Of a stretch of 64,000 nucleotides of DNA, positions 1 through 64,000 are shown piece by piece. Made by a program: the position numbers and the translations under genes. The DNA is from an uncultured bacterium (lineage in GTDB: Bacteria > Krumholzibacteriota > Krumholzibacteriia > LZORAL124-64-63): positions 96,001 to 160,000 of the forward strand of contig CAVSZB010000008.1 of assembly GCA_963732385.1 (NCBI GenBank), in the 5' to 3' direction. The notes under the pieces are model-generated. The model was not told where the DNA came from, made no database searches, and was given only the letters and a program-made list of their open reading frames with translations. How positions within the stretch are numbered: the stretch's first letter is position 1; the number at the start of each line of letters is the position of its first letter.

Positions 1-149
1 TCGAGCCTCCCCTGATCCACCCCGCTCAAATCGACCTCGTAGACCAGATCGAACGGGCGCTGCACGCGGGACCAGCCCCACCAGACGCACAAGGCCACGA
101 TCGCCAAAGCTGGCAGGACAAACATCAGGATGGGTCGCCTGGGCCTCAA
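1..149 (-). CDS. N-terminus of a membrane-anchored or secreted protein, running off the window edge
   Basis: Manual translation from TTG at 149: MRPRRPILMFVLPALAIVALCVWWGWSRVQRPFDLVYEVDLSGVDQGRL..., basic N-terminus plus hydrophobic helix, open to position 1. Confidence 0.55.
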   Translation of the reverse strand, partial: MRPRRPILMFVLPALAIVALCVWWGWSRVQRPFDLVYEVDLSGVDQGRL

Positions 150-383
150 TAGCACGGCCTCGCCTTTGGGGGAGGGGACCCGGCGAGGGCAGCAACCGGC
201 GTGCCGGGTGGGTGGGGTTCGTTCGTCCGGCGGTGCGCTGGCTGTTACCGCCGCGGGCTCCGACTCAAGCATCCGCGCAAAACATCAAATCACGGCACGA
301 TCGGGCACGATACGCCATTCCTTGGCCATACCGCGGCGTGCTACGATGCGTTGCCGATGATGTCATCACACGGGAGGTCGGGG

Positions 384-1184
384 ATGAAACTGGGCCTGGA
401 GGGCCGGGTAGCCCTAGTCACCGCCGCTTCGCGCGGTTTCGGTCGTTCGGTTGCCCTGGAATTGGCCGGAGAGGGGGCCCACGTGGCGCTGTGCGCCCGT
501 GGGGCCGAGGATCTGGAGCGGACCCGGGCCGAAGTTCAGGCCGTGGCCAGGGACGGCGTCCGCCTGCTGGCTCGGCCGTGCGACATGACCGATGGTCCGG
601 CCGTGGAGCGCTTCGTGGCCGAGGTCACGCGTGAACTCGGCCCGATCGACGCGCTGCTCGTGAACGCTGGCGGGCCGCCGGCCGGTGGATTTTTCACGAC
701 CGGCCTCGATCAGTGGGAGGCGGCCTACCGGCTGAACCTCGAGAGCGCGGTGCGTCTCTGTAGTCTGGTGCTGCCCGGCATGATGGAGCGCGGTTGGGGC
801 CGGATCGTGCAGATCACCTCCGTGGCGCAGAAACAGCCGGTAGACAACCTGGTGCTGTCCAACGTGATCCGGCCCGCGGTGCACGCCCTGACCCGCTGCC
901 TGGCGGTGGAGGCGGCCCCGCGCGGCGTTACGGTCAACAGTGTCGCGCCAGGATTCCATCTCACGAGCGCCGTGGAGCGCCTGGTCAGGCATAAACTCGC
1001 TCAGGGAGCCGCCTCCTCCCGCGAGGAGGTTCTGGCCGCCTGGGAGCAGGAAATCCCGGCGGGCCGACTCGGTCGTGCGGAGGAACTGGCGGCCCTGATC
1101 GTCTTCCTGATGTCGGAGCGGGCCGGCTATGTGACCGGACAGTGTCTGGTGGCGGACGGGGGCTGGGTCCGATCGACGTTCTGA
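384..1184 (+). CDS. Short-chain dehydrogenase/reductase (FabG-like SDR)
   Basis: VALVTAASRGFG Rossmann motif, NAGGPP, C-terminal GYVTGQ..DGG; GGGAGG RBS before ATG 384. Confidence 0.9.
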   Translation: MKLGLEGRVALVTAASRGFGRSVALELAGEGAHVALCARGAEDLERTRAEVQAVARDGVRLLARPCDMTDGPAVERFVAEVTRELGPIDALLVNAGGPPAGGFFTTGLDQWEAAYRLNLESAVRLCSLVLPGMMERGWGRIVQITSVAQKQPVDNLVLSNVIRPAVHALTRCLAVEAAPRGVTVNSVAPGFHLTSAVERLVRHKLAQGAASSREEVLAAWEQEIPAGRLGRAEELAALIVFLMSERAGYVTGQCLVADGGWVRSTF

Positions 1185-1198
1185 TCGATCCCGCGGAC

Positions 1199-1227
1199 TT
1201 GACGTCGGGACGAATCGAGTATATATT
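1199..1227 (+). promoter_or_regulatory. Sigma70-type promoter for the 1278-1698 operon
   Basis: TTGACG (1199-1204), 17-nt spacer, TATATT (1222-1227), followed by a very AT-rich stretch (1228-1260) in a GC-rich genome. Confidence 0.7.
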
Positions 1228-1277
1228 CATAGTCAAACAGTATTTAATATTTAAAACGATGCGACGGTGGTGCGCCC

Positions 1278-1481
1278 ATGCTCGACATCCTGAAACTGCT
1301 GGCCTTCGTGGCGGCCTACTTCGTGGTGATGCGCTGGCTGCTGCCGCGGCTGGGCGTGCCCACCTGAATGTCCGACAGTTGCTCGGTCGGGGACCGGGCG
1401 CAGCCGAAGAACCGGAAAGGTGACGACGATTCCGCGGCGGAGGCTGACCAGGCGAAGCCGCGATTGCCGGGAGCGAGGTGA
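1278..1481 (+). CDS. Candidate small membrane selenoprotein (67 aa if UGA 1365-1367 is Sec; 29 aa if stop)
   Basis: MLDILKLLAFVAAYFVVMRWLLPRLGVPT-(TGA)-MSDSCSVGDRAQPKNRKGDDDSAAEADQAKPRLPGAR*; frame stays open to TGA 1479-1481, 7 nt before the next ATG; hairpin downstream of the UGA. Confidence 0.65.
1381..1399 (+). promoter_or_regulatory. Putative bacterial SECIS hairpin 1
   Basis: GCTCGGTC-GGG-GACCGGGC (8 bp, one G-U), G-containing loop beginning 21 nt after UGA 1365-1367. Confidence 0.55.
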
Positions 1482-1488
1482 CCCGAAG

Positions 1489-1698
1489 ATGCCGTTGTTC
1501 GAGTTCAACTGCCGTCGCTGCGGCAGGAAGTTCGAGGAGATCCTGAGTCTGGCCGAACTTGCGGCCGGACCGCCAGCCTGTCCCGCGTGTGGTGCGGACA
1601 AGGCGGTACGGGAGTTATCGCGGTTCGCCACGGGCGGGGGCGGGGCCCCGGCCGGGGGGAGCGGCGGCTGCGGGCCGAGCGGATTTTCGTGAGGTTGA
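1489..1698 (+). CDS. FmdB-family zinc-ribbon protein (CxxC...CPxC), candidate C-terminal Sec-Gly extension; ends at 1692 if the UGA is a stop
   Basis: MPLFEFNCRRCGRKFEE...CPACG...GGCGPSGFS then TGA GGT TGA (U-G-stop); GAGGTG RBS upstream. Confidence 0.85.
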
Positions 1699-1700
1699 GC

Positions 1701-1719
1701 GCACGGCCGGAGGCCGTGC
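1701..1719 (+). promoter_or_regulatory. Putative bacterial SECIS hairpin 2
   Basis: GCACGGCC-GGA-GGCCGTGC perfect 8-bp stem, loop beginning 16 nt after UGA 1690-1692; no U-tract and separate from the terminator at 1740. Confidence 0.55.
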
Positions 1720-1739
1720 CCACAGGGATCATTTTCGAA

Positions 1740-1772
1740 GACGACCCCGCGCAGGCGGGGTCGTCCTTTTTT
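1740..1772 (+). terminator. Rho-independent terminator between convergent genes
   Basis: GACGACCCCGC-GCAG-GCGGGGTCGTC followed by CTTTTTT. Confidence 0.85.
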
Positions 1773-2691
1773 ATCCCCCCGCGCGAAGCCGCGGCAGCCG
1801 CGGCTCGCGTTCGCCGTAGTGCTTGCCGAGCCAGAGGATGAGCGCACCGAGCAGCAGCCCGGCGATGACGTCCACCACATAGTGGTAGCGGCAGTAGACC
1901 GTGGCCGCGGCCAGCAGGACGAAAAGCGTGGTCAGCCAGGGACGGCTGCGTGGGGCGATCTTCCAGCCGTACCACCACGGGATGAGCGTGGCGGCCACGT
2001 GGCTCGACGGGAAAGCGGCCCCCAGGATGGCGCCGTGCGCGTGGATGTGGCGCATGACGCGGGTGAAGATCCAGCCGTCCACCGTCACCGGTCCGGCGCG
2101 GAAGTACTTCGGGCCCCAGACCGGAAAGAAGGTGTAGAGGGTGTAGCAGACGAGCATCGTCGCGCTTAGATCCCGCATGAAGGCGCGCAGAGCGGCCCAG
2201 CGCTCAGGCGGCGCGAGACGCCGCGAGGTCATGATCAAAACGAGCACGAGCGCGCTGAAGAGGTAGTAGGAGAAGTAGGCGAACTCGAACAGTTCGTGAA
2301 GCCAGGGCCACGGCCAGCGTTGCGACCAGACCAGGCTCAACTGCACGCCGAACAGCTTCTCCTCGAGTGCGATGAACCCCGGATCGAGGGAGTGCGCGAA
2401 GTCGTGGAAGACCAGCCCGAGCTGCGCCATCTCGCTGTAGAACAACGGGAACACGCACGGCAGGTAGATCTCGCCCATCAGGCGGACCGCGCCCAGGCGG
2501 CTTCCCCTGGCCAGCGGCGGCAGGAACCAGATGGCCAGCGCCAGGCCGGCGTGCAGCGCGAGGCGCAGCCAGGGGCCGGTCGGGGGCTGCCGGGAAATGA
2601 AGGGGTAGAGTCCGCTCGCGATCAGGTAGATGACCGCCCACCGGTCGAGGTCGCGCCGCTGCAGCGTCAGCCGGGCCAGTGGCAGGCGCAT
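1771..2691 (-). CDS. PAP2-superfamily membrane phosphatase/phosphotransferase, Aur1/inositol-phosphorylceramide-synthase-like
   Basis: Multiple TM helices, FPVWGP, AFPSSHVA and YHYVVDVIAG motifs; ATG overlaps the upstream stop (TGATG). Confidence 0.8.
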   Translation of the reverse strand: MRLPLARLTLQRRDLDRWAVIYLIASGLYPFISRQPPTGPWLRLALHAGLALAIWFLPPLARGSRLGAVRLMGEIYLPCVFPLFYSEMAQLGLVFHDFAHSLDPGFIALEEKLFGVQLSLVWSQRWPWPWLHELFEFAYFSYYLFSALVLVLIMTSRRLAPPERWAALRAFMRDLSATMLVCYTLYTFFPVWGPKYFRAGPVTVDGWIFTRVMRHIHAHGAILGAAFPSSHVAATLIPWWYGWKIAPRSRPWLTTLFVLLAAATVYCRYHYVVDVIAGLLLGALILWLGKHYGEREPRLPRLRAGG

Positions 2692-3677
2692 CAGAGCCAC
2701 CCGTTCTCGCGGTAGAAGGCCCAGGTTTCGCGGAAGCCGCGCGTGAGATCGCGTTCGGCGCCAAAGCCGGTCGTGATGCGCAGCCGGTTCCCGTCGCAGG
2801 TCCAGGCCGGCACGGTCACGCTGGCCAGGCGCTCCGGGCGCAGGAGCGGCGCCCGGGCTGCCGCAGCCCCGGCCAGCTGTGCCGCCAGCCGCAGCGCTCC
2901 CAGCGGCACCGGCACGGCCCGCACGCGCCGTCCCACCGCTTCGCGCAGGGCGCAGGCGATGTCGTCCCAGCCGTAGGCGCAGCCGTCGTCCACCTGGAAC
3001 AGGCCGCGTGCGTGCTCGGTTTCGAGGAGCGCCACCGCCGCGGCGGCACAGTCGCGTGCATCCACCAGGGAGAGCGCGGTCAGCCCGCCACGCAGGTTCA
3101 CGGTCCAGCCGCGTCGGGCCCAGGCGAACAGCGGCAGGAAGGCGGTGTCGCGAGGGCCGTACAGGGCGGGGGGGCGCAGGATGGACCAGCGGAACGGCAG
3201 GTCGGGTGTGAGGAGCTGCTCCCCCGCCAGCTTCGATCGGCCGTAAGCGCTCACCGGCGTCGGTGCGTCATCCTCCCGGCGCGGGCGGTCAGGGCGGGAC
3301 GGTCCGCCGGCGGCCAGGCTCGAAACCAGGACGAACGCGCGCAACTGGGGGGCGGCCGCGGCGGCCGTTATCAGACGGCGAGTCGGCGTCACGTTGCCGT
3401 CGAAGTAGGCCGTCTCGTTCCGCGCGCTCACCACACCGGCGCAATGGATGACGGCGCGGGCGTCAGCGAGCAGCCGCGTGGTCCCCTCCGCGCTCTCGCC
3501 CGGCAGGACTGTGCGCACCGGTTTGCCCTGCAGCCAGCGCAGATCGCTGGTGGGGCGGACGGCCGCGTGTACCTGCCACCCGCGCGCCAGCAGCGTGTCG
3601 ACGATGTGGCTGCCGAGAAAGCCGGTGGCCCCCGTCACCACCGCGAGGGGGCGGCCGGCGTTGGGTGTCGATGTCAT
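2691..3677 (-). CDS. NAD-dependent epimerase/dehydratase (extended SDR), likely ceramide reductase (CerR-like)
   Basis: VTGATGFLG, YGRSK catalytic motif, RPPALYGP; translationally coupled within the spt operon. Confidence 0.8.
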   Translation of the reverse strand: MTSTPNAGRPLAVVTGATGFLGSHIVDTLLARGWQVHAAVRPTSDLRWLQGKPVRTVLPGESAEGTTRLLADARAVIHCAGVVSARNETAYFDGNVTPTRRLITAAAAAPQLRAFVLVSSLAAGGPSRPDRPRREDDAPTPVSAYGRSKLAGEQLLTPDLPFRWSILRPPALYGPRDTAFLPLFAWARRGWTVNLRGGLTALSLVDARDCAAAAVALLETEHARGLFQVDDGCAYGWDDIACALREAVGRRVRAVPVPLGALRLAAQLAGAAAARAPLLRPERLASVTVPAWTCDGNRLRITTGFGAERDLTRGFRETWAFYRENGWL

Positions 3678-4801
3678 GTCAGGGGCTTGTCATAGATCCG
3701 ATAGGTGCGGTACACCCTCGCGCCCATCCCTTCGAGGATGCGGTTCATCGATCGGTTGTCCTCGAGGATCCAGGAGCACTCGCCAGCCCGGATACCCTGC
3801 CGGAAGCCGGCCTCGAAGGTGCGGAAGATCATCACCGCGTCCACGCCGCGGCCGCGGTACTCCGGCAGTACGCCCAGCAGCAGGGTGCGTGCGTAGTCGA
3901 TCCGGCGCTTCTTCAGCAGGAAGGTGAGCCAGCCCAGCGGCAGCAGATGGCCGCGCAACGGCTGTGTGGCCTGGTTGAAGTCGGGAATCGTCAGGCTGAA
4001 GCCGATCGGCTTGCCGTCCGCCTCGGCGATCAGCATGAAGTCGGGGGAGACCATCTTCTTCATGTCCTTCGCGGCGTAGGCGAACTCCGCGTCGTCCATC
4101 GGGATGAAGCCCCAGTTCTTCGACCAGGCGGCGTTGTACAGCGTCCGCACCGTGGCCGCCTCCTCGGCGAAACGGCTCATGTCCATGGGGCGGACCGTGA
4201 ACGTGGCGCCGGCCAGCAGCGGCTTCATGGCATCCTGCAGGCGGTCGGGGATGCGCCCGTCGGTCGCGTCCATCCGCCAGGCCCACAGGTCGCGTGACTT
4301 CGCCAGGCCGAACGCCGCGAACTGCCCCTCGTACCAGCGCGGGTTGTATGGCATGCCGATGACCGGTCGGCCGAAGTCGCCGTCGACGAGCAGGCCGAGG
4401 TAGTCGTGGTTGGTCGTGAAGGAGCAGGGGCCGCGCATGACGGCCATGCCGTGTTCCTTCAGCCAGGCCGCCGCGGTCTGCAGCAGTTCGCGCGCGAGCG
4501 CGGGGTCGTCGGGGCATTCGTAGAAGCCGAAGAAGCCGCTCTGCTCGCCGGTGTGCCGGTTGTGGTAGCTGTCCACGCAGGCGGCCACCCGCGCGACCGG
4601 CCGGCCGGCCTCGTCGCGGGCGACCCAGAGCGCGGTCTGGGCGTGCGTGAAGAACGGGTTGTGCCCCTGATCGAAGAAGCGGCGCAGGTCGCCGAGCAGC
4701 GGGAAGACGTGGTTGGGGTCCCCGGCGTAGATGCTGTATGGCACCTTCAGGAACGCTTCGAGGTCCCGCTTGTCCTGGACGGGGCGGATCTTGGCCGGCA
4801 T
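3674..4801 (-). CDS. GNAT-family N-acyltransferase, bacterial ceramide synthase (bCerS-like)
   Basis: Starts MPAKIRPV at 4801; GFFGFYE, MPYNP, AWSKNWGFIP, LGVLPEYRGRG, ECSWILEDN motifs; directly downstream of spt. Confidence 0.8.
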   Translation of the reverse strand: MPAKIRPVQDKRDLEAFLKVPYSIYAGDPNHVFPLLGDLRRFFDQGHNPFFTHAQTALWVARDEAGRPVARVAACVDSYHNRHTGEQSGFFGFYECPDDPALARELLQTAAAWLKEHGMAVMRGPCSFTTNHDYLGLLVDGDFGRPVIGMPYNPRWYEGQFAAFGLAKSRDLWAWRMDATDGRIPDRLQDAMKPLLAGATFTVRPMDMSRFAEEAATVRTLYNAAWSKNWGFIPMDDAEFAYAAKDMKKMVSPDFMLIAEADGKPIGFSLTIPDFNQATQPLRGHLLPLGWLTFLLKKRRIDYARTLLLGVLPEYRGRGVDAVMIFRTFEAGFRQGIRAGECSWILEDNRSMNRILEGMGARVYRTYRIYDKPLT

Positions 4802-4875
4802 GAACGCTCCTTCGGTTGGCGGCGCGGCTCCGGTCGCGGCGTGGCGGCCCGCGGACCTCCCCGCCGACCGGGGCG

Positions 4876-6060
4876 TCAGGAGATCACGCCGAGTTCCCTG
4901 CCTACCTTGACCATCCGGTCCATGGCGAGATGGACCTGATCTTCGGTGTGGGTGGCCATGAGGCTGAGGCGGATCAGCGCGTTGCCCTTCTCGACCGCAG
5001 GAGAGATGACGGAGTTGACGAAAACCCCTTCCTCGAACAGCCGGCGGCACATCTGGAAGGCGACGACATCCTCGCCGACCACGGCCGGGATGATCGGGGT
5101 CTGCGAGGGGCCGGTGTCGAAGCCGGCCTCCTGCAGGCGTTCGAGCATGATGCGCGTGTTGCGCCACAGCGCCGCGCCGCGCCACTCCTCCTCGATCATC
5201 ACGTCGACGGCGGTCGACACCGCGGCCACCGAGGCGGGCGGCATGCTGGCCGAGAAAATCAGCGAGCGCGCCATGTGCTGGATGAAATGGACCGTTTCGG
5301 CGTCCGAGGCGATGAACCCGCCCACGGAGGCGAGCGACTTGCTGAAGGTGCCCATGATGAGGTGGACCTTGTCGGTCAGGCCGAAGTGGTTGGCGGTGCC
5401 GCGTCCCTGCGTGCCGAGCACGCCGATCCCGTGCGCGTCGTCGACCATGACGACCGCGGAGTGCTTTTCCGCCATGCGCACGATGCCGGGCAGGTCGGCG
5501 ATGTCGCCGTGCATCGAGAAGACGCCGTCCACCACGATCAGCTTGCCGTTGTCGTCGCAGGCGGCCAGGGTCTTGTCGAGGGCGACCATGTCGTTGTGCA
5601 GGTACTTGCGCGTCGTGCCGAAGGAGAGGCGGCAGCCGTCGATGATCGATGCGTGGTCCACGCGGTCGACGATCACGCTGTCGCTGCGCCCCACCAGGGA
5701 GTGGATCACGCCGAGGTTCACCATCATGCCGGTCGAGAAGACGACAGCCGCCTCCTTCCCGACGAGTCGGGCGAGTTTCTCTTCCAGTTCGACGTGGATA
5801 TCGAGGGTGCCGTTCAGGAAGCGCGAACCGGCGCAGCCGCTGCCGTACTTGTCGATGGCCCGTTTTGCGGCCTCCTTGACCCGCGGGTGGTTCGTCAGGC
5901 CGAGGTAGTTGTTGCTCCCCAGCATGATGACTTCGCGCCCGCCGATCCGGACCAGATTCTCCTGGGCGGACTCGATCACCCGGAAATAGGGGTACAGGCC
6001 GGACTTCTGCAGTTCCCTGGCCTGTTGGAAATTCCGGACTTTGTCGAGCAGGCCCATCAT
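4876..6060 (-). CDS. spt: Serine palmitoyltransferase (class II PLP alpha-oxoamine synthase)
   Basis: GSNNYLGL, GSRFLNGT, DHASIIDG, DDAH and GTFSKS (PLP Lys); operon context favours Spt over BioF/Kbl. Confidence 0.8.
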   Translation of the reverse strand: MMGLLDKVRNFQQARELQKSGLYPYFRVIESAQENLVRIGGREVIMLGSNNYLGLTNHPRVKEAAKRAIDKYGSGCAGSRFLNGTLDIHVELEEKLARLVGKEAAVVFSTGMMVNLGVIHSLVGRSDSVIVDRVDHASIIDGCRLSFGTTRKYLHNDMVALDKTLAACDDNGKLIVVDGVFSMHGDIADLPGIVRMAEKHSAVVMVDDAHGIGVLGTQGRGTANHFGLTDKVHLIMGTFSKSLASVGGFIASDAETVHFIQHMARSLIFSASMPPASVAAVSTAVDVMIEEEWRGAALWRNTRIMLERLQEAGFDTGPSQTPIIPAVVGEDVVAFQMCRRLFEEGVFVNSVISPAVEKGNALIRLSLMATHTEDQVHLAMDRMVKVGRELGVIS

Positions 6061-6154
6061 GTACCGCGATTCGTTGGAGTTGGCGGGGCCCAATGGTGTC
6101 AGGCACCGCCCCGGAGCGCACACAGTCCGCAAAGATAATCGCCCCGGGGCGACC

Positions 6155-7645
6155 TTACCAGCCCTTTTCCGGCTCCTCCAGCACCTCGGCCTCGAAGACC
6201 GCGAACCGGGTGTCGGCACGCCAGCTGTCGGGCGGCAGGCCGGCCTTGAGCGCCAGGTGACGCAGGGTTGTTTCGCGGTCCCACCCCTGCTCGGGCGCCA
6301 CCTGGGGCAGGAAGACTGCCCGCGCCCGCCCCTTCGACAGCACGATGCCGTGCCGACCGATCACGATCTCCCCGGGGCCGGCCACGTCGCGCAGCGGGGT
6401 CAGCGCCGACACCTCCACCTGCAGGCCGGCGGTCTCCTCCGGCCCGACCGGGGGGAACCGGGGGTCGCGGGAGGCGGCTGCCGCGGCATTTTCCGCCACC
6501 GCCTCGGCGAGGGGGGCGATGCCCTCGATATAGCCGATGCAGCCGCGCAGCTCCCCGCGACGGGTCAGGGTGACGAACGCGCCGCGGGGAACGGCCAGGC
6601 GCGGCGAGAGCGCCAACCCGAGCCGGTCGGCCACGACACGCGGCGTGGGCGGCGGGATCCCGGCGGCGGTCGCTTCCACCACTGCGCGGGCGAGCGCGAG
6701 CAGGAGACGGCGCTCGTCGGCGTCGAGCGGAGCGGCGGGATCGACCGCGGCGTCGGCGCGCGGGGTCGGGGTGGCGTCGATCGACGCGGGAAGACGCAGG
6801 ATCAGGCCGGCGTAGCTCACGGAAAGCGTGTAGTCGCGGTCGCGGTCGCCGCTGCGCGCGTAGGTCACGAACTCGCCGGTCAGGGCGGTCGGCAAAGGGG
6901 CGGTGAGGGCGAGTGCGGCGGCATCGAGCCCGCACATGGTGATGCCGGTCCGTTCCCGGTAGGCGAGCAGGCCGTCGGGATCTCGCGCGAGGATGAGTTC
7001 CCACGCCCCACGGTCGAGCGCCTCGACCTGCTCCGGCACGAGCTCGTGGAACGGCGCGTAACCGTAAGATTCACCGTAGTGAGTGAAGTCGGAACTGACG
7101 AGGAAGAGGCTGCGGCCGTCGCACCAGGGCGCCAGCGCCGCGGCGGTGCGTCGGCGGGAGTCGGGGTCGAGCGGCGGCACGAGCAGCGGGACGAGCCGCA
7201 ACAGCCCGCCGAAGATGGTCTGCAAAAACGGCAGCTGGATCTCCTCGGCGTGTTCCGCCGCGTGGGCCGTCTCGACGCTGGTGAACGCCTCGTCGGCCAG
7301 CAGACGCGCCGCCACCTCCCGGTCCACCGCAACCTCGCCCAAAGGGGTGGCGTAGGCAGCGAACCCCGAAACCGACACCTTCCGCAGGCGGGTCCGGTGG
7401 CTCGGCGCGAGTAGGAAAACGCGGTCGTAACGCCAGGGCGCCAGCCGCCGGTACACCTGCCCCGCCGCCGGACCGCTGTAGGTGTAGCCGGCGTGCGGGA
7501 CGATCGCCAGCACGGGGCGCTCGGTCGCGGCGTTTGCCGCGGGCGCCCCGGGCGTTGCGAGGAAGCCGCGCACCGCGGCGTCCAGTTCCGCGGGGGCGGC
7601 CGGATACCAGGTTCCTGCGAGCACGGGGGCACGAATCTTGAGCAT
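6155..7645 (-). CDS. Fused AmmeMemoRadiSam protein B (MEMO1-like) and protein A (AMMECR1 domain)
   Basis: N-terminal PHAGYTYSG, EHAEEIQLPFLQ, SSDFTHYG, TMCG; C-terminal GAFVTL...LRGCIG, DPRFPP, FLPQVA. Confidence 0.9.
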   Translation of the reverse strand: MLKIRAPVLAGTWYPAAPAELDAAVRGFLATPGAPAANAATERPVLAIVPHAGYTYSGPAAGQVYRRLAPWRYDRVFLLAPSHRTRLRKVSVSGFAAYATPLGEVAVDREVAARLLADEAFTSVETAHAAEHAEEIQLPFLQTIFGGLLRLVPLLVPPLDPDSRRRTAAALAPWCDGRSLFLVSSDFTHYGESYGYAPFHELVPEQVEALDRGAWELILARDPDGLLAYRERTGITMCGLDAAALALTAPLPTALTGEFVTYARSGDRDRDYTLSVSYAGLILRLPASIDATPTPRADAAVDPAAPLDADERRLLLALARAVVEATAAGIPPPTPRVVADRLGLALSPRLAVPRGAFVTLTRRGELRGCIGYIEGIAPLAEAVAENAAAAASRDPRFPPVGPEETAGLQVEVSALTPLRDVAGPGEIVIGRHGIVLSKGRARAVFLPQVAPEQGWDRETTLRHLALKAGLPPDSWRADTRFAVFEAEVLEEPEKGW

Positions 7646-7818
7646 GCCGTGACCCTAGCAGAAAGGTCCCCATCCGGTCCAGCGGTGCCGGTCGGGACGA
7701 ATCGGAGCGAGTCAGGGCTTGCCTCCCAAAGCTTTTGGGCGCATTCTGAAATGCCATCCGCGGCCCCGCGTGCCGCGGTCACCCCGGCGGTCGTGCGCCG
7801 CTGTTACCGGGAGGCTGG

Positions 7819-8175
7819 GTGTTGAAGATCAAGCAGAAGGCAGCGGGCGATGTCATGGCCCTGCACTTGTCGGGCAAGATCATGGGCGGTGAGGACCATG
7901 AGCTGTTCACCACCGAGATCAAGTCGCTGATCAACGAGGGTTACGTGGACATCCTGCTCTGCATGTCCAAGGTGAACTGGATCAACTCGACCGGGCTCGG
8001 CGTGCTGGTGTCGGGATTCCACACGTTGAAGAAGAACGGCGGGCAGATGAAGATCTGCGAAGTCAGCGATCGCATCGACAACATCCTCAACGTGACCCAG
8101 TTGAAGCTCGTATTCGAAACCTACGATTCGGAAGAGAAGGCTCTGGCCTCGTTCACCCAGGTGCCGCCGCAGTAG
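7819..8175 (+). CDS. STAS-domain anti-sigma-factor antagonist
   Basis: LSGKIMGG, VNWINSTGLGVLV with conserved phospho-Ser; GGAGG RBS. Confidence 0.9.
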   Translation: MLKIKQKAAGDVMALHLSGKIMGGEDHELFTTEIKSLINEGYVDILLCMSKVNWINSTGLGVLVSGFHTLKKNGGQMKICEVSDRIDNILNVTQLKLVFETYDSEEKALASFTQVPPQ

Positions 8176-8265
8176 GCTGCGATCCCGGAAGGCTGTCGTC
8201 GTGCAGTTCGGCAACGGGATGATCAACGGCGCGGAACCGGCGGCCGCCTGGCCGTTGGGCGGGGC

Positions 8266-8637
8266 GTGAAGATCGGGCGGCGCGATGCGGGCGCTGTTTC
8301 CGTGCTCAGCCTCACCGGACGCCTCGCCGGCGAGCCTGATCACCGCGAACTCGACGCGCACATCGCCGCGCTGCTCGTCGAGGGGCGCCTCGACGTCCTC
8401 ATCAATCTGGCTGGACTGGCCTGGGTCAATTCCACCGGTCTCGGCGCCCTGGTGGCTGCATTCGACGCGGTGCGGCGCCGCGGCGGTCGCCTGAAGCTGT
8501 GCGCCGTCAGCGATCGCGTCGATGACGTGCTGGGGGGGTGCGGTCTCTACAGCATGTTCGATGTGCACCGCACGGAAGAGGCCGCGCTGGCCTCCTTTCT
8601 GTCGCCCGGCGAGGTGTCGGGCGGCAACCGGCCCTGA
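8266..8637 (+). CDS. Second STAS anti-sigma-factor antagonist (paralogue)
   Basis: LAWVNSTGLGALV, LKLCAVSDRV; colinear with the 7819 protein. Confidence 0.85.
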   Translation: MKIGRRDAGAVSVLSLTGRLAGEPDHRELDAHIAALLVEGRLDVLINLAGLAWVNSTGLGALVAAFDAVRRRGGRLKLCAVSDRVDDVLGGCGLYSMFDVHRTEEAALASFLSPGEVSGGNRP

Positions 8638-8753
8638 TCTCCAGCCGCCTCCGGTCCTGCCCCCCCCTGTCCGGGCTCAAGTTTTCGGCGTCCGGCGCCG
8701 ATTCTCTACTCAGACCTCCGCTGGTCGCGGGGTCGAGGCGAGGAGGCTCCGGC

Positions 8754-9233
8754 ATGTCGAGTCATTTCCCGGCCACGCAAGGCCACGCGGTCACCATGTG
8801 TCGTCATCCCGCGCTGACCGTCGACGCGGTTGTGCTGAGGCCGCGTCCGCCGGAGTCGGGTCGCGCGGAGTTCGAACTGCTGCTCGTGCGGCGGGGCCGC
8901 GACCCGTTCCGGGGCTGCTGGGCCTTTCCCGGCGGATTCGTCGACTATGGCGAGGATCCGGGCGCGGCGGTGCGGCGCGAGGTGGAGGAGGAGTCCGGTC
9001 TGACCGGCCTGCCGCTGCGCCAGTACCAGGTCTATGGCGATCCCCGGCGCGATCCGCGCGGCCACACCGTGACGCTGGTCTATGTGGCCGAACTCGGCGC
9101 GGATCAGGTCCACCAGACGCCGTGCGCCGGCGATGACGCCGACGAGGCCGCCTGGTTTCCGGTCGACGCGCTGCCCGAACTGGCGTTCGATCATCGCGCC
9201 ATCCTCGATGATGTGCTGGAGATGCGCGGCTAG
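8754..9233 (+). CDS. NUDIX hydrolase (NrtR/ADP-ribose pyrophosphatase-like)
   Basis: PGGFVDYGEDPGAAVRREVEEESGL Nudix box, RDPRG, LAFDH; start at 8754 or 8796. Confidence 0.9.
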   Translation: MSSHFPATQGHAVTMCRHPALTVDAVVLRPRPPESGRAEFELLLVRRGRDPFRGCWAFPGGFVDYGEDPGAAVRREVEEESGLTGLPLRQYQVYGDPRRDPRGHTVTLVYVAELGADQVHQTPCAGDDADEAAWFPVDALPELAFDHRAILDDVLEMRG

Positions 9234-9249
9234 CGTCGCCGGCGTCCCT

Positions 9250-9474
9250 TCAGAAAATACTGCGCAGCATGAGTGCCCCGCCCAGCATCGCCAGCGGGAT
9301 GCCCAGCGGCAGTCCCACCAGCGTGAAGCAAAGCACGGTTCCGGTGATCATCAGCGCGAAGCCGAGAATGGCGCCGGCCAGACGTCCGGTCAGTTTGAGC
9401 ACGAACGCCAGCAGGTCCCAGATCGCCACGAGCGGCCAGAGGATCCAGGGATAGTCGCGGGGTCTCGGGGTCAC
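9250..9474 (-). CDS. Small hydrophobic membrane protein
   Basis: 74 aa, almost entirely hydrophobic; GGAGG RBS on the minus strand. Confidence 0.7.
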   Translation of the reverse strand: MTPRPRDYPWILWPLVAIWDLLAFVLKLTGRLAGAILGFALMITGTVLCFTLVGLPLGIPLAMLGGALMLRSIF

Positions 9475-9714
9475 GTCGGGCCTCCGGGGAATGAGCCTGT
9501 CCGCAGTCGTGGCGGGGTCGACAGGCGGCCGATTTCGCCGTTGCGCGGCCCGGGGAATGTCATTAGGTTCCCCCCTGCCGGGATGTGCGTCCGCGCGCGA
9601 TCGGCCGGCCAGCCCACATCAACCCTACACTAGCACGCGCGGCGCCGAGAGCGGGAGTCCGTTCCGACGTCCCGGCGGCGCGGCAACGCGTCCGCCCTGC
9701 CACGGGAGATCGCC

Positions 9715-10836
9715 TTGACCAAGCCTCCGGCCCTCACCTCCGAGGCGGTACTCGCCGCCCTGCGCGGCGTTGTCTGCCCTGGGATCACGAAGGATATCGT
9801 CACCATCCGGCTCATCGGCGACATCGCCGTCGAGAACGACCGCGTCTCGGTCGCCGTGGTGCACACGAGCGAGAAGCCTCAGCTCATCGCCGAAGTGCGG
9901 GCGCTCGTGGAACAGCAGGTGCGTTCGCTGCCGGGAGCGCGGGAAGTCATCGTCACCGTGACCGGCCCGGGCGCGGAGGCCGCGCACGGGCACGACCACG
10001 GCCATGAACATGACCATGCCCACGGACACAGCCACGGTGCGCGTCCCGCCGCGGCCGGACCCGATCCGTGGGCCGAGCGCGCGGCGCTGCCGGGGGTCAG
10101 GCACATCTGCATGGTGGCCAGCGCGAAGGGGGGCGTGGGCAAGTCGTCGGTGGCGGTGAATCTGGCGCTGGCCCTGCAGGAGCTGGGCCACCGCACCGGT
10201 CTGCTCGACGCCGACATCTACGGCCCGTCGATTCCCGCCATGCTCGGCACGCGCGAAGTTCCCATGGTCGAGGGGGAGGAGGAGACCATCATCCCGATCC
10301 GTGCCCACGGCCTGCAGGTGATGTCGATCGGCCTGCTGGTGCCGCCCGAGAAGGCGATGATCTGGCGCGGTCCGATGGTCTTCAGCGCGGTGCGCAAATT
10401 CCTCAAGGACGTGCGCTGGGACAACCTCGACTGGCTGGTCGTCGACATGCCGCCCGGCACCGGCGACGCGCAGCTGACCTTGGTTCAGCAGGTGCCGGTG
10501 GACGGTGTGGTGATCGTGACCACGCCGCAGGAGATCGCGCTGGCCGACGTGCGGCGCGGCATCCGGATGTTCCGCGAGGTGGACGTGCCGGTCTTCGGCG
10601 TGGTCGAGAACATGAGTCACTTCGCCTGTCCGCACTGCGGCGAGCGCAGCGACATCTTCGGACAGGGCGGCGGCGAGCGGACAGCCGCGGAGTTCGGCGT
10701 GCCGTTCCTGGGCGGGATCCCGATCGACCCGACGATCCGCGTCGGCGGTGACGAGGGGCGGCCCGCGATGACGGACCCGGCGAGTCCCTCGCGCGCGGCG
10801 TTCCTGGCTGTGGCGCGCCGGATCAGCGGGGACTAG
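9715..10836 (+). CDS. mrp: Mrp/NBP35 (ApbC) Fe-S carrier ATPase with N-terminal DUF59-like domain and His-rich linker
   Basis: SAKGGVGKS, DADIYGPS, IWRGPM, DMPPGTGD, ENMS..CPHC. Confidence 0.92.
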   Translation: MTKPPALTSEAVLAALRGVVCPGITKDIVTIRLIGDIAVENDRVSVAVVHTSEKPQLIAEVRALVEQQVRSLPGAREVIVTVTGPGAEAAHGHDHGHEHDHAHGHSHGARPAAAGPDPWAERAALPGVRHICMVASAKGGVGKSSVAVNLALALQELGHRTGLLDADIYGPSIPAMLGTREVPMVEGEEETIIPIRAHGLQVMSIGLLVPPEKAMIWRGPMVFSAVRKFLKDVRWDNLDWLVVDMPPGTGDAQLTLVQQVPVDGVVIVTTPQEIALADVRRGIRMFREVDVPVFGVVENMSHFACPHCGERSDIFGQGGGERTAAEFGVPFLGGIPIDPTIRVGGDEGRPAMTDPASPSRAAFLAVARRISGD

Positions 10837-10884
10837 AGACGACCTTTCCCGGCGGCGTCCGTCCGCGGAGCGGGGGAGAACCCG

Positions 10885-12090
10885 ATGGTGGACAGGGCCC
10901 TGTTCGCCTGCCTCGTGCTCACGGCGTTGACGGCGACCGTATCGGTGGCGGCCAGCCAGATCGCGCTCGGGCTCACGCTTCTGCTCGCGTTGTGGTTGCT
11001 CGCGCGGCGCCGCGGCGCGTCGGTCCGCACCGGCCTCGAACTGCCGGCCGCCCTCTTCGTCGGCTGGGCGCTCCTGATGATCCCCTGCTCCGGAGATCGG
11101 GCGCAGAGCCTCCTCTTCGCGCGTCGTTTCTGGCTCCTCGCGGCCGTGTGGCTCTTCGCCACGCACGGCCGCGCCGGTCGTCGCCGTGCCTGCCTGGCCG
11201 GGGCCTTCCTCGCCGGCGCGGTGCTCGCCGCGCTCTACGGCCTGCGCGGCGGCGGCGCCGCCGCCGCCGATCTCACGATCGGGCACCGTCTGACGCTGGC
11301 CCAGGGCTACATGACCGGTGGCGGTCTGATGATGATCGCGGCGCTGGTGGCGGTGGCGGTCGTGGTGGCCGGACCGCGTGGCCGCGCGCGCGTCCTGGGC
11401 GTCGCGGCGCTCGCGCCGCTGCTGCTCGCCCTCGTGCTGACCATGACCCGCGGCGCCTGGCTCGGCTGGCTCGCCGGCGCCGCCGTCGTTCTGGCCCTGC
11501 GCCGCGCCCGCTGGCTGATACCGCTCGTCGTCGTCGTCGCCGCACTGGTGGCGCTCGCGCCGGCGTCGGCGCGCGACCGGTTCCTCTCGTCGTTCGATCC
11601 GCGTCACGAACGCAATACCGAGCGCGAGACCATGTGGCGCACCGGCTGGCGCATGATGCTCGACCACCCTCTCACCGGGGTCGGCGATCGCGACCTGAAG
11701 CAGGTCTACGCGCAGTACCACCAGGGCGAAGCGGTGGAGATCCAGGGACACCTGCACAGCAACCTGGTCCAGTTCGGCGCCGTCTGGGGCGTGCCGGGCC
11801 TGCTGCTGGGCGTTGCGTTCCTCTTGTCGATACCGCTCCTGCTTTGGCGTCGGCGCCGCGCCTGGCGGGCTCTGGGCGCGGCTGCGCCGCCCGGCGCGGA
11901 GGCGTGGACCCTCGCCGCGATTGCGGTCTGGACCGGTTTCAACGTGATGGGGCTGTTCGAGTGGACCTTCGGCGATGCGGAAATGGCGCTCGCCTTCTTC
12001 ATCGTGGTGGGAATGGGTCTGCAGCCGGCGCGGATCCTGCCCTTCGCCGACGGCCCCGGGCGCGTCAGTCGGAATACCCCAATTCCCTGA
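10885..12090 (+). CDS. O-antigen ligase family (Wzy_C) membrane protein
   Basis: Many TM helices, TMTRGAWLG, R..MW...DHPLTGVG, HLHSN. Confidence 0.85.
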   Translation: MVDRALFACLVLTALTATVSVAASQIALGLTLLLALWLLARRRGASVRTGLELPAALFVGWALLMIPCSGDRAQSLLFARRFWLLAAVWLFATHGRAGRRRACLAGAFLAGAVLAALYGLRGGGAAAADLTIGHRLTLAQGYMTGGGLMMIAALVAVAVVVAGPRGRARVLGVAALAPLLLALVLTMTRGAWLGWLAGAAVVLALRRARWLIPLVVVVAALVALAPASARDRFLSSFDPRHERNTERETMWRTGWRMMLDHPLTGVGDRDLKQVYAQYHQGEAVEIQGHLHSNLVQFGAVWGVPGLLLGVAFLLSIPLLLWRRRRAWRALGAAAPPGAEAWTLAAIAVWTGFNVMGLFEWTFGDAEMALAFFIVVGMGLQPARILPFADGPGRVSRNTPIP

Positions 12091-13585
12091 GCTGACGCCG
12101 CACCTTGTCCGCCACGTCCTCCCACTCCCCGGAACCCGGCGCTCCCCCCCGGTTCGCGGACCGGTTCAGCACCTCGGCGGCCGCCAGCAGTTCGCCCGCG
12201 ATTGTGGTGCGCTCGCTTTTCAGGTCGCGGGTCTCGCCCGGATCGGTCGCGAGGTCGAACAGCGCCAGAGGCTGGCCGTCGCGGGTGGCGATCAGCTTCC
12301 AGGGGCCGCGGCGGGCGGCGATCAGGTCGGGGCCGTAGGAGATTTCCTCGGCGAGAACGAGACGGCCCGGGTCGGGGGCGGCGCGGCCGGCGGCAAGCGG
12401 GGCGAGGGAGCGGCCGGCCAGCGCGGGTATGGCAGCCGGCAGGGGCAGCGGCGCGACGCCGAGCCAGTCGCATAACGTGGGGGCGACGTCGCATAGCGAC
12501 ACCGGTGTTTCCACGCGCGCGCCGGGAATGACGCCGGGGCCGGCGGCGAGCCACGGCACGTGCAGCACCTCCTGGAACTGCGTGTGGCCGTGGCCGATGC
12601 CGTGCAGGCCGCGGGGGTCGTGGTTCCAGCGGCGCGACGGTTCGAGGTGCTCGAGGAATTCCTCGCCGTGGTCTGAGTAGGCCGTGACCAGGGTGTTGCG
12701 GTCGAGGCCCCAGGCGGTGAGCTGGTCGATGGCGCCGCCAACCGCGTCGTCGGAGGCGACGACGCAGGCGTCGTAGAGGGCGAGTTTCAGGGCGAGGTCG
12801 GCGCGGACGGTTTCGTCAAGCGGAGTGGAGCAGAGGCCGAGGTGCGCAACGCCGCGAGCGGGGTCGCCCCAGCGGGCGAGGGCGCGCAGGCGGTCTCGCG
12901 TGGGGGTGGGCGGCCCTCCCGCCGCGCGGTAACCGGGGTCGGCCAGGCGTGGCGCGAGTCCGGCCCGCGACGGTGTGGTCGGTTCGTGGGGGTCGTTCAG
13001 CAGTACGAAACAGAAGAACGGCCGGTCGGCGTGGCGGCGGATCCACTCCAGGGCGAGGAATGTCACCTCGTGGGCCGGCAGATTGTGGTAGTGAGACTCC
13101 GCGAACGTCTCGGCCAAACCGAAACCGACGAACGGATTGGCGTAGAAGGCGGCCGTGCGGTAGCCCTGCCTCCCGAGGTGGGTGGCGAGGGTGACCGGGG
13201 CGCCGCCGTAGCGGCGGGGGGGCTCGCGGTCCAGGTTGCGCAGGGGACCGTCCAGACCGGCCCCGTGCAGCACCGGCATCACGCCGGTGAGCGAACTGGT
13301 GAACGATGGCAGGGTCCAGGGGGCCGGCGCGGTGACGTCGGCGAACTGCACGCCACGCGCGGCAAGGGCGTCGAGCGCGGGGGTGAGCCGGCGCGAACAG
13401 CCGGCGAGGCCGAGGCGGTCATTGCGCAGGGTGTCGATCGCCACCACGAGCAGGTTGGGAGGACCGGGACGGTCCTCACACACACGCGTCGGCAACAGCC
13501 ACCGACGGCCGTGGATGACGCGGCGTCGGGTCGCGGCCGCCAGTCGTTTCAGCCCGCCGCGCGCGGGAAACGGGTCGAACGGCAT
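12065..13585 (-). CDS. Sulfatase-like alkaline-phosphatase-superfamily hydrolase/transferase
   Basis: IDTLRND, APWTLPS, DPHEP, SDHGEEF, HVPW, LFDLATDPGE, LRELGY; start uncertain. Confidence 0.85.
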   Translation of the reverse strand: MPFDPFPARGGLKRLAAATRRRVIHGRRWLLPTRVCEDRPGPPNLLVVAIDTLRNDRLGLAGCSRRLTPALDALAARGVQFADVTAPAPWTLPSFTSSLTGVMPVLHGAGLDGPLRNLDREPPRRYGGAPVTLATHLGRQGYRTAAFYANPFVGFGLAETFAESHYHNLPAHEVTFLALEWIRRHADRPFFCFVLLNDPHEPTTPSRAGLAPRLADPGYRAAGGPPTPTRDRLRALARWGDPARGVAHLGLCSTPLDETVRADLALKLALYDACVVASDDAVGGAIDQLTAWGLDRNTLVTAYSDHGEEFLEHLEPSRRWNHDPRGLHGIGHGHTQFQEVLHVPWLAAGPGVIPGARVETPVSLCDVAPTLCDWLGVAPLPLPAAIPALAGRSLAPLAAGRAAPDPGRLVLAEEISYGPDLIAARRGPWKLIATRDGQPLALFDLATDPGETRDLKSERTTIAGELLAAAEVLNRSANRGGAPGSGEWEDVADKVRRQLRELGYSD

Positions 13586-13598
13586 CCGGCCTCCGGAC

Positions 13599-14684
13599 TC
13601 AGGACGGGATGCGCAACTCCGCATCGATCCGCTTCGCCAGCGCGGTCACGTCCTCCGTCGACAAGGTCGTCTTTTTTCGGCGATCTACCAGCGATTGGAT
13701 GAGGCGCTTGGAGTCGACGCGGACAGCGGTGATGCCCGGCTTGAACTCCTTCCAGGCGCGCTCCTCGGCGTTCTTGAGCAGCGTGTCGGCGTCGCGAATG
13801 GAGGCCAGCGCGATGCCGCCCAGATCCCGCTCCAGGGAGTCATACGCCTTGGCCAGGTACCAGCTGCTCTCCGCCAGGTAGGTGCCGACGTTCAGGTGCG
13901 AAATATAGTTGGCGGCGTTCCGGAGCAGCCGGCGCGCCTCGCCGGAACGACCCTGCTCCAGGAGCACGAGCGCTTCCTGGTAGGCGCCGAAAGAGCGCTG
14001 GATGGGGCCGTCGACGTTCGGCAGGGCGACCGCGGCCCGCAGCTGGTCGCAGGCGGCGAGGCACTCGTCACGTTTGCCGTCGCGCTGCAGCCGCATGACG
14101 ACGTCGGTCATGGCGTTGAGGTCGTGCAGTGGATAGAGGAAACGATATTTCTCGAGGTCGAGCTGCAGACGCAAAAACGCCGTCACCGGATCCCCCCGGT
14201 CCCCCTGCTCCATCTGCTGGCGGAACTCGTATATGTCGTCCGTGAGGAGGGAGCTCGGGTTGTTCTGGCGGATCAACTCGTAGAGGATCTGGCAGTTCGT
14301 GCGATCCAGTTCGATGTCGGAGCGATCGTTCTCGGCGATCGAGATGCGCAGGTGGTCCACCCAGACATACAGGGTGTTGCCCACGCGGCGCGCGTAGCGC
14401 AGGGACATGACGCCGCTCGTCCGCGCCGCTTCCGTGACCTCGAGCAGCTGGCCGATCTCCCGGGGGACGCCGGGCGGACGCCCGCGTGAGGGGCCGGCCT
14501 GCGGTTCCGCGCGGGACGCCTCGGGGACCGGCTTGATCGGCCCGGGGGACTGGGCGACGGCAGGAATCGTCTGCCCGACGCCGGCCGCGATGACGACCGC
14601 CGCGGCGGCGGGGACGAACCTGCGGATCGGACGACCGGCCCGGATCTGGCGCCGGATCTTGCTCATGGCCGCTCGGATTCGCAT
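13599..14684 (-). CDS. Hypothetical exported helical protein
   Basis: Signal-peptide-like segment (RRFVPAAAAVVIAAGVG), helical composition, host-like codon use; start uncertain (14684/14666). Confidence 0.65.
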   Translation of the reverse strand: MRIRAAMSKIRRQIRAGRPIRRFVPAAAAVVIAAGVGQTIPAVAQSPGPIKPVPEASRAEPQAGPSRGRPPGVPREIGQLLEVTEAARTSGVMSLRYARRVGNTLYVWVDHLRISIAENDRSDIELDRTNCQILYELIRQNNPSSLLTDDIYEFRQQMEQGDRGDPVTAFLRLQLDLEKYRFLYPLHDLNAMTDVVMRLQRDGKRDECLAACDQLRAAVALPNVDGPIQRSFGAYQEALVLLEQGRSGEARRLLRNAANYISHLNVGTYLAESSWYLAKAYDSLERDLGGIALASIRDADTLLKNAEERAWKEFKPGITAVRVDSKRLIQSLVDRRKKTTLSTEDVTALAKRIDAELRIPS

Positions 14685-14710
14685 CGCTGACCTCCCGGAA
14701 CGGTATTCTC

Positions 14711-14739
14711 TTGATAACCGGGACATTCTGGTCTAATGT
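14711..14739 (+). promoter_or_regulatory. Sigma70-type promoter for the 14801-25119 operon
   Basis: TTGATA (14711-14716), 17-nt spacer, TAATGT (14734-14739). Confidence 0.5.
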
Positions 14740-14800
14740 GGCCCGATTACACTGCATCCTCCCCCGCGCTCCCATTGTATTCTGAAGGGAGAGTCCGTAG

Positions 14801-17158
14801 ATGTCCACAGCTTCCCGCTGCATGCGCCCGGCGGAGGGTCTGCTTGCCGCTCTGGTCCTGTTCGCGCTCGGCGCGAACCCGGCCGTGGCGGCAGTCGCCG
14901 ACCATCTGCTGCTGTCTGAGTTGGTCGTCCAGACACGCGCCGAGATTCCCGCGACGAAGTACATCGAACTGGTCAACCCGACGGCGTCGGCCATCGACCT
15001 CTCGACTGTCTACGTCACGGACGCGACCATCAGCACCACTCCCGCCTACTACTACAACCTCGTCAAACTCGGGGGGCTCGGAGGTGGTGGCGCCAGCGGG
15101 GACTTCCTTGCCCGATTCCCGAACGGGGCTTCAATCGCCGCCGGCGATACGATCGCGGTGGCGATCACCGGCAGCGGGGACTTCCAGACGGCCTACGGCC
15201 ATCTCCCCGATTACGAATTGTACGAGGAGGGGCTCGCGCCGGACAGCGTGCCTGAAATGGTCGAGGCGTTTCCCGGCAGCATCGGACGCGGCCTCGGCAG
15301 CAGCGGTACGAACGTGCCCGATCTGGCGTCGGTCGGCGAGTCGGTCGTTCTGTTCAGCTGGAACGGCCTGACCGACCTGGTGCAGGACCTGGACTACGCC
15401 TTGTGGGGCACTTCGTCATTGTACCGCGTGAGCAAGACCGGGGTGAGGATCGACGGTCCCGACGCCGGCTCCGATTCGACGACCTATCTGGCCGACACCG
15501 AGGTCACGTTGCAGAAGGCCATCGCCACGACGGTGCATGCGTTCGGAAACTCGTTCCAGCGCCTGTCGACCGACGAAGGGACCGAGGCCGCCACCGGCGG
15601 CAACGGCCTGACGGGCCACAACGAGATGAACGAGCAGCTCAACCTGACCTGGCGCGCGAACGCGGAAGACACGCCCGCGGCGGCGCCGCTCGTGGTCACG
15701 CCGCCGGCGCCGATCATCAGCGCCGTCGCGATGCAGCCGTCCGCGCCCGTGGCGGATCAGGCGACCACCGTCACCGCGACCGTGCTCGCGTTCGACAGCG
15801 TGAGCGCCGTGTCCGTATTCTGGAGCGACAACGGCACCACCTGGACCGAGGCGTCGTGCACGAGCACCGGCCTCAACACCTGGGCCGGCCAGATCCCGGC
15901 GCGCCCGCTCGACACGGTCGTGCTCTGGTACGTGCGCGCCACCGCCACCGGCGGCGGCCTCGCCACGAAGCCGGTCGCGGCGCCGAACTATTTCCAGACA
16001 TACACGGTTGCCGCGGCCCCCGAGCCGACCGATTACCCGCCGTTGCTGTTGATCACCGAGGTGTGCGTGCTTGGCTCGGAGAACGAGTTCGTGGAGATCG
16101 CCAATCCCACCGGCGCGGCGGTCGATCTGAGCAACTACTACCTGACCGACGCCATCTACTCCGGCCAGTACTACTGGAACATCGTCCTGCCCAACCCGGA
16201 CCAGACCACGGTGGGCGGCGGGGCGTTCACCGACTTCCATGCCCGCTTCCCGGCCGGCGCGACCATTGCCGCCGGCGATACGATCACGGTCAGTGTGGCG
16301 GGCAGCGACGCCTTCCTCGGCGCCTGGGGCATCCCGCCCGACTACGAGTTGTTCGAGGACGGCTCCGGCCCGGACGACGTGCCTGACATGCGCGAGGTCT
16401 TCCCGGGCAGTATCAACGGCTCATCGCTCCCCTCGCTCACCAACACCGGCGAGACCATGGTGCTCTACTACTGGAATGGCGCTACCGACCTGGTGACCGA
16501 CATCGACCTCTTCACCTGGGGCGCCGGCGGCTCGTATCTCTTCAGCAAGACAGGCGTCAGCATGGACGGCCCGGACGCCGACACGGTGCCGACGGCGTAC
16601 CAGGCCGATACCCCCACGGGCTCGCAGCAGTTGTTCACCACGGCGCATGCCTTCGGCGAATCCTACCAGCGGGTCGACGGTAACGAGGGAACCGAGGTCA
16701 AGACCGGCGGCAACGGCACGCTGGGGCACAACGAGACGAGCGAGAACCTCATGACGACCTTCCATATGGCTGTGGCCACCCCATCGCCGCCGGGCAGCAG
16801 CGAACCGGGCGGCGTCACCGGGGAGATCGCCATCGAGGTGCCTGCGCGCACCTTCCTGCCGTTGCTGGGCGAATCGTTCCCGATCCGCTTCCGTTCGCTG
16901 CGTGGGGCGCACACCGAGTTGCGGATCTACGACCTGACCGGGCGGCTCGTGCTGACGCTGTTCGACAGCCGCTTTGACGGCGCGGCTGCCTCCTCGTCCG
17001 GCCAGTGGACCCGGCGCGACTGGAACGGTCGTGACCGCCAGTTCGAACTGCTGCCCGCCGGCCTCTACGTGGTCCACCTGTCCGCCGTCGATCCGAAGAC
17101 CGGCAACGAAGAGACCAAGACGGCGCCCGTGGTTATGGCCACGCGGCTGAGCAAGTGA
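14801..17158 (+). CDS. Secreted protein with two lamin-tail-domain (LTD)-like repeats and a C-terminal FlgD-Ig/T9SS-like sorting domain
   Basis: Signal peptide; repeats LLLSELVV..YIELVNPT..DLS and LLITEVCV..FVEIANPT..DLS; C-terminal LRIYDLTGRLVLTL...WNGRD..LPAGLYVV. Confidence 0.8.
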   Translation: MSTASRCMRPAEGLLAALVLFALGANPAVAAVADHLLLSELVVQTRAEIPATKYIELVNPTASAIDLSTVYVTDATISTTPAYYYNLVKLGGLGGGGASGDFLARFPNGASIAAGDTIAVAITGSGDFQTAYGHLPDYELYEEGLAPDSVPEMVEAFPGSIGRGLGSSGTNVPDLASVGESVVLFSWNGLTDLVQDLDYALWGTSSLYRVSKTGVRIDGPDAGSDSTTYLADTEVTLQKAIATTVHAFGNSFQRLSTDEGTEAATGGNGLTGHNEMNEQLNLTWRANAEDTPAAAPLVVTPPAPIISAVAMQPSAPVADQATTVTATVLAFDSVSAVSVFWSDNGTTWTEASCTSTGLNTWAGQIPARPLDTVVLWYVRATATGGGLATKPVAAPNYFQTYTVAAAPEPTDYPPLLLITEVCVLGSENEFVEIANPTGAAVDLSNYYLTDAIYSGQYYWNIVLPNPDQTTVGGGAFTDFHARFPAGATIAAGDTITVSVAGSDAFLGAWGIPPDYELFEDGSGPDDVPDMREVFPGSINGSSLPSLTNTGETMVLYYWNGATDLVTDIDLFTWGAGGSYLFSKTGVSMDGPDADTVPTAYQADTPTGSQQLFTTAHAFGESYQRVDGNEGTEVKTGGNGTLGHNETSENLMTTFHMAVATPSPPGSSEPGGVTGEIAIEVPARTFLPLLGESFPIRFRSLRGAHTELRIYDLTGRLVLTLFDSRFDGAAASSSGQWTRRDWNGRDRQFELLPAGLYVVHLSAVDPKTGNEETKTAPVVMATRLSK

Positions 17159-17169
17159 GAGGGGAAGCG

Positions 17170-18080
17170 ATGATCAGGAACTGGACGGGACCGCTGCTCG
17201 CCCTCGCGCTGTGTCTCTGCGCGCTGCCGGCCGCCGCGAGTTTCGACAATGTCTCCGTCAGCCCGCGCGCCCGTGCCATGGGCGAGGCCGGCGTTGCGCT
17301 GGCGGACGATGCCTTCGCGCCCTACTTCAACCCGGCCGGCCTGGCGATCCTCGCCGAACCGACCGCGGGAGCCAGCTATATCCGGCCGTTCGCCCTGTCG
17401 TTCGCCGACTTCGTCTACTTCGGCGGCGCCGTCCCCCTGGGGGGCGCGCCGGCGTGGTGGGCGTGGGGCTGCGGCGCTTCGGTGTGGAGTACGGCGGCGT
17501 GGACCTGCTCCGTGAGACCACGCTGACGCTGGCGCACGGCCTGCGCGTCTACGAGGACCTGCACTCGACCCTGCGCGCCGGCTATGCGCTCAACGTGTAC
17601 AACCTGAAGTTCGGCCCGACCGTCGGCGAGGACGGCGCGGGCACCAACGGGCTCGACCCCGGCAGCGACACCGTGGTCGGTCTCGACGCCGGCCTGCTGG
17701 TGACCGTGCACGAGCGCACGCGCCTGGGCGTCATGGTGAAGAACCTGAACAACCCGCAGATCGGCCTCGACAACGAGGAGATCGGCCGGCGCCTCCAGGG
17801 CGGCGTGGCCTATGCGCCGTACGCGGGGGTCTGGACGACCTTCGAGTTCGAGAACGTCCTGGGCCAGGACGTGATCTACCACGGTGGCGTCGAGGTGCTC
17901 ATGGACTACGGCCTGGCGCTGCGCATGGGCGTCCTCTCGAACCCCGACAAGCTGACCGCCGGCTTCGGCTACCGCTGGCGCAGCCTCGGCGTCGACTATG
18001 GCTATTCCACCGGGGGCGGCACCCTCGACGGCAGCCATCAGTTCGGGCTGACCTGGGCCCTGGGCGGTGAGGCCAAGTGA
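17170..18080 (+). CDS. PorV/PorQ-like outer-membrane beta-barrel, frameshifted at the G6 run 17439-17444
   Basis: N-part SPRARAMGEAGVALADD..YFNPAGLA; continues in the -1 frame to VDYGYS...SHQFGLTW; one extra G joins the frames. Confidence 0.8.
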
Positions 18081-20614
18081 CACGCCGACGCCCAGCGGGC
18101 CCGCGCGGCGGGCCGGCCCTGATCGTGGCGCTGGCGTTCCTGGTGCTTGGCGCCGTGGCCGTGGCGCAGGAGGCGCCGCGGCTCGATCTCAACCGCTCCA
18201 CGCTCGAGCAGATGCAGGCCCTGCCCATCGACGCCGGCCTGGCCCGGCGCGTCTGGGAGTACCGCACCTACGAGCGCTTCTTCGCCAGCGTGTATGATCT
18301 CATGGATGTGGAGGGGATGACGGCGGCCGACCTCGAGCGGCTCAAGCCGCTCGTTTCGACGATGCCGCCGGGCATCGAGGACGCCCAGATGGCGCGCCTG
18401 GAGGCGAGTTACCGGCAGGTGCGGCAATTCCTCGGCCAGGAGGGGACCAACGAGGGGCTCGTGGATGAGTACCTCGACCAGTTGCGGGATCCGGTCAACG
18501 TCAACCGGCTCGATCTTTTCGACCTGATGTCGTACCAGAACATCTCGCCGGTGGATGCCGCCAACCTCATCAAGGCGCGCCGCCGGATCGGCGGTTTCGC
18601 CGATGCGCGCCAGCTCCGCGGGACCGAGGGCCTGCGCTACTACAGCTTCCGCAACCTGCGCGATTTCGTCACCTACGCCGATGCCGATTCGGCCGACCGG
18701 TACGACAGTCGCGTGCGCGGCAGCTACGAGATCCGGTACTACGACACGCCGTACGGCACCAGCGACCTCGACGTGATCGCCACCAGCACCGGTCAGATCT
18801 TTTCCGACCGCCTGCCGTCCAACCCCTACGCCGAGGGCGATCAGCAGTCCGATCCGACCATGACCCAGAAGCTGCGCCTGAATTTCGGCAACGGTTTCCA
18901 GGGCGGGCTGCTCACACACCGCAACCTCGGCGAGCGCTCCTGGCACGAGACCGTCAAGGGGTACTACGGCGTCAACGACAAGACCATCGGGGGCTTCCAC
19001 CTGAAGCGTCTCGTGTTCGGCAACTACCGGGTGGCGTTCGGCCTCGGCCTGATCATGGACAACACCGACTTCACCCTGTTCCGCAAGACCGGGTACGGCT
19101 GGAACGTCCGCCCGATCGGCCTGCGGGGCGACCTGAGCCGCACGCGCGAGTTCGCGCTGACCGGCGCCGCCGCGGAGGGGGTGTACGGGGGCCTGCACGC
19201 CACGGCGTTCGTTTCCACCGGTCGCAAGGACGGCATCCTCAATCCCGACGGGACCATCAATCGCTACGTCGTGATGACCCCCCGTCCGTCGGAGGAATAC
19301 CTCGACGCCCACCTCACCAGCGGTGGCGCGCCGACCGGGCTGCGGCGCGAGGCGTTCCGTGAGGACATCTTCGGCGGCAACCTGCGCTACATGCTGGGCG
19401 ACGGCACCTATGTCGGCGTGACCGGCTACGAGACGCGCTACGACCGCGGTTTCGATCCCGATCCGACCACGCTCTTCGCCGCCGCGGACATGGCGCGGCT
19501 CGAGGAGCGCGACAGCGAGATCTGGTCCGGTTACAGCAGCGTGCGCATCGATCCCGACACCGGCGAGCGGGTGGAGCACAAGTTCCGCCGGATCTACGGC
19601 GCCGATTTCCAGGCGGTGGCCGGCAACGCGGCCATCCAGGGGGAGTACGGCGTGCTGCAGGATCCAGGCGCGTCGCTGTTCCACGGCGCCAACCGCGACG
19701 CATTCATCGTCAACGGCTATGCCCAGTGGGAGGACCTGCACCTGCTGGCGATCTACCGCGACTACGACCTGGGCTTCGACAACCCGTACGGACGCGCTTT
19801 CTCGAACGACTCGCGTTACGAGCAGACGCTGATCGATTCCCCCTTCCGGATGCAGGACGACCTCTACTCGTTCCTGTCGCTGCGCACCCCGCAGCCGAAG
19901 CCGGAGCAGGGATTGTTCCTGCAGTCGCGTTACCGCATCAGCCGCACGCTGACCATCACCGGGCTCGAGTACGATCAGTGGAAGCGCAAGGCCGACGGCA
20001 TGGACATGAGCCGCTACACGCTGCGCGCGGAGTACCAGCCGATCTTCAACCTGCGTTTCCGCCTGCGGCACCGCTACAGCAGCCGTGGCGAGCAGTTTCC
20101 CACCGACGTCCGCGAATACCGCAACTGGGAGACCCGCTGGGAACTGCTGACGCTGCTGTCGAACTACAACAGCCTGAAATTCATGTACATGACCAGCAAC
20201 GTCATGTTCCCGGTGCGCCCGCGGCTAAGCTACCCGGCCGACCCCGGCACGGGGGAAAGCGCGGTCGGCACCGCCGGCATCCCGGCCCATGCCTTCCAGG
20301 CGATCTACGAGCACAACCTGACGCCGCACATCCGTCTCCTGTTCAGCAGCGAGGTCTATGACGGATTCCTCTGGAATTTCGAGGGGAACGAATTCACCAC
20401 CGTCGATGGCCGGGGGTTCCGCAACTGGTTCCAGTTCGAAAGCCGGGTCTCCGACCGGCTGCTCTACCAGCTCAAGATCACCCGCGACCACAATCTGCCG
20501 CACACCTGGGTCGACATCCGGAGCTACGGCGGTCCCATCGGACTCGAGCCGGAGGGCGCCTACGCGTCCAGGGACATCACGTCTGTCCGCATGCAGCTCG
20601 ATTACACCTTCTGA
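18077..20614 (+). CDS. ComEA-like helix-hairpin-helix domains fused to an outer-membrane beta-barrel
   Basis: Two HhH units (LDLNRSTLEQMQAL..., VNVNRLDLFDL...GGF), GNYRVAFGLGL, C-terminal beta-signal MQLDYTF. Confidence 0.8.
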   Translation: MTRRRPAGPRGGPALIVALAFLVLGAVAVAQEAPRLDLNRSTLEQMQALPIDAGLARRVWEYRTYERFFASVYDLMDVEGMTAADLERLKPLVSTMPPGIEDAQMARLEASYRQVRQFLGQEGTNEGLVDEYLDQLRDPVNVNRLDLFDLMSYQNISPVDAANLIKARRRIGGFADARQLRGTEGLRYYSFRNLRDFVTYADADSADRYDSRVRGSYEIRYYDTPYGTSDLDVIATSTGQIFSDRLPSNPYAEGDQQSDPTMTQKLRLNFGNGFQGGLLTHRNLGERSWHETVKGYYGVNDKTIGGFHLKRLVFGNYRVAFGLGLIMDNTDFTLFRKTGYGWNVRPIGLRGDLSRTREFALTGAAAEGVYGGLHATAFVSTGRKDGILNPDGTINRYVVMTPRPSEEYLDAHLTSGGAPTGLRREAFREDIFGGNLRYMLGDGTYVGVTGYETRYDRGFDPDPTTLFAAADMARLEERDSEIWSGYSSVRIDPDTGERVEHKFRRIYGADFQAVAGNAAIQGEYGVLQDPGASLFHGANRDAFIVNGYAQWEDLHLLAIYRDYDLGFDNPYGRAFSNDSRYEQTLIDSPFRMQDDLYSFLSLRTPQPKPEQGLFLQSRYRISRTLTITGLEYDQWKRKADGMDMSRYTLRAEYQPIFNLRFRLRHRYSSRGEQFPTDVREYRNWETRWELLTLLSNYNSLKFMYMTSNVMFPVRPRLSYPADPGTGESAVGTAGIPAHAFQAIYEHNLTPHIRLLFSSEVYDGFLWNFEGNEFTTVDGRGFRNWFQFESRVSDRLLYQLKITRDHNLPHTWVDIRSYGGPIGLEPEGAYASRDITSVRMQLDYTF

Positions 20615-20630
20615 CGAGGAGCCTGAAGCG

Positions 20631-21947
20631 ATGAAGCAGAGAATGCGCAATCGGGCGGGCCGGCCGGCGGCGGTCGTGACGGGCCTGGTCGCCCTGCTGG
20701 CCGCGACGGTGGCAGGACCGGCCGCGGCCGATCCCGCGCTGCATACGCGCTACGGCGACCCGGCCACCTCGCTCTCCGCGGAGATCGACGCCATGGCCGG
20801 CACCGGTACGGCGCTCTTCCGTGGCGGCTTCTCGAACGTGCTCAACCCGGCCATGCTGGCCGCGGGCCCGGACGGGACGACCCTGGACGGCTCGCTGTCG
20901 CTCGCCCAGGCGCACGAGGACCGCTATATCCCGCTTTTCGACACGTTCACGAGCTACGTGACCGACACGGCCATCGCCTCGAACCGGCACCACTACTTCG
21001 GCACCGGTTTCGCCGTGGCGCACCGCCTGCCGTTCGCCTGGCGTCCGATCACCGCGGCCGTCTCGCTGACCGACCGCTACAGCTTCGCCTACGATTTCAA
21101 CGAGCAGATCCGCGACCCCGATACCTTCAACAGCCCGCGCGACGCGGTGCTGCAGGAGCGCGCGGTGGAGATCGACGGCACGCTGCGCGCGCTGTCCGGC
21201 GGTGCCGCCATCGAGCTCGGTCCGCGTCTGTCCCTGGGCGTGGCGGCCCACTATGCCTTCGGCACCCGCGACCAGATGCGCCGCGTGCGTGACTACGCCA
21301 CGCCGTCGTCGAGCCTGCTGGAGGATGCCAGCTTCGACATGGAGGGGCTGAATTTCACGTTCGGCGCCCGATTGCATGTGGATGAGCGGCTGGAACTCGG
21401 GCTCACCTACGAATCGCCGCTGGCGGTGACCGGGAGGACGCTGACCGAGACCTATTTCGGCGCCTATCCCGATTCGGTGCTTTCGGTTACCGGCACCACC
21501 GGGGTGGACTATCCGCGCGCTTTCCGCGCCGGTCTGGCGTACCGCCCCCGCAGCGCGCCGCGCACCGTCTTCACGGTGGATGCGGCCTGGCGCGAATGGA
21601 GCGAACTTGATGACAGCCGGCTGGCGGGAGACAACCCGCTGCTGTTGCAGGACGCGATCGACGTGAGCATCGGGGTGGAGCACCGGTTCTACAACGGCCT
21701 GCCGGTCCGGTTCGGATTCCGGCGGCTTGACTCCTACGATGACCGTGAGGTCGGGGCCTCGTTCTTCACGGCAGGTGTCGGTCTGGACGCCGGCGGAGGC
21801 ACGGTTTCCGTCTCGACGGAACTGAGCAAGACCAACAGCATTCGCGACCACTGGTTCGCCTACCCGGCGACCTTCGTGGTCGAGCAGCAGGCGCGCGTGG
21901 AGGATACCCGGTTCCGCATCGGCGTCGGCTGGAGTCGCGCCTTTTGA
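20631..21947 (+). CDS. FadL/OmpP1-like outer-membrane barrel
   Basis: Signal peptide, AMAGTG...NPAML N-terminal motif, amphipathic strands, ends GVGWSRAF. Confidence 0.7.
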   Translation: MKQRMRNRAGRPAAVVTGLVALLAATVAGPAAADPALHTRYGDPATSLSAEIDAMAGTGTALFRGGFSNVLNPAMLAAGPDGTTLDGSLSLAQAHEDRYIPLFDTFTSYVTDTAIASNRHHYFGTGFAVAHRLPFAWRPITAAVSLTDRYSFAYDFNEQIRDPDTFNSPRDAVLQERAVEIDGTLRALSGGAAIELGPRLSLGVAAHYAFGTRDQMRRVRDYATPSSSLLEDASFDMEGLNFTFGARLHVDERLELGLTYESPLAVTGRTLTETYFGAYPDSVLSVTGTTGVDYPRAFRAGLAYRPRSAPRTVFTVDAAWREWSELDDSRLAGDNPLLLQDAIDVSIGVEHRFYNGLPVRFGFRRLDSYDDREVGASFFTAGVGLDAGGGTVSVSTELSKTNSIRDHWFAYPATFVVEQQARVEDTRFRIGVGWSRAF

Positions 21948-23314
21948 CCACGCTCCCGGGAGGAGCTGACACCTTGCCGCATACCGGCCGATCCTCGCCC
22001 GCGCGGCGTGCCGCCCTCGCGCGGTTCGCTGCGTTACCGCTGCTCGCCGTCCTGGGGCTGCTGGCGGGCGGCTGCGGCGATTCGGCCACCTCGCCCGAAC
22101 CGGTCACGGTGGTTGCCCGTTTCACCGGTCTGTCCGGGCGGCAGGTGGCCTGGTCCACGAACGTTCCCTCGCGCGGCGCCGTGCGCTACGGCTTCGTGAG
22201 CGGGCAGTATGACCATATAGCCTGGCCGGCGGCGGCGGGCGGGGCGGACAAGGCGTACACCCAGAGTCACGCCGTGCCGTTGCTCGACGATGTCACCGGA
22301 CGCACGGTCTTCATCCAGTGCATCGACGTCACCCAGGAGGGATTTTTCGCCGCCGCGCAAGAGACCGCCCTCACCTTCGCCGCCATGCCGGCGACGGCGC
22401 CCCTGCTCCGCTTCACCTCGGTCGACGTCCAGTTCGGCGATGCGCAAGTGCTGCGCCTGCCGACGGCCGGCAGCGTGGTCGCCATCGACGGCGGCAATCC
22501 CTATGTGACCGTCAGCGGCGAGACGGCGCCTCAGCACGTGATGCACTGGCTGGACGACCGGGGCATCACCCGGCTCGACGTCGCGCTCGCCACGCACATG
22601 CACGGCGACCACGTGGGCGGCCTGCTCCGGGACGGCGCCGGCGGCGTGGGCCTGCTGGAGCATTGCCAGATCGGTCTCTACCTCGACGTGCCGGCCGTGA
22701 CCGGCAATGCCTACAACCAGGTCGCGGTGAATACGATCCTGGCCGAACGCGAGATCACGAAGCGGATCATCGCGCCCGGCATGACCTCCGCCACCGAGCC
22801 CGACGCTCTCGACTGGGACTCCGCCGTGGAGGTCATGGTGCTCAACGCCGGCGCCCAGCCGGAGTGGGCCGGCGGCGACCTGAACAACGACTCGGTGGTG
22901 CTGAAGATCAGCTACGGCGCCGTCGACCTGATCACGGGGGGCGACTGCCTCGTGCTGGGCGAGACGCGCATCCTGACTTACTTCCCCGGCGCGCTGGCCG
23001 GCGTGGAGTACTTCAAGGCGAGCCACCACGGTCGCGCGAACGCCAACAGTCTGGCCTACCTGATGGCGATCGCGCCGCGGTTGTCGGTGATCCCGGTCGC
23101 CTTCATCGCCTACAACGAGGGCCCTGACCAGGGCGCGAAGGACACCGCGCAGACGCTGGAACGCCTGGCCAACCTGCGCACCGACGTTTTCCGCTTCGAC
23201 GCGGCCGCGCCCCTGGCCCGGCCGCAGGACAACCATACTTTCTGGCATACGACGTTCACCACCGACGGCGCCAGCTACGAAGTGCGCATCGAGCCGTCGG
23301 TCTGGGGGCTGTAG
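21944..23314 (+). CDS. Lipoprotein with ComEC/Rec2-type metallo-beta-lactamase-fold hydrolase domain
   Basis: Lipobox LAGGC; DVQFGDA, IDGG, THMHGDHVGG, NNDSVVL, KASHHG. Confidence 0.85.
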   Translation: MTTLPGGADTLPHTGRSSPARRAALARFAALPLLAVLGLLAGGCGDSATSPEPVTVVARFTGLSGRQVAWSTNVPSRGAVRYGFVSGQYDHIAWPAAAGGADKAYTQSHAVPLLDDVTGRTVFIQCIDVTQEGFFAAAQETALTFAAMPATAPLLRFTSVDVQFGDAQVLRLPTAGSVVAIDGGNPYVTVSGETAPQHVMHWLDDRGITRLDVALATHMHGDHVGGLLRDGAGGVGLLEHCQIGLYLDVPAVTGNAYNQVAVNTILAEREITKRIIAPGMTSATEPDALDWDSAVEVMVLNAGAQPEWAGGDLNNDSVVLKISYGAVDLITGGDCLVLGETRILTYFPGALAGVEYFKASHHGRANANSLAYLMAIAPRLSVIPVAFIAYNEGPDQGAKDTAQTLERLANLRTDVFRFDAAAPLARPQDNHTFWHTTFTTDGASYEVRIEPSVWGL

Positions 23315-23364
23315 CGCCCCTGGCCCGCGGCCGGTTTGCCGGCCGGCCGTCCCGAGGAGAGATC

Positions 23365-25119
23365 GTGATGCAAGTCGCCAATGCTTCCGTCGCCCGTCGT
23401 TCCCTCGTCCCCGCCGCCGTCCGCCGCGGCCTCCTGGCCGCCGCTGCGTTGGCGCTGGCGGTCGCTCTCGGCGGCGCCGCCGTCCCCGCGGGGGAGCCCG
23501 AGGATGGCGTGCTGCGGATCCATCTGCTCTGGACGAACGACCTGCACGGCCACATCGGCCCGGAGGGGGCCCGCTTCATGAACCCCAACTTCCCGCCCCC
23601 GCTCGGCGGCGCCGCCTCGGCGGCCGCCTACATCAGGCGGGTGCGGGAGACGGCGGCCGCGGCGGGCGAAGAGGTCCTGCTGGTCGATGTGGGCGACATG
23701 TTCCAGGGGACGCCGGTCGGCACGAAGACGCAGGGCACGTCGGTCATCGACTACTTCAACCACATCGGGTATGACCTGGCCGTGCCGGGCAACCACGACT
23801 TCGATCTCGGCCGCCAGAACGCCGAGCGCCTGGCCCGCCTCTCGCAGTTCCCCTGGCTGTGCGCCAATCTCGTCGAGAAGGACACCGGCAAGGTGGTCGA
23901 CTGGTGTCGGCCCACGCTGATGCTGGAGAGGGGCGGGTTGAAGATCGGCGTGATCGGCATCATCACCCCCGGCACGGCGAGCATGTCCTTTCCCGCCAAT
24001 ATCAAGGGCCTCGATTTCCGCCCGATGGCCGACACCGTGACGCAGTATCGTGACGAACTGCGGGCGCAGGGCGCCCAGCTCATCTTCCTGGCCATCCACG
24101 ACGGACTTCCGTTCAACGCCGAGCAGGCGTGGCGCAAGCGCGTGGAGTCGGCCGAGGAGGACGCGCTGCGGCCGCAGCGCAGCTTCGGCACCTATGGCGG
24201 CCTGGGGCTGGACGGACTGGTGGCGGAGGTGCCGGGGATCGATTTCGCCGTCGGCGGCCACACCCACCGCGGCTACACCGAGCCGTGGGTCGACCCGGTG
24301 CACCACACCCTCTGTTTCGAGTCGTACGGCAACGGCTCGAGCCTCGGCCACGCGATCCTCGAAATCGACCGGCGCACGGGCGGACTGATCGGCTGGAAGG
24401 GGCCGCACGACCAGGGGGTCCTGGTCAGCCTGTTCGAGGACGAGATCTGGCCCGACGAGGCGACGCGACAGGTCATCCAACCGTGGCTCGAAAAGACCGA
24501 CGCCGAGATGAACCGGGTCGTGGGGCATCTCGCGGTGAATCTGCCCCGCGGCGGCGCCGGCAACAACCTGGTGGGAAACCTGGTCACCGACGCGATGCGG
24601 GCGCAGTTCAACGCCGATCTCGCCATCCAGAATCTGGGCGGTCTGCGCGCCGACATGCAGGCCGGCGAGGTCACGGCGCGGGACATTTTCAGCGTGCTGC
24701 CGTTCGGCAATGAACTGGTGGTGGCGAAGATCCCCGGTGAGCTGCTGCTGCGACTCTTCGAGCGCAAGGTGGCCGGTTCTAGCGGCGGCATCTGCGTGTC
24801 CGGTGCGCAGGTCGAGTTCAACCCCGACCGCCCGGACGGCCAGCGGCTCTGCTCGCTGACGATCGGCGGCGCGCCGATCGACGCCGGCAAGGTCTACACC
24901 ATGGTTCTGACCAACTACCTGATGGAAGGCAACAGCGGCCTCGAAATGCTGACATCGGTGCCCGAGACGGATGTTGAGCCGACCCGGCTCACCGATGGCG
25001 AAGTACTCGAGGCGTATCTGCGGAAAGAGGGGACCGTCCGGCCGAAGCTGGACGATCGCTGGCTGGAGCAGAGAGGGTGCGCCCGGGCCGCCTACCTGCC
25101 CCCGCCGGGCGCCTCCTGA
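23365..25119 (+). CDS. Bifunctional metallophosphatase/5'-nucleotidase (UshA/CD73 family), possible Tat substrate
   Basis: TNDLHG, DVGDMFQG, GNHDFD, GGHTH, NLGGLR, LPFGN; RRGLL signal. Confidence 0.92.
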   Translation: MMQVANASVARRSLVPAAVRRGLLAAAALALAVALGGAAVPAGEPEDGVLRIHLLWTNDLHGHIGPEGARFMNPNFPPPLGGAASAAAYIRRVRETAAAAGEEVLLVDVGDMFQGTPVGTKTQGTSVIDYFNHIGYDLAVPGNHDFDLGRQNAERLARLSQFPWLCANLVEKDTGKVVDWCRPTLMLERGGLKIGVIGIITPGTASMSFPANIKGLDFRPMADTVTQYRDELRAQGAQLIFLAIHDGLPFNAEQAWRKRVESAEEDALRPQRSFGTYGGLGLDGLVAEVPGIDFAVGGHTHRGYTEPWVDPVHHTLCFESYGNGSSLGHAILEIDRRTGGLIGWKGPHDQGVLVSLFEDEIWPDEATRQVIQPWLEKTDAEMNRVVGHLAVNLPRGGAGNNLVGNLVTDAMRAQFNADLAIQNLGGLRADMQAGEVTARDIFSVLPFGNELVVAKIPGELLLRLFERKVAGSSGGICVSGAQVEFNPDRPDGQRLCSLTIGGAPIDAGKVYTMVLTNYLMEGNSGLEMLTSVPETDVEPTRLTDGEVLEAYLRKEGTVRPKLDDRWLEQRGCARAAYLPPPGAS

Positions 25120-25142
25120 CCTGCCCGGACTTCTCGTCGGAG

Positions 25143-25172
25143 GCGGCCGGACCGGCGTCCGGCCGCTTTTTT
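25143..25172 (+). terminator. Rho-independent terminator closing the 14.8-25.1 kb operon
   Basis: GCGGCCGGAC-CGGC-GTCCGGCCGC-TTTTTT. Confidence 0.85.
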
Positions 25173-25326
25173 GCGCCCTCCTGGCCGACCCGTGCCGGTT
25201 CGCGGTGAGGCCTCAAGCCGGTCCATCCCCGGCCGAATCAAACCCGTACGTGGCAATCATCTCCGCGCCGGCGACCCGGATCGCCTCCCGGCGCCGGAGC
25301 GCAACCTTCGACCGGAGGTCGACGGA

Positions 25327-26571
25327 GTGGTTCAGCTCAGGCCCGAGCGGACGAACGAACAGCTCCAGCGTTTCGGCTCCCGCATGAACAAGATGATCGT
25401 CGGCCAGCCCCGGGCCATCGATCGGATCACGGACAGCTTCAGCCGACTCATCGCGGGGATCCAGGACCCCGAGCAGCCGCTGCTGACGATGTTGTTTCTG
25501 GGGCCCACCGGGGTCGGCAAGACCGAAACCGTGCGCGCGCTGGCCGAAACGATCTTCGGCAACCGGCGGGCCTTCACCCGGATCAGCTGCCAGGAGTATT
25601 CGGCGCACTACAACATCTCCAAGCTGCTCGGTTCGCCCCCCGGCTATGTCGGCGGGGAGATCCGCCCCCTGCTCGCACAGGAGAATCTCGACCGTCACCA
25701 CAAGAAATCGCTTGAGAACCAGTCGGGCATGATCTGCGAGGCGGGCGGCAAGCTGAGCCGGTTGTTCCCTCCCGACTCCGACCGCAACCTGGCGATCGTC
25801 CTGTTCGACGAGATCGAGAAGGCCCACCCCAAGATGTGGAATCTGCTGTTGGGGATTCTGGAGGACGGCCGCCTCGTCCTGGGCAACAACGAGGAGGTCG
25901 ACTTCACGCGGGCCATCGTCGTGCTGACCACCAATGTCGGCAGCGAGGCGATGGGCGCCCATCTGACCCAGAGCCAGATCGGATTTTCCGCGGGCAGCGA
26001 CGCCAACGAGCTCAATCGCAATCTAGATGAGGCGGCCCGGCGCGCCGCCCGCAAGGTCTTCCCGCACGAGTTCCTCAACCGCTTCGACGACCTGGTCACG
26101 TTCCAGTCGCTCCAGGAGGCGCATCTGTTCCAGATCCTGGACAACCAGATCGCGCAGATCCACCACCGCTCGTTGCGATGCGCGGAGCCGTTCCTGCTGG
26201 AGGTCACGCCGGCCGCGAAGCGACGGCTGGTGGAGGCGGGCACGGACGCCAAGTTCGGCGCGCGTCCGCTCAAGCGGGTGGTCGAGCAGCGTCTGGTCAC
26301 CCCCATCTCGCGCTACATCTGCAGCGATCAGATCCGCAAGGGCGACCTGATCACGGTCGACCTGATCGGCGAGGAGTTCGTATTCCTCAGGGAGACGGGC
26401 GTGACGAGCTGGGAGGAGCTGGAAGGACTCGGCCCCTTCCCGCCGGCCAAGTGGGCGCGGACAGACCTCGGCGTGAAGGATGATGGCGGCGAGAAGAAGG
26501 AGATCGTCGAGAACGCAGTGCGCGTGGACGCCCACGCCGGCGTGCTGGAGGGCGTCGGCGCGCCCGAGTGA
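25327..26571 (+). CDS. Stand-alone ClpA/B/C-type second AAA+ module (AAA_2 + D2-small)
   Basis: GPTGVGKT, GSPPGYVG, VLFDEIEKAH, IGF loop, EFLNRFD, GARPLKR; start inferred at GTG 25327 after GGAGG. Confidence 0.85.
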   Translation: MVQLRPERTNEQLQRFGSRMNKMIVGQPRAIDRITDSFSRLIAGIQDPEQPLLTMLFLGPTGVGKTETVRALAETIFGNRRAFTRISCQEYSAHYNISKLLGSPPGYVGGEIRPLLAQENLDRHHKKSLENQSGMICEAGGKLSRLFPPDSDRNLAIVLFDEIEKAHPKMWNLLLGILEDGRLVLGNNEEVDFTRAIVVLTTNVGSEAMGAHLTQSQIGFSAGSDANELNRNLDEAARRAARKVFPHEFLNRFDDLVTFQSLQEAHLFQILDNQIAQIHHRSLRCAEPFLLEVTPAAKRRLVEAGTDAKFGARPLKRVVEQRLVTPISRYICSDQIRKGDLITVDLIGEEFVFLRETGVTSWEELEGLGPFPPAKWARTDLGVKDDGGEKKEIVENAVRVDAHAGVLEGVGAPE

Positions 26572-26610
26572 CAGTCCGCATCGGGCGCGCGATGGCCGGC
26601 GGCGTACGCG

Positions 26611-26964
26611 CTAGGGCCAGTAGAGGATCCGGCCGCAACTCTCGCAGGTCAGCACCCGGTTCTCGTGCGTAACCGACACGAACGAACTCGGAATGCTGGC
26701 GAAGCACCCCATGCACAGGTTTCCGATCACCGGCACCACGGCGTGGCCGAAGCGTCCCGTGAGCTTGCGGTAGTAGCTGCGGTGGCGCGGATCGAGTTGC
26801 GACTCCAGCTCGCCCAGGGAGCGCTTCAGATTGTCCAGGCCGTTGAGCGGGAAGCCCATCTCCTGGAACTCCTTCGCGCGCGTCTCGTTCTCGGCATCGC
26901 GGATCATCTGCTCGAGATCCTGGACCGCGACGAGCAGCTGCAGTTGCTGGTTCATCACGCTCAC
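26611..26964 (-). CDS. C4-type zinc-ribbon protein (zf-RING_7-like, short coiled coil)
   Basis: CMGC...CESCGRILY. Confidence 0.85.
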   Translation of the reverse strand: MSVMNQQLQLLVAVQDLEQMIRDAENETRAKEFQEMGFPLNGLDNLKRSLGELESQLDPRHRSYYRKLTGRFGHAVVPVIGNLCMGCFASIPSSFVSVTHENRVLTCESCGRILYWP

Positions 26965-27422
26965 GCCTCCTCCAGAGCCTGGCAGAAGTCCTCGTAGCCT
27001 GCGGCGGCCATGAGCCGGTCCCGCAGTTCCGCCGACTGCAGATTCTCCGTCAGCACCGCCAGGGAGCGGATGTACTGGTTGCCGGAGTCATGCGGCGGCG
27101 CGATCAGCACGAAGAACAGATGGGTGGGATCGCCGTCGATCGAGTCGAACTGCACGCCGCTCGAAGAGCGCGCGATCAGGACCGTGAGCTGCTGCACCGC
27201 GAGCGTTCGCCCGTGGGGGAACGCCACGCCGGGACCGACCGCGGTGCTGCCGAGCTGTTCACGGCTCTGCAGCATCTTCAGGATCGTTTCCCGGTTGGTG
27301 ATGGGGGTGCCGGCGATCAGACCAGAGACCATTTCTTCGAGCGCGGAGAGCTTGTCGGTGGCCTGCAGGTCGGGAAGGAACAGGGCGGGGGAGGTGTGCT
27401 TGAGCATGTCCGTCAGAGTCAT
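26961..27422 (-). CDS. ptsN: PTS EIIA (Ntr/fructose-type) protein
   Basis: REQLGSTAVGPGVAFPHGR with phospho-His; overlaps the downstream gene. Confidence 0.85.
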   Translation of the reverse strand: MTLTDMLKHTSPALFLPDLQATDKLSALEEMVSGLIAGTPITNRETILKMLQSREQLGSTAVGPGVAFPHGRTLAVQQLTVLIARSSSGVQFDSIDGDPTHLFFVLIAPPHDSGNQYIRSLAVLTENLQSAELRDRLMAAAGYEDFCQALEEA

Positions 27423-27545
27423 GAGGACCACCTTCAGCGCGGCGGAATAACGGGTGCTGCGGGTAAGGCAAAGCTATATCATGACAGCGGTTTCGACAAG
27501 CTGCAATCGACGGCGCGCGCGGGCGCGCGCCGGGTCGGAGGGCGT

Positions 27546-28508
27546 GTGGCGGACGGGCGCGAACTGGAGGGGGTCGTTCTGAGGTCCCACAGCGGTCACT
27601 GCGAGGTGGCCGCGGAGGGGGCGGTCTGGCGCTGCCGCACACGCGGTCGGTTGCAGCAGGGCCCGCGGGAGACCCAGGCGGTCGTCGTGGCGGGCGACCG
27701 GGTGCGTCTGCGCGAACGCCCGGCCGAGGGCGGGGGAACCGGACCGCTGGGAGTCATTGAGGCGGTGCTCCCGCGCCGCAACCGGATCGCGCGGTGGGCC
27801 TCCCGCCGCTCCGGCGGCCGGGTCGAGCAGATCGTGATGGCGAACCTCGACCAGGTCCTGGCCGTGCAGTCGCTGGCGCAGCCGGCGCCGACGCCCGGTT
27901 TTGTGGATCGCCTGCTCGCGGCCGCCGCGCGTTATGACGTGGGTGGCGTGCTCTGTCTTAACAAAATCGACCTCGATCCGGCCGGCGCGGCGGATCCGCG
28001 CTGGGGCTACTATGCCACGGCGGGCTATCGCGTGCTGCGCGTGTCGGCGGTGACCGGCGAGGGGACCGAAGATCTGCGCGAGGCGCTGCGGGACCGCGTT
28101 TCGCTGTTGCTTGGCGCTTCGGGAACCGGCAAAAGTTCGTTGCTCAACCGCCTGCAGCCGGGGCTGAAGCTGCGCACCGCCAGTGTCACCGAGCGCACCG
28201 GCCTGGGTAGGCACACCACGACCGGCACCGAACTTTATCCCCTCGCGGAGGGGGGGTATCTGGCGGATTCGCCCGGCATGCGCGGTTTCGATCCGCACGG
28301 TCTCGAGCCGGTCGACCTGCGCGGTCTGTTCCCGGACCTGGACGGGCCGGCGTGCGCGTGTCGATACCGCACCTGTCTGCATCGCGATGAACCGGAGTGC
28401 GGGGTCAAGGCCGCCGTGGCGCGCGGGACGATCCCGCGCTGGCGTCACGAGGCGTATCTCGCCCTACTCGCCGATGTCGAGGAGCGCCGTATCCGGCCTG
28501 GACAGTGA
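27546..28508 (+). CDS. rsgA: Ribosome small subunit-dependent GTPase A
   Basis: NKID, GASGTGKSS, GRHTT, DSPG, CRYRTCLHRDEPEC zinc motif. Confidence 0.93.
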   Translation: MADGRELEGVVLRSHSGHCEVAAEGAVWRCRTRGRLQQGPRETQAVVVAGDRVRLRERPAEGGGTGPLGVIEAVLPRRNRIARWASRRSGGRVEQIVMANLDQVLAVQSLAQPAPTPGFVDRLLAAAARYDVGGVLCLNKIDLDPAGAADPRWGYYATAGYRVLRVSAVTGEGTEDLREALRDRVSLLLGASGTGKSSLLNRLQPGLKLRTASVTERTGLGRHTTTGTELYPLAEGGYLADSPGMRGFDPHGLEPVDLRGLFPDLDGPACACRYRTCLHRDEPECGVKAAVARGTIPRWRHEAYLALLADVEERRIRPGQ

Positions 28509-28766
28509 GCCGCCCAGGAGCGCGCGGTAGTAGAGGCAGGCCTCCTGCCCCTCGTGCAGCAGGCGGTCGAGCGGGAGAATTTGCGTGCGCGGCCGCCACG
28601 GGGTGATGAAGTCCGCCCGCGCCGCCTCGCGCCAGCCGGGCCACGGCCCGCCCGGCAGATTCGCTGATTTTGCGGCAAGTTCGTACAGCCCGAGTCCGCT
28701 CGCCGCGGCGCTGGTGGCCGTTACGATGACAATCAGCAGGGATTCCCGGAGGATTGCGCGTCGCAT
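28464..28766 (-). CDS. Hypothetical small protein with N-terminal TM or signal segment
   Basis: Fills the gap between rsgA and GT9; hydrophobic N-terminus; overlaps the rsgA 3' end. Confidence 0.4.
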   Translation of the reverse strand: MRRAILRESLLIVIVTATSAAASGLGLYELAAKSANLPGGPWPGWREAARADFITPWRPRTQILPLDRLLHEGQEACLYYRALLGGSLSRPDTALLDIGE

Positions 28767-28796
28767 GAATGGGGTCTTGCAATCGATGTGCCAGCC

Positions 28797-29933
28797 ATGA
28801 CGAGGGTCATCACCCCCTCGGGACGTTGGTTGAAGCGCCTGTTCGTGGCCGGGGTGGCCCGTTTCTCCCGGCGGCCAAAACTGTCGCTGTCGGACATCCG
28901 GGCCCGCCGTCCGCAGCGAATCCTAATCGTGCGCCAGCACAACCAGATGGGGGACATGGTCTGCGCGACCCCCGCCCTGCGCGCCGTGCGTTGCGCCTTT
29001 CCCGAGGCGCTGATCGCCCTGGTCACCGCGCCGGTCAATCATGAGGTCGTGCGGCACAACCCCGACCTCGATCGTGTCCTGCTGTTCGACCGCACGATGT
29101 GGCGCAGTCCGCTGCGCCTGTTGAGATTCCGGTCCGAAGTGCGCAGGTTCAGCCCCGACCTCGCCGTGGTGCTCAACAGCGTCTCCTTCTCGGTGACGAG
29201 CGCCTGGATCGCCGCGGCTTCCGGCGCGCCGGTCATCATGGGGGGCGACAGCGGTCCTTTCGGCTGGGATCTGAGCCGCCATCTCTATTCGCTCGAACTG
29301 CCGTCGCTCCCGGAACTGGACCGCCACGCGGTCCTGCATAACCTGGCGCCGCTCGAGGCGGTGGGGATCGCGGCCGCGGGGCTCGACACGATCGTCGTGG
29401 CGGCGCCCGCGGAGCGGGAGACGGCCGTCGCGCTGCTGGCCGGGCTGCCGGACGACGGCCCGCTCCTCGTCATCCACCCCGGGGCCGGCAAGCGGGCGAA
29501 TCTCTGGCCTGCCGAGCGTTTCGCCGCGATCGCGCGGCGGGCCGCCGCCGCGGGAGAGCGGGTGGTCGTGCTGCAGGGCCCGGCCGACGGCGGAATCATC
29601 GCGAGCTTCGCCGCGGCGCTGGCGGAGGCGGGGGAGGGGATGGCGCACGGCCGGATCCTGACGGCGCCCCGCCAGCCGGTCGGCGTCTGCGCCGCGCTGC
29701 TGTCGTTCTGCGACCGGTTCCTCTGCAACGACACCGGCCTGATGCACGTGGGGGGCGCGGTCGGCGCGCCGACGCTGGCGCTGTTCGGACCGACCGATCC
29801 CGCCCTTTGGAAGCCGCTATCGCCGGTCGTGCGGGCGCTGCGGGGGGAAGACGACCGCCTCGACACCCTGGGCGTCGAGGCGGTGTGGAGCGCTCTGCGC
29901 GCGCTGCCGGCCCGTCAGGCCGGAGTTTCCTGA
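28797..29933 (+). CDS. Glycosyltransferase family 9 (ADP-heptose:LPS heptosyltransferase-like)
   Basis: QMGDMVCATP, HPGAG...WP, NDTGLMH, ALFGPT. Confidence 0.9.
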   Translation: MTRVITPSGRWLKRLFVAGVARFSRRPKLSLSDIRARRPQRILIVRQHNQMGDMVCATPALRAVRCAFPEALIALVTAPVNHEVVRHNPDLDRVLLFDRTMWRSPLRLLRFRSEVRRFSPDLAVVLNSVSFSVTSAWIAAASGAPVIMGGDSGPFGWDLSRHLYSLELPSLPELDRHAVLHNLAPLEAVGIAAAGLDTIVVAAPAERETAVALLAGLPDDGPLLVIHPGAGKRANLWPAERFAAIARRAAAAGERVVVLQGPADGGIIASFAAALAEAGEGMAHGRILTAPRQPVGVCAALLSFCDRFLCNDTGLMHVGGAVGAPTLALFGPTDPALWKPLSPVVRALRGEDDRLDTLGVEAVWSALRALPARQAGVS

Positions 29934-31105
29934 AGCAGCCGCGACAGGTTCTCGGCGGCCTTGCGATTGCCGGGATCCAGCTCGATCGCCGTCTCCCACG
30001 CCTCGCGCGCCTTCTCCTGGTTGCCCAGCTTGAAGTGCGCGTTGCCCAGGTTCGTCCAGGCCGCGCTGCCATTGGCGGCCCGCTCGATCGCCTCCTGGTA
30101 CATGGCGATCGCTTCCTCGTAATTTTCCTGCTGGAAGAAGACGTAGCCGAGATTGTTGTAGCTGGCCGAGAGCGTCGGATCGAGTTCGATGGCCTTCTGG
30201 AAGTGGTGAGTGGCCTCCTCGGCGTGTCCGCGCTCGGTTTCCACCAGACCGAGGTTGTTGTACGCCTCCACGAACTCGGGCGCGAGGGCGAGCGCCTTCT
30301 CGAAGCGCAGGGCGGCCCGCTCGAGATCCCCCTGGTGATAGAAGACCACGCCGGCGTTGTTCTCCCGCTTGGCCGTGGCGGTGAGAGCGGTCTGATTGTC
30401 GCGCTCCCGCTGTGCCTTCTCGAGCACGATGTGCTCCTGCACCACGCCCAGCGACGACTCGATCCGCTCCGACAGTTCGGTCAGCGAAAGCACCATGTTT
30501 TCCCAGCGCTCCTCGCCGTCCTCGAAACGCTGCTGGAGGGACTGCTGCCACTGCGCGGAGGCTGCCGCGGCCTCGTCGCGTGTCTCGCGGACGGAGGCCA
30601 CCGCCTCGGCCACCTCGCGTACCTGCAGGCCGACGCCGGTCGTGGCCGCGGCCAGTTCAGCCGTCTGCGCGGACGCATTGTCCCGCCACGAATCCAGGCG
30701 CTCGGACAACTCGGCCAGTCGCTTCTCGATCTGCTCCCGCCAGCCGCCATCGTCAGCGGGGGGCGCGTCGGCTGACGGCGTCGGCAGGTTTTCGAGCCGC
30801 TGTTCGATCGCTCGCAGCGGACCGGCTGTGCAGTCGAGCGCCGTCCGGATCTCGTCGGTCAGGGCCGCGGTGGCGAGGTGGAGCCCCTGAGCGATCTCCT
30901 CGCCGCTCATCAGTTTGCCGAGCCGCTCGACCTGGCACGCGCCGGCTTCGTGGAATCGACAGACAGCGCCGAGGCAATCCAGGTGCAGTCCGCCCGCGGC
31001 GGCCTTCCCGGCGGGCGGGCCGGCGCCGTCCAGATCGGCGCTTTTTTCCAGCATACCGCTGGCGGGAGCCTCGCTCTGGCGCCACAGGAACGGACAGGTC
31101 TTCAT
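29915..31105 (-). CDS. TPR protein with Cys-rich N-terminus and central coiled coil
   Basis: MKTCPF..C..C..C; repeated YNNLG/WTNLG TPR units. Confidence 0.85.
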   Translation of the reverse strand: MKTCPFLWRQSEAPASGMLEKSADLDGAGPPAGKAAAGGLHLDCLGAVCRFHEAGACQVERLGKLMSGEEIAQGLHLATAALTDEIRTALDCTAGPLRAIEQRLENLPTPSADAPPADDGGWREQIEKRLAELSERLDSWRDNASAQTAELAAATTGVGLQVREVAEAVASVRETRDEAAAASAQWQQSLQQRFEDGEERWENMVLSLTELSERIESSLGVVQEHIVLEKAQRERDNQTALTATAKRENNAGVVFYHQGDLERAALRFEKALALAPEFVEAYNNLGLVETERGHAEEATHHFQKAIELDPTLSASYNNLGYVFFQQENYEEAIAMYQEAIERAANGSAAWTNLGNAHFKLGNQEKAREAWETAIELDPGNRKAAENLSRLLQETPA

Positions 31106-31157
31106 GTCGTCTTCTCCTTCTGCGCGCGGCCCCGCGGGCCGCAGTGGCGAAATCCGG

Positions 31158-34100
31158 TCACGTCAGGTTTGCGGTTTTCTCCAGCACCAGAGGCTCGTCG
31201 GCCACGGTCTGCTGCAGGAATCGTCCGTAGCAGCGATTCAGGGACCGCCGTGCGCGTTCGGCCTCGTCCGGCAGGCCGCCCAACTCGCGGTAGCAGGCGC
31301 AGGCGGCGGCCCAGCCGCCGCGTGACTCCTCATCGTGGGCCAGCAGCCAGAGCGCGCGTGCCCGCGTGGCCGGATCGAGGCGGCAGTCGGGGCCGCTCAG
31401 CGGTACGCGGCGCAGCTGTCGGATCGCCTCGAGCGGATGGTCCGCCACCGACTGCCGCTGCGCCTCCTCCACATGCTCCGCCTGTTCAAGCGCGACCGGG
31501 TCCACCGGCGTTTCCGGCGCCGGCTCCGCGTCGGCGGTCGCCAGGTCAGGTCCGGCGCCCTCCTGCGGCGTTGGCGTCGCCGCGGCCGGCGCCTCGGGCT
31601 GGACTGCGTCATCGGGCGACTCCGCCTCGGCTCTGAGGCGCGCGGAGAGGTAGGGCGCGAACTCCCGCGCCAGTTGGCGTTTCGCTCCGGGATCGCGCAG
31701 TCGGTGCAGTGCAGCTTCGAGCAGCCGTGGCACGTCGTCGGCACGGTGCTCGGCGAGAAGGATGTGCGCCCGCGCGCGCACGGGCGGCAGGGCCTCTGGG
31801 TGCGCAGCCTCGAGGAGGGACAGTTCGCGGAATATCCAGTCGGCCCGGCTCGTGTCGAAAGCGTACAAGGTGGTGCAGACCGTCGCCGCCGTCTCGGCCT
31901 GTCCCAGCAGACGCAGCGCGCGCGCCAGCGGCTGCAGGAGCGAAGGGAACGGTGCGTCGCCGTTGCCGGCTTCGCCCAGATCGGAGACGACCTGTGCGGC
32001 AGTTCCGCTGTCGATCTGCAGGGACTCGAGGTAGGCGACCGCGGCGTCGTCGCCGCGTCCGGCTTCGAGATAGAAGCGCGCCAAAGCGAGGCATTCCGCT
32101 GCGCCCAGCAGGCGGCGCCCGGCGAGCTGCCGCACCGAGTGCAGCACCTCCTTCTGCCGCGCCGGATCGCAGCGCAAAGCCCGGCCGTACGCACGCAACG
32201 CCTCCTGCATGTCCCCGGCGGCGCCGAGAACGTCGCCGAGCAGCTTGTGCGCGCGCGCCAGACCGGGGTCGGCCGCGAGCACGGCGCGCAGCAGGTCCGC
32301 CAGCACGGTCAGGGGCGGATCGGCCAGTTGCAGCGCCAGTTCACACTCCGTCATCGCGTCGGCCGGGTTCCCCTCCTCGCACAGCAGCCGGGCCCGGAAC
32401 GCGCGCAGATGGCCGATCCGCGCGGCCGGCAGCGCCTGCTCCGCCCGCGGCAGCAGCTCGCCCAGCCGGCGGAAGCGCCCGGCTGTCGCCAGCCCGTCGA
32501 GGTAGGGCATCCAGATCTCCGCCCGCTCCGGCTCGGCCGCCAGCAGACTCTCGAAGAACAGGCAGACTTCCTCCACCCGGGCGGTGTCCCGCTCGAACAC
32601 CGGACTCAGCAGCGCCATCGCCTCGTCCAGTCGGTCATCCACCCGCAGCAGGCGAGCGCCGGCCAGAGCGACATCTCCCCGTCCGGGGTGGAGCCGGGCG
32701 TGGGTCAGCAACAGGTTCAGTACCCGTGTCTCGAGGTCGGGGCGCGTGGCTGTCAGCGTTGCCAGATCGTGCAGCCCCCCAGTTTCGTCGCCGCCGAACA
32801 GACACGCCGCGGCACGTGGCAGGACATAACTGACCGCGGTGATTTCGGGTCCCGCCAGCGCTTCGCGCAGGGCCCGCGCCTGGTCCGGGTCGGCGATCGC
32901 TGCCGTGACGAGCGAGTCCGCCAGCTCCTCGAGTTCAGCCGGTTCCGCGGCGGTTGCGGTGGCGAGCCAGGGACGCAGGAGCGCCCCGTCGCCGCGCCGC
33001 GCCAGCGGACCGATCAGCGCGGTCAGGCAGGCCGCAGCCGGCGTGACAGCAGCGAAGGCGGCGCGCGTCAGGTCGCACAACTCTCGCCAGGGCTCGTCGG
33101 TGAGATCGTCGCTGCTCCTCCAGAGCAGAGGCAGGCGCGCGTTGACACCGGCGGCGTCGCCGGTCGCGACGTGCAGTCGCACGAGCGCCGGCAGCCAGCG
33201 TCGCAGGTCCGCTGTGGACGCGATCGTGGTCGCCGCGGCGATGGCCAGCTCGCCGGTCAGCGGATCGCTGACGAGCTCAGGTTGAGTCGGCGGCAGCCCG
33301 AGCCGCTGCTCGATGGCCCGCGCCAAAGGCGCGATCCGTGTTTGCCCGAGCGCCGGTCCGCCGGCAAGCAGACGGTCCAGGTTTTCGGCGTCGTCCGTGG
33401 TGATCGCCAGTAGTGCGGCGTTCGCCGTCACTGACGGTGAAGCCGACACCTCCAGATAGGAGGCGAGCAAGGTCTTCAATTCGGCGGCGTCCAGCCAGGG
33501 GCGGGTGCGCAGGTGTTCCAGTGCGGCGCCAAGCGCGGGACCGTCTTCAGCGCGGGCGAGCAACTCCAGCCGGAGCAGCGCGTAGGGGCGCGCTTCCGGA
33601 CCGTCGGCTTCGGCCGAGGGGGAGAGCAGGTCGATCAAAGAAGCGGCTCCCTGCGGATCGCGCGCCACCGCTTCGCGGTAGCGGGTCACGGCCTCCTCGT
33701 GGCGGCCCGCGAGTCGCGCGAGATGGCCACGGGTGCGCAGCAGCGCCGTGACGTCCGTGAGCAGCGGGGTGATTTCCACCACGATTTCCTCGACGGCGCC
33801 GATCAGTTCGCGATCCCGCTCGGCGGCGGCAAGCAGGGCCGACAGTCCTTCCAGAGTTCGTCCATCGCGGGCCCGCGCCTCCCCCAGCAGTGCGAGCAGG
33901 CGGGGAGGGATCTGCTGCGAGCGCGCGCGCCGGTCGAGCAGCGCCAGCAACGCGCTGCGCGCCTCATCGTCGGCGCGCACCAGGTGTGTGCCGTGGGCAG
34001 CGGCGCCGTCGAAGTCCTTGAGCGCGAGGGCGAAATGGAAGCTCCCCCACAGGGCGAGCCGGCGCGAACTGCCATCACTGCCGTTCGCCAGTCCGCGGTG

Positions 34101-34511
34101 CGTGTCGAGGCTGGCCAGCTTGGTGGCGTAGCGTTCGAGCACCTGGCGCAACTGGGCTTCCGCCAGCGGCTCCAGGATGAGCGACGCCTCCTCGTGCTCG
34201 CCGCGCGACAGATGATCCTCGAACAGGAACTGGGCGCATGGCAGGTTGGCAGTTGCGCGGAAGTTGTCTGTCACGACAGCCAGCGCGTCGGGATGCAGAT
34301 CCGGATACTGCCGGAGCAGGGCGCGCAATTCCGTCAGTCCCGCATGCGCGTCCCCGAGATCGAGACAGGCTCGCGCCAGTTCGATCCGGTAGGGCGGCGT
34401 GTCGGGGTGTTCCTGAACCCACTCGGCCAGTTTGCGCCGCGCCCGGGCGAGGTCGCCCTTGACACGCAGCGACTCCGCCTTCTGCAGATTGCGTTCACAG
34501 TTCCTGTCCAT
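31158..34511 (-). CDS. Large (~1117 aa) TPR/alpha-solenoid protein
   Basis: Long ORF from MDRNCERN with degenerate TPR helices throughout. Confidence 0.75.
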   Translation of the reverse strand: MDRNCERNLQKAESLRVKGDLARARRKLAEWVQEHPDTPPYRIELARACLDLGDAHAGLTELRALLRQYPDLHPDALAVVTDNFRATANLPCAQFLFEDHLSRGEHEEASLILEPLAEAQLRQVLERYATKLASLDTHRGLANGSDGSSRRLALWGSFHFALALKDFDGAAAHGTHLVRADDEARSALLALLDRRARSQQIPPRLLALLGEARARDGRTLEGLSALLAAAERDRELIGAVEEIVVEITPLLTDVTALLRTRGHLARLAGRHEEAVTRYREAVARDPQGAASLIDLLSPSAEADGPEARPYALLRLELLARAEDGPALGAALEHLRTRPWLDAAELKTLLASYLEVSASPSVTANAALLAITTDDAENLDRLLAGGPALGQTRIAPLARAIEQRLGLPPTQPELVSDPLTGELAIAAATTIASTADLRRWLPALVRLHVATGDAAGVNARLPLLWRSSDDLTDEPWRELCDLTRAAFAAVTPAAACLTALIGPLARRGDGALLRPWLATATAAEPAELEELADSLVTAAIADPDQARALREALAGPEITAVSYVLPRAAACLFGGDETGGLHDLATLTATRPDLETRVLNLLLTHARLHPGRGDVALAGARLLRVDDRLDEAMALLSPVFERDTARVEEVCLFFESLLAAEPERAEIWMPYLDGLATAGRFRRLGELLPRAEQALPAARIGHLRAFRARLLCEEGNPADAMTECELALQLADPPLTVLADLLRAVLAADPGLARAHKLLGDVLGAAGDMQEALRAYGRALRCDPARQKEVLHSVRQLAGRRLLGAAECLALARFYLEAGRGDDAAVAYLESLQIDSGTAAQVVSDLGEAGNGDAPFPSLLQPLARALRLLGQAETAATVCTTLYAFDTSRADWIFRELSLLEAAHPEALPPVRARAHILLAEHRADDVPRLLEAALHRLRDPGAKRQLAREFAPYLSARLRAEAESPDDAVQPEAPAAATPTPQEGAGPDLATADAEPAPETPVDPVALEQAEHVEEAQRQSVADHPLEAIRQLRRVPLSGPDCRLDPATRARALWLLAHDEESRGGWAAACACYRELGGLPDEAERARRSLNRCYGRFLQQTVADEPLVLEKTANLT

Positions 34512-34655
34512 ACCCCGCCCTCTCGCCCGGAGGCCTGTCATCCCGGTAAAGGATCGGACGCTGGAAGCCCGCCTTGAGCGCGGCGCGCACCGGTTCGGAG
34601 CCGATCCGACGAGAAATTGGCTTCTGCTCCCGAAATCACTTATCGATAGAGGATC

Positions 34656-35339
34656 ATGCAAACCCCCATCACCCTCCTGGTGCTGCTCTTTTCCGTCGTG
34701 ATTCACGAATGCGCCCACGGGTGGACCGCGGAACGCTGCGGTGATGGCACGGCCCGTGAAGAGGGGCGCCTAACGCTCAATCCACTGCGGCACATCGATC
34801 CCGTCGGCACCATTCTGGTGCCCCTGATCCTGGCGCTGCTGCCTGGCGGGATGGTATTCGGATGGGCCAAGCCGGTGCCGGTCAACCCCTGGCGCCTGCG
34901 GGACATGCGGCGTGATCAGGCGCTCGTCGCTGCCGCCGGCCCCGTCAGCAATCTGTTGCTGGCCGCCGTCTGCGCCCTGCTTCAGGGATTGCTGGCGGGA
35001 CTCGCCGGCCTGCCGACGGGCCCTCTCGGAGCGGGGCTGTTCGCCGATCTGAAGCTGTTCCTTTTTCAGCTGCTCGGCGCCGGCATCTATATCAACGTGC
35101 TGCTGGCTCTCTTCAATCTGATCCCGCTGCCTCCGCTCGACGGCAGTTGGATCGTGCTGCGCTGGCTGCGCGGAGAGGCCGCAGTGGCCTACGACCGGCT
35201 CCGGCCGTTCGGCTTCTTCATCGTTCTCATCCTGATGAACTTCGGCCTCGGGGGGGCTCTGAACCGGGTTGTCATGGTGGTGGCTGGGCGCTACATCGAT
35301 CTGGCCAACTTCGTCCTTCGCCTAGTCCGCTCTATTTAA
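34656..35339 (+). CDS. Site-2 protease family (M50) membrane metalloprotease
   Basis: HECAH, FGWAKPVPVNP, AAAGP, FNLIPLPPLDG. Confidence 0.92.
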   Translation: MQTPITLLVLLFSVVIHECAHGWTAERCGDGTAREEGRLTLNPLRHIDPVGTILVPLILALLPGGMVFGWAKPVPVNPWRLRDMRRDQALVAAAGPVSNLLLAAVCALLQGLLAGLAGLPTGPLGAGLFADLKLFLFQLLGAGIYINVLLALFNLIPLPPLDGSWIVLRWLRGEAAVAYDRLRPFGFFIVLILMNFGLGGALNRVVMVVAGRYIDLANFVLRLVRSI

Positions 35340-35341
35340 TC

Positions 35342-36564
35342 CCTTGTGCCGTCGAGATTGTTGCCGAGCTTAGCCATAAGCATATGTAGCCACTTTCGAA
35401 TCACGCTCAGAACGCATACTTCAGTTCATGCCGCCTGTTGCGCCCCAGTACCGGCGTGATCACCAGCCGTTCATAGTACTCCGCCCACCTCTGCGGCAAC
35501 TTGATCCGGGTCCGGAACAGCCGTTCTTTCAGCACCTCCTCCACTCGCAGCGGTCGATCGAGCATCCCCTTGAGCATCGCCGGCGTCTGTCGACACCGCT
35601 TTTCCCGCCGGTAATTCAGGTAGTTGCGCCAGGTCAGGAAGATCACCATCCGCTCCGACGAGCCCTGCCGCCGCTTCGACGCTGCGATCGTCTCCCGCTT
35701 GTGGTTGGCCTGGGCGTGCCGGAGGATCAGGTCGAGCAGGTTGATCTCGAACAGCAGGTTGTCCGCGTCCCGCCGCTGCGTTGATGGCGTGATGAGGTGA
35801 TGGATCAGGCAGTCGAGCCCGCGGAAGGCCCGCGGATAGGCGCGGTGGTCGTCACTCCTGAGTGTCACCTCCGATTCGTGGGTCAGGACGGTTTCGAGCA
35901 GGTGGCGGACGTCCTTCTCGACCGCCCTGGGGTCGGGTCGGCCGAGGCGCAGTTCGAGCTGTTCGCGGCGGCGTTTCTGCTGGTCGGTCATGCGACCCTT
36001 GCGGCGCAAGGGGCTGTCGGAGAAGTACCAGAAGAAGCTGGTGTCGGCCTCGGCGAGCAGGTGGTGGTGGAAGGGGTGGTACTGGCTGAACTCGTAGGAC
36101 TCGAAGCCGTCCAGGACGAGGTCACCCTGAGGACGGACTCCGGCGATGAGCTGGGTGTGGAACAGCATGCAGTGGCGTCCGATGCGGGCGATGAGGCGAT
36201 CGATGGTGGAGGGTGCGGCGCGGACATCGCGAGCGATCTGACGGTTGGCCATGCCGCCGACGGTCTTCAAGAAGATGAGTTGGGGCAGATCGGGACGTTT
36301 GAGCCAGTAGGTGGAGGCGAAGGTCTGTGAACTGAAGGAGCGGTGGCAGTGCAGACATGTAAACCTCTGGACACGGTGGGGGGCGATGAGACGGGCGAAG
36401 AAGCCGGCGCGCTTGAAGCGCCAGCCTGAGGTCAAGGTGTTGTGGTGCAGACAGTTGGGGTTGGGACAGAAGGGCGGGAGGAAACAGGTTGAGGGGTGAT
36501 TGAGGGCGTCCATGGACGGGATCTGTGCAACGGGGACGCCAGAGACAATTTCGACGGCACAAGG
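35342..36564. mobile_element. Insertion sequence (~1.22 kb) with 20-bp terminal inverted repeats
   Basis: CCTTGTGCCGTCGAGATTGT (35342-35361) and ACAATTTCGACGGCACAAGG (36545-36564), 19/20 reverse-complement match, flanking one transposase-like ORF. Confidence 0.8.
35407..36513 (-). CDS. Putative transposase (zinc ribbon, HTH, DDE-like catalytic domain; IS1/IS1595-like architecture)
   Basis: CPNPNC...CLHC, RQIARDVRAAPSTI HTH, acidic motifs LDGFES and RSDDHRAY; bounded by inverted repeats. Confidence 0.75.
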   Translation of the reverse strand: MDALNHPSTCFLPPFCPNPNCLHHNTLTSGWRFKRAGFFARLIAPHRVQRFTCLHCHRSFSSQTFASTYWLKRPDLPQLIFLKTVGGMANRQIARDVRAAPSTIDRLIARIGRHCMLFHTQLIAGVRPQGDLVLDGFESYEFSQYHPFHHHLLAEADTSFFWYFSDSPLRRKGRMTDQQKRRREQLELRLGRPDPRAVEKDVRHLLETVLTHESEVTLRSDDHRAYPRAFRGLDCLIHHLITPSTQRRDADNLLFEINLLDLILRHAQANHKRETIAASKRRQGSSERMVIFLTWRNYLNYRREKRCRQTPAMLKGMLDRPLRVEEVLKERLFRTRIKLPQRWAEYYERLVITPVLGRNRRHELKYAF

Positions 36565-36604
36565 ACCTGGCTGCAACAGGGCGGTGTTCCGGGCGGAAGA
36601 GCAC

Positions 36605-36628
36605 AGCCCTCCGCCGGGGCGGAGGGCT
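36605..36628. other. Strong GC hairpin, possible terminator
   Basis: AGCCCTCCGC-CGGG-GCGGAGGGCT; no clear U-tract. Confidence 0.45.
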
Positions 36629-36708
36629 CGCTCAGCAGGACTTTTCCACGTGCGCGCGGTGGGGTTGCCGGTTCGGTTCGGGAGCCGGTGATCCTCTGTC
36701 GCGGGCGG

Positions 36709-36897
36709 CTATGGCGTTTCACCTAAGTTTTCGGCGGCCCGGATCAGGTGCTGATTGACGGGCAGGCTCGGGATGGACGGCGACGGAGTCGGAGCAATTT
36801 CGATGGCGGTGGGAGCCGTGGTACTGCTGCCGCAGCCGGCGGCCAGGGCGAGGGCGGTCAGGGCTGCCAGCATGGCGAGGGCCTTCTTCAGTGACAC
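36709..36897 (-). CDS. Small (62 aa) lipoprotein
   Basis: AGGAGG RBS then GTG; MSLKKALAMLAALTALALAAGC lipobox; Pro/Thr/Ser-rich mature part. Confidence 0.7.
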   Translation of the reverse strand: MSLKKALAMLAALTALALAAGCGSSTTAPTAIEIAPTPSPSIPSLPVNQHLIRAAENLGETP

Positions 36898-37294
36898 GTC
36901 TGGTCCTCCTTCGGATCGCGTGGTGGTGGCGGAGGCGGCGGGGAGGGGATGATGCCGGGGACAGGTTGTGGTTCTGGCCCCTCCCTGCCGCATGCCGGGG
37001 CGCCCGGCTGCAAGGGCGGTGCCACCGCACACGGGCCGCTATGCATCTTGTTCCATGGCAAGACAGTACAGGGCATGGCCCGGTCTTGAAGGAATGCGTG
37101 GCTGCCTCGTGGTTGCTTATGATGCCTTGCTGTCCTCTCACCTTGCCCGTTGCGGATCGTCCGATCTTGCAAACTGCATGTCGATCGGGGACCGGGCACA
37201 AAGCCCTTGACACCAGCGGGGTTATAGGGGAAAGTCCGTATGCCGGGACCGGGCAGGGTTCCGGGCGGTCGCCTGTCGCAAGGAGGGGAACGCG

Positions 37295-37573
37295 ATGACA
37301 AAGGCTGATATCGTCGAGGACATCGCCCAGCGAACCGGTCTGACGAAGAAGGAAGTCAGCGAAACCGTGGATCTCTTCCTGACCAAGATCAGCGACCTGC
37401 TGTCGGAGGGGAAACACTTGGAAATCCGCGGCTTCGGCACGTTCAAGGTGAAAGAGCGCAAGGAGCGGATGGCGCGCAATCCCCGCACGGGCGATGCCGT
37501 GCCGGTCCCTTCCCGTCGCGTCCCGATCTTCAAGGTCTCCAAGATGCTCAAGGACAAGGTGGCTCTGTCGTGA
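37295..37573 (+). CDS. HU/IHF-family DNA-binding protein
   Basis: MTKADIVE...IRGFGTF...ARNPRTG. Confidence 0.95.
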   Translation: MTKADIVEDIAQRTGLTKKEVSETVDLFLTKISDLLSEGKHLEIRGFGTFKVKERKERMARNPRTGDAVPVPSRRVPIFKVSKMLKDKVALS

Positions 37574-37683
37574 TCTGACCGTCCCACCGGCCGTGGTGCG
37601 GTGGTGAGGCTGCAGGGATGACAGAGAGCCTGCGGGTCGGACCGGGCGCGCGGTGGTGCCGGTGCGTCCGCGGAGGCATGACC

Positions 37684-38709
37684 ATGGCGTGGCTCGACCT
37701 GCGGAGCGACACGGTTACCCGCCCTTCGGCGGGCATGCGGCGCGCCATGGCGGAGGCGGAGGTCGGCGACGACGTTTTCGGCGATGACCCGACCGTCATC
37801 CGTCTCGAAGAACGCGTGGCCGGATTGCTCGGCAAGGCGGCGGCGCTCTACGTGCCGAGCGGCACCATGGGCAATCAACTCGCTCTGCGCGCGCAGACCC
37901 GCCACGGCGACCAGATCGTCTGCGAGGCCGGAGCGCATATCGTCCGGTACGAAGCCGGGGCTCCGGCCGCTCTCTCGGGCCTGCTGGTCACCACGGTGCA
38001 TGACCCCGACGGTGTTCTCCGCTGGGATCTGGTTGAGCCGGTGCTCAACAACCCGGCCGATCTGCACGCCGCGCCGCCCTCGCTCATCACCTTGGAGAAC
38101 ACCCACAACCGCGCCGGCGGACGGATCGTGCCGCAGGCGTTGGTGGAGGAGGCTGGTGCGCGGGCGCACGAACGCGGGCTGAAGGTCCATCTCGACGGTG
38201 CACGGCTCTGGAACGTCCACGTGGCCGGAGGGCTGGCGCTCGATCGCCTGGCGGCGCCGGCCGACACCGTGAGCGTCTGTTTCTCCAAGGGGCTCGGCGC
38301 GCCGGTGGGTTCCGCGCTGGCCGGTCCGCGCGACACGATCGCGCGCGCGCGGCGGATCCGGAAGCAGTGGGGCGGCGGCATGCGGCAGGTCGGCATTCTC
38401 GCTGCGGCCTGCCTCTACGCGCTCGACCATCATCTGGAGCGGCTGGCCGAGGACCATGACCATGCGCGGGCGTTGGTGGAGAGGCTGGAGAACCCGCGGC
38501 TGCGCCCGTTGCACCCGGTCGAAACGAATATCGTGATCCTGGGCGTGCAGCCGCCCGCGACTGCGGAAGGTCTGCTCGCCCATCTGCGGGCGGAAGGAAT
38601 CCTCGCCGTGCCGTTCGGTCCGGACCGGGTGCGCTTCATCCCCAATCTGGACGTCGACGCCGCGGGGATCGCGCGCGTCATCGCGGCGCTCAACGCCTGG
38701 CGCGGCTGA
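37684..38709 (+). CDS. ltaE: Low-specificity L-threonine aldolase
   Basis: DLRSDTVT, SGTMGN, ENTHN, HLDGARLWN, SKGLGAP, GGGMRQ. Confidence 0.92.
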   Translation: MAWLDLRSDTVTRPSAGMRRAMAEAEVGDDVFGDDPTVIRLEERVAGLLGKAAALYVPSGTMGNQLALRAQTRHGDQIVCEAGAHIVRYEAGAPAALSGLLVTTVHDPDGVLRWDLVEPVLNNPADLHAAPPSLITLENTHNRAGGRIVPQALVEEAGARAHERGLKVHLDGARLWNVHVAGGLALDRLAAPADTVSVCFSKGLGAPVGSALAGPRDTIARARRIRKQWGGGMRQVGILAAACLYALDHHLERLAEDHDHARALVERLENPRLRPLHPVETNIVILGVQPPATAEGLLAHLRAEGILAVPFGPDRVRFIPNLDVDAAGIARVIAALNAWRG

Positions 38710-38739
38710 GCGGCGCCTCCCGGCGGGAAGGGCGGAATC

Positions 38740-39564
38740 ATGCACGACAATGCGCATCCCGGCACGATGGACGCCTGGACCGTGTCGCCGGAACAGGCGG
38801 CGGCGATCGCGGCGGCATTTGTGGCCGACACGGTCGCGGCGTCCGGCGCGGCGGGCGTCGTGGTCGGCCTCTCGGGCGGCATCGACTCGGCGGTGGCGGC
38901 GGCGCTCGCGGTGCGCGGGCTCGGCGCGTCGCGGGTGCGGGGACTGCTGCTGCCGTACGTCACCAGCGCTCCCACCTCCCTGTCCGACGCGCGGGCAGTG
39001 GCCGCGTGCCTCGGTGTGCAGACGGAACTGCTCGATATCACCGCGGTGGTGGACGCCCTGCTGCAGCGACTGCCCAACACGAATCGGGTTCGGCGGGGCA
39101 ACGTGATGGCGCGCGTGCGGATGATCGCACTCTTCGACCTGTCGGCGCGCGAGAGAGCGCTCGTGCTTGGCACCGGCAATCGCAGTGAGATCCTGCTCGG
39201 CTACACGACCCTGCACGGCGATGCGGCCTGCGGTCTCAACCCGATCGGCAATCTCTACAAGACGGAAATCCGCAGTCTCGCCGCCCATCTGGGGTTGCCC
39301 GAGGCGGTCATCTGCAAGCCCCCGAGCGCCGACCTGTGGGTGGGGCAGGCGGACGAGGAAGAACTGGGATTCACCTATGCCGAGGTCGACCGGCTGCTGC
39401 ATCACCTGGTGGACGAGGAGTTGGGAGACCGCCAGCTGGCGGCGCTCGGCTTCGCGCCCGATCTGGTATCGCAGGTGCGCGCCCGGGTGCGTGCCATGGC
39501 GTTCAAGCGCCGCCTGCCGCTCATGGCCGACTTTCCCGGCCGGTTGTCGCCGGCGGACGGCTGA
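38740..39564 (+). CDS. nadE: NH3-dependent NAD+ synthetase
   Basis: GLSGGIDS, GNVMARVRM, GTGNRSE, PSADLWVGQADE. Confidence 0.93.
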   Translation: MHDNAHPGTMDAWTVSPEQAAAIAAAFVADTVAASGAAGVVVGLSGGIDSAVAAALAVRGLGASRVRGLLLPYVTSAPTSLSDARAVAACLGVQTELLDITAVVDALLQRLPNTNRVRRGNVMARVRMIALFDLSARERALVLGTGNRSEILLGYTTLHGDAACGLNPIGNLYKTEIRSLAAHLGLPEAVICKPPSADLWVGQADEEELGFTYAEVDRLLHHLVDEELGDRQLAALGFAPDLVSQVRARVRAMAFKRRLPLMADFPGRLSPADG

Positions 39565-39569
39565 GTGTC

Positions 39570-40316
39570 GTGGCCTCCCTGGAGTTGCCGGCGATCGACT
39601 TTCCGCCCGGCGGGTGTCTGTTCGTGGCGACACCGATCGGCAACCTCGACGACATGACGCTGCGCGGGTTGGCCGCGCTCGCGGCGGCCGACACGGTGTA
39701 CGCGGAGGACACCCGGCGCACACGCCGGTTGTTGTCCCGCTATGGGCTCCCGGCCCGCCTGGTGAGCTACCACGACCACAGCCGCGCCGGCGTGGTGGAA
39801 GGCATCGTGGAGCGCCTGCGCGCGGGCGAGCGGGTCGTGGTCGTGAGCGACGCCGGCACGCCGGCCATCTCCGACCCGGGCTTTTCGCTGCTGCGCGCCC
39901 TGCGCGCGGCGGGGTTGCCGTGGTCGACGGTGCCGGGACCGTCGAGCGTGTTGGCGGCGCTGTTGCTGGCCGGCTTTCCCACCGACCGGTTCCTGTTCGC
40001 CGGGTATCCGCCGCGGCGGCCGGGGGCGGCGCGGCGCTTTCTGCAGGCGGCGCTCGATGCCGGCTGCACCACGGTGGTGCTCGAATCGTGCCACCGCGCG
40101 CGCGCCACGCTCGGCATGGTGGCAGAACTGGCGCCGGGTCGGGAAATTGCGCTCGCGCGCGAGATCACGAAGGTCCACGAGGAGACGCTGCGCGGCACCG
40201 CCGCGCAAGTGCTCGGGATGATGACGGGACCGCGGCTCAAAGGCGAACTGGTGCTGGTGCTCCGCGGCGGGGACGGCGCGGACGACACGGCCCCGGAAGA
40301 TCCGGACGGGGAGTAG
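39570..40316 (+). CDS. rsmI: 16S rRNA (cytidine1402-2'-O)-methyltransferase
   Basis: VATPIGNLDD, AEDTR, VSDAGTPAISDPG, REITKVHEE. Confidence 0.93.
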   Translation: MASLELPAIDFPPGGCLFVATPIGNLDDMTLRGLAALAAADTVYAEDTRRTRRLLSRYGLPARLVSYHDHSRAGVVEGIVERLRAGERVVVVSDAGTPAISDPGFSLLRALRAAGLPWSTVPGPSSVLAALLLAGFPTDRFLFAGYPPRRPGAARRFLQAALDAGCTTVVLESCHRARATLGMVAELAPGREIALAREITKVHEETLRGTAAQVLGMMTGPRLKGELVLVLRGGDGADDTAPEDPDGE

Positions 40317-40320
40317 CGTC

Positions 40321-40956
40321 GTGGGCATGGCGGAGATCAAGCAGGGGTTCCGCGCGGTGGTGCGTCCTCTCGTGCATGCGCTCGACCGGCTCGGTGTTTC
40401 GCCGCTCGGCGTGACCCTCGCCGGCCTCGCGCTCAGCGCGGCGGCCGCCGTGGTGATCGCCGGCGGGCGGCTGCGGCTGGGGGCGTTGCTGCTGACGCTC
40501 GGCGCCGGGCTCGACATGGTCGACGGCGACCTGGCGCGCCTGCAGGGGCGCGCGTCGAAGCAGGGCGCGTTCCTCGATTCCAACCTCGACCGTCTGGCCG
40601 AGGCGTTCGTCTTCCTGGGGCTGCTCTGGTTCTACCTCACCGCCCTGCCGCAGCCCCGCCCGATCACCGCGATGCTGGCCATGGCCGCGGTCGTCGGCTC
40701 GCTCACGACCAGTTACGCCCGGGCGCGCGCCGAGGGACTCGGCACGACCTGCGGTGAGGGTATTTTCCAGCGGCCCGAGCGCATGGTTCTCCTGCTCGTG
40801 GGACTGCTGCTGGGCTGGAGAGGGCTGGAGTGGGTCATCGGGGCTCTGGCCGTGCTCAGCCTGGCCACGACGGTGCAGCGCATCATCCACGTCAGTCGTA
40901 AGCTTGCGGTCGAGGCGCCGGCCGACCGACGCGGGCGGGGGAGGCGAAAGTCATGA
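40321..40956 (+). CDS. CDP-alcohol phosphatidyltransferase (PgsA/PIP-synthase-like)
   Basis: DMVDGDLAR...GAFLDSNLDR, SYARARAE, RPER. Confidence 0.9.
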   Translation: MGMAEIKQGFRAVVRPLVHALDRLGVSPLGVTLAGLALSAAAAVVIAGGRLRLGALLLTLGAGLDMVDGDLARLQGRASKQGAFLDSNLDRLAEAFVFLGLLWFYLTALPQPRPITAMLAMAAVVGSLTTSYARARAEGLGTTCGEGIFQRPERMVLLLVGLLLGWRGLEWVIGALAVLSLATTVQRIIHVSRKLAVEAPADRRGRGRRKS

Positions 40957-41624
40957 CGCCAGGGACGGCCCGGCCCGATCGTCAGCCGGGCCTGCTGATC
41001 ACCTTCGAAGGCCCCGAGGGGAGCGGCAAGACGACGCTGGTGCAGGGCCTGACCGAGCGTCTCGTGAATTGCGGTTGCGAACCGGTCGTGGTCCGGGAGC
41101 CGGGGGGGACCGACGCCGGCGAGGCGATCCGGCAGGTGCTGCTCGATCCCGGCGGCGCCGAGCTGTGCGCGGAGGCGGAACTGCTGCTGATGGTGGCCAG
41201 CCGCGCCCAGCTGGTGCGCGAAAAGCTCAAGCCGGCCCTTGCCGCGGGGATGATCGTGCTGTGCGATCGCTTCGCCGATGCCTCGGTGGCCTACCAGGGC
41301 TGGGGGCGCGAGCTGGGAGTGGACGCCGTGCGCCAGGCCAATGCCTTCGCCCTCGACGGGCTCATGCCCGACCTCACCTTCCTCTGCCTGCTCTCCCCGG
41401 AGGAGGGACGTGCCCGGCTGGCCGGTCGCGATCGCGAAGCGGATCGTCTCGACCGCGAAAGCCTCGCTTTCCACCGTCGGGTCTACGAGGGTTACCTGGA
41501 GATGGCCGGCTCCGGGGACCCCCGTTTCCATGTCATCGACGCCACTCGTCCGCCGGCCGCGATGCTGGAACAGGCGCTGGTCCGCCTGCACAGCCTGGAA
41601 CACGGTTTGCTTAAATACGTTTAA
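40953..41624 (+). CDS. tmk: Thymidylate kinase
   Basis: FEGPEGSGKTT, REPGGT, CDRFADASVAYQG. Confidence 0.95.
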   Translation: MTPGTARPDRQPGLLITFEGPEGSGKTTLVQGLTERLVNCGCEPVVVREPGGTDAGEAIRQVLLDPGGAELCAEAELLLMVASRAQLVREKLKPALAAGMIVLCDRFADASVAYQGWGRELGVDAVRQANAFALDGLMPDLTFLCLLSPEEGRARLAGRDREADRLDRESLAFHRRVYEGYLEMAGSGDPRFHVIDATRPPAAMLEQALVRLHSLEHGLLKYV

Positions 41625-41690
41625 GCCCTTTATGTAATTGGCGAAATCCAGGGTGCCCGCGGCCCTCACCCCCGCCAGAAAGTCGGTATC

Positions 41691-43448
41691 ATGCTCATGG
41701 ACAGCGAGTTGCGCGCGCCGGTTCGTCGCCGACGCTCACCTGTGCCGTTTGCCACCGTCGCGCTGCTGCTGGCTCTGCCGCTGTTGCCGGGAGGGGGGAC
41801 TCCCGGGGCCGGGGAGGTCGTCAAGACCCCCATGCAGCGCGAAACCGAGGCGCTGAACCTGATGGGTCGGGTATTCGAGTACGTCTACAAGAACTATGTG
41901 GACGAGGTCGACCCGCAGAAGATTTCCGAGGCGGCCGTGCGCGGCATGCTGGCCGAGCTGGACGAGCATTCCCAGTTCCTGCCGCCCCAGAACTACGAAG
42001 ACCTCATGTTGTCCACCGAGGGTGAATTCGGTGGGCTGGGCATCACCATCGTGATCCGCGATCACTATCCGACCGTGGTTTCGCCGATCGAGGGGACGCC
42101 GGCCTTTTTCATGGGCATCCAGGGTGGTGACCAGATCGTCGACATCGAGGGCAAGCCCACGTACGACTGGAAGAGCGATCAGGCGGTGAAACTGCTGCGC
42201 GGCGAGCCCGGCACGCGCGTCAGCCTGAAGATCCGCCGCGAAGGGGCGCCGGCGGCGCTGCCGTTCACGATCACGCGGGACATTATCAAGGTCGAGAGTG
42301 TGCCGTACGCCTTCATGATCGGCGACGTCGGCTACGTGCGCATCCAGAACTTCTCCCGCACCACGGGATCGGAACTGCGGACGAAGCTCGACGATCTCGA
42401 GAAGCAGGGCGCGAAGGGGGTCATGCTCGACCTGCGCTGGAATCCCGGCGGCCTGCTCACGGCGGCCAAGGAGGTCGGCGAGCTGTTTCTCGACCGCGGC
42501 AAGCTGCTGGTCTTCACGAAGGGGCGGTTGCAGCAGCAGAACGTCTCCTACTACAGCGAACCGCGAGGGCAGGTGCACAACAGGTTGCCCATGGTCGTGC
42601 TGGTCAACGGCTCCTCGGCCTCGGCCAGCGAGATCGTGGCCGCCGCGCTGCAGGACCACGATGCCGGGCTGATCGTCGGCAAGACGACCTTTGGCAAAGG
42701 CTCGGTGCAGACAGTCTATCGGCTCGACGAGGAGTCGGCCCTCAAGCTGACCACGGCCAAGTATTACACGCCCTCCGGCCGGTCGATCCACAAGGACCGG
42801 CACAAGGACGACTCGGACCTCGACCTTGTCGACGGCGATGCCGTGCCCGAGCCATCCCCCGCGCCCGGGCTGCAGCCGGCCGATCCTGAGGTTCCACGCC
42901 ACGAGAAGGAGCAGTTCAGGACCGACATGGGCCGCACCGTGTACGGCGGAGGCGGGATCACCCCCGACGTGGAGATCGACCAGCCGCTGCTGAACGACTA
43001 CCAGGTCGCTCTCGAGCGGGACGGCGCGCTGTTCAGCTTCGCCACCCACTACGCCGCGCAGCACAAGCTCACGCCGGAGTTCAAGGCCGACCCGGCCGTG
43101 CTGGCCGACTTCCGTGGCTTTTTGGGCCAGCGCGAAAAGTTCCCGGAGTATCTGAAAGAGTACAGGCTGCGCCCGGCCGCCGCCGATTCCCTCTTCGACG
43201 TCAACCGCGACTATCTGGCGCGCGGCATCCGCCGCGAGATCATGCGTCGCGGCTTCGGCGCCCAGGCGGCCTACAAGGTCGCCATCGAGGAGGACACGCA
43301 GCTCCACGAGGCGCTCAACCTGTTCAAACAGGCGAAGACCCTGCCGGCGCTGCTGAAGTACGCGGCCGAGTGGAACGAGCGGCAGCTGCAGCAGGCCAGG
43401 GCTGCGGAGAAGGATCAGCCGGTCGTGCCGGTGGAGAGCAGGCAGTAG
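41691..43448 (+). CDS. ctpA: C-terminal processing peptidase S41 with PDZ domain
   Basis: FGGLGI, DLRWNPGG, SASASEI, GKGSVQ, GGITPD. Confidence 0.92.
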   Translation: MLMDSELRAPVRRRRSPVPFATVALLLALPLLPGGGTPGAGEVVKTPMQRETEALNLMGRVFEYVYKNYVDEVDPQKISEAAVRGMLAELDEHSQFLPPQNYEDLMLSTEGEFGGLGITIVIRDHYPTVVSPIEGTPAFFMGIQGGDQIVDIEGKPTYDWKSDQAVKLLRGEPGTRVSLKIRREGAPAALPFTITRDIIKVESVPYAFMIGDVGYVRIQNFSRTTGSELRTKLDDLEKQGAKGVMLDLRWNPGGLLTAAKEVGELFLDRGKLLVFTKGRLQQQNVSYYSEPRGQVHNRLPMVVLVNGSSASASEIVAAALQDHDAGLIVGKTTFGKGSVQTVYRLDEESALKLTTAKYYTPSGRSIHKDRHKDDSDLDLVDGDAVPEPSPAPGLQPADPEVPRHEKEQFRTDMGRTVYGGGGITPDVEIDQPLLNDYQVALERDGALFSFATHYAAQHKLTPEFKADPAVLADFRGFLGQREKFPEYLKEYRLRPAAADSLFDVNRDYLARGIRREIMRRGFGAQAAYKVAIEEDTQLHEALNLFKQAKTLPALLKYAAEWNERQLQQARAAEKDQPVVPVESRQ

Positions 43449-43461
43449 CCGTCGGCGCGGA

Positions 43462-45492
43462 TCAGGCGGGCGCCGGTTCGGGGACGATCGCCGTGGCGCC
43501 GGCCGCAGCCTCTGCGAGCGCCCTGTCCAGGGCGAGGGCGTCGATCGGCTTCGTCAGATGAGCGTCCATGCCGGCCTCGATGGCTCGCGCCCGCTCCGAT
43601 TCCAGGGCGTGAGCCGTAAGCGCAAAGATCGGCGTGCGGCTGGGGCGACCCGCTTCGGCCGCGCGGATGCGGCGCGTCGCCTCGTAGCCGTCCATCTCCG
43701 GCATCTGGATGTCCATCAGCACGGCATCGAATTCCCCGACGGACCACGCGGCCAGCGCGGCCGCGCCATCGCCCACCAGGTGGACGGAGTGCCCGCGCCG
43801 CTCGAGCAGCCGACGCACGAGCAGCTGGTTGACGGCGTTGTCCTCCGCGACAAGCAGACGCAGCGGCTCGGCCGGCGGAGCGTCGACGTCGGCGGGGGGC
43901 GGAAGCGCGGCAGCGATCGCTGCGCCCGCCTGGGGTGTTGCAGCCTGTATCGTGAAATGGAAGATGCTGCCGCGCCCGACCTGGCTGATCACCCCGATCT
44001 GCCCGTCCATCGCCTCGACCAGCCGCTGGGTGATGGCCAGACCGAGCCCGGTGCCCCCCTGGCGGCGGGTCAGGGTGCCGTCGACCTGCATGAAGGAGGC
44101 GAAGATCGCCTGCTGCTGGTCGGCCGGGATGCCGCAGCCGGTGTCGTGAACCCGGAAGGTCAGTGTGATTGCGGTCGGCGGTTCGGCGCTCACGGGGGTT
44201 TCGGCGCGGTCGACCTCCACGTTCACGCCGCCGCGCTCGGTGAACTTCAGCGCGTTGCCCACGAGGTTGTAGAGCACCTGCTCAATTCGTCCGGGATCGC
44301 CGATCAGGGTCGCGGGCAGGTGCGGGTCGAGCCGGGTCGCCAGCGTGAGTCCCTTCTGGGTCGCAAGCGGCGCCAGGGTGCCCAGCGCGCGCCGCACGCA
44401 GGCGCGGGGATCGAACGGCGCCCGGCGCAGATCGAGACGGCCCGCCTCGATCCGGGAGAAGTCCAGCACATCGTTGATCACCCGCTGCAGCATCTCGCCG
44501 GAGGTATGCACCAGGTCGAGGTGCTGCCTCTGTTCGGCGGTCAGTTCCGTGGCCAGCGTGAGCTGGGTCAGCCCGAGGATGCCGTTGAGCGGGGTGCGGA
44601 TCTCATGGCTCATGTGGGCCAGGAAGTCGCCCTTGGCGCGGCTGGCCGCTTCGGCGGCCTCGCGGGCGGTCAGCATTTCCGCGCCGGTCCGCTGCAGCTG
44701 TCCGGCCATGTCGTTGAACGCGGTTGCCAGATCCGCTGTCTCGTCCCGGGAGGTCACCACGATACGCGTGGCGAGATCGCCGGCGCCGATCGCGCGGCTG
44801 CCCTGAGTGAGGCGGCGTAGCGACGCCGTAAGCGGCCGGGCAATGCCGACGCCGAGGAACAGGGCGATCAGGATCGTCGCCCCGCCGGTCAGCCCCACGG
44901 CGACCAGCGAGCGATGCCCGGCAGTGGTCAGAGCGTCGCTGCTGGCCCGGATTTCGGCTGTTTCGTGGCTCCGGGCGTGATTGACGGCCAGCAGGAACGC
45001 AAATTCCTCCCGCTCGAACTGCTCCTTGGCGGCCAGGAACGGCTCACCTGTGAAGCCGCTGTCCACCAGTGCCGCGATCGCCCAGCCGGCCTCGCGAAAC
45101 TTCCCGACCCGTGACCGGATGGCCCGCACGTGCTGCAGATCGGACGCATCGACGCGCGACACGAGCCATTCGTATTGAACGAAGGCCCGTTCCATATCCT
45201 CGCACCCATCGCCGATCAGGCGGCGCTCCTCGTCCTCCTGGTCCGCATCCGGTTCGACGCCGCCGAACCGGGCCTGCGTGCGCAGCAGGGCGAACTCGGT
45301 GACCGACGCCACGACGCGCAGCCCGCCGGCCCGCAGGTCATCGAGCGCCTTCAGGCTGGGGATCGTATCGGACGTGATGCTCATGGCGGACCGACGGGCG
45401 TTGCGGGTCGCGGCGAAGCTCCAGTAGGTCATTGCGGCGGCGGTGACGGCCACGGTGACATATCCGAGCAGGATCCTGGCGCCGAGCTTCAC
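43462..45492 (-). CDS. Hybrid sensor histidine kinase (periplasmic helical sensor, HAMP, HisKA, HATPase, REC)
   Basis: MSHEIRTPLNG, NLVGNALKFT, DTGCG, GTGLGL, AEDN...MDIQMPEMDG...KP. Confidence 0.95.
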   Translation of the reverse strand: MKLGARILLGYVTVAVTAAAMTYWSFAATRNARRSAMSITSDTIPSLKALDDLRAGGLRVVASVTEFALLRTQARFGGVEPDADQEDEERRLIGDGCEDMERAFVQYEWLVSRVDASDLQHVRAIRSRVGKFREAGWAIAALVDSGFTGEPFLAAKEQFEREEFAFLLAVNHARSHETAEIRASSDALTTAGHRSLVAVGLTGGATILIALFLGVGIARPLTASLRRLTQGSRAIGAGDLATRIVVTSRDETADLATAFNDMAGQLQRTGAEMLTAREAAEAASRAKGDFLAHMSHEIRTPLNGILGLTQLTLATELTAEQRQHLDLVHTSGEMLQRVINDVLDFSRIEAGRLDLRRAPFDPRACVRRALGTLAPLATQKGLTLATRLDPHLPATLIGDPGRIEQVLYNLVGNALKFTERGGVNVEVDRAETPVSAEPPTAITLTFRVHDTGCGIPADQQQAIFASFMQVDGTLTRRQGGTGLGLAITQRLVEAMDGQIGVISQVGRGSIFHFTIQAATPQAGAAIAAALPPPADVDAPPAEPLRLLVAEDNAVNQLLVRRLLERRGHSVHLVGDGAAALAAWSVGEFDAVLMDIQMPEMDGYEATRRIRAAEAGRPSRTPIFALTAHALESERARAIEAGMDAHLTKPIDALALDRALAEAAAGATAIVPEPAPA

Positions 45493-45614
45493 GCGGCCTC
45501 TCCCGGAGCGACATGGCGAGGCCCGGGCCGCAGGCTGCGGTCCGGGTCCCTCGTTATCGGTTGCCCCGGGGCGGAATTGAGTCTTTCCGAGTCGCGGATC
45601 GGACGAAAAGCGGA

Positions 45615-48344
45615 CTAGATCTGGAACCAGTTTGTGATTTTGAACATCACGATGTGGTCGCCCGGCGCGTCGAGCAGCGATCGCGTGTCGCGGCCGAGGC
45701 GAAAATCGCCGGGGTCGTCCAGGTTGACGCGATCCTGGGTCCAGACCAGGAAGGCGGTCGAGCCGGGCCGGTATTCCCAGCGCAGCACCACGTTCGCTTT
45801 CAGCGACTTGAAATTGAAGTCGGGGTCGTCGAGCGCGAACGGCGTCACGGGGCCGGCGCCGTCGGGGTCGATCGTGTAGGCGCGGGCGGACGGGTCGTAG
45901 GTCATGGTCGAACCGTTGTCCTGGCCGTAGCGGTTGAATTCATGCGTACCTGGCCGCGCCAGTTCCATCGGGCCGCGATAGCGCCCGGCCGCGAACAGGG
46001 GCTGCAGGTACGACTGCAGCGTCAGGCGCGGCGTAAAGGTCCAGTCGATCCGGGTGACCAGGCTGAACTCGCGGTAGTCGAGGTCTGCGAAGAGGTAGCG
46101 CGCGCCGCCGGTGGCGGTCATGGCCGGGTCATCGACGCGGTCCACCCACTGCGCCCGATCGTGCGTGAAGACGAGCGCCGGACCGCACGACAGGCGCACG
46201 GCGCTGCGCGGCCGCCATGCCAGGGCGAGGGAGGTGTTGTATCCTTCGCTGTTGTTGTCCGCGCGCCAGATCCCTCCCTGCGATTCCGCCACCAGGTTGC
46301 GCCGCGAGTCGGAGCAGAGGTACCAGTTCAGCTCGAGGTTGGCCGGCAGGAGCATGTTCGGCCCGCCCCGGGTGGCGCGCGTGCTGTTGCGCTCCGGATT
46401 GTAGAAGAGCTGCGTTTCGAGATGCCAGTAGTTGGCGAAATCGCACCAGGCGAAGTTGCCCACTCCCCTGGCGTCAGGCACGCCGCCGAAATCCCAGGTG
46501 CGGAAGGCGGCCAGGGTGACGGAACGGCCGCGGAACGCTCCCTTCGGCTCGAGCCACCGATAGCCGGCGGCCAGGTGCCAGTTGACGTTGTCGGCGCGTC
46601 CCTGATAGCCGAGATCGCTGATCTCGTAGCCGGGCGACACCGCGCCCAGCGCTGTGTTGAGCGTGAAGGAGCCTGATTCGCGGTTCAACATCGCGCGGCC
46701 GGCCCAGCCGGTGAGCGAGGTGCGCGCGGGATCGTACGCGAGATGGTCGCCGTCCGGGCGCTGCAGGTAGTGCCGCGAGGAGCGTTGGATCGCGTCGATG
46801 GCCGCCGGCTCGCCGGTCACCCGGCTCGCGCTCAGGAAGCCCTTCACGGCCCAGACGCGGCGCTCGTCGAGGGCGAGCCAGCCGTCGAGGCCGGCGCTCT
46901 GGGCGCTGCGCGTGAGGCCGGCGGCCGCCAGCGGGTCGTCGAGCTCACGCCGGACGCCGGTCAGCATGGCGCCGAGCCCGCTGCGCCCGTCGTCGCGCGC
47001 CCGCTTCAGCCGCAGCACCGTGTAGCCGGCGCCCGGCTCGACGAGCTGGTCGGCGCGGGTGTCGTCGAGCGCGAGGCGGGCCTGCTCGCGCGCGGTGACG
47101 GCGGCCAGCAACCCGAGGTCGGTGCGGCCGATCCGCCCGCTCAGCTTGGCGGCCCCGAGGATGGTCGTCGCCCCGGGCGCGTCGGCGTAGTCGTGCGCGC
47201 CGAGGTCGAGCTGCGGCGCCCGTCCGATGCGCCGGCTGTAGAACGGCAGGGGTTCGGTCCAGTTGAAATTCCAGCTGTTGTTGGTCCCCTCGCGCCCGAA
47301 CCGGAACAGATTCGCCTGCTCGACGAAGAACGGCCGGCGCTCCTCGAAGAAGGTCTCGAAGTCGGACAGGTTCACCACCGCCGGATCCACCTCGACCTGC
47401 CCGAAGTCGGGGTTGACGGTGGCGTTGAGCGTGAGCTGGTTCGACAGGCCCCACCGCAGGTCGGCGCCACCGGCGCCGTGGACGCGCGAGCCGTCGTTGA
47501 ACGGATCGCCCGGCGCCGCCTGCAGGTACTCGGCCCGACCCGCGCCATACACCAGCAGCTCCCGCCGGCTGGAAGGGGCGATCCCGCTGATGCCGACCAG
47601 GTCGGGATAGCGCCGCACCGCGCCCCCCTCCTCCCGCGGCCGGAAATAGAGGTCCTCCCGCTCCTGATAGCGCAGGATGCGCCGGCTGAAGTTGATCCCC
47701 CACACCTGCTCGACCCGCTCGGGAAAGTTCAGCTGTGCGAACGGCACCCGGAATTCGACGGTCCAGCCGTCCCGGTCAATGCGGGTGGCGACCTGCCAGA
47801 TCCCGTCCCACGACGGATCGTCCCACCCGTCGTTGTAGATCGCCGCATCCCCGATGGCCCCCGCCGGATTGACCCCGAACAGATACCCGGTGCGGTCGTC
47901 GTTGAACGTGTCGAGCACGATCACCAGCCAGTCCGAATCCGGCCACGAATCGCGCCGTCCCAACCGCGACACGATCGAATCCGGCGCGCTGTCCCACAGC
48001 CGCCCCCCGATGTACAACGCCTCGTCGTCATAGACCACCCACCAGTCGGTCTTCTGCCGCGGCGCACACCCGTTGTTCGGCTCGTTCTGCACCAGCGCGG
48101 GTCCGGAAGGCCGCTGCCAGTCCGCCTCGTCGAGCACGCCGTCGATCCGGAGAGGAGCGGTGGCGCGGTAGGCGCGCACCGAGGCGGCCGGGCGGACGCG
48201 GACGGTGTCGGCGCAGTCGCGGCGGGGGGCGGGGGGCTGGGCGATAGCGCGGGGGGCGGGCGAAAGGAGGGCGGCCAGGAAAAACGCAGTCACGGCCAGG
48301 GCGAGGCGGGACGGAATTCGGGGGATCGGAACGCGGGACAGCAT
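45615..48344 (-). CDS. CBM9-like/DOMON domain plus DUF5916 outer-membrane protein
   Basis: IDGVLDEADW, GWTVEFRVPF, TVNPDFGQVEVD, EERRPFF, FYSRRIG, VLRWEYRPGS. Confidence 0.85.
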   Translation of the reverse strand: MLSRVPIPRIPSRLALAVTAFFLAALLSPAPRAIAQPPAPRRDCADTVRVRPAASVRAYRATAPLRIDGVLDEADWQRPSGPALVQNEPNNGCAPRQKTDWWVVYDDEALYIGGRLWDSAPDSIVSRLGRRDSWPDSDWLVIVLDTFNDDRTGYLFGVNPAGAIGDAAIYNDGWDDPSWDGIWQVATRIDRDGWTVEFRVPFAQLNFPERVEQVWGINFSRRILRYQEREDLYFRPREEGGAVRRYPDLVGISGIAPSSRRELLVYGAGRAEYLQAAPGDPFNDGSRVHGAGGADLRWGLSNQLTLNATVNPDFGQVEVDPAVVNLSDFETFFEERRPFFVEQANLFRFGREGTNNSWNFNWTEPLPFYSRRIGRAPQLDLGAHDYADAPGATTILGAAKLSGRIGRTDLGLLAAVTAREQARLALDDTRADQLVEPGAGYTVLRLKRARDDGRSGLGAMLTGVRRELDDPLAAAGLTRSAQSAGLDGWLALDERRVWAVKGFLSASRVTGEPAAIDAIQRSSRHYLQRPDGDHLAYDPARTSLTGWAGRAMLNRESGSFTLNTALGAVSPGYEISDLGYQGRADNVNWHLAAGYRWLEPKGAFRGRSVTLAAFRTWDFGGVPDARGVGNFAWCDFANYWHLETQLFYNPERNSTRATRGGPNMLLPANLELNWYLCSDSRRNLVAESQGGIWRADNNSEGYNTSLALAWRPRSAVRLSCGPALVFTHDRAQWVDRVDDPAMTATGGARYLFADLDYREFSLVTRIDWTFTPRLTLQSYLQPLFAAGRYRGPMELARPGTHEFNRYGQDNGSTMTYDPSARAYTIDPDGAGPVTPFALDDPDFNFKSLKANVVLRWEYRPGSTAFLVWTQDRVNLDDPGDFRLGRDTRSLLDAPGDHIVMFKITNWFQI

Positions 48345-48472
48345 CTTTCCTGGACTCCCGGACGGTGGGTGCTGACGGGCGCGCGCGCCGGCGGCGCGGC
48401 GGGTCGAACTGCCGTTAGACGATTCACGGCAATGGATGGTTGCAGGGCGGGCCCGTCCCGGACGGGCGCGGG

Positions 48473-51400
48473 TCAGTAGCGCTGCTGCCACCGCAGATCG
48501 AGGCCCGAGGCCTCCTCGTTCTGACCGTAGGTGGAAATCAGCTTGAAGAGGCGGCTGAGCGTGTATTCGAGGGTCATGAAGTAGGATCCGCTGCGCTCGA
48601 GCGATTGGTGGTATTTCAACAGCAGGCGCGGGTTGATGAACTTGCCCAGCACCAGGGTGCTGCCGCCGGCGGTGTCCGACCCGATCTGCACCTGGTCGAC
48701 GCCGATCCTCCCCGACACGCTGTTCTGGAACCCGGTCGCGCCGAAGAGGAGGGCCAGCCCCTGCAGGTTCCGGCTCAATTGCTGGACCGGCGACTGCTCC
48801 CCGTTCAGGCTGACCCGCTGGTCGGTGTCGAGTTCGTTGAGCGGCCGCCCGAAGAGCAGGAAGGCCATGATATCCGCCTGGATCATCTCCGGCTCCGATT
48901 CCAGAACGATCCGGGGCTGTTGGGAACTGCCGGTGACCTTGATGCGGACCCGGGTGCCGTCGATGTCGGCGACCAGCACCAGGTCGACCGACGGGTTCAA
49001 GGGGATGCTTCCCGCCAGATCGAACCCGCCGCTCTCCACCGTGAAGGTGCGATTGAAGGCCCGCAGGGTTCCCTCGACGACCCGGAGCCTGCCCCGCAGC
49101 ACCGGCGCGGGCCGGCCGCTCCCGTCCAGGCCTCGGACGATCCGGATGTCGCCGGCCAACTCGGCTTCCAGTCCGTAGCCGATGACCTTGAAATTCCCCG
49201 GGATGAGCACGTGCAGGTCCAGGTCCGGGACGAAGAGCGGGGAGACCTCCGGCACGGAGGCGTCGCTGCGTCGCCACGTGGCCCCGGCCGGGCCCGACGA
49301 GTCGGCGGCGGCTTCCCGGGCGGCCGTCCACAGGGCGGCGGCGCCGCTCGCCGGGTGCAGAAGGGGCTGGCTCTCCTGCAGGCGGATCAGGCCGCTGGTG
49401 ACGGTGGACTCGCCAGCCAGCCGCGGATCGACAAGCCGGCCCGTCACGCCGATGTTCCCCGTCAGGTCCAGGCGGGAGCGGTTCGGCAGGTTCACCCGCA
49501 GACCCCGGGTGCGGATCACGCCGCTGATCGCGCTGTCGGTCGCCGGCGCCGCCGTCGCTGCGGCGCGGGAGACCGCCACGCCTGCTCCCACCGTCAGGTT
49601 GCCCTCCAGCGAGACGTCGGTGGGCAGGAAACCGTTGATGAAGGCGAGCGGCAGTTCCTGCTCGTTAAGGTCGAGCCGGCCGTGGCCGGCCGCCGCCGGG
49701 AACCAGCGCCCGCTGGCCGCATCGATCCGACCGGGCCAGGTCAGCGAACCGCTCACCAGGCGGGTCTCGCCGATCCCGAAGGTCAGGTTTCCCGCCAGCC
49801 CCGCCGTGTCCCCGGCGGCGAGGTGGAAATCGAGATCGATCCGGGCCTCGGGTTCCTGGTTGCGCGGGATAAGGCGCACGCCGGCGCGCCCCTGGAACAC
49901 CGGCGCCCTGCCCGCGGCGGTGCCCAGGTTCGACAGGTCGGCCACGCCCGACACGGCAAGATCGGCCCCTTCGTCCGCCGACCAGAATGGCGAAGGGAAC
50001 AGCGATTCCAGCCATTCCCTGGACAGCAGCAGATCAAGACCCGCCGCGAGCATGAGTCCCTCCCCGGCGAGGCTTGCGTCGAGGTCGAGACTGCCCGGGT
50101 CTCCCCTCAGGTGCAGCGTGCTGACGGAAAGATCCCGCGGTCCCGGCCCGCTGCGCAGCGTGAAGGGGGACGCCGCGTGGATCTCCTGACCCGCCGCCGT
50201 GAACACCAGCGTGTCGATCGTGGCGGTTCGCACGGTATCCCCGGCGGCGGAGCCCCGCAGCCAGCCGGTTGTCTCGGGAGCCCAGACGTGCAGGAGGAAG
50301 TCCCCCGCCGGGATGCCGCCGGTGGAGAGGGGGCGCCCCGTCCACGCCACGGCGAGCGAATCGACTGCTACGGAGCCGAGACGTACGCCACCCCGCGCGC
50401 GTGCGCGAACCTGCAGTTCGCGGGGCGAGCCGACGAGGGTCGCCTGGAACTCCGACAGGTCGAAATCCTGGGTCAGGAGGTGACCGTTCAGGTTCCCTTC
50501 TCCCTGCAGATCCCGCCACGGTCCCGAAATCCGCAGCCGGGAGACCAGGCCCAGGTCGGTCACGCGCAGGCTGTCGGGCAGGAGCAGATCGAGCAGGCCG
50601 GTCCCGTCCATTGTCAACGTCACCGCGAGGTCGGCCTGCGCGGTGTCCAGGTCGCCCGAGGCGAGGATGCCCGTGCCGCGCAGCGCCACCGCCAATGAAT
50701 CGACGCGCAGGTGTCCCAGGGCCCGGGACCGCGGGGCCACCTTCGCGTGGCCCACCAGCAGGCCACGGTCGAGCCATGGTGTGCGGCCAAGGTCCACGCG
50801 CAGGTCGGCACTCAGTTCTGACCATGAGCCGTCGAGCCCGCCCTCCAGATCGAGGTCGATCCGGCTGAAGGCCGCGCGGTCGATCCCCGCCGGCAGTCCG
50901 GCGGCGGCCCGGGCGACCCCCGGCAGCTGCCACACCGAGGCGATGGTGCCCGCCGCGGTGGCCGTGGCCGTGATCCGCGGGTCAGCCAACGGCCCGACCA
51001 CGGCGCCTGTCGCCTTGAGCCGCCCCCGGACGCCGGCCAGCAGGCCCGGAGCCAGCAGCGCGGGAAATTCCAGGTCCTGAAGGTCGGCGGTGACGCGACC
51101 GTCGATGGTCGCGCCGTCCCAGGCTCCCGAGGCCTCGAGAGTGGTCCCGCGCCACTGCAGACCGAGGGCATCCACGCGCAACTGCCGGAGCCGGGGTTGC
51201 GGCCGCAGGCTGACCAGCGCGGACCCGCGCCCCATCCCGCGCCGCAGGTCGGCCGAGGGGTCCAGGTCCAGCTCGGCGTCCAGCCGCAGGTCGGTGGCGG
51301 TGCCGTGGCACTGCAGGCCGAGGCGTCCCGCGAACTCCCGCATCACCATTCCGGGCAGCGGGTTCTGCAGGGGGACCGGCACCCGGGCGTGGAAATGCAG

Positions 51401-52252
51401 TTCGGCGGCGAGGTCGCCAACGTCGTCCCGCCAGGATCCGCGGACCGACAGATCCAGCGGTCCGGTCTCCACCTGCAACGAGTCCGCGCGGAAGACAAAC
51501 GCGGGCAGGCGGCCCACGAGCGAGTCGAGGGTCACCGCCCGCGTGGCGGCATCGTACGTCGCGGCGGCTCGTGCGGAGGCCAGATCCACCGTCCAGAGCG
51601 GAGCGATGCGCGATTCCGCCCGCCCGCTCAGGCTCCGCACGACCAGTTGCGGCGTCCCGCCGGCCAGCACGGATGCGGACCCTGTCACGGCCATGTCGGC
51701 GGCCACGATCCCGTCCGGCAGCAGCAGGCGGTCCACCGCCACGTCGAGTCCGCGCACCCGCAGCGAGGGCAGCGTCGGCACGCTGCCGGCGCGCAGGAAC
51801 GGAACCGGCGCCACGCCTTCGGTCCGGGCCGGCATCATGGCCAGCGGCCGCAGGAGCTGCTGGATCCCCGGCAGGTCCAGCCGGGACGCGGTGGCTGTGA
51901 ACTGCTCCACCAGCAGGTCATGGCCGCGCAGCCCCCGCAAGTCGATCCGGACCACGGCGGATTCGACCACGGCCAGGGTGTCGATGGTCGTGCCGTCGGC
52001 AGCGGGAGCGGTCCAGACCAGATCGCGCCCCGCGAAGCTGTCCAGGCGTGGCCAGGACCAGTGCCCGTGGAGTTCGCCGGGCAGTGTGCGGAGGGCCCGG
52101 CCGAGTCCTGCGCCGAGCCAGACGCCCCGCAGCGACGGGAGCAGGAACGAACCGACCAGCAGCACGACCGTCCCCACCGACCCCACCAGGACGAAGCCGA
52201 TCGCTCTGCGCACGGCCTTCCAGGCGGGCCTCGGCACGCGCCCGCCTACCAT
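48473..52252 (-). CDS. tamB: Translocation/assembly module TamB-like protein
   Basis: N-terminal TM anchor, long beta-rich body, C-terminal LESEP..QADIMAFLLFG, LGKFINPRL, DLRWQQRY; coupled to TamA. Confidence 0.8.
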   Translation of the reverse strand: MVGGRVPRPAWKAVRRAIGFVLVGSVGTVVLLVGSFLLPSLRGVWLGAGLGRALRTLPGELHGHWSWPRLDSFAGRDLVWTAPAADGTTIDTLAVVESAVVRIDLRGLRGHDLLVEQFTATASRLDLPGIQQLLRPLAMMPARTEGVAPVPFLRAGSVPTLPSLRVRGLDVAVDRLLLPDGIVAADMAVTGSASVLAGGTPQLVVRSLSGRAESRIAPLWTVDLASARAAATYDAATRAVTLDSLVGRLPAFVFRADSLQVETGPLDLSVRGSWRDDVGDLAAELHFHARVPVPLQNPLPGMVMREFAGRLGLQCHGTATDLRLDAELDLDPSADLRRGMGRGSALVSLRPQPRLRQLRVDALGLQWRGTTLEASGAWDGATIDGRVTADLQDLEFPALLAPGLLAGVRGRLKATGAVVGPLADPRITATATAAGTIASVWQLPGVARAAAGLPAGIDRAAFSRIDLDLEGGLDGSWSELSADLRVDLGRTPWLDRGLLVGHAKVAPRSRALGHLRVDSLAVALRGTGILASGDLDTAQADLAVTLTMDGTGLLDLLLPDSLRVTDLGLVSRLRISGPWRDLQGEGNLNGHLLTQDFDLSEFQATLVGSPRELQVRARARGGVRLGSVAVDSLAVAWTGRPLSTGGIPAGDFLLHVWAPETTGWLRGSAAGDTVRTATIDTLVFTAAGQEIHAASPFTLRSGPGPRDLSVSTLHLRGDPGSLDLDASLAGEGLMLAAGLDLLLSREWLESLFPSPFWSADEGADLAVSGVADLSNLGTAAGRAPVFQGRAGVRLIPRNQEPEARIDLDFHLAAGDTAGLAGNLTFGIGETRLVSGSLTWPGRIDAASGRWFPAAAGHGRLDLNEQELPLAFINGFLPTDVSLEGNLTVGAGVAVSRAAATAAPATDSAISGVIRTRGLRVNLPNRSRLDLTGNIGVTGRLVDPRLAGESTVTSGLIRLQESQPLLHPASGAAALWTAAREAAADSSGPAGATWRRSDASVPEVSPLFVPDLDLHVLIPGNFKVIGYGLEAELAGDIRIVRGLDGSGRPAPVLRGRLRVVEGTLRAFNRTFTVESGGFDLAGSIPLNPSVDLVLVADIDGTRVRIKVTGSSQQPRIVLESEPEMIQADIMAFLLFGRPLNELDTDQRVSLNGEQSPVQQLSRNLQGLALLFGATGFQNSVSGRIGVDQVQIGSDTAGGSTLVLGKFINPRLLLKYHQSLERSGSYFMTLEYTLSRLFKLISTYGQNEEASGLDLRWQQRY

Positions 52253-54099
52253 GGGTACCCCACGCCGAAATAGGCCAGGGCGGACGGCTCGTCCGCAGAG
52301 ACGGGGCCAAGGTTCCAGGCGTAACCGATGCGCACCGGGCCGAGGGGCGTGCGGAAATCCAGGCCGGCACCGGCCGCAGTCTCCAGATCGGCGAGCCGGA
52401 CATCGCCCGGCCGACGCCAGACCTGGCCGGAGTCGAGGAACACGATGGCCCCAAGAATCCAGGTCACGGGAAGCCGGGCCTCCATGCCGGCCAGCAGCAC
52501 GGCATCGCCTCCGAGCGGCAGGCCGTCGGCATCGCGCGGCCCGAGTTGGCGCCGGCCGTAGCCGCGCATGCTGCTGTAGCCGCCGGCGAAGAAGCGGCGA
52601 TTGGGCAGCAGCGCCTCGGCCTTTCCCAGCGGCTCGGCCCAGCCTGCCCGGGCACGTCCGGCCAGGATGGCGCCGCCGCCGAGGCCGTGGTACAGCGAGA
52701 GATCGCCCTGCATGGAGAGGTAAGGCGACCCGGAACCGCTGATGGGTGGCGACCAGGTGGAGGTCAGCTTCCCGAACCCGCCCGCGCGCGGGTAGAGGGG
52801 ATCGTCGGTCCAGTCCCATTTCCGGTCGGCCCAGATCTCAAGCAGGCTGCCCTCCCGATCGACGATGGACTGGTCGACCGTACTCCTGAGCGTCAGAGAC
52901 ACGCGCGAAAGGGACACGCCTGCATTTGCCAGGTCCCGTCCCCGCGGCCGCAGGCTCTGGGTCAGGGCCAGTCGCCATTCCCGGGAGACGAAGGCGTCCT
53001 CGGATTCGCGCCGCCATTCGGCGCTCGCACGGGTGCGGGCGCGGGGCGAGAGCCAGCCGAACCAGCTCAGGCCGCCACCGGCGTTCTGGGTGTGGGTCGC
53101 CAGGGCGGCGTGGGCGTCGAGCCCCTGACCACCGCCCAGCAGGTTGCGATGCGCCCAGCCGACCCGCGCCATCCATGGGTTGTCCGACCACGTGCCGACG
53201 CCAGCCTCCACCAGGCGCATGTCCGCGTTCTCGACCGTGGCCACCAGGTCCAGCCGCCCCGGGCCCTGCGGAACCACATCAAGGGTGACCTGGCGGAAGA
53301 GCTGGCTGGAGCGCAGATCGAACGCGGCCTCTTCGAGGCTGGATTGTGCGAAGGCGGTGGGGGGCACGATGTTCATCAGGCGACGGGTCAGCGGCGCCAG
53401 GTCGGGACTGCAGCCGGCGACGGTTACGCCGGTGATGTCGTAGCGGTCGCCAGGAGTGACGGCATACATGACGGCCACGCCGCTGGCGCTGATGGGGCGG
53501 GCCGATACGTCCACCTCGGCCAGCGCGAAGCCCCCGTCCCGCAGGAAGCGCTGCAGGAAGGCGCGTGAAAGCTCGATCCTCGCGTCACGGAAGCGCTCGC
53601 CACGTCGGCACAGTTCCCTGGAGGCGGAATCGGGTGGGGCCAGTCCGGCGGGCCAGCCCTGCAGCTCGGTCGCCATGACTCTGACCGGAGGGCCCGGCTC
53701 GATGCGCAGGGTCAGGCCCAGCCGTTTCCTGCCGCTTTCCGGGGAAGCCACCGGCGTGACCTCCGCCGCCGGGTACCCCTCGTGCGCCATGAAGAGCCGG
53801 ATCCGGTCCAGGTCCTCCGCCAGCAGACGGCGGCGGAAGGCCGGCAGGACCGGGCCGCGCAACAGGCGGTCGCGGCCGGCCAGCGCCAGTCCCCCCTTCA
53901 ACTCCCTGTCCAGATCGGAAGGTGCGCCCTCCAGCCTGAGCCAGGCGATTTTCCAGCCTTCGTAGCGGCGCCACTCCCGCCCCGCGGGCGTCCCGGCCGC
54001 GGACGGAGCGACAACCATGACGCCAAGCGACAGCGTCGCAATCCCGAGGATTCCGCGCAGCAGGCGAGTCGCCGGTCGCTGTCGGGGAGCATTGGACAT
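52246..54099 (-). CDS. tamA: TamA/BamA-family Omp85 outer-membrane protein
   Basis: POTRA-like N-region, HRNLLGGG, FFAGGYSSMRGY, TPLGPVR, FGVGYPW. Confidence 0.85.
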   Translation of the reverse strand: MSNAPRQRPATRLLRGILGIATLSLGVMVVAPSAAGTPAGREWRRYEGWKIAWLRLEGAPSDLDRELKGGLALAGRDRLLRGPVLPAFRRRLLAEDLDRIRLFMAHEGYPAAEVTPVASPESGRKRLGLTLRIEPGPPVRVMATELQGWPAGLAPPDSASRELCRRGERFRDARIELSRAFLQRFLRDGGFALAEVDVSARPISASGVAVMYAVTPGDRYDITGVTVAGCSPDLAPLTRRLMNIVPPTAFAQSSLEEAAFDLRSSQLFRQVTLDVVPQGPGRLDLVATVENADMRLVEAGVGTWSDNPWMARVGWAHRNLLGGGQGLDAHAALATHTQNAGGGLSWFGWLSPRARTRASAEWRRESEDAFVSREWRLALTQSLRPRGRDLANAGVSLSRVSLTLRSTVDQSIVDREGSLLEIWADRKWDWTDDPLYPRAGGFGKLTSTWSPPISGSGSPYLSMQGDLSLYHGLGGGAILAGRARAGWAEPLGKAEALLPNRRFFAGGYSSMRGYGRRQLGPRDADGLPLGGDAVLLAGMEARLPVTWILGAIVFLDSGQVWRRPGDVRLADLETAAGAGLDFRTPLGPVRIGYAWNLGPVSADEPSALAYFGVGYPW

Positions 54100-54160
54100 G
54101 GCACCTGCATCATAACGGCTTGGCGGCCGGGATGCCCACAAATGCGAGCGCCGGGCCTCC

Positions 54161-55375
54161 TCAGATCCGCGCCAGCGCCTGCCGCAGGTCCGCGATGATG
54201 TCGTCGACGTCCTCCAGGCCGACCGACAGCCTGACCATGGCCGGGTCGATGCCCACCTTCTTCAGGTCCGCCTCGCTGTAGGTCGAGTGGGTCATGGTGG
54301 CGGGGTGTTCGATGAGGGTGTCGACGTCGCCGAGGCTGACGGCGAGGGTGCAGAGCTCGACGTTGTCCATGACCACCTTGCCGGCGTTGCGGCCCCCCTT
54401 GACCAGGAAGCTGATCATGCCGCCGAAGCCGCGCTGCTGGCGGGTGGCGAGGTCGTGCTGGGGGTGGGTGCGCAGGCCGGGGTAGGTCACCTCGGTCACT
54501 TTGGGGTGGTAGGAGAGGAAGTTGGCCACTTCCATGGCGTTTTCGCTGTGGCGGTCCATGCGGACGGGGAGGGTCTTGAGGCCGCGCAAAAGAAGCCAGG
54601 CGTTGAACGGGGAGATGATGCCGCCGAGGTCGCGCACGGTCTCGAAGCGGGCCTTGAGGATCCAGTCGGCCTTGCCGACGAGGATGCCGGCCACCGTGTC
54701 GCCGTGGCCGCCGATGTATTTCGTGGCGCTGTGCAGGACGATGTCGGCGCCGAGGTTGAGCGGGTTCTGGTAGTAGGGGGTGCAGAAGGTGTTGTCGACC
54801 AGCATCGGGATGCCGGCCTGGCGCGCGATCTTCCCCACGGCTTCGATATCGGTCAGCACCAGCGTCGGGTTGGCGGGCGACTCGACGTAGATCAGTTTCG
54901 TCTTCTTCGTCACGGCGCGGGCGAAGTTCTGCGGGTCGCGCGCATCGACCTCGGTCACGGTGATGCCGAGCTTCGGCAGGGTGTGCGTGAAGAGCTGGTG
55001 CGTGCCGCCGTAGAGGGTGTCGCCGGAGACGATGTGGTCGCCGGCCTGGCAGCAGGTCAGCACGGCCGTGGTGCAGGCGGCCATGCCGCTGCCGAGGGCC
55101 AGCGCCGCCTCGCCCTGCTCGAGATTGGCCATTTCGGTTTCGAGCGCGGCCTGCGTCGGGTTGCCCAGGCGCGTGTAGAAATAGCCGCTCTCGGTGCCGG
55201 CGAAGATGGCGGCGCCGTGGTCGGCGCTCTCGAAGGCGAAGGTCGAGCTCTGGAAGATCGGGGTCGAGACAGCGCGAATCGGCTGGTCGGTCTCGTGCTT
55301 GTCCAGATGCTTCTTCCCGTGGATGCAGAGCGTGGCGAACTTGTACTTGTGCGCGCGGTCCTTATGGTCGCTCAT
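54161..55375 (-). CDS. Cys/Met-metabolism PLP enzyme, methionine gamma-lyase-like
   Basis: YTRLGNPT, ESPANP, DNTF, HSATKYIGGHGD, AVSLGD; has YGGT rather than the YGCT of canonical MGL. Confidence 0.85.
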   Translation of the reverse strand: MSDHKDRAHKYKFATLCIHGKKHLDKHETDQPIRAVSTPIFQSSTFAFESADHGAAIFAGTESGYFYTRLGNPTQAALETEMANLEQGEAALALGSGMAACTTAVLTCCQAGDHIVSGDTLYGGTHQLFTHTLPKLGITVTEVDARDPQNFARAVTKKTKLIYVESPANPTLVLTDIEAVGKIARQAGIPMLVDNTFCTPYYQNPLNLGADIVLHSATKYIGGHGDTVAGILVGKADWILKARFETVRDLGGIISPFNAWLLLRGLKTLPVRMDRHSENAMEVANFLSYHPKVTEVTYPGLRTHPQHDLATRQQRGFGGMISFLVKGGRNAGKVVMDNVELCTLAVSLGDVDTLIEHPATMTHSTYSEADLKKVGIDPAMVRLSVGLEDVDDIIADLRQALARI

Positions 55376-56562
55376 CGCGCCCCCCCCTTCCGGCCGCGCA
55401 TCGGTGGCGCCGCGGCCCGCAGGGTCTCCACCTGGGTCAGCTCCTCCCACGGCAGGCCGGCGCGCCCGAAGTGGCCGCCCACCGCGGTCGGCGCGTAGAT
55501 CGGCCGGCGCAGGTCGAGCGCCTCGATGATCCCGGCGGGGGAGAGGTCGAACCGGGAGCGCACGATGTCGGTCAGCTTAGCGTCGGGCAGGACGCCGGTG
55601 CCGAAGCTGTCCACCTGGACGACGATCGGTTCGGACATGCCGATCACGTAGACGACCTCCACCGTGCAGCGGCGCGCCAGCCCGGCGGCCACGAGATGTT
55701 TGGCGACCCAGCGCGCGCCATACGAGCCGCTGCGGTCCGGTTTGGTGGGATCCTTGCCCGAGAAGGCGTTGCCGCCGTGCGGACAGGCGGCGCCGTAGCT
55801 GTCGACCGTGATCTTGCGACCGGTCTGCCCGCAGTCGGCCCGCGGGCCGCCGTGGGTGAACGAGCCGGTGGGGTTGATGTGGACCCGCGTGGCGTCGTCG
55901 AGCAGGCCGGCCGGCCCGAGCACCGGCTTGATGACCAGTCGGAGCAGGTCGCGGCGGATGAGCGTCTGGGCCGCCTCGGGGCGGTGGTGCGCCGAGACGA
56001 CCACGTCGGCGGCGCGGCGCGGCCGCCCCTGTGCGTCGTAATCGATGGTCACCTGGGTCTTGCCGTCGGGATAGAGGTAGGGCAGGCGCCCCTCGCGGCG
56101 GACGGCGGTGAGGCGGTCGGCGAGCCGGTTGGCGAAGAAGGCAGGCGCCGGCATGAGCACGGTGCCGCCCGGCAGGGCGGCCGCTTCGTCGGTGGCGTAG
56201 CCCACCACGATCCCCTGGTCACCGGCTCCCTTGCGGTCCACGCCCATCGCCACGTTGGGCGACTGCTCCTCGATCATCACGACCACGGCGCAGCTCTGGT
56301 GGTCGAAGCCGGTGGAGGGGTCGTCGTAGCCGACGGCAAGAATCGTCCGGCGCACGACCGCGGCAAGGTCGACATAGCACTTCGTGGTGATCTGCCCGGT
56401 GACGACCACCATGCCGGTGGTGACGATCACTTCGCAGGAGACGCGCGCGAACCGGTCGTGGGTCAGGATCGCGTCGAGGATCGAGTCGGCGATCAGATCG
56501 CACAGCTTGTCCGCATGTCCCGCCGTGACGGATTCGGCCGTCAGGAGTCTGCCCGTGCCCAT
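55372..56562 (-). CDS. metK: S-adenosylmethionine synthetase (divergent)
   Basis: ESVTAGHADK, GAGDQG, PDGKTQV, INPTG, TGRKI, FSGKDPTK. Confidence 0.9.
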   Translation of the reverse strand: MGTGRLLTAESVTAGHADKLCDLIADSILDAILTHDRFARVSCEVIVTTGMVVVTGQITTKCYVDLAAVVRRTILAVGYDDPSTGFDHQSCAVVVMIEEQSPNVAMGVDRKGAGDQGIVVGYATDEAAALPGGTVLMPAPAFFANRLADRLTAVRREGRLPYLYPDGKTQVTIDYDAQGRPRRAADVVVSAHHRPEAAQTLIRRDLLRLVIKPVLGPAGLLDDATRVHINPTGSFTHGGPRADCGQTGRKITVDSYGAACPHGGNAFSGKDPTKPDRSGSYGARWVAKHLVAAGLARRCTVEVVYVIGMSEPIVVQVDSFGTGVLPDAKLTDIVRSRFDLSPAGIIEALDLRRPIYAPTAVGGHFGRAGLPWEELTQVETLRAAAPPMRGRKGGAR

Positions 56563-56699
56563 GATACCTCCCGCCGGCGCCAGGCGGGCGCCGAAAGCGC
56601 TTGAATTCGGCCGGGTCTTTGAAACAATGGCCCGTGGCCTGCGTTGTACGCCGGCATTGCCTGTCGCCGAGGTCAACCCCGGAACCGGACCGGTCAATC

Positions 56700-57640
<941 letters not shown>

Positions 57641-57642
57641 GG

Positions 57643-58497
57643 ATGCCCGTCTACGAACGGGGCTATCGGCACTGGGAGCCGTCGGGGCGGCGCGAGGCGG
57701 CGCCGTGGTGGGTCATCGCCCGCCGCGGCATCCTGGCGCCGCTGCGCACGCGCCGTTTCCTGGCCCTGCTGCTGCTGGCCTGGGTGCCGGCGGTGGTGAA
57801 GGGGGTCATCCTGTACTTCTCGTTCCAGGCGGGCGACCTGATGAAACTGCTGGGCGGTTCGTGGGCGTCCGTCGATGCGCCCGGCTTCTTCGCCTTCCTC
57901 GAAAAGCAGCGCAGCTTCGTGTTGATCGTGCTGGCGATCGTCGGCACGCCGCTCGTGTCGCGCGACCGCAGCGAGAACGGGCTCGCGCTCTACTTCGCGC
58001 GGCCGCTGACGCTGCGTGACTACGTGCTGGGCAAGCTGCTGATCGTGCTGTTCTACTTCCTGATCGTGACCCTCGCGCCGGTGCTGCTGCTGGCGTTGTT
58101 CGGCTACCTGGTCACCTCAGGGGCGACCGGGCTGGACATGCTGCTGCTGACGCCGCTGCGCGCCACCGTCTACTGCCTCCTCGCCGGCACCAGCCTGGGC
58201 CTCGTGCTGCTGGCGCTTTCGGCGTCGGGTAGGCGGACGGTATTCATCGCCATGAGCTGGCTGATGCTGTTCGCCGGCAGTGCGCTGGTGGCGAAGATCC
58301 TCGCGCTGTTCGGCGGGCCGTGGATGCAGCTCCTCGACGTCCCTGCCCAGTACGACCACGCCGGCTCGCTGCTGTTCGGCGCGAAGGCGCCGCTGGAATA
58401 TCCGCGCGTGATCAGCTTCCTGCTGATCGCCGGCTACACGGCCTGCGCCTGGGTCGTGCTGCGGCGGCGGATCCGTCCGGTGGAGGTGGTGTCGTGA
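57643..58497 (+). CDS. ABC-2 type transporter permease
   Basis: About six TM helices, SRDRSENGLALYFARPL...YVLGK. Confidence 0.85.
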   Translation: MPVYERGYRHWEPSGRREAAPWWVIARRGILAPLRTRRFLALLLLAWVPAVVKGVILYFSFQAGDLMKLLGGSWASVDAPGFFAFLEKQRSFVLIVLAIVGTPLVSRDRSENGLALYFARPLTLRDYVLGKLLIVLFYFLIVTLAPVLLLALFGYLVTSGATGLDMLLLTPLRATVYCLLAGTSLGLVLLALSASGRRTVFIAMSWLMLFAGSALVAKILALFGGPWMQLLDVPAQYDHAGSLLFGAKAPLEYPRVISFLLIAGYTACAWVVLRRRIRPVEVVS

Positions 58498-59450
58498 GCC
58501 CCGACATCGCCCGGCCCGTCACCGCCGCGCCCCTGGTCCTGCAGGCGCGCCGGGTCAGCAAATGGTTCGGCGAGGTGATCGCGGTCAACGACTCGAGCCT
58601 GACCGTCGGCCCCGGCGTGACCGGCCTGCTCGGCCTGAACGGGGCTGGCAAGACGACGTTGTTCAAGCTGCTGTCCGGCCTGATCGAGCCGAGCCAGGGC
58701 GAGGTGCTCATCTTCGGCCAGCGGTTGCGGCGGGAGGTGGGGCTGTTCCGGCGGATCGGCTTCTGTCCCGAGAGCGAGGCGATGCACGACTGGCTCACCG
58801 GGCGCGAGTTCGTCTCCCTGATGCTGCGGCTGATGGGCGCGCCGGGCCCGGAGATCGCGCCGCGCACGGCGGCGGCCCTGGACCGCGTGCACCTGGCCGA
58901 CGCCGCCGACCGGCGCATCGGCTCCTACTCCAAGGGCATGCGCCAGAAGATCAAGATGGCGCAGGCGCTCGTGCACGACCCCGATATCATCTTCCTCGAC
59001 GAGCCGCTCAACGGCATGGATCCGGTGGCGCGGCACGAGATCATCGCGCTCGTGAAGCAGCTCGGGGCGTCCGGCAAGACGGTGCTCGTGTCGAGCCACA
59101 TCCTGCCGGAGATCGAGGAGATGACCCGCAGCATCGTGCTCATCCACCATGGCAAGGTGCTGGCGGAGGGGGATGTGACCGAGATCCGCGACAAGATCCA
59201 CGATCACCCCACCATCGTGGCGCTGAGCGCGCCGGAGCCGCGCCGCCTGGCCTCGTTCCTGGCCGGGCGCGAACTCGTGATGGGGGTCGAACTGGACGAA
59301 CGCGGGCGCGTGGTGGCGCGCACCGACCACGCGGTCGCCTTCTACCGCGCCCTGCCGGGCTGGCTGCTGGCGGAGAAACTGGCGGTGGACGAGATCGAGA
59401 CGCTGGACGACAGCCTGCAGGCGGTGTTCGACTACCTGGTGGGCGACTGA
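58494..59450 (+). CDS. ABC transporter ATP-binding protein
   Basis: GLNGAGKT, YSKGMRQK, LDEPLNGMD, SSH. Confidence 0.92.
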   Translation: MSPDIARPVTAAPLVLQARRVSKWFGEVIAVNDSSLTVGPGVTGLLGLNGAGKTTLFKLLSGLIEPSQGEVLIFGQRLRREVGLFRRIGFCPESEAMHDWLTGREFVSLMLRLMGAPGPEIAPRTAAALDRVHLADAADRRIGSYSKGMRQKIKMAQALVHDPDIIFLDEPLNGMDPVARHEIIALVKQLGASGKTVLVSSHILPEIEEMTRSIVLIHHGKVLAEGDVTEIRDKIHDHPTIVALSAPEPRRLASFLAGRELVMGVELDERGRVVARTDHAVAFYRALPGWLLAEKLAVDEIETLDDSLQAVFDYLVGD

Positions 59451-59478
59451 GCGCGCGGAGCGCGCGGGGAGGCTCGGC

Positions 59479-60342
59479 GTGGGCTTGCTGGCGAAGCTGA
59501 CGGGCGCGGGCGGGACGGTGCCGGCGGGCGAACGGCAACTGCCGCTGGCCACCGGGGCGTTCTGGATCGGCTGGTACTCCTATCGCGAGATGGCCCGGCG
59601 GCGGCGTCTGGTGGCCATGGGCGCTGTCATGCTGGTGCCGGTGCTGATGTGCCTGGCGTGGCGTCTGCTCGACCGCGACGGCGCCGTCTCCGCCTCGCTG
59701 TTGCTGGCGAACCTCGGCGGGATCGTCTACGTGCCGTTCATGACCGCGCTGGTCTCTTTGGCCTTTGGCGTGTCGGCGATCGGCGAGGAGGTCGAGGAGG
59801 GAACGATCCTCTACTACTGGACCCGTCCCGTCGGCCGGGGCGCCATCCATCTCGGCCGCCTGGTGGCGGCGCAGACCGTGGCGGCCACGCTGCTGGCCGG
59901 GTCGCTCGCCCTCTGTTTCGCGGTCATCACAGCCGGCAACTTCGGAGCGCTCACGGCGAAGTTCGTGCATGCGTACCTGGTCACGGTGGGCGTGGTCGTG
60001 CTCGGCGCGTTCGTCTACACCGCCATCTTCGCCGCCATGGGCACCGGTCTGAAACGCCCGATGCTGGCGGCCCTGCTGTTCGCGTTCGGCTGGGAGACGA
60101 TGACCGGCAACATCCCGGCGCGCATCCAGCAGTTGACGGTGGTTTTCCACCTGCGCAACCTGATCGGCAATACCGAGGCCGGCACGCGCAGCGTGCCCAA
60201 CCTGCTGCTCGAACTGCTGCGCCAGGTGCAGCACGAGGCGCCGGTGCCTGGGTGGCGGTCGGTGCTGGTGCTGCTGGCGACGATGATTCTCGCCGGCCTG
60301 CTCGGCGCCTGGCTCCTGCGTCGCAAGGAGATCTTCCGCTGA
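59479..60342 (+). CDS. ABC-2 type transporter permease
   Basis: TM helices, EVEEGTILYYWTRP. Confidence 0.85.
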   Translation: MGLLAKLTGAGGTVPAGERQLPLATGAFWIGWYSYREMARRRRLVAMGAVMLVPVLMCLAWRLLDRDGAVSASLLLANLGGIVYVPFMTALVSLAFGVSAIGEEVEEGTILYYWTRPVGRGAIHLGRLVAAQTVAATLLAGSLALCFAVITAGNFGALTAKFVHAYLVTVGVVVLGAFVYTAIFAAMGTGLKRPMLAALLFAFGWETMTGNIPARIQQLTVVFHLRNLIGNTEAGTRSVPNLLLELLRQVQHEAPVPGWRSVLVLLATMILAGLLGAWLLRRKEIFR

Positions 60343-60344
60343 CC

Positions 60345-60986
60345 ATGCCTGCCCGCGGCGTTGAGCCCGGTCCGCTGGACCGCTCGGGCGCGCACTGCCC
60401 CGGCGTGGTGGTGCCGGTTGCGTTCTTCGCCCGTCCCACGCTCGAGGTGGCGCGCGATCTGATCGGCTGTGTCGTCACCACCGGCCACGGCGCCACGCTC
60501 ACGGCGGGCCGCATCGTCGAGACGGAGGCGTATCTGGGCGAGGATGACCCCGCCTCGCACGCCGCCCGCGGCCCTACGCCGCGCGCCTCCATCATGTTCG
60601 GTCCGCCCGGCGTGGCCTATGTCTACCTGATCTACGGCCTGCACCACTGCCTCAACTTCGTCACCGAGCGGGACGGCACGGCCGGCGCGGTGCTGATCCG
60701 GGCGCTCGCTCCGGTGGCGGGGCGGGAGGTGATGGCCGGTCGGCGCGCGGCCGGTGGTCGTCTGCCGCGGCCGTCCGCGCTGTGTGACGGTCCGGGCCGG
60801 CTCTGTCGCGCGCTTGGCATCGACCGGACGTGGAACGGCGAATCGGCGCAGGGGCCGCGCCTGCGGGTCCTGGCGCGCCGGGGGGCGCCGCCCCACATCG
60901 TGATGACGCCGCGCATCGGCGTGCGGCGGGCGGCGGACCGGCCGTGGCGTTTCGTGGCGGAGGCGGATGCCGCGGCGCCGGTTTGA
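60345..60986 (+). CDS. DNA-3-methyladenine glycosylase (MPG/AAG family)
   Basis: IVETEAY, DPASH, YVYLIYGLH, GAVLIRA, GPGRLC, PRIG, PWRF. Confidence 0.92.
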   Translation: MPARGVEPGPLDRSGAHCPGVVVPVAFFARPTLEVARDLIGCVVTTGHGATLTAGRIVETEAYLGEDDPASHAARGPTPRASIMFGPPGVAYVYLIYGLHHCLNFVTERDGTAGAVLIRALAPVAGREVMAGRRAAGGRLPRPSALCDGPGRLCRALGIDRTWNGESAQGPRLRVLARRGAPPHIVMTPRIGVRRAADRPWRFVAEADAAAPV

Positions 60987-61011
60987 CACCACGCAAGACC
61001 GGTGCTAGCGT
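60983..61011 (+). promoter_or_regulatory. Sigma70-type promoter for the M16 peptidase pair
   Basis: TTGACA (60983-60988), 17-nt spacer ending in TGC, TAGCGT (61006-61011). Confidence 0.5.
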
Positions 61012-61135
61012 GCGCCTGCGCCCCGTTCGCGCTATCTTGAGACCCTTCCCCGATCGTGTGTTTGTCCGCCCGGCCCGCCCCCGGGCGACTTCTGGCCGCC
61101 CCCGCCTTGCGGGGGCCTTCCCGACGGAGGCTTTC

Positions 61136-62674
61136 ATGCCCGGTACCAAACGACCGTGCGGCGCGGTCCTCGCCGCTCTCGCCCTGCTGCTGGCGGCCGT
61201 TCCCGCGCTGGCGGGCGACTACCGCGACCTGGAGAACCAGGTGGAGGAGTTCAGCCTGCCCAACGGCCTGCACTTTCTGGTGCTGCGTCGCCCCGAAGTG
61301 CCGGTCTTCTCGTTCAACACCTATGTGGACGCCGGCAGCGTGAACGAGGTGCAGGGGATCACCGGTCTTGCGCACATCCTCGAACATATGGCGTTCAAGG
61401 GGACGCCGGAGATCGGCACCTCCGATGCCAAAGCGGAAGCAAAGGCGATGGCGGCGGAGGATGCCGCTTTCGCCGCGCTGCGCGTCGAGCGGATGCGCGG
61501 GGCGCTGGTAGACTCGACACGCCTGCGCGAACTGGAGCAGGTCTTCGCCGACGCCCGCGACGCCGCGCGCAAGTTCGTCGTGAGCAACGAATTCGGGCAG
61601 ATCGTCGAGCACAACGGCGGCGTGGGTCTGAACGCCTCCACTGGCGCCGACGCCACCAATTACTACTACAGCCTGCCGGCCAACCGCCTCGAGTTGTGGG
61701 CCTATCTCGAGAGTTCCCGCATGGCCCACCCGGTCATGCGCGAGTTCTACACGGAGAAGGACGGCCCGGTCACCGAAGAACGGCGCATGCGCACGGACAA
61801 CAGCCCGATCGGCATGCTGGTCGAACAGTTCCAGAACCTGGCCTTCAGCGCGCATCCCTACCAGCACGCCACGATCGGCTACATGTCGGATCTGAATTCG
61901 ATCTCCCGCGCCGACTGCGAGGCGTTCTATCGCGCGAATTATGTCGGCAACAACATGGCCGTGTCCGTCGTGGGGGACGTGGACCGCGCCGAGGTGGAGC
62001 GGCTGGCGCGCCGGTATTTCAGCCAGGTGCCGGGCCCATGTCCGGTGCCCGAGGTCGTGACGGTCGAGCCGGTCCAGAAGGGTGAGAAGCGGCTGGTCGT
62101 GGAGCACTCCGCGCAGCCGTTCATCTTCATCGGGTTCCACAAGGGCGGCGCCAACGATCCGGACGATTCGGTGTATGACGCCGTGGCCAGCATCCTGGGC
62201 CAGGGGCGCTCGAGTCGTCTCTTCAAGGCGCTGGTGAAGGAGCAGAAGCTGGCGGTCCAGGCGATGTCGTTCGCCGGATTCCCCGGCACGAAGTACCCGG
62301 ACCTGATGCTGCTGATCGCCGTGCCGGCCAAGGACGTCACGGCGGCGCAGTGCGAGACGGCCATGCTGGCCGAAATCGACCGGATGGTGGCGGACGGTGT
62401 CACCGCGGACGAGCTGGCCGGCGTGAAGGCCCGCGCGCGCGCCGATTTCATCCGCTCGCTGCAGAGCAACCAGGGTCTCGCGAACCAGCTCAATTCCTAC
62501 CAGATGCTCACCGGCGACTGGCGCAACATGTTCCGCCAGGTCGACAAGATCGACGCCGTGACCCTTGAGGATGTCCGGCGCGTGTCGCGCGAACTCTTCA
62601 AGGTCAGCAATCGCACGGTCGCGGCCATCGAGACGGCCAGGAGCGGGGACAAGGCCAAAGGCTCGGCGAACTGA
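61136..62674 (+). CDS. M16 (pitrilysin/insulinase) zinc peptidase, catalytic subunit
   Basis: Signal peptide, GLAHILEHMAFKG (HxxEH), LNAST, EERRMR. Confidence 0.92.
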   Translation: MPGTKRPCGAVLAALALLLAAVPALAGDYRDLENQVEEFSLPNGLHFLVLRRPEVPVFSFNTYVDAGSVNEVQGITGLAHILEHMAFKGTPEIGTSDAKAEAKAMAAEDAAFAALRVERMRGALVDSTRLRELEQVFADARDAARKFVVSNEFGQIVEHNGGVGLNASTGADATNYYYSLPANRLELWAYLESSRMAHPVMREFYTEKDGPVTEERRMRTDNSPIGMLVEQFQNLAFSAHPYQHATIGYMSDLNSISRADCEAFYRANYVGNNMAVSVVGDVDRAEVERLARRYFSQVPGPCPVPEVVTVEPVQKGEKRLVVEHSAQPFIFIGFHKGGANDPDDSVYDAVASILGQGRSSRLFKALVKEQKLAVQAMSFAGFPGTKYPDLMLLIAVPAKDVTAAQCETAMLAEIDRMVADGVTADELAGVKARARADFIRSLQSNQGLANQLNSYQMLTGDWRNMFRQVDKIDAVTLEDVRRVSRELFKVSNRTVAAIETARSGDKAKGSAN

Positions 62675-62716
62675 CGTCGGCCGGGCCGCCGCGCGCGGCC
62701 GGAGAGGAATCACGAG

Positions 62717-64000
62717 ATGAATCGCAACCGGATGACCCTGGGGAGCCTGCTGCTGATCACCCTCTGTATCGCTGCCGCCGCGCCGGCGGATGCGGGCAGG
62801 GGGGGGGCGCGGCCGTGGGAAAAATTCAAACTGGCGCCTCTGGGCGAGGTGCAGATTCCGGTCTACGAGCGCATCGTGCTGGCCAACGGCATGGTGCTCT
62901 ACATGGTCGAGGACCACACGTTTCCGCTCATCGAAATGTCGGCCACGATCCGCGCCGGCGCGCTCTATGAACCGGCGGAGAAGATCGGGCTGGCCGATAT
63001 CACCGGCAGCGTCATGCGCACCGGCGGCACGCCGTCGTGGTCGGGCGACGCCATCGACGAGGCGCTCGAGGCGATGGGCGCCGAAGTCGAGACCTACATC
63101 GGCGACGAGTCCGGCGGCGCCTATCTTTCGGCCCTCAGCAGCGATTTCGACCAGGCGCTCGCCATCCTGGCGGAAGTGCTGGCCGCGCCCCGTTTTGACC
63201 AGGTCAAGATCGACCTCGCGAAGAAGGAGCAGACCTCGGGGATCGCGCGGCGCAACGACGATCCCATGACCATCGCGCGGCGTGAGTTCGCACGCATCAT
63301 CTATGGCGCTGATCACCCGCTCGGCCGCCTGACCGAGTACGAGACGATCAACGCCATCAGTCGCGACGATCTGGTGAAGTTCCACCGCGATCACGTCGGC
63401 CCCGACCGCACCTACATGGTGGTCATTGGCGATTTCCAGCCGGCCACGATGAAGGCGAAGCTCGAGCAGGCGTTCGCCGGCTGGGCCCGGGCGGCCGTCC
63501 CGCTGCCGGCCGATCCCGTCATCCCCGAGTTCCCGGCGACCGTGAACATCGTCGACAAATCCGACCTCACGCAGTCGACGGTGCTGCTCGGACACCTGGG
63601 CATCCGCGCCAGCGATCCCTCGTACGCGGGCCTCCAGGTCGCCAACCGGATCCTGGGCGGAGGCTTCGCCTCGCGGCTGTTCGTCGAAGTGCGCAGCAAC
63701 CGCGGCTATGCCTACTCCACGGGCAGCCAGTCCGGCACCGGCTGGCGTTTCCCGGGCGTGTTCGTGGCATTCGTCGGCACGAAGTCGGGCTCCACGCAGG
63801 ACGCCACGCAGGTGATCATCGACCAGATCCGGCGCATGACGACGGAGCCGGTCACCCCGGAGGAGCTGCAGCGCGCGAAGGACAGCATCCTCAACGCCGA
63901 GGTGTTCAACTTCGACACGAAGCGCAAGATCCTCGACCGCGTGGTGCTCTACGAAATGTACGGGTACCCGGCCGACTTCCTGCAGAAGTACATGGCGGCG
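62717..64000 (+). CDS. M16 peptidase non-catalytic partner subunit, truncated at the window end
   Basis: Manual translation MNRNRMTLGSLLL...LANGMVLYMVEDH...ILGGGFASRLF.EVR..RGYAY; no HxxEH; absent from the ORF track because there is no stop in the window. Confidence 0.88.
   Translation, partial: MNRNRMTLGSLLLITLCIAAAAPADAGRGGARPWEKFKLAPLGEVQIPVYERIVLANGMVLYMVEDHTFPLIEMSATIRAGALYEPAEKIGLADITGSVMRTGGTPSWSGDAIDEALEAMGAEVETYIGDESGGAYLSALSSDFDQALAILAEVLAAPRFDQVKIDLAKKEQTSGIARRNDDPMTIARREFARIIYGADHPLGRLTEYETINAISRDDLVKFHRDHVGPDRTYMVVIGDFQPATMKAKLEQAFAGWARAAVPLPADPVIPEFPATVNIVDKSDLTQSTVLLGHLGIRASDPSYAGLQVANRILGGGFASRLFVEVRSNRGYAYSTGSQSGTGWRFPGVFVAFVGTKSGSTQDATQVIIDQIRRMTTEPVTPEELQRAKDSILNAEVFNFDTKRKILDRVVLYEMYGYPADFLQKYMAA

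Follow-up and report, generated by a model that had tools for sequence, protein, structure and literature searches.

The window, that is, the whole stretch of 64,000 nucleotides that was analysed, carries on its minus strand a reading frame at 1771-2691 that is open without internal stops and translates into a protein of 306 aa with eight predicted membrane helices. In Pfam the protein scored 59 bits against PAP2_3 (cut-off 27), compared with 37.5 bits against PAP2 and 27 bits against PAP2_C, so PAP2_3 prevailed over PAP2 in the profile comparison, and it is the sole PAP2_3 match in the host genome, which is 95.8% complete. It is annotated here as an Aur1-like PAP2_3 membrane protein and a candidate phosphosphingolipid synthase.

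Three genes lie upstream on the same strand. The outermost (4876-6060) encodes a serine palmitoyltransferase (SPT)-like protein, with NF047600 as its top NCBIfam family (580 bits, below the cut-off of 640) and SPT structures as its top PDB matches (E 3e-130); by both comparisons it fits SPT better than BioF/Kbl, and two further paralogues, at 37%, are sited elsewhere. The next gene (3674-4801) encodes a GNAT-fold protein with 37% identity to E. coli YghO, a kind of GNAT protein that we take to be of the bCerS type, and the third (2691-3677) encodes an extended SDR of the NAD-dependent epimerase family. For these two, the GNAT and epimerase families and the position fit bCerS and CerR at the family level only, and they are treated as a putative ceramide synthase (cerS-like) and a putative ceramide reductase (cerR-like). 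The end of cerS and the beginning of the reductase gene have 4 bases in common (3674-3677), and the ATG of the PAP2_3 gene at 2691 shares one base with the TGA of the reductase gene. The PAP2_3 reading frame thus closes a compact spt-cerS-cerR-like operon. A GC-rich hairpin with a T run at 1740-1770, scored on the plus strand, lies between convergent genes directly after the PAP2_3 stop; it is a likely terminator and presumably ends the minus-strand operon. Four runs of one freshwater-sediment RNA study yielded a relative of the operon, mostly at 90-95% identity, as contigs that cross the spt-cerS, cerS-cerR, and cerR-PAP2 junctions, with DNA carry-over possible in these runs. In close relatives, spt is directly preceded by a gene for a fused AmmeMemoRadiSam B and A protein (6155-7645, minus strand, in the window); in some of them cstA separates the two genes.

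Linkage to ceramide genes

The order spt-cerS-cerR-PAP2 was found in 9 of 12 close loci, the other three being cut by contig ends. Among 201 genomes of the phylum, the PAP2_3 gene was detected in 89 and cerS in 87, with both in 85 and neither in 110; a profile search of the 201 genomes recovered full-length members in the same genome set. The PAP2_3 gene was adjacent to cerS (≤1.5 kb, one strand) in 79 of the 85 genomes having both, and of the six unlinked genomes, four are interrupted by a contig end between the two genes and one has paralogues only. These genomes are kin, since 80 of the carriers belong to one family, the host's, in which the gene is present in 80 of 86 genomes. The identical four-gene order was found in all eight of eight genomes of two other families at 29-36% identity. 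The only operon carrier of family f8 (G027, locus L017) has a PAP2_3 protein of a different subgroup. Two phylum genomes (G088 and G175) have cerS without the PAP2_3 gene; their cerS-like genes (loci L022 and L023) have neither spt nor a PAP2_3 gene nearby, and the one at L023 is flanked by genes for a YegS-like lipid kinase, a CdsA-like cytidylyltransferase, and a zinc dehydrogenase.

For metagenomes, the best 80 of 589 confirmed loci were examined, i.e., those nearest the query, including a few duplicates and with taxa not given; 71 of the 80 were distant (26-43% identity). The GC content of the metagenome loci was 0.30-0.74. Within 3.6 kb upstream and 1.5 kb downstream, spt or cerS was found in 46 of the 71 distant loci. 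Among the distant loci with adequate flank, spt or cerS stood beside the PAP2_3 gene in 36 of 44, and neither was nearby in the remaining 8. The observed orders were spt-cerS-cerR-PAP, spt-cerR-PAP with a convergent cerS, PAP-cerS, cerS-PAP, and cerR-spt-cerS-PAP. Almost everywhere, the PAP2_3 gene has the CerR-like reductase gene next to it; among 48 long loci, the PAP2_3 gene was directly beside cerS with no reductase between in eight PAP-cerS and two cerS-PAP arrangements. The coupling to the ceramide genes that the sequence-only reading had claimed from one locus therefore recurs in the synteny survey with spt and is widespread. In a plasmid collection, 47 records matched cerS and none matched the 306-aa protein; like genomes G088 and G175, this speaks against the gene being a universal companion of cerS. 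No relative of the protein was found among viral contigs. An apparent reductase-PAP2 fusion (P0003) was rejected because its sequence is garbled by frameshifts.

The three upstream genes would represent the same core of three enzymes as the Spt/bCerS/CerR pathway of Caulobacter (PMC11087976 and PMC11324152). The Caulobacter head groups are added by the Cpg enzymes, a kinase, nucleotidyltransferases, and a CDP-alcohol transferase, from which the PAP2_3 operon differs. The core pathway to bacterial ceramide is known, and head-group enzymes are known for a few lineages only.

At least 11 genomes of the family also carry a paralogue cassette (loci L024-L033 and L154; e.g., L027, 3105-7611) in which a PAP2_3 paralogue sits beside a CerR-like reductase, together with an alpha/beta hydrolase, an HpnA-like epimerase, and a CPBP protease; neither spt nor cerS lies close to it. 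The cassette perhaps remodels a sphingolipid or another amide lipid; its lack of spt and cerS counts against the reading as a ceramide head-group transferase. In a quick tree, midpoint-rooted and without BT_1522 or Aur1, operon members, paralogue cassettes, and Bacteroidales members were subgroups of one family.

Fold, motifs, and phosphatase controls

Family members were compared in an alignment (A2, n = 141) made of the 306-aa protein, 10 locus proteins, and 130 of 150 listed matches, from which fragments, the top match P0002, and the frameshifted fusion P0003 were excluded. A single-sequence PDB search was discarded, as it gave just a weak PgpB match (E 0.035) and profiles were needed. The A2 profile matched yeast Aur1 best (E 4.6e-10, positions 12-287 of 312); PgpB and LpxE ranked below it and matched only the C-terminal 60-80 positions, and no SMS or SMSr was among the matches at E ≤1. 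The structure of the 306-aa protein was predicted with a pLDDT of 92.4 and a pTM of 0.90. Using this model, Foldseek placed Aur1 first (E 8e-6, TM 0.62), and VIA-align gave Z 20.8 for Aur1 (rmsd 3.5 over 262 residues, model residues 11-300), against Z 15.7 over 163 residues for LpxE and Z 12.8 over 201 residues for SMSr. The three additional helices at the N-terminus are matched by Aur1 and not by LpxE or PgpB.

The closest fold match is thus the catalytic subunit of the IPC synthase of yeast (PDB 9vj3, 9vj4, and 9ivc; PMC13133130). The two proteins share the full-length fold, the spacing of the H-H-D triad, an invariant equivalent of S253, a Thr before the C3 His, and a degenerate C1; they differ in their low identity (14-18%), in the absence of a Kei1-like partner from the bacterial operon, and in that the auxiliary residues H157 and H293 of Aur1 are Tyr in the bacterial protein. 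In the A2 alignment, Y143 pairs with H157, and Y269 stands at the H293 position. Aur1 residues S253, H255, H294, and D298 are shown in PMC13133130 to be catalytic or auxiliary, and H157Y reduces the aureobasidin sensitivity of Aur1. Given the Tyr at the H157 position, aureobasidin is therefore predicted to inhibit the bacterial enzyme poorly.

With the SMS family (SMSr, PDB 8ijq) the protein shares the LPT fold, the triad, and a chemistry with ceramide as acceptor, but the match is clearly weaker (TM 0.39), as is that to PAP2_C. By the difference in Z between the two structure comparisons, the modelled protein is supported as Aur1-like rather than SMS-like, which refines the earlier pairing "Aur1 and sphingomyelin-synthase-type". 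The phosphatases PgpB (5jki/5jwy) and LpxE (6ebu) share the core fold, the C2 His, and the C3 HxxxD, and their alignment spans only about residues 100-300 of the 306-aa protein; the family differs from them in lacking KxxxxxxRP and the C3 Arg and in its three added N-terminal helices.

The two motifs reported in the sequence-only reading are present. AFPSSH (C2) occupies residues 226-231 (window 1999-2016, minus strand), with S229 and H231 aligned to S253 and H255 of Aur1, and YHYVVD occupies residues 269-274 (window 1887-1870) within a C3 region, T264..H270xxxD274 (1870-1902, minus strand), in which H270 and D274 align to H294 and D298 and a Thr replaces the phosphatase Arg. Where phosphatases have the C1 K..RP, the protein has a degenerate stretch, Y186..G193-P194 (2110-2136, minus strand). 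Residues P228, S229, H231, H270, and D274 are invariant in all 141 aligned sequences, and the His-His spacing of 39 residues equals that of Aur1 H255/H294. PSxH..HxxxD at the observed spacing arose in 32 of 100,000 shuffles.

In PAP2 phosphatases, Lys and Arg of C1 and the Arg of C3 bind the phosphate monoester. KxxxxxxRP was found in none of the 141 family members, the 306-aa protein included, which agrees with the earlier observation of no such domain-1 motif. Instead of the phosphatase C3 pattern SRxxxxxHxxxD, the 306-aa protein has ATVYCRYHYVVD, with Thr for Arg. Across the alignment, the position six residues ahead of the C3 His held Arg once and Thr in 119 of 141, as in Aur1. As controls, 11 ordinary PAP2 proteins of the same phylum were used, whose matches to the A2 profile are confined to its C-terminal part and which have no ceramide gene within the 3-6.5 kb around each. 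All 11 retain KxxxxxxRP and the C3 Arg, and 8 of the 11 have PSSH. AFPSSH was therefore ruled out as a diagnostic motif, and what sets the family apart from phosphatases is that the C1 Lys/Arg and the C3 Arg have been lost. The motif pattern formerly considered typical of Aur1/SMS-type transferases stands for the lost basic residues and falls for PSSH itself. The assignment as Aur1/IPC-synthase-like was borne out by the profile, fold, and motif controls.

BT_1522 and members in Bacteroidota

A proven Aur1-like PI-dihydroceramide synthase, BT_1522, has been described in Bacteroides thetaiotaomicron (PMC9246714 and PMC8791184). It resembles the 306-aa protein in being bacterial, Aur1-like, and about 300 aa long, with a PAP2_3 region. 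Orthology was rejected, as the 306-aa protein scored 25.2 bits on the BT_1522 model (NF052609), against a cut-off of 480. Across the family this model gave weak matches in 32 of 141 members (best E 3e-10), fewer than the undecaprenyl-diphosphate phosphatase model (weak matches in 36 of 141). By sequence comparison, the PAP2_3 family is a separate Aur1-like family, distinct from BT_1522. BT_1522 sits in an inositol cluster, whereas members of the family sit in the ceramide operon or behind cerR. The host genome carries the matching donor set MIPS, PIPS, and PgpA without such clustering: the PIPS-like gene is 37.6 kb away, and MIPS and PgpA are on contig C7. The chemistry is already known from Aur1 and BT_1522, so the system is not new in kind. 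The earlier label of a "eukaryote-style" enzyme holds in that the protein is Aur1-like; BT_1522 is a bacterial precedent, though of a different family. No publications on the cerR-linked PAP2_3 family were found in a search that reached few subscription journals and may have overlooked a recent report on the ethanolamine phosphoceramide (EPC) synthase of Bacteroides. None of the publications found reported a tested activity for any member.

Members of the family also occur behind cerR-like genes in Bacteroidota. At metagenome locus L103 a cerR-like gene is followed by a family member, and relatives are named as Prevotella sp. proteins. In Bacteroides finegoldii, a gene for an NAD(P)-dependent oxidoreductase is followed, with a 10-base overlap, by a PAP2 gene (WP_237923849.1), the pair lying between rnr and dusB; the PAP2 protein scored 243 bits on the A2 profile and has PSSH, ATVYIQAHYVID, and no C1. 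The same oxidoreductase-PAP2 pair is present in Prevotella sp. oral taxon 299. According to the respective papers, deletion of BT_1522 abolishes PI-DHC and not PE-DHC (PMC9246714), the BT1522 mutant retains trace IPC, B. fragilis lacks BT1522-1526, and BLAST with the Drosophila enzyme found no EPC synthase (PMC8791184). PE-DHC is described as produced by all Bacteroides tested (PMC10191378 and PMC10056535), with ethanolamine phosphoceramide as the most abundant sphingolipid of the species tested (PMC10056535) and PE-DHC as 26% of the negative-mode signal in B. fragilis (PMC12132519). PMC12132519 also reports that enzymes of the PLD family act on other phospho-ceramides, which makes them an alternative class of enzyme, and a bioRxiv paper (2023.05.23.541633) gives cerS and cerR of B. 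fragilis as BF9343_4218 and BF9343_4240. From its sequence and position, the gene behind the cerR-like gene in Bacteroides finegoldii and Prevotella is a candidate EPC synthase, and this single locus is of interest for the ethanolamine-phosphoceramide question. Tentatively, and with somewhat less than balanced confidence, the family could provide bacterial ceramide synthesis with a general fourth enzyme that uses whatever glycerophospholipid its host has. It would make IPC in these Krumholzibacteria, which lack pgsA and psd, and in Bacteroides and Prevotella the member directly behind cerR would be the EPC synthase and the source of the residual IPC of BT_1522 mutants. If so, it would be a second bacterial Aur1-like lineage alongside BT_1522.

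Proposed reaction, head-group donor, and alternatives

The 306-aa protein probably transfers a phospho-head group onto ceramide, a reading based on analogy with Aur1. The fold, triad, loss of basic residues, recurring linkage, and genome content support the bacterial phosphosphingolipid synthase that had been proposed. In this scheme, Spt, bCerS, and CerR would make (dihydro)ceramide, and the inner-membrane enzyme would move the phospho-head group to it from a glycerophospholipid, probably phosphatidylinositol (PI). By analogy, D274 would activate H270, which would attack the donor phosphate; diacylglycerol would leave, giving a phospho-inositol-histidine intermediate at H270 (ping-pong), and H231 would then activate the 1-OH of ceramide to yield inositol phosphoceramide. 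Counts of Lys and Arg (positive-inside) suggest that the N and C termini lie on the inner side of the membrane and the catalytic loops on the outer side. From these counts and the luminal loops of Aur1, a periplasmic orientation is predicted for the active-site loops, and the chemistry would take place on that side. CerR of Caulobacter is described as working at the periplasmic side (PMC11087976).

A PIP-synthase-like CDP-alcohol phosphotransferase is encoded at 40321-40956 (plus strand), outside the operon, and is the likely source of a PI donor. Its top PDB matches are PIP synthases (E 6e-26), and its NCBIfam scores (142-147 bits) are below the cut-offs. The gene sits between rsmI and tmk and is present in 195 of 201 phylum genomes and 82 of 86 of the host's family; MIPS is present in 181 of 201 and 77 of 86. 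Neither co-varies with the operon across the 201 genomes, and at its distance and with its near-ubiquity the PIP synthase was rejected as an operon-linked part. The host genome contains MIPS, the PIPS-like gene, and PgpA, by which B. thetaiotaomicron makes its PI; psd and pgsA were not found in it. In the host's family, psd was found in none of 86 genomes, and across the phylum in 4 of 201, the operon-bearing f8 genome G027 among them; pgsA (E ≤1e-15) turned up in none of the 86 genomes of the host's family and none of 9 in a second family rich in the operon, compared with 75 of 105 outside these two. This leaves PI as the one conserved donor that could be identified, and we consider it on balance the donor in the host, at a confidence just above the midpoint. 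The earlier suggestion that the gene at 40321-40956 supplies the donor accordingly finds no genomic coupling and is favoured by genome content. By family, pgsA was not found in f1, f3, and f6, nor psd in f1 and f6, with the PIPS-like gene and MIPS near-universal; from this gene content, membranes dominated by PI and poor in PG and PE are predicted. The membrane predicted for these uncultured Krumholzibacteria, mainly PI and inositol phosphoceramide, would be unusual and a possible lipid marker.

That the same transferase uses another donor here, such as a phospholipid with ethanolamine or an amino alcohol that comes from a CDP-alcohol pathway, is an unlikely sub-case. The host genome has two further CDP-alcohol transferases and unassigned PLD-family proteins as possible suppliers of other donors, one of the transferases (at L036) being presumably YnjF-like. 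An operon at 303-3059 of host contig C5 (L037) encodes a HisC/CobD-like PLP enzyme, a CDP-alcohol phosphotransferase, and an NTP transferase, which together might yield an amino-alcohol phospholipid or provide ceramide with a second head group. Family members in Bacteroides live in PE-rich cells, and the sole f8 operon genome also has psd. The L037 transferase, however, is present in 34 of 91 family genomes, against 80 of 86 for the operon gene, 82 of 86 for the PIPS-like gene, and 77 of 86 for MIPS, and the lack of psd and pgsA in the host's family also argues for PI.

A hydrolase acting in sphingolipid turnover, either a lipid-phosphate phosphatase (on ceramide-1-phosphate, a sphingoid phosphate, or a PIP-type lipid) or a PLC-like enzyme, is less likely still. 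Phosphatases have the fold and triad in common with the family, members are named "membrane-associated phospholipid phosphatase" in databases and match phosphatase models weakly, and PE-PLC activity is described for SMSr (PMC11765627). Against this, the basic residues kept by all control phosphatases are missing, the extra helices align with Aur1 and not with LpxE/PgpB, the operon has no ceramide kinase, and PgpA is already available as a PIP phosphatase. We regard it as improbable, the least favoured of these alternatives, that the phospho group goes to another acceptor (lipid A or another amide lipid) or that the protein is mainly a membrane partner of the CerR-like reductase. LpxT is a PAP2-fold phosphotransferase to lipid A, and the reductase is the most constant neighbour, including in paralogue cassettes and in Bacteroidales without adjacent spt or cerS; several loci with the PAP2_3 gene beside cerS and no reductase between, the failure to find the full-length family in the 110 phylum genomes that have neither gene, and the invariant catalytic triad speak against this reading.

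Two small plus-strand reading frames lie beyond the hairpin, with a good sigma-70-like promoter match (TTGACG-17-TATATT, 1199-1227) ahead of them. The first (1278-1481) encodes a small membrane protein with no NCBIfam match that ends in LGVPT-TGA, with a conserved xSxxCSVGDR beyond the TGA; of 19 loci examined, the motif was found in 10, and the codon was TGA in all 10. The host genome has selA and tRNA-SeC, and from its sequence the frame is a candidate small selenoprotein. The second (1489-1698) encodes a zinc-ribbon protein (PF09723) ending in GFS-TGA-G-stop; a TGA stands there in 11 of 15 loci examined, followed by one or two residues and a second stop, and a C-terminal selenocysteine is possible.

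Follow-up and report, generated by a model that had tools for sequence, protein, structure and literature searches.

Extracellular DNA is a large pool of phosphorus, nitrogen, and carbon, and its passage across the outer membrane of FCB-group bacteria is partly known. The closest described system is ddbABCDEF of gut Bacteroidales (PMC12478041; PNAS 2025), a single locus with the logic of a polysaccharide utilization locus (PUL) that includes a surface binder, an outer-membrane barrel, and surface and periplasmic nucleic-acid hydrolases of exchangeable subtypes. Its barrel, DdbC, carries the annotation of a TonB-dependent transporter and is partnered by a lipoprotein, DdbD. The Riemerella transformation genes RA0C_RS04915/04920 (PMC8459023) are related to ddb. 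Extracellular nucleases provide a second point of reference: in the cited portions of PMC6085458 and PMC6746945, ExeM and Xds combine lamin-tail (LTD), OB, and EEP domains, and the LTD is dispensable for Xds activity and largely dispensable for ExeM activity.

The locus described here lies in a window of 64,000 nucleotides, the whole stretch of DNA that was analyzed, and its host is Krumholzibacteriota-type. Six plus-strand genes, g1–g6 (Table 1), are packed into 14801–25119 with intergenic spacings of −4 to 50 nt, which bears out the operon proposed in an earlier sequence-only reading; the domain calls of that reading also hold, namely two LTD stretches, a PorV-like barrel, two HHH_3 matches, a FadL-like barrel, a metallo-beta-lactamase (MBL) domain, and a 5′-nucleotidase. 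The literature search found no description of such an operon. By visual inspection of the translations, five products have signal-peptide-like N-termini and g5 has a lipobox (LAGG-C). On the basis of domain content and gene neighborhood, the conserved core of five of these genes would encode a module of the outer membrane for foraging DNA or RNA from outside the cell, a reading given a probability of about one half.

Table 1. Genes of the operon and its likely transcription signals, with positions in the window
Feature	Positions	Strand	Description
Likely sigma-70-type promoter	14711..14739	+	TTGATA-17-TAATGT; score 8/12
g1	14801..17158	+	785 aa; signal peptide, two LTD repeats, Ig-like spacer, C-terminal T9SS-type sorting domain (CTD)
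g2	17170..18080	+	PorV/PorQ-like outer-membrane barrel, ~300 aa; frameshifted ~17440 in assembly
g3	18077..20614	+	845 aa; HhH modules aa 34–97 and 138–200; barrel aa 214–845, C-terminal Phe
g4	20631..21947	+	FadL-family (BamG-like) barrel, 438 aa; PF03349 E 6e-5
g5	21944..23314	+	Lipoprotein with ComEC-type MBL domain; accessory
g6	23365..25119	+	UshA-like 5′-nucleotidase/metallophosphoesterase, 584 aa; PF00149 and PF02872 over cut-off
Likely intrinsic terminator	25143..25172	+	10-bp GC stem 25143–25166, 4-nt loop, T6

The single promoter and single terminator of the sequence-only reading fared less evenly. The promoter falls below the threshold of the consensus scan and is not among its listings, yet 7/7 aligned upstream regions retain its two boxes along with the RBS and the ATG. 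The terminator is also missing from the listing of the promoter/terminator scan, but its hairpin, followed by T6, is equaled in folding by 2 of 200 shuffles (z −2.7). Both calls rest on alignment and folding rather than on the scan. No RNA data set was listed among the carriers of the sequence, which has no bearing on whether it is expressed.

The conserved unit is a five-gene core, g1-g2-g3-g4-g6, whose order is kept across several FCB-group phyla. The claim that the gene set is conserved together stands for this core and fails for all six genes, as g5 is accessory. In close loci, order is kept for the g1 CTD (63/63), g2 (67/68, the remaining one also being visible on inspection), g4 (65/65), and g6 (51/51). 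Distant loci were taken as the best 80 of 423, and on these contigs order is kept for g1 (57/57), g2 (64/64), g4 (73/73), and g6 (49/49); the loci are kin, so these counts overstate independence. A g2 tally of 31/66 for the distant loci is an artefact of leaving out overlapping frames, g2 being in place. Taxonomy for most distant loci derives from source names and a FastTree tree, and the core order is also kept in low-GC contigs that group with Marinisomatota. Synteny within the family was discarded as evidence because the flanks are syntenic too. The five genes that flank the operon in the window are present in 0/80 distant loci (best 80 of 423), so the core is conserved outside the window's own neighborhood.

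The sequence-only reading missed a frameshift in g2, a gene that is intact in relatives. The frameshift lies within a run of G near 17440, where both same-genus genomes and the contigs of three of four runs carry one more base; the contig of the fourth run terminates within the G run. The frameshift may be an assembly error or a real slip. NF033709 matches both g2 pieces, and an intact same-genus orthologue scores 65.5 bits, below the cut-off of 90. With an E value of 1.7e-7 against PorV (PDB 6h3i), homology of g2 to PorV is clear. The genome also encodes SprA (TIGR04189, 451.6 bits, above cut-off) and a PorU-like gene (416.8 bits against a cut-off of 420) with PorV downstream.

The expanded LTD repeats of g1 are ~250 aa each (PF00932, 58.5 bits), number 2–6 in full-length relatives, and precede a sorting domain at about aa 676–785. 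A profile of this CTD matches more than 80 C-terminal domains across the genome; the best NCBIfam match of g1-type CTDs is the PorU C-terminus, a weak match below curated cut-offs. No catalytic domain is recognizable in g1 from sequence, and a concealed one is not seen in the model of the repeat (pLDDT 93). The best structural match of the repeat is the DUF4876 protein BT_1938 (4q1z; Z 15.2, rmsd 3.2, 205 aligned). DUF4876 is found in iron-induced TonB-receptor loci in the cited portion of PMC10434189; given this match and the dispensability of the LTD in Xds and ExeM, the LTD fold alone is no sign of DNA. The genome also contains an LTD paralogue fused to a purple-acid-phosphatase domain.

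Two families, f2 and f6, have OB folds similar to those of ExeM/NucH (E 1.5e-14 and 2.8e-17) in place of the LTDs. An additional CTD protein is encoded upstream in 35/37 distant loci (best 80 of 423); one such protein matches the ExeM N-terminal region (E 1.6e-42), and DUF5689, the DdbD domain, is above cut-off in 1/7 scanned upstream proteins of distant loci. An EEP nuclease-family domain occurs in 45/80 distant loci (best 80 of 423), fused to g6 in 4/4 scanned proteins and as a separate lipoprotein in three loci. These independent swaps stay within nucleic-acid chemistry. Together with the synteny outside the window's neighborhood, the changes to OB folds and EEP domains lend support to the nucleic-acid theme and to conservation of the gene set.

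The HhH-barrel protein g3 matches PF12836 at 58.8 bits, above cut-off. Its AlphaFold2 model (pLDDT 80, pTM 0.80) has 24 long strands as counted from the DSSP list, and fold searches return generic barrels alone (Z up to 14.5 at rmsd 4.5–9). The modeled barrel thus appears to be without a close solved relative, although generic matches do not prove a new fold. Fold and profile searches rejected or gave no support to a TonB receptor, an usher, or LptD as the identity of g3. PF00593 matches nine places in the whole genome and none in the operon, in agreement with the earlier claim that the locus has no TonB; the operon itself encodes no TonB-dependent transporter, and an energy source for polymer import is not evident.

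The DNA-binding signature of ComEA consists of G-h-G hairpins and a basic surface. The claim of DNA-binding HhH domains in g3 holds as far as the HhH2-type fold is concerned: the modules superpose on ComEA structures (8dss, 2duy) with rmsd 1.3–1.9, and HhH1 on 8dss with Z 11.8 and rmsd 1.3 over 65 aligned residues. Much of the signature itself is lacking, HhH2 keeping it only in part, and g3 scores 29.6 bits against TIGR01259 (cut-off 152). Among 150 rows, HhH1 is net acidic (mean −4.5) and has lost its first G-h-G hairpin, while in HhH2 the first hairpin contains an invariant Asp and the net charge is about zero; the ComEA of the same genome has LPGLG and SGIG hairpins and a net charge of +5. 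In the same rows, HhH2 conserves R168 (90%), R181 (94%), and Y188 (99%), which counts for foraging, whereas the degenerate signature and the balanced conserved charges of the barrel (about 20 basic, 20 acidic) count against it.

These deficits favor scavenging in which no polymer is imported, with g2, g3, and g4 serving as anchors or scaffold for binders and hydrolases and only nucleotides or nucleosides entering. The lack of a TonB-type energizer in the operon fits such a scheme, as does the anchoring of surface proteins by PorV, PorQ, PorP, and BamG in the cited portions of PMC5562754, PMC9143113, and PMC12611786. The predicted 24-stranded barrel, however, is far bigger than the 14-stranded anchors, and g6 is likely periplasmic, with a plain signal peptide and neither a CTD nor a lipobox. 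An even-stranded barrel has its N-terminus at the periplasmic end, which is where the HhH modules of g3 would lie. Scavenging of this kind is rather unlikely.

The second further barrel, g4, scores 64.6 bits against the BamG model NF053685 (cut-off 250); a stronger match exists elsewhere in the genome (C7:41180), and g4 was rejected as the housekeeping BamG on both counts. It may be a channel or an anchor: BamG, also of the FadL family, anchors a lipoprotein rather than transporting, in the cited portion of PMC12611786. The nucleotidase g6 carries the motifs DLH, GD, GNHD, and GHTH and has 3ivd as its best PDB match (E 4e-54). It scores 171.8 against the UshA equivalog (cut-off 600), so it is UshA-like by domains and motifs but may differ from UshA in substrate range.

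The motifs of g5 (HMHGDH, NNDS, GGD, and KASHHG) are kept in 90% or more of 14 rows. As had been proposed, g5 lies nearer to the ComEC MBL (E 5.6e-19) than to Pce (E 0.035), and an identity as Pce was rejected or unsupported. The same holds for ComEC itself, with which it has the MBL domain alone in common; the sole genome match to PF03772 (Competence domain) is a gene on contig C7. Its proposed role as the cutter of the operon is weakened, as it is missing from most loci: g5 occurs in 7/51 close loci, 5/8 of another set, and 0/49 distant loci (best 80 of 423). No nuclease gene is recognized in the sequenced part of 44/51 close and up to 35/80 distant loci (best 80 of 423), which counts against foraging.

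The superposition of HhH1 on ComEA, together with ComEC and ComEA genes in the genome, also fits a pilus-independent outer-membrane entry for natural transformation that feeds ComEC, as do the relation of ddb loci to the Riemerella transformation system (PMC12478041) and DUF5689 in one relative. Such an entry is quite improbable. Wherever this could be tested, the last gene of the operon is a nucleotidase (51/51 close loci, 8/8 of another set, 49/49 distant among the best 80 of 423), and the frequently added nuclease-family domains fit degradation. Two secretins are encoded elsewhere in the genome and ComEC on another contig, and in the cited portion of PMC8459023 the HhH protein of the Riemerella screen has its domain at aa 236–301, unlike the g3 family, and the outer-membrane gene is DdbC-like.

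A T9SS-linked envelope module unrelated to nucleic acids, acting on other phosphoesters or in surface-protein assembly, would use HhH for protein contacts as in GspK, whose models the HhH region of g3 also matches. The purple-acid-phosphatase fusion of the LTD paralogue, the resemblance of g4 to BamG, and the inclusion of enzymes with non-nucleic-acid substrates in the MBL, UshA, and EEP folds all suit it. It is nonetheless improbable: four separately exchanged parts (OB, DUF5689, EEP, and ComEC-type MBL) have the nucleic-acid theme as their sole common ground, and SprA is found in 70/70 near-complete genomes of the phylum while g3 is found in 0/100 genomes of six families (21 searched again with a profile), so g3 is no core T9SS part.

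In the favored reading as a foraging module, g1 would exit through the SprA translocon and then remain attached to g2 via its CTD, in the manner of PorU on PorV and of type B cargo on PorP-like barrels. Substrate would be collected by avidity through the LTD repeats of g1 or, where these are replaced, through the OB-fold repeats. Cutting would fall to an exchangeable nuclease: the g5 MBL here, an EEP domain in many loci of the Marinisomatota type, or secreted nucleases not linked to the operon. The g3 barrel would be the gate that admits nucleic-acid fragments, its N-terminal HhH part residing in the periplasm or lumen as a plug or substrate sensor, less like free ComEA. Small products might pass through g4, unless it anchors a partner, and g6 would dephosphorylate them to release nucleosides and phosphate. 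A NupC-family transporter is encoded in the genome and could take up the nucleosides.

Relatives of g3 extend beyond the operon. In Parabacteroides distasonis, a g2 homologue precedes an HhH-barrel homologue of g3; g1, g4, and g6 are absent nearby in the 4/4 loci seen for Bacteroidota g3 relatives, which counts against foraging. A viral-contig scan with the Bacteroidota homologue gave no match. A broader proposal, tentative and on the improbable side, is that the HhH-barrel family represents a third nucleic-acid route over the outer membrane, beside the pilus-secretin and the TonB-dependent DdbC. A 24-stranded pore gated by HhH modules and fed by a T9SS-displayed receptor could go back to the ancestor of the FCB group, span lineages as far apart as deep-ocean Marinisomatota and gut Bacteroidales, and let abundant uncultured lineages recycle dissolved DNA. 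The operon names a candidate channel family without a close solved structure and would connect surface anchoring of the type IX style with the capture of nutrients in hosts other than Bacteroidota. Experimental access is afforded by cultured Caldithrix abyssi, whose g3 homologue is annotated as Calab_1208 (a term search of the main text of the genome paper gave no match), and by distant homologues in genetically tractable Bacteroidales.

Compared with known systems, the operon resembles several in part. From the T9SS pairs PorU-PorV, PorZ-PorQ, PG1035-PorP, and SprB-SprF (cited portions of PMC5562754 and PMC9143113), it shares a CTD-protein gene directly 5′ of a PorV-family barrel gene, but its cargo is a non-catalytic LTD/OB repeat protein, two further barrels and a nucleotidase accompany it, and its host is outside Bacteroidota. 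The HhH2-type fold is that of ComEA, whereas g3 fuses two HhH modules to an outer-membrane barrel and has largely altered the hairpins and basic surface. The domains that ExeM and Xds carry on one polypeptide recur among operon variants, where they are divided between the surface protein and either a fusion with the nucleotidase or a lipoprotein, beside three barrels. The Bacteroidota HhH-barrel protein, for which no functional study was found in the literature, is a g3 homologue by hhalign (98%, 366 columns), the homology running across HhH2 and on into the barrel, but has one HhH module instead of two. The likeness to ddb lies in its PUL-like logic, its putative nucleic-acid hydrolases, and the DUF5689 in an additional gene of one distant relative; PF18942 (DUF5689) has no match in the present genome, with B. 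thetaiotaomicron matching as positive control. The sequence-only reading of a PUL-like DNA-utilization locus keeps its nucleic-acid theme, but the idea of such a locus is in print for Bacteroidales (PMC12478041), there with a TonB-dependent transporter. In place of DdbC and DdbD, the operon has a predicted 24-stranded HhH-fused barrel without a PF00593 match, a binder with a T9SS-type CTD and its own PorV-like barrel, and a core FadL-like barrel and nucleotidase. The best reading is that it is a nucleic-acid foraging module analogous to ddbABCDEF, whose gate would be different and not linked to TonB and whose receptor would be anchored in the T9SS manner.

The operon comprises six same-strand open reading frames encoding an LTD surface protein (g1), a PorV-like barrel (g2), an HhH barrel (g3), a FadL-like barrel (g4), an MBL lipoprotein (g5), and a 5′-nucleotidase (g6). 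Pfam/NCBIfam calls agree with the domain types of the sequence-only reading. Packing is tight, with intergenic gaps from -4 to 50 nt. By-eye reading of the sequence gave the signal peptides and the lipobox of g5. The promoter and terminator proposed earlier hold in part: a candidate promoter (TTGATA-17-TAATGT), RBS, and start codon are all kept in 7/7 aligned upstream regions and a 10-bp hairpin followed by T6 lies at the operon 3′ end, but a consensus scan listed neither the promoter candidate nor the hairpin. g2 is split over two frames by a G run that is one base short. Both same-genus genomes have g2 in frame at this run, contigs from 3/4 sequencing runs carry one extra base there, and it is the sole uncompensated one-base indel in the operon coding regions relative to L031, a short-contig relative. 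The frameshift is likely a homopolymer error.

Features of the operon, its surroundings, and related loci (G000, genome under study; C4-C7, its contigs; L-numbers, single loci; CTD, T9SS-type C-terminal sorting domain)
Feature	Location	Basis
Six-gene operon	window 14801-25119 (+)	
g1: two LTD stretches		Pfam/NCBIfam
g2: PorV/PorQ-like		Pfam/NCBIfam
g3: two HHH_3 stretches		Pfam/NCBIfam
g4: FadL-like; BamG match below cut-off		Pfam/NCBIfam
g5: MBL with ComEC matches		Pfam/NCBIfam
g6: Metallophos + 5_nucleotid_C		Pfam/NCBIfam
G run in g2	window ~17440	
Divergent 375-aa gene	window 13599-14726 (-)	no family over cut-off
Stand-alone single-domain Clp-type AAA+ ATPase	window 25171-26571 (+)	
TamA (Omp85) + TamB gene pair	window 48476-54141 (-)	
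SprA translocon + PorU-PorV pair	G000 C4:162482-166537; C7:222581-227055 (L206)	
g1-repeat paralogue with purple-acid-phosphatase/metallophosphoesterase domain and CTD	L204:4858-7485 (G000 C7, ~1590900-1593500)	
EEP-family protein with CTD	L205:3717-5570 (G000 C5:381716-383581)	
Two ComEC-type MBL proteins with CTDs	G000 C6:123666-125591; C7:1223394-1224683	
Parabacteroides distasonis PorV-like + HhH-barrel pair	L194:5998-8881	

The g1-g2-g3-g4-g6 order is kept wherever sequence permits in 73 close loci, the nearest of which are labeled Krumholzibacteriia or similar. Among testable close loci, g1 is found in 63/63, g2 in 67/68 (the last one visible on inspection), g4 in 65/65, and g6 in 51/51. 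This synteny alone would prove little because flanking genes are syntenic there too. Ten loci from two other families have a complete core where testable. The core order also holds among the best 80 of 423 metagenome contigs (26-58% GC, many of them kin), the distant loci, with g1 in 57/57, g2 in 64/64, g4 in 73/73, and g6 in 49/49, and none of five window flanking genes tested occurs in these 80. Of the six genes in the sequence-only reading, the core is conserved together but g5 is not; g5 is present in 7/51 close loci, 5/8 loci of the two other families, and 0/49 of the distant set. Source names of distant-type proteins are Marinimicrobia, Fidelibacterota, Calditrichaceae, and Caldithrix abyssi (protein Calab_1208), and 17 placed distant contigs group with Marinimicrobia and Fidelibacterota rows in a FastTree tree. 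Of the neighboring genes, the divergent one has a tblastn match in only 4/73 close loci; the ATPase follows g6 in Krumholzibacteriia loci, is separated from it by the terminator in the window, and occurs in 0/80 distant loci.

Within the phylum, the g3 barrel is present in 95/208 genomes (83/90, 3/7, and 8/10 in three families; 0/100 in six others). In 21 g3-negative genomes, a g3 profile returned only HhH-sized matches, in 4, and a g2 profile one orthologue-level match, at a contig end. Because g3 is patchy by family while SprA occurs in 70/70 genomes of at least 95% completeness, the unit comes and goes as a block and does not belong to the type IX secretion core. g3 is also homologous to a 680-aa Bacteroidota HhH protein, with HhH2, the second of the two N-terminal modules of g3, as the aligned module; a g2 homologue lies directly upstream in P. 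distasonis, while the barrel stands alone in the three other Bacteroidales loci. The counterpart in B. thetaiotaomicron may be BT3167, which passages of PMC10434189 give as an HhH protein. A distant g3 homologue, P0179, carries an N-terminal extension of ~430 aa containing TPR.

The g1 C-terminal domain is constant, while its passenger varies between families: 2-6 expanded LTDs in full-length proteins of one family (f1), Big_5 domains alongside 1-4 OB-fold units in two others (f2 and f6), and a combination of LTD and OB in distant loci. Similar OB units are found in the extracellular nucleases ExeM/NucH. Among the best 80 of 423 contigs, an EEP domain occurs in 45/80 loci, replacing the g6 C-terminal domain in 4/4 scanned proteins and forming a separate lipoprotein in 3 loci, and an extra upstream protein is found in 35/37. 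Seven of the latter were scanned, with Por_Secre_tail over cut-off in 6 and DUF5689 in 1; no DUF5689 was found in the genome under study. The g5 MBL is nearer the ComEC MBL domain than Pce. The swapped parts share nucleic acid as a common thread, which is the chief support for the nucleic-acid reading.

The g1 repeat is modeled (pLDDT 93) as an expanded lamin-tail fold with no recognized catalytic site. Its nearest structure is the DUF4876 protein BT_1938 (Z 15.2), a family that, according to passages of PMC10434189, adjoins iron-induced TonB receptors. Set against the swapped parts, a module unrelated to nucleic acids is improbable, and a nucleic-acid role of some kind is very probable.

The g3 model (mean pLDDT 80) bears out the proposed HhH-β-barrel, with 24 long strands and a pair of helical HhH modules. 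Foldseek and VIA return generic barrels only (rmsd at least 4.5). Scavenging of nucleic acid with the barrels as anchors only is an unlikely alternative to a gate. The BtuB and Cir alignments pair the N-terminal regions of these proteins with the model from residue 112-113 onward, weakly suggesting that HhH2 and the linker lie inside the lumen. HhH1, the first module, superimposes on ComEA (rmsd 1.3), but across 150 rows this module is acidic, its first G-h-G hairpin missing; the genome's own ComEA, in contrast, has canonical hairpins and a net charge of +5. A built-in ComEA ratchet is doubtful for this reason, and a plug or sensor would fit better. HhH2 conserves SPVDA, R168, R181, and Y188 over the same number of rows. 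The genome also has ComEC, two secretins, and nine TonB-receptor matches. An entry step for transformation is quite improbable.

The foraging of nucleic acid with g3 as the gate is instead given a probability of about 0.5. Beyond the observed gene order, domains, and swaps, g1 would be secreted and anchored at the surface, and the operon products would bind, import, and catalytically process nucleic acid. SprA, PorV encoded after a PorU-like gene, and >80 CTD-like cargo proteins point to type IX-like secretion in Krumholzibacteriota. Plausible routes for g1 export and later nucleoside uptake are offered by SprA, PorU-PorV, and NupC. The CTD-bearing EEP protein is a candidate unlinked secreted nuclease. 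Both CTD-bearing ComEC-type MBL proteins retain a C-terminal YGHP motif, while g5 does not.

No paper on the operon or the HhH-barrel family was found in searches of mainly open-access literature, and the supplements of PMC12478041 and PMC8459023 could name further genes; operon-related terms have no match in the main text of PMC5317091. LTD, OB, and EEP are component domains of ExeM and Xds, in which OB and EEP are required and LTD is not, according to passages of PMC6085458 and PMC6746945. The supposition that no system of such composition had been described stands for the machinery, which differs from that of the DNA-utilization locus of gut Bacteroidales, but not for the concept of such a locus, already in print (PMC12478041).
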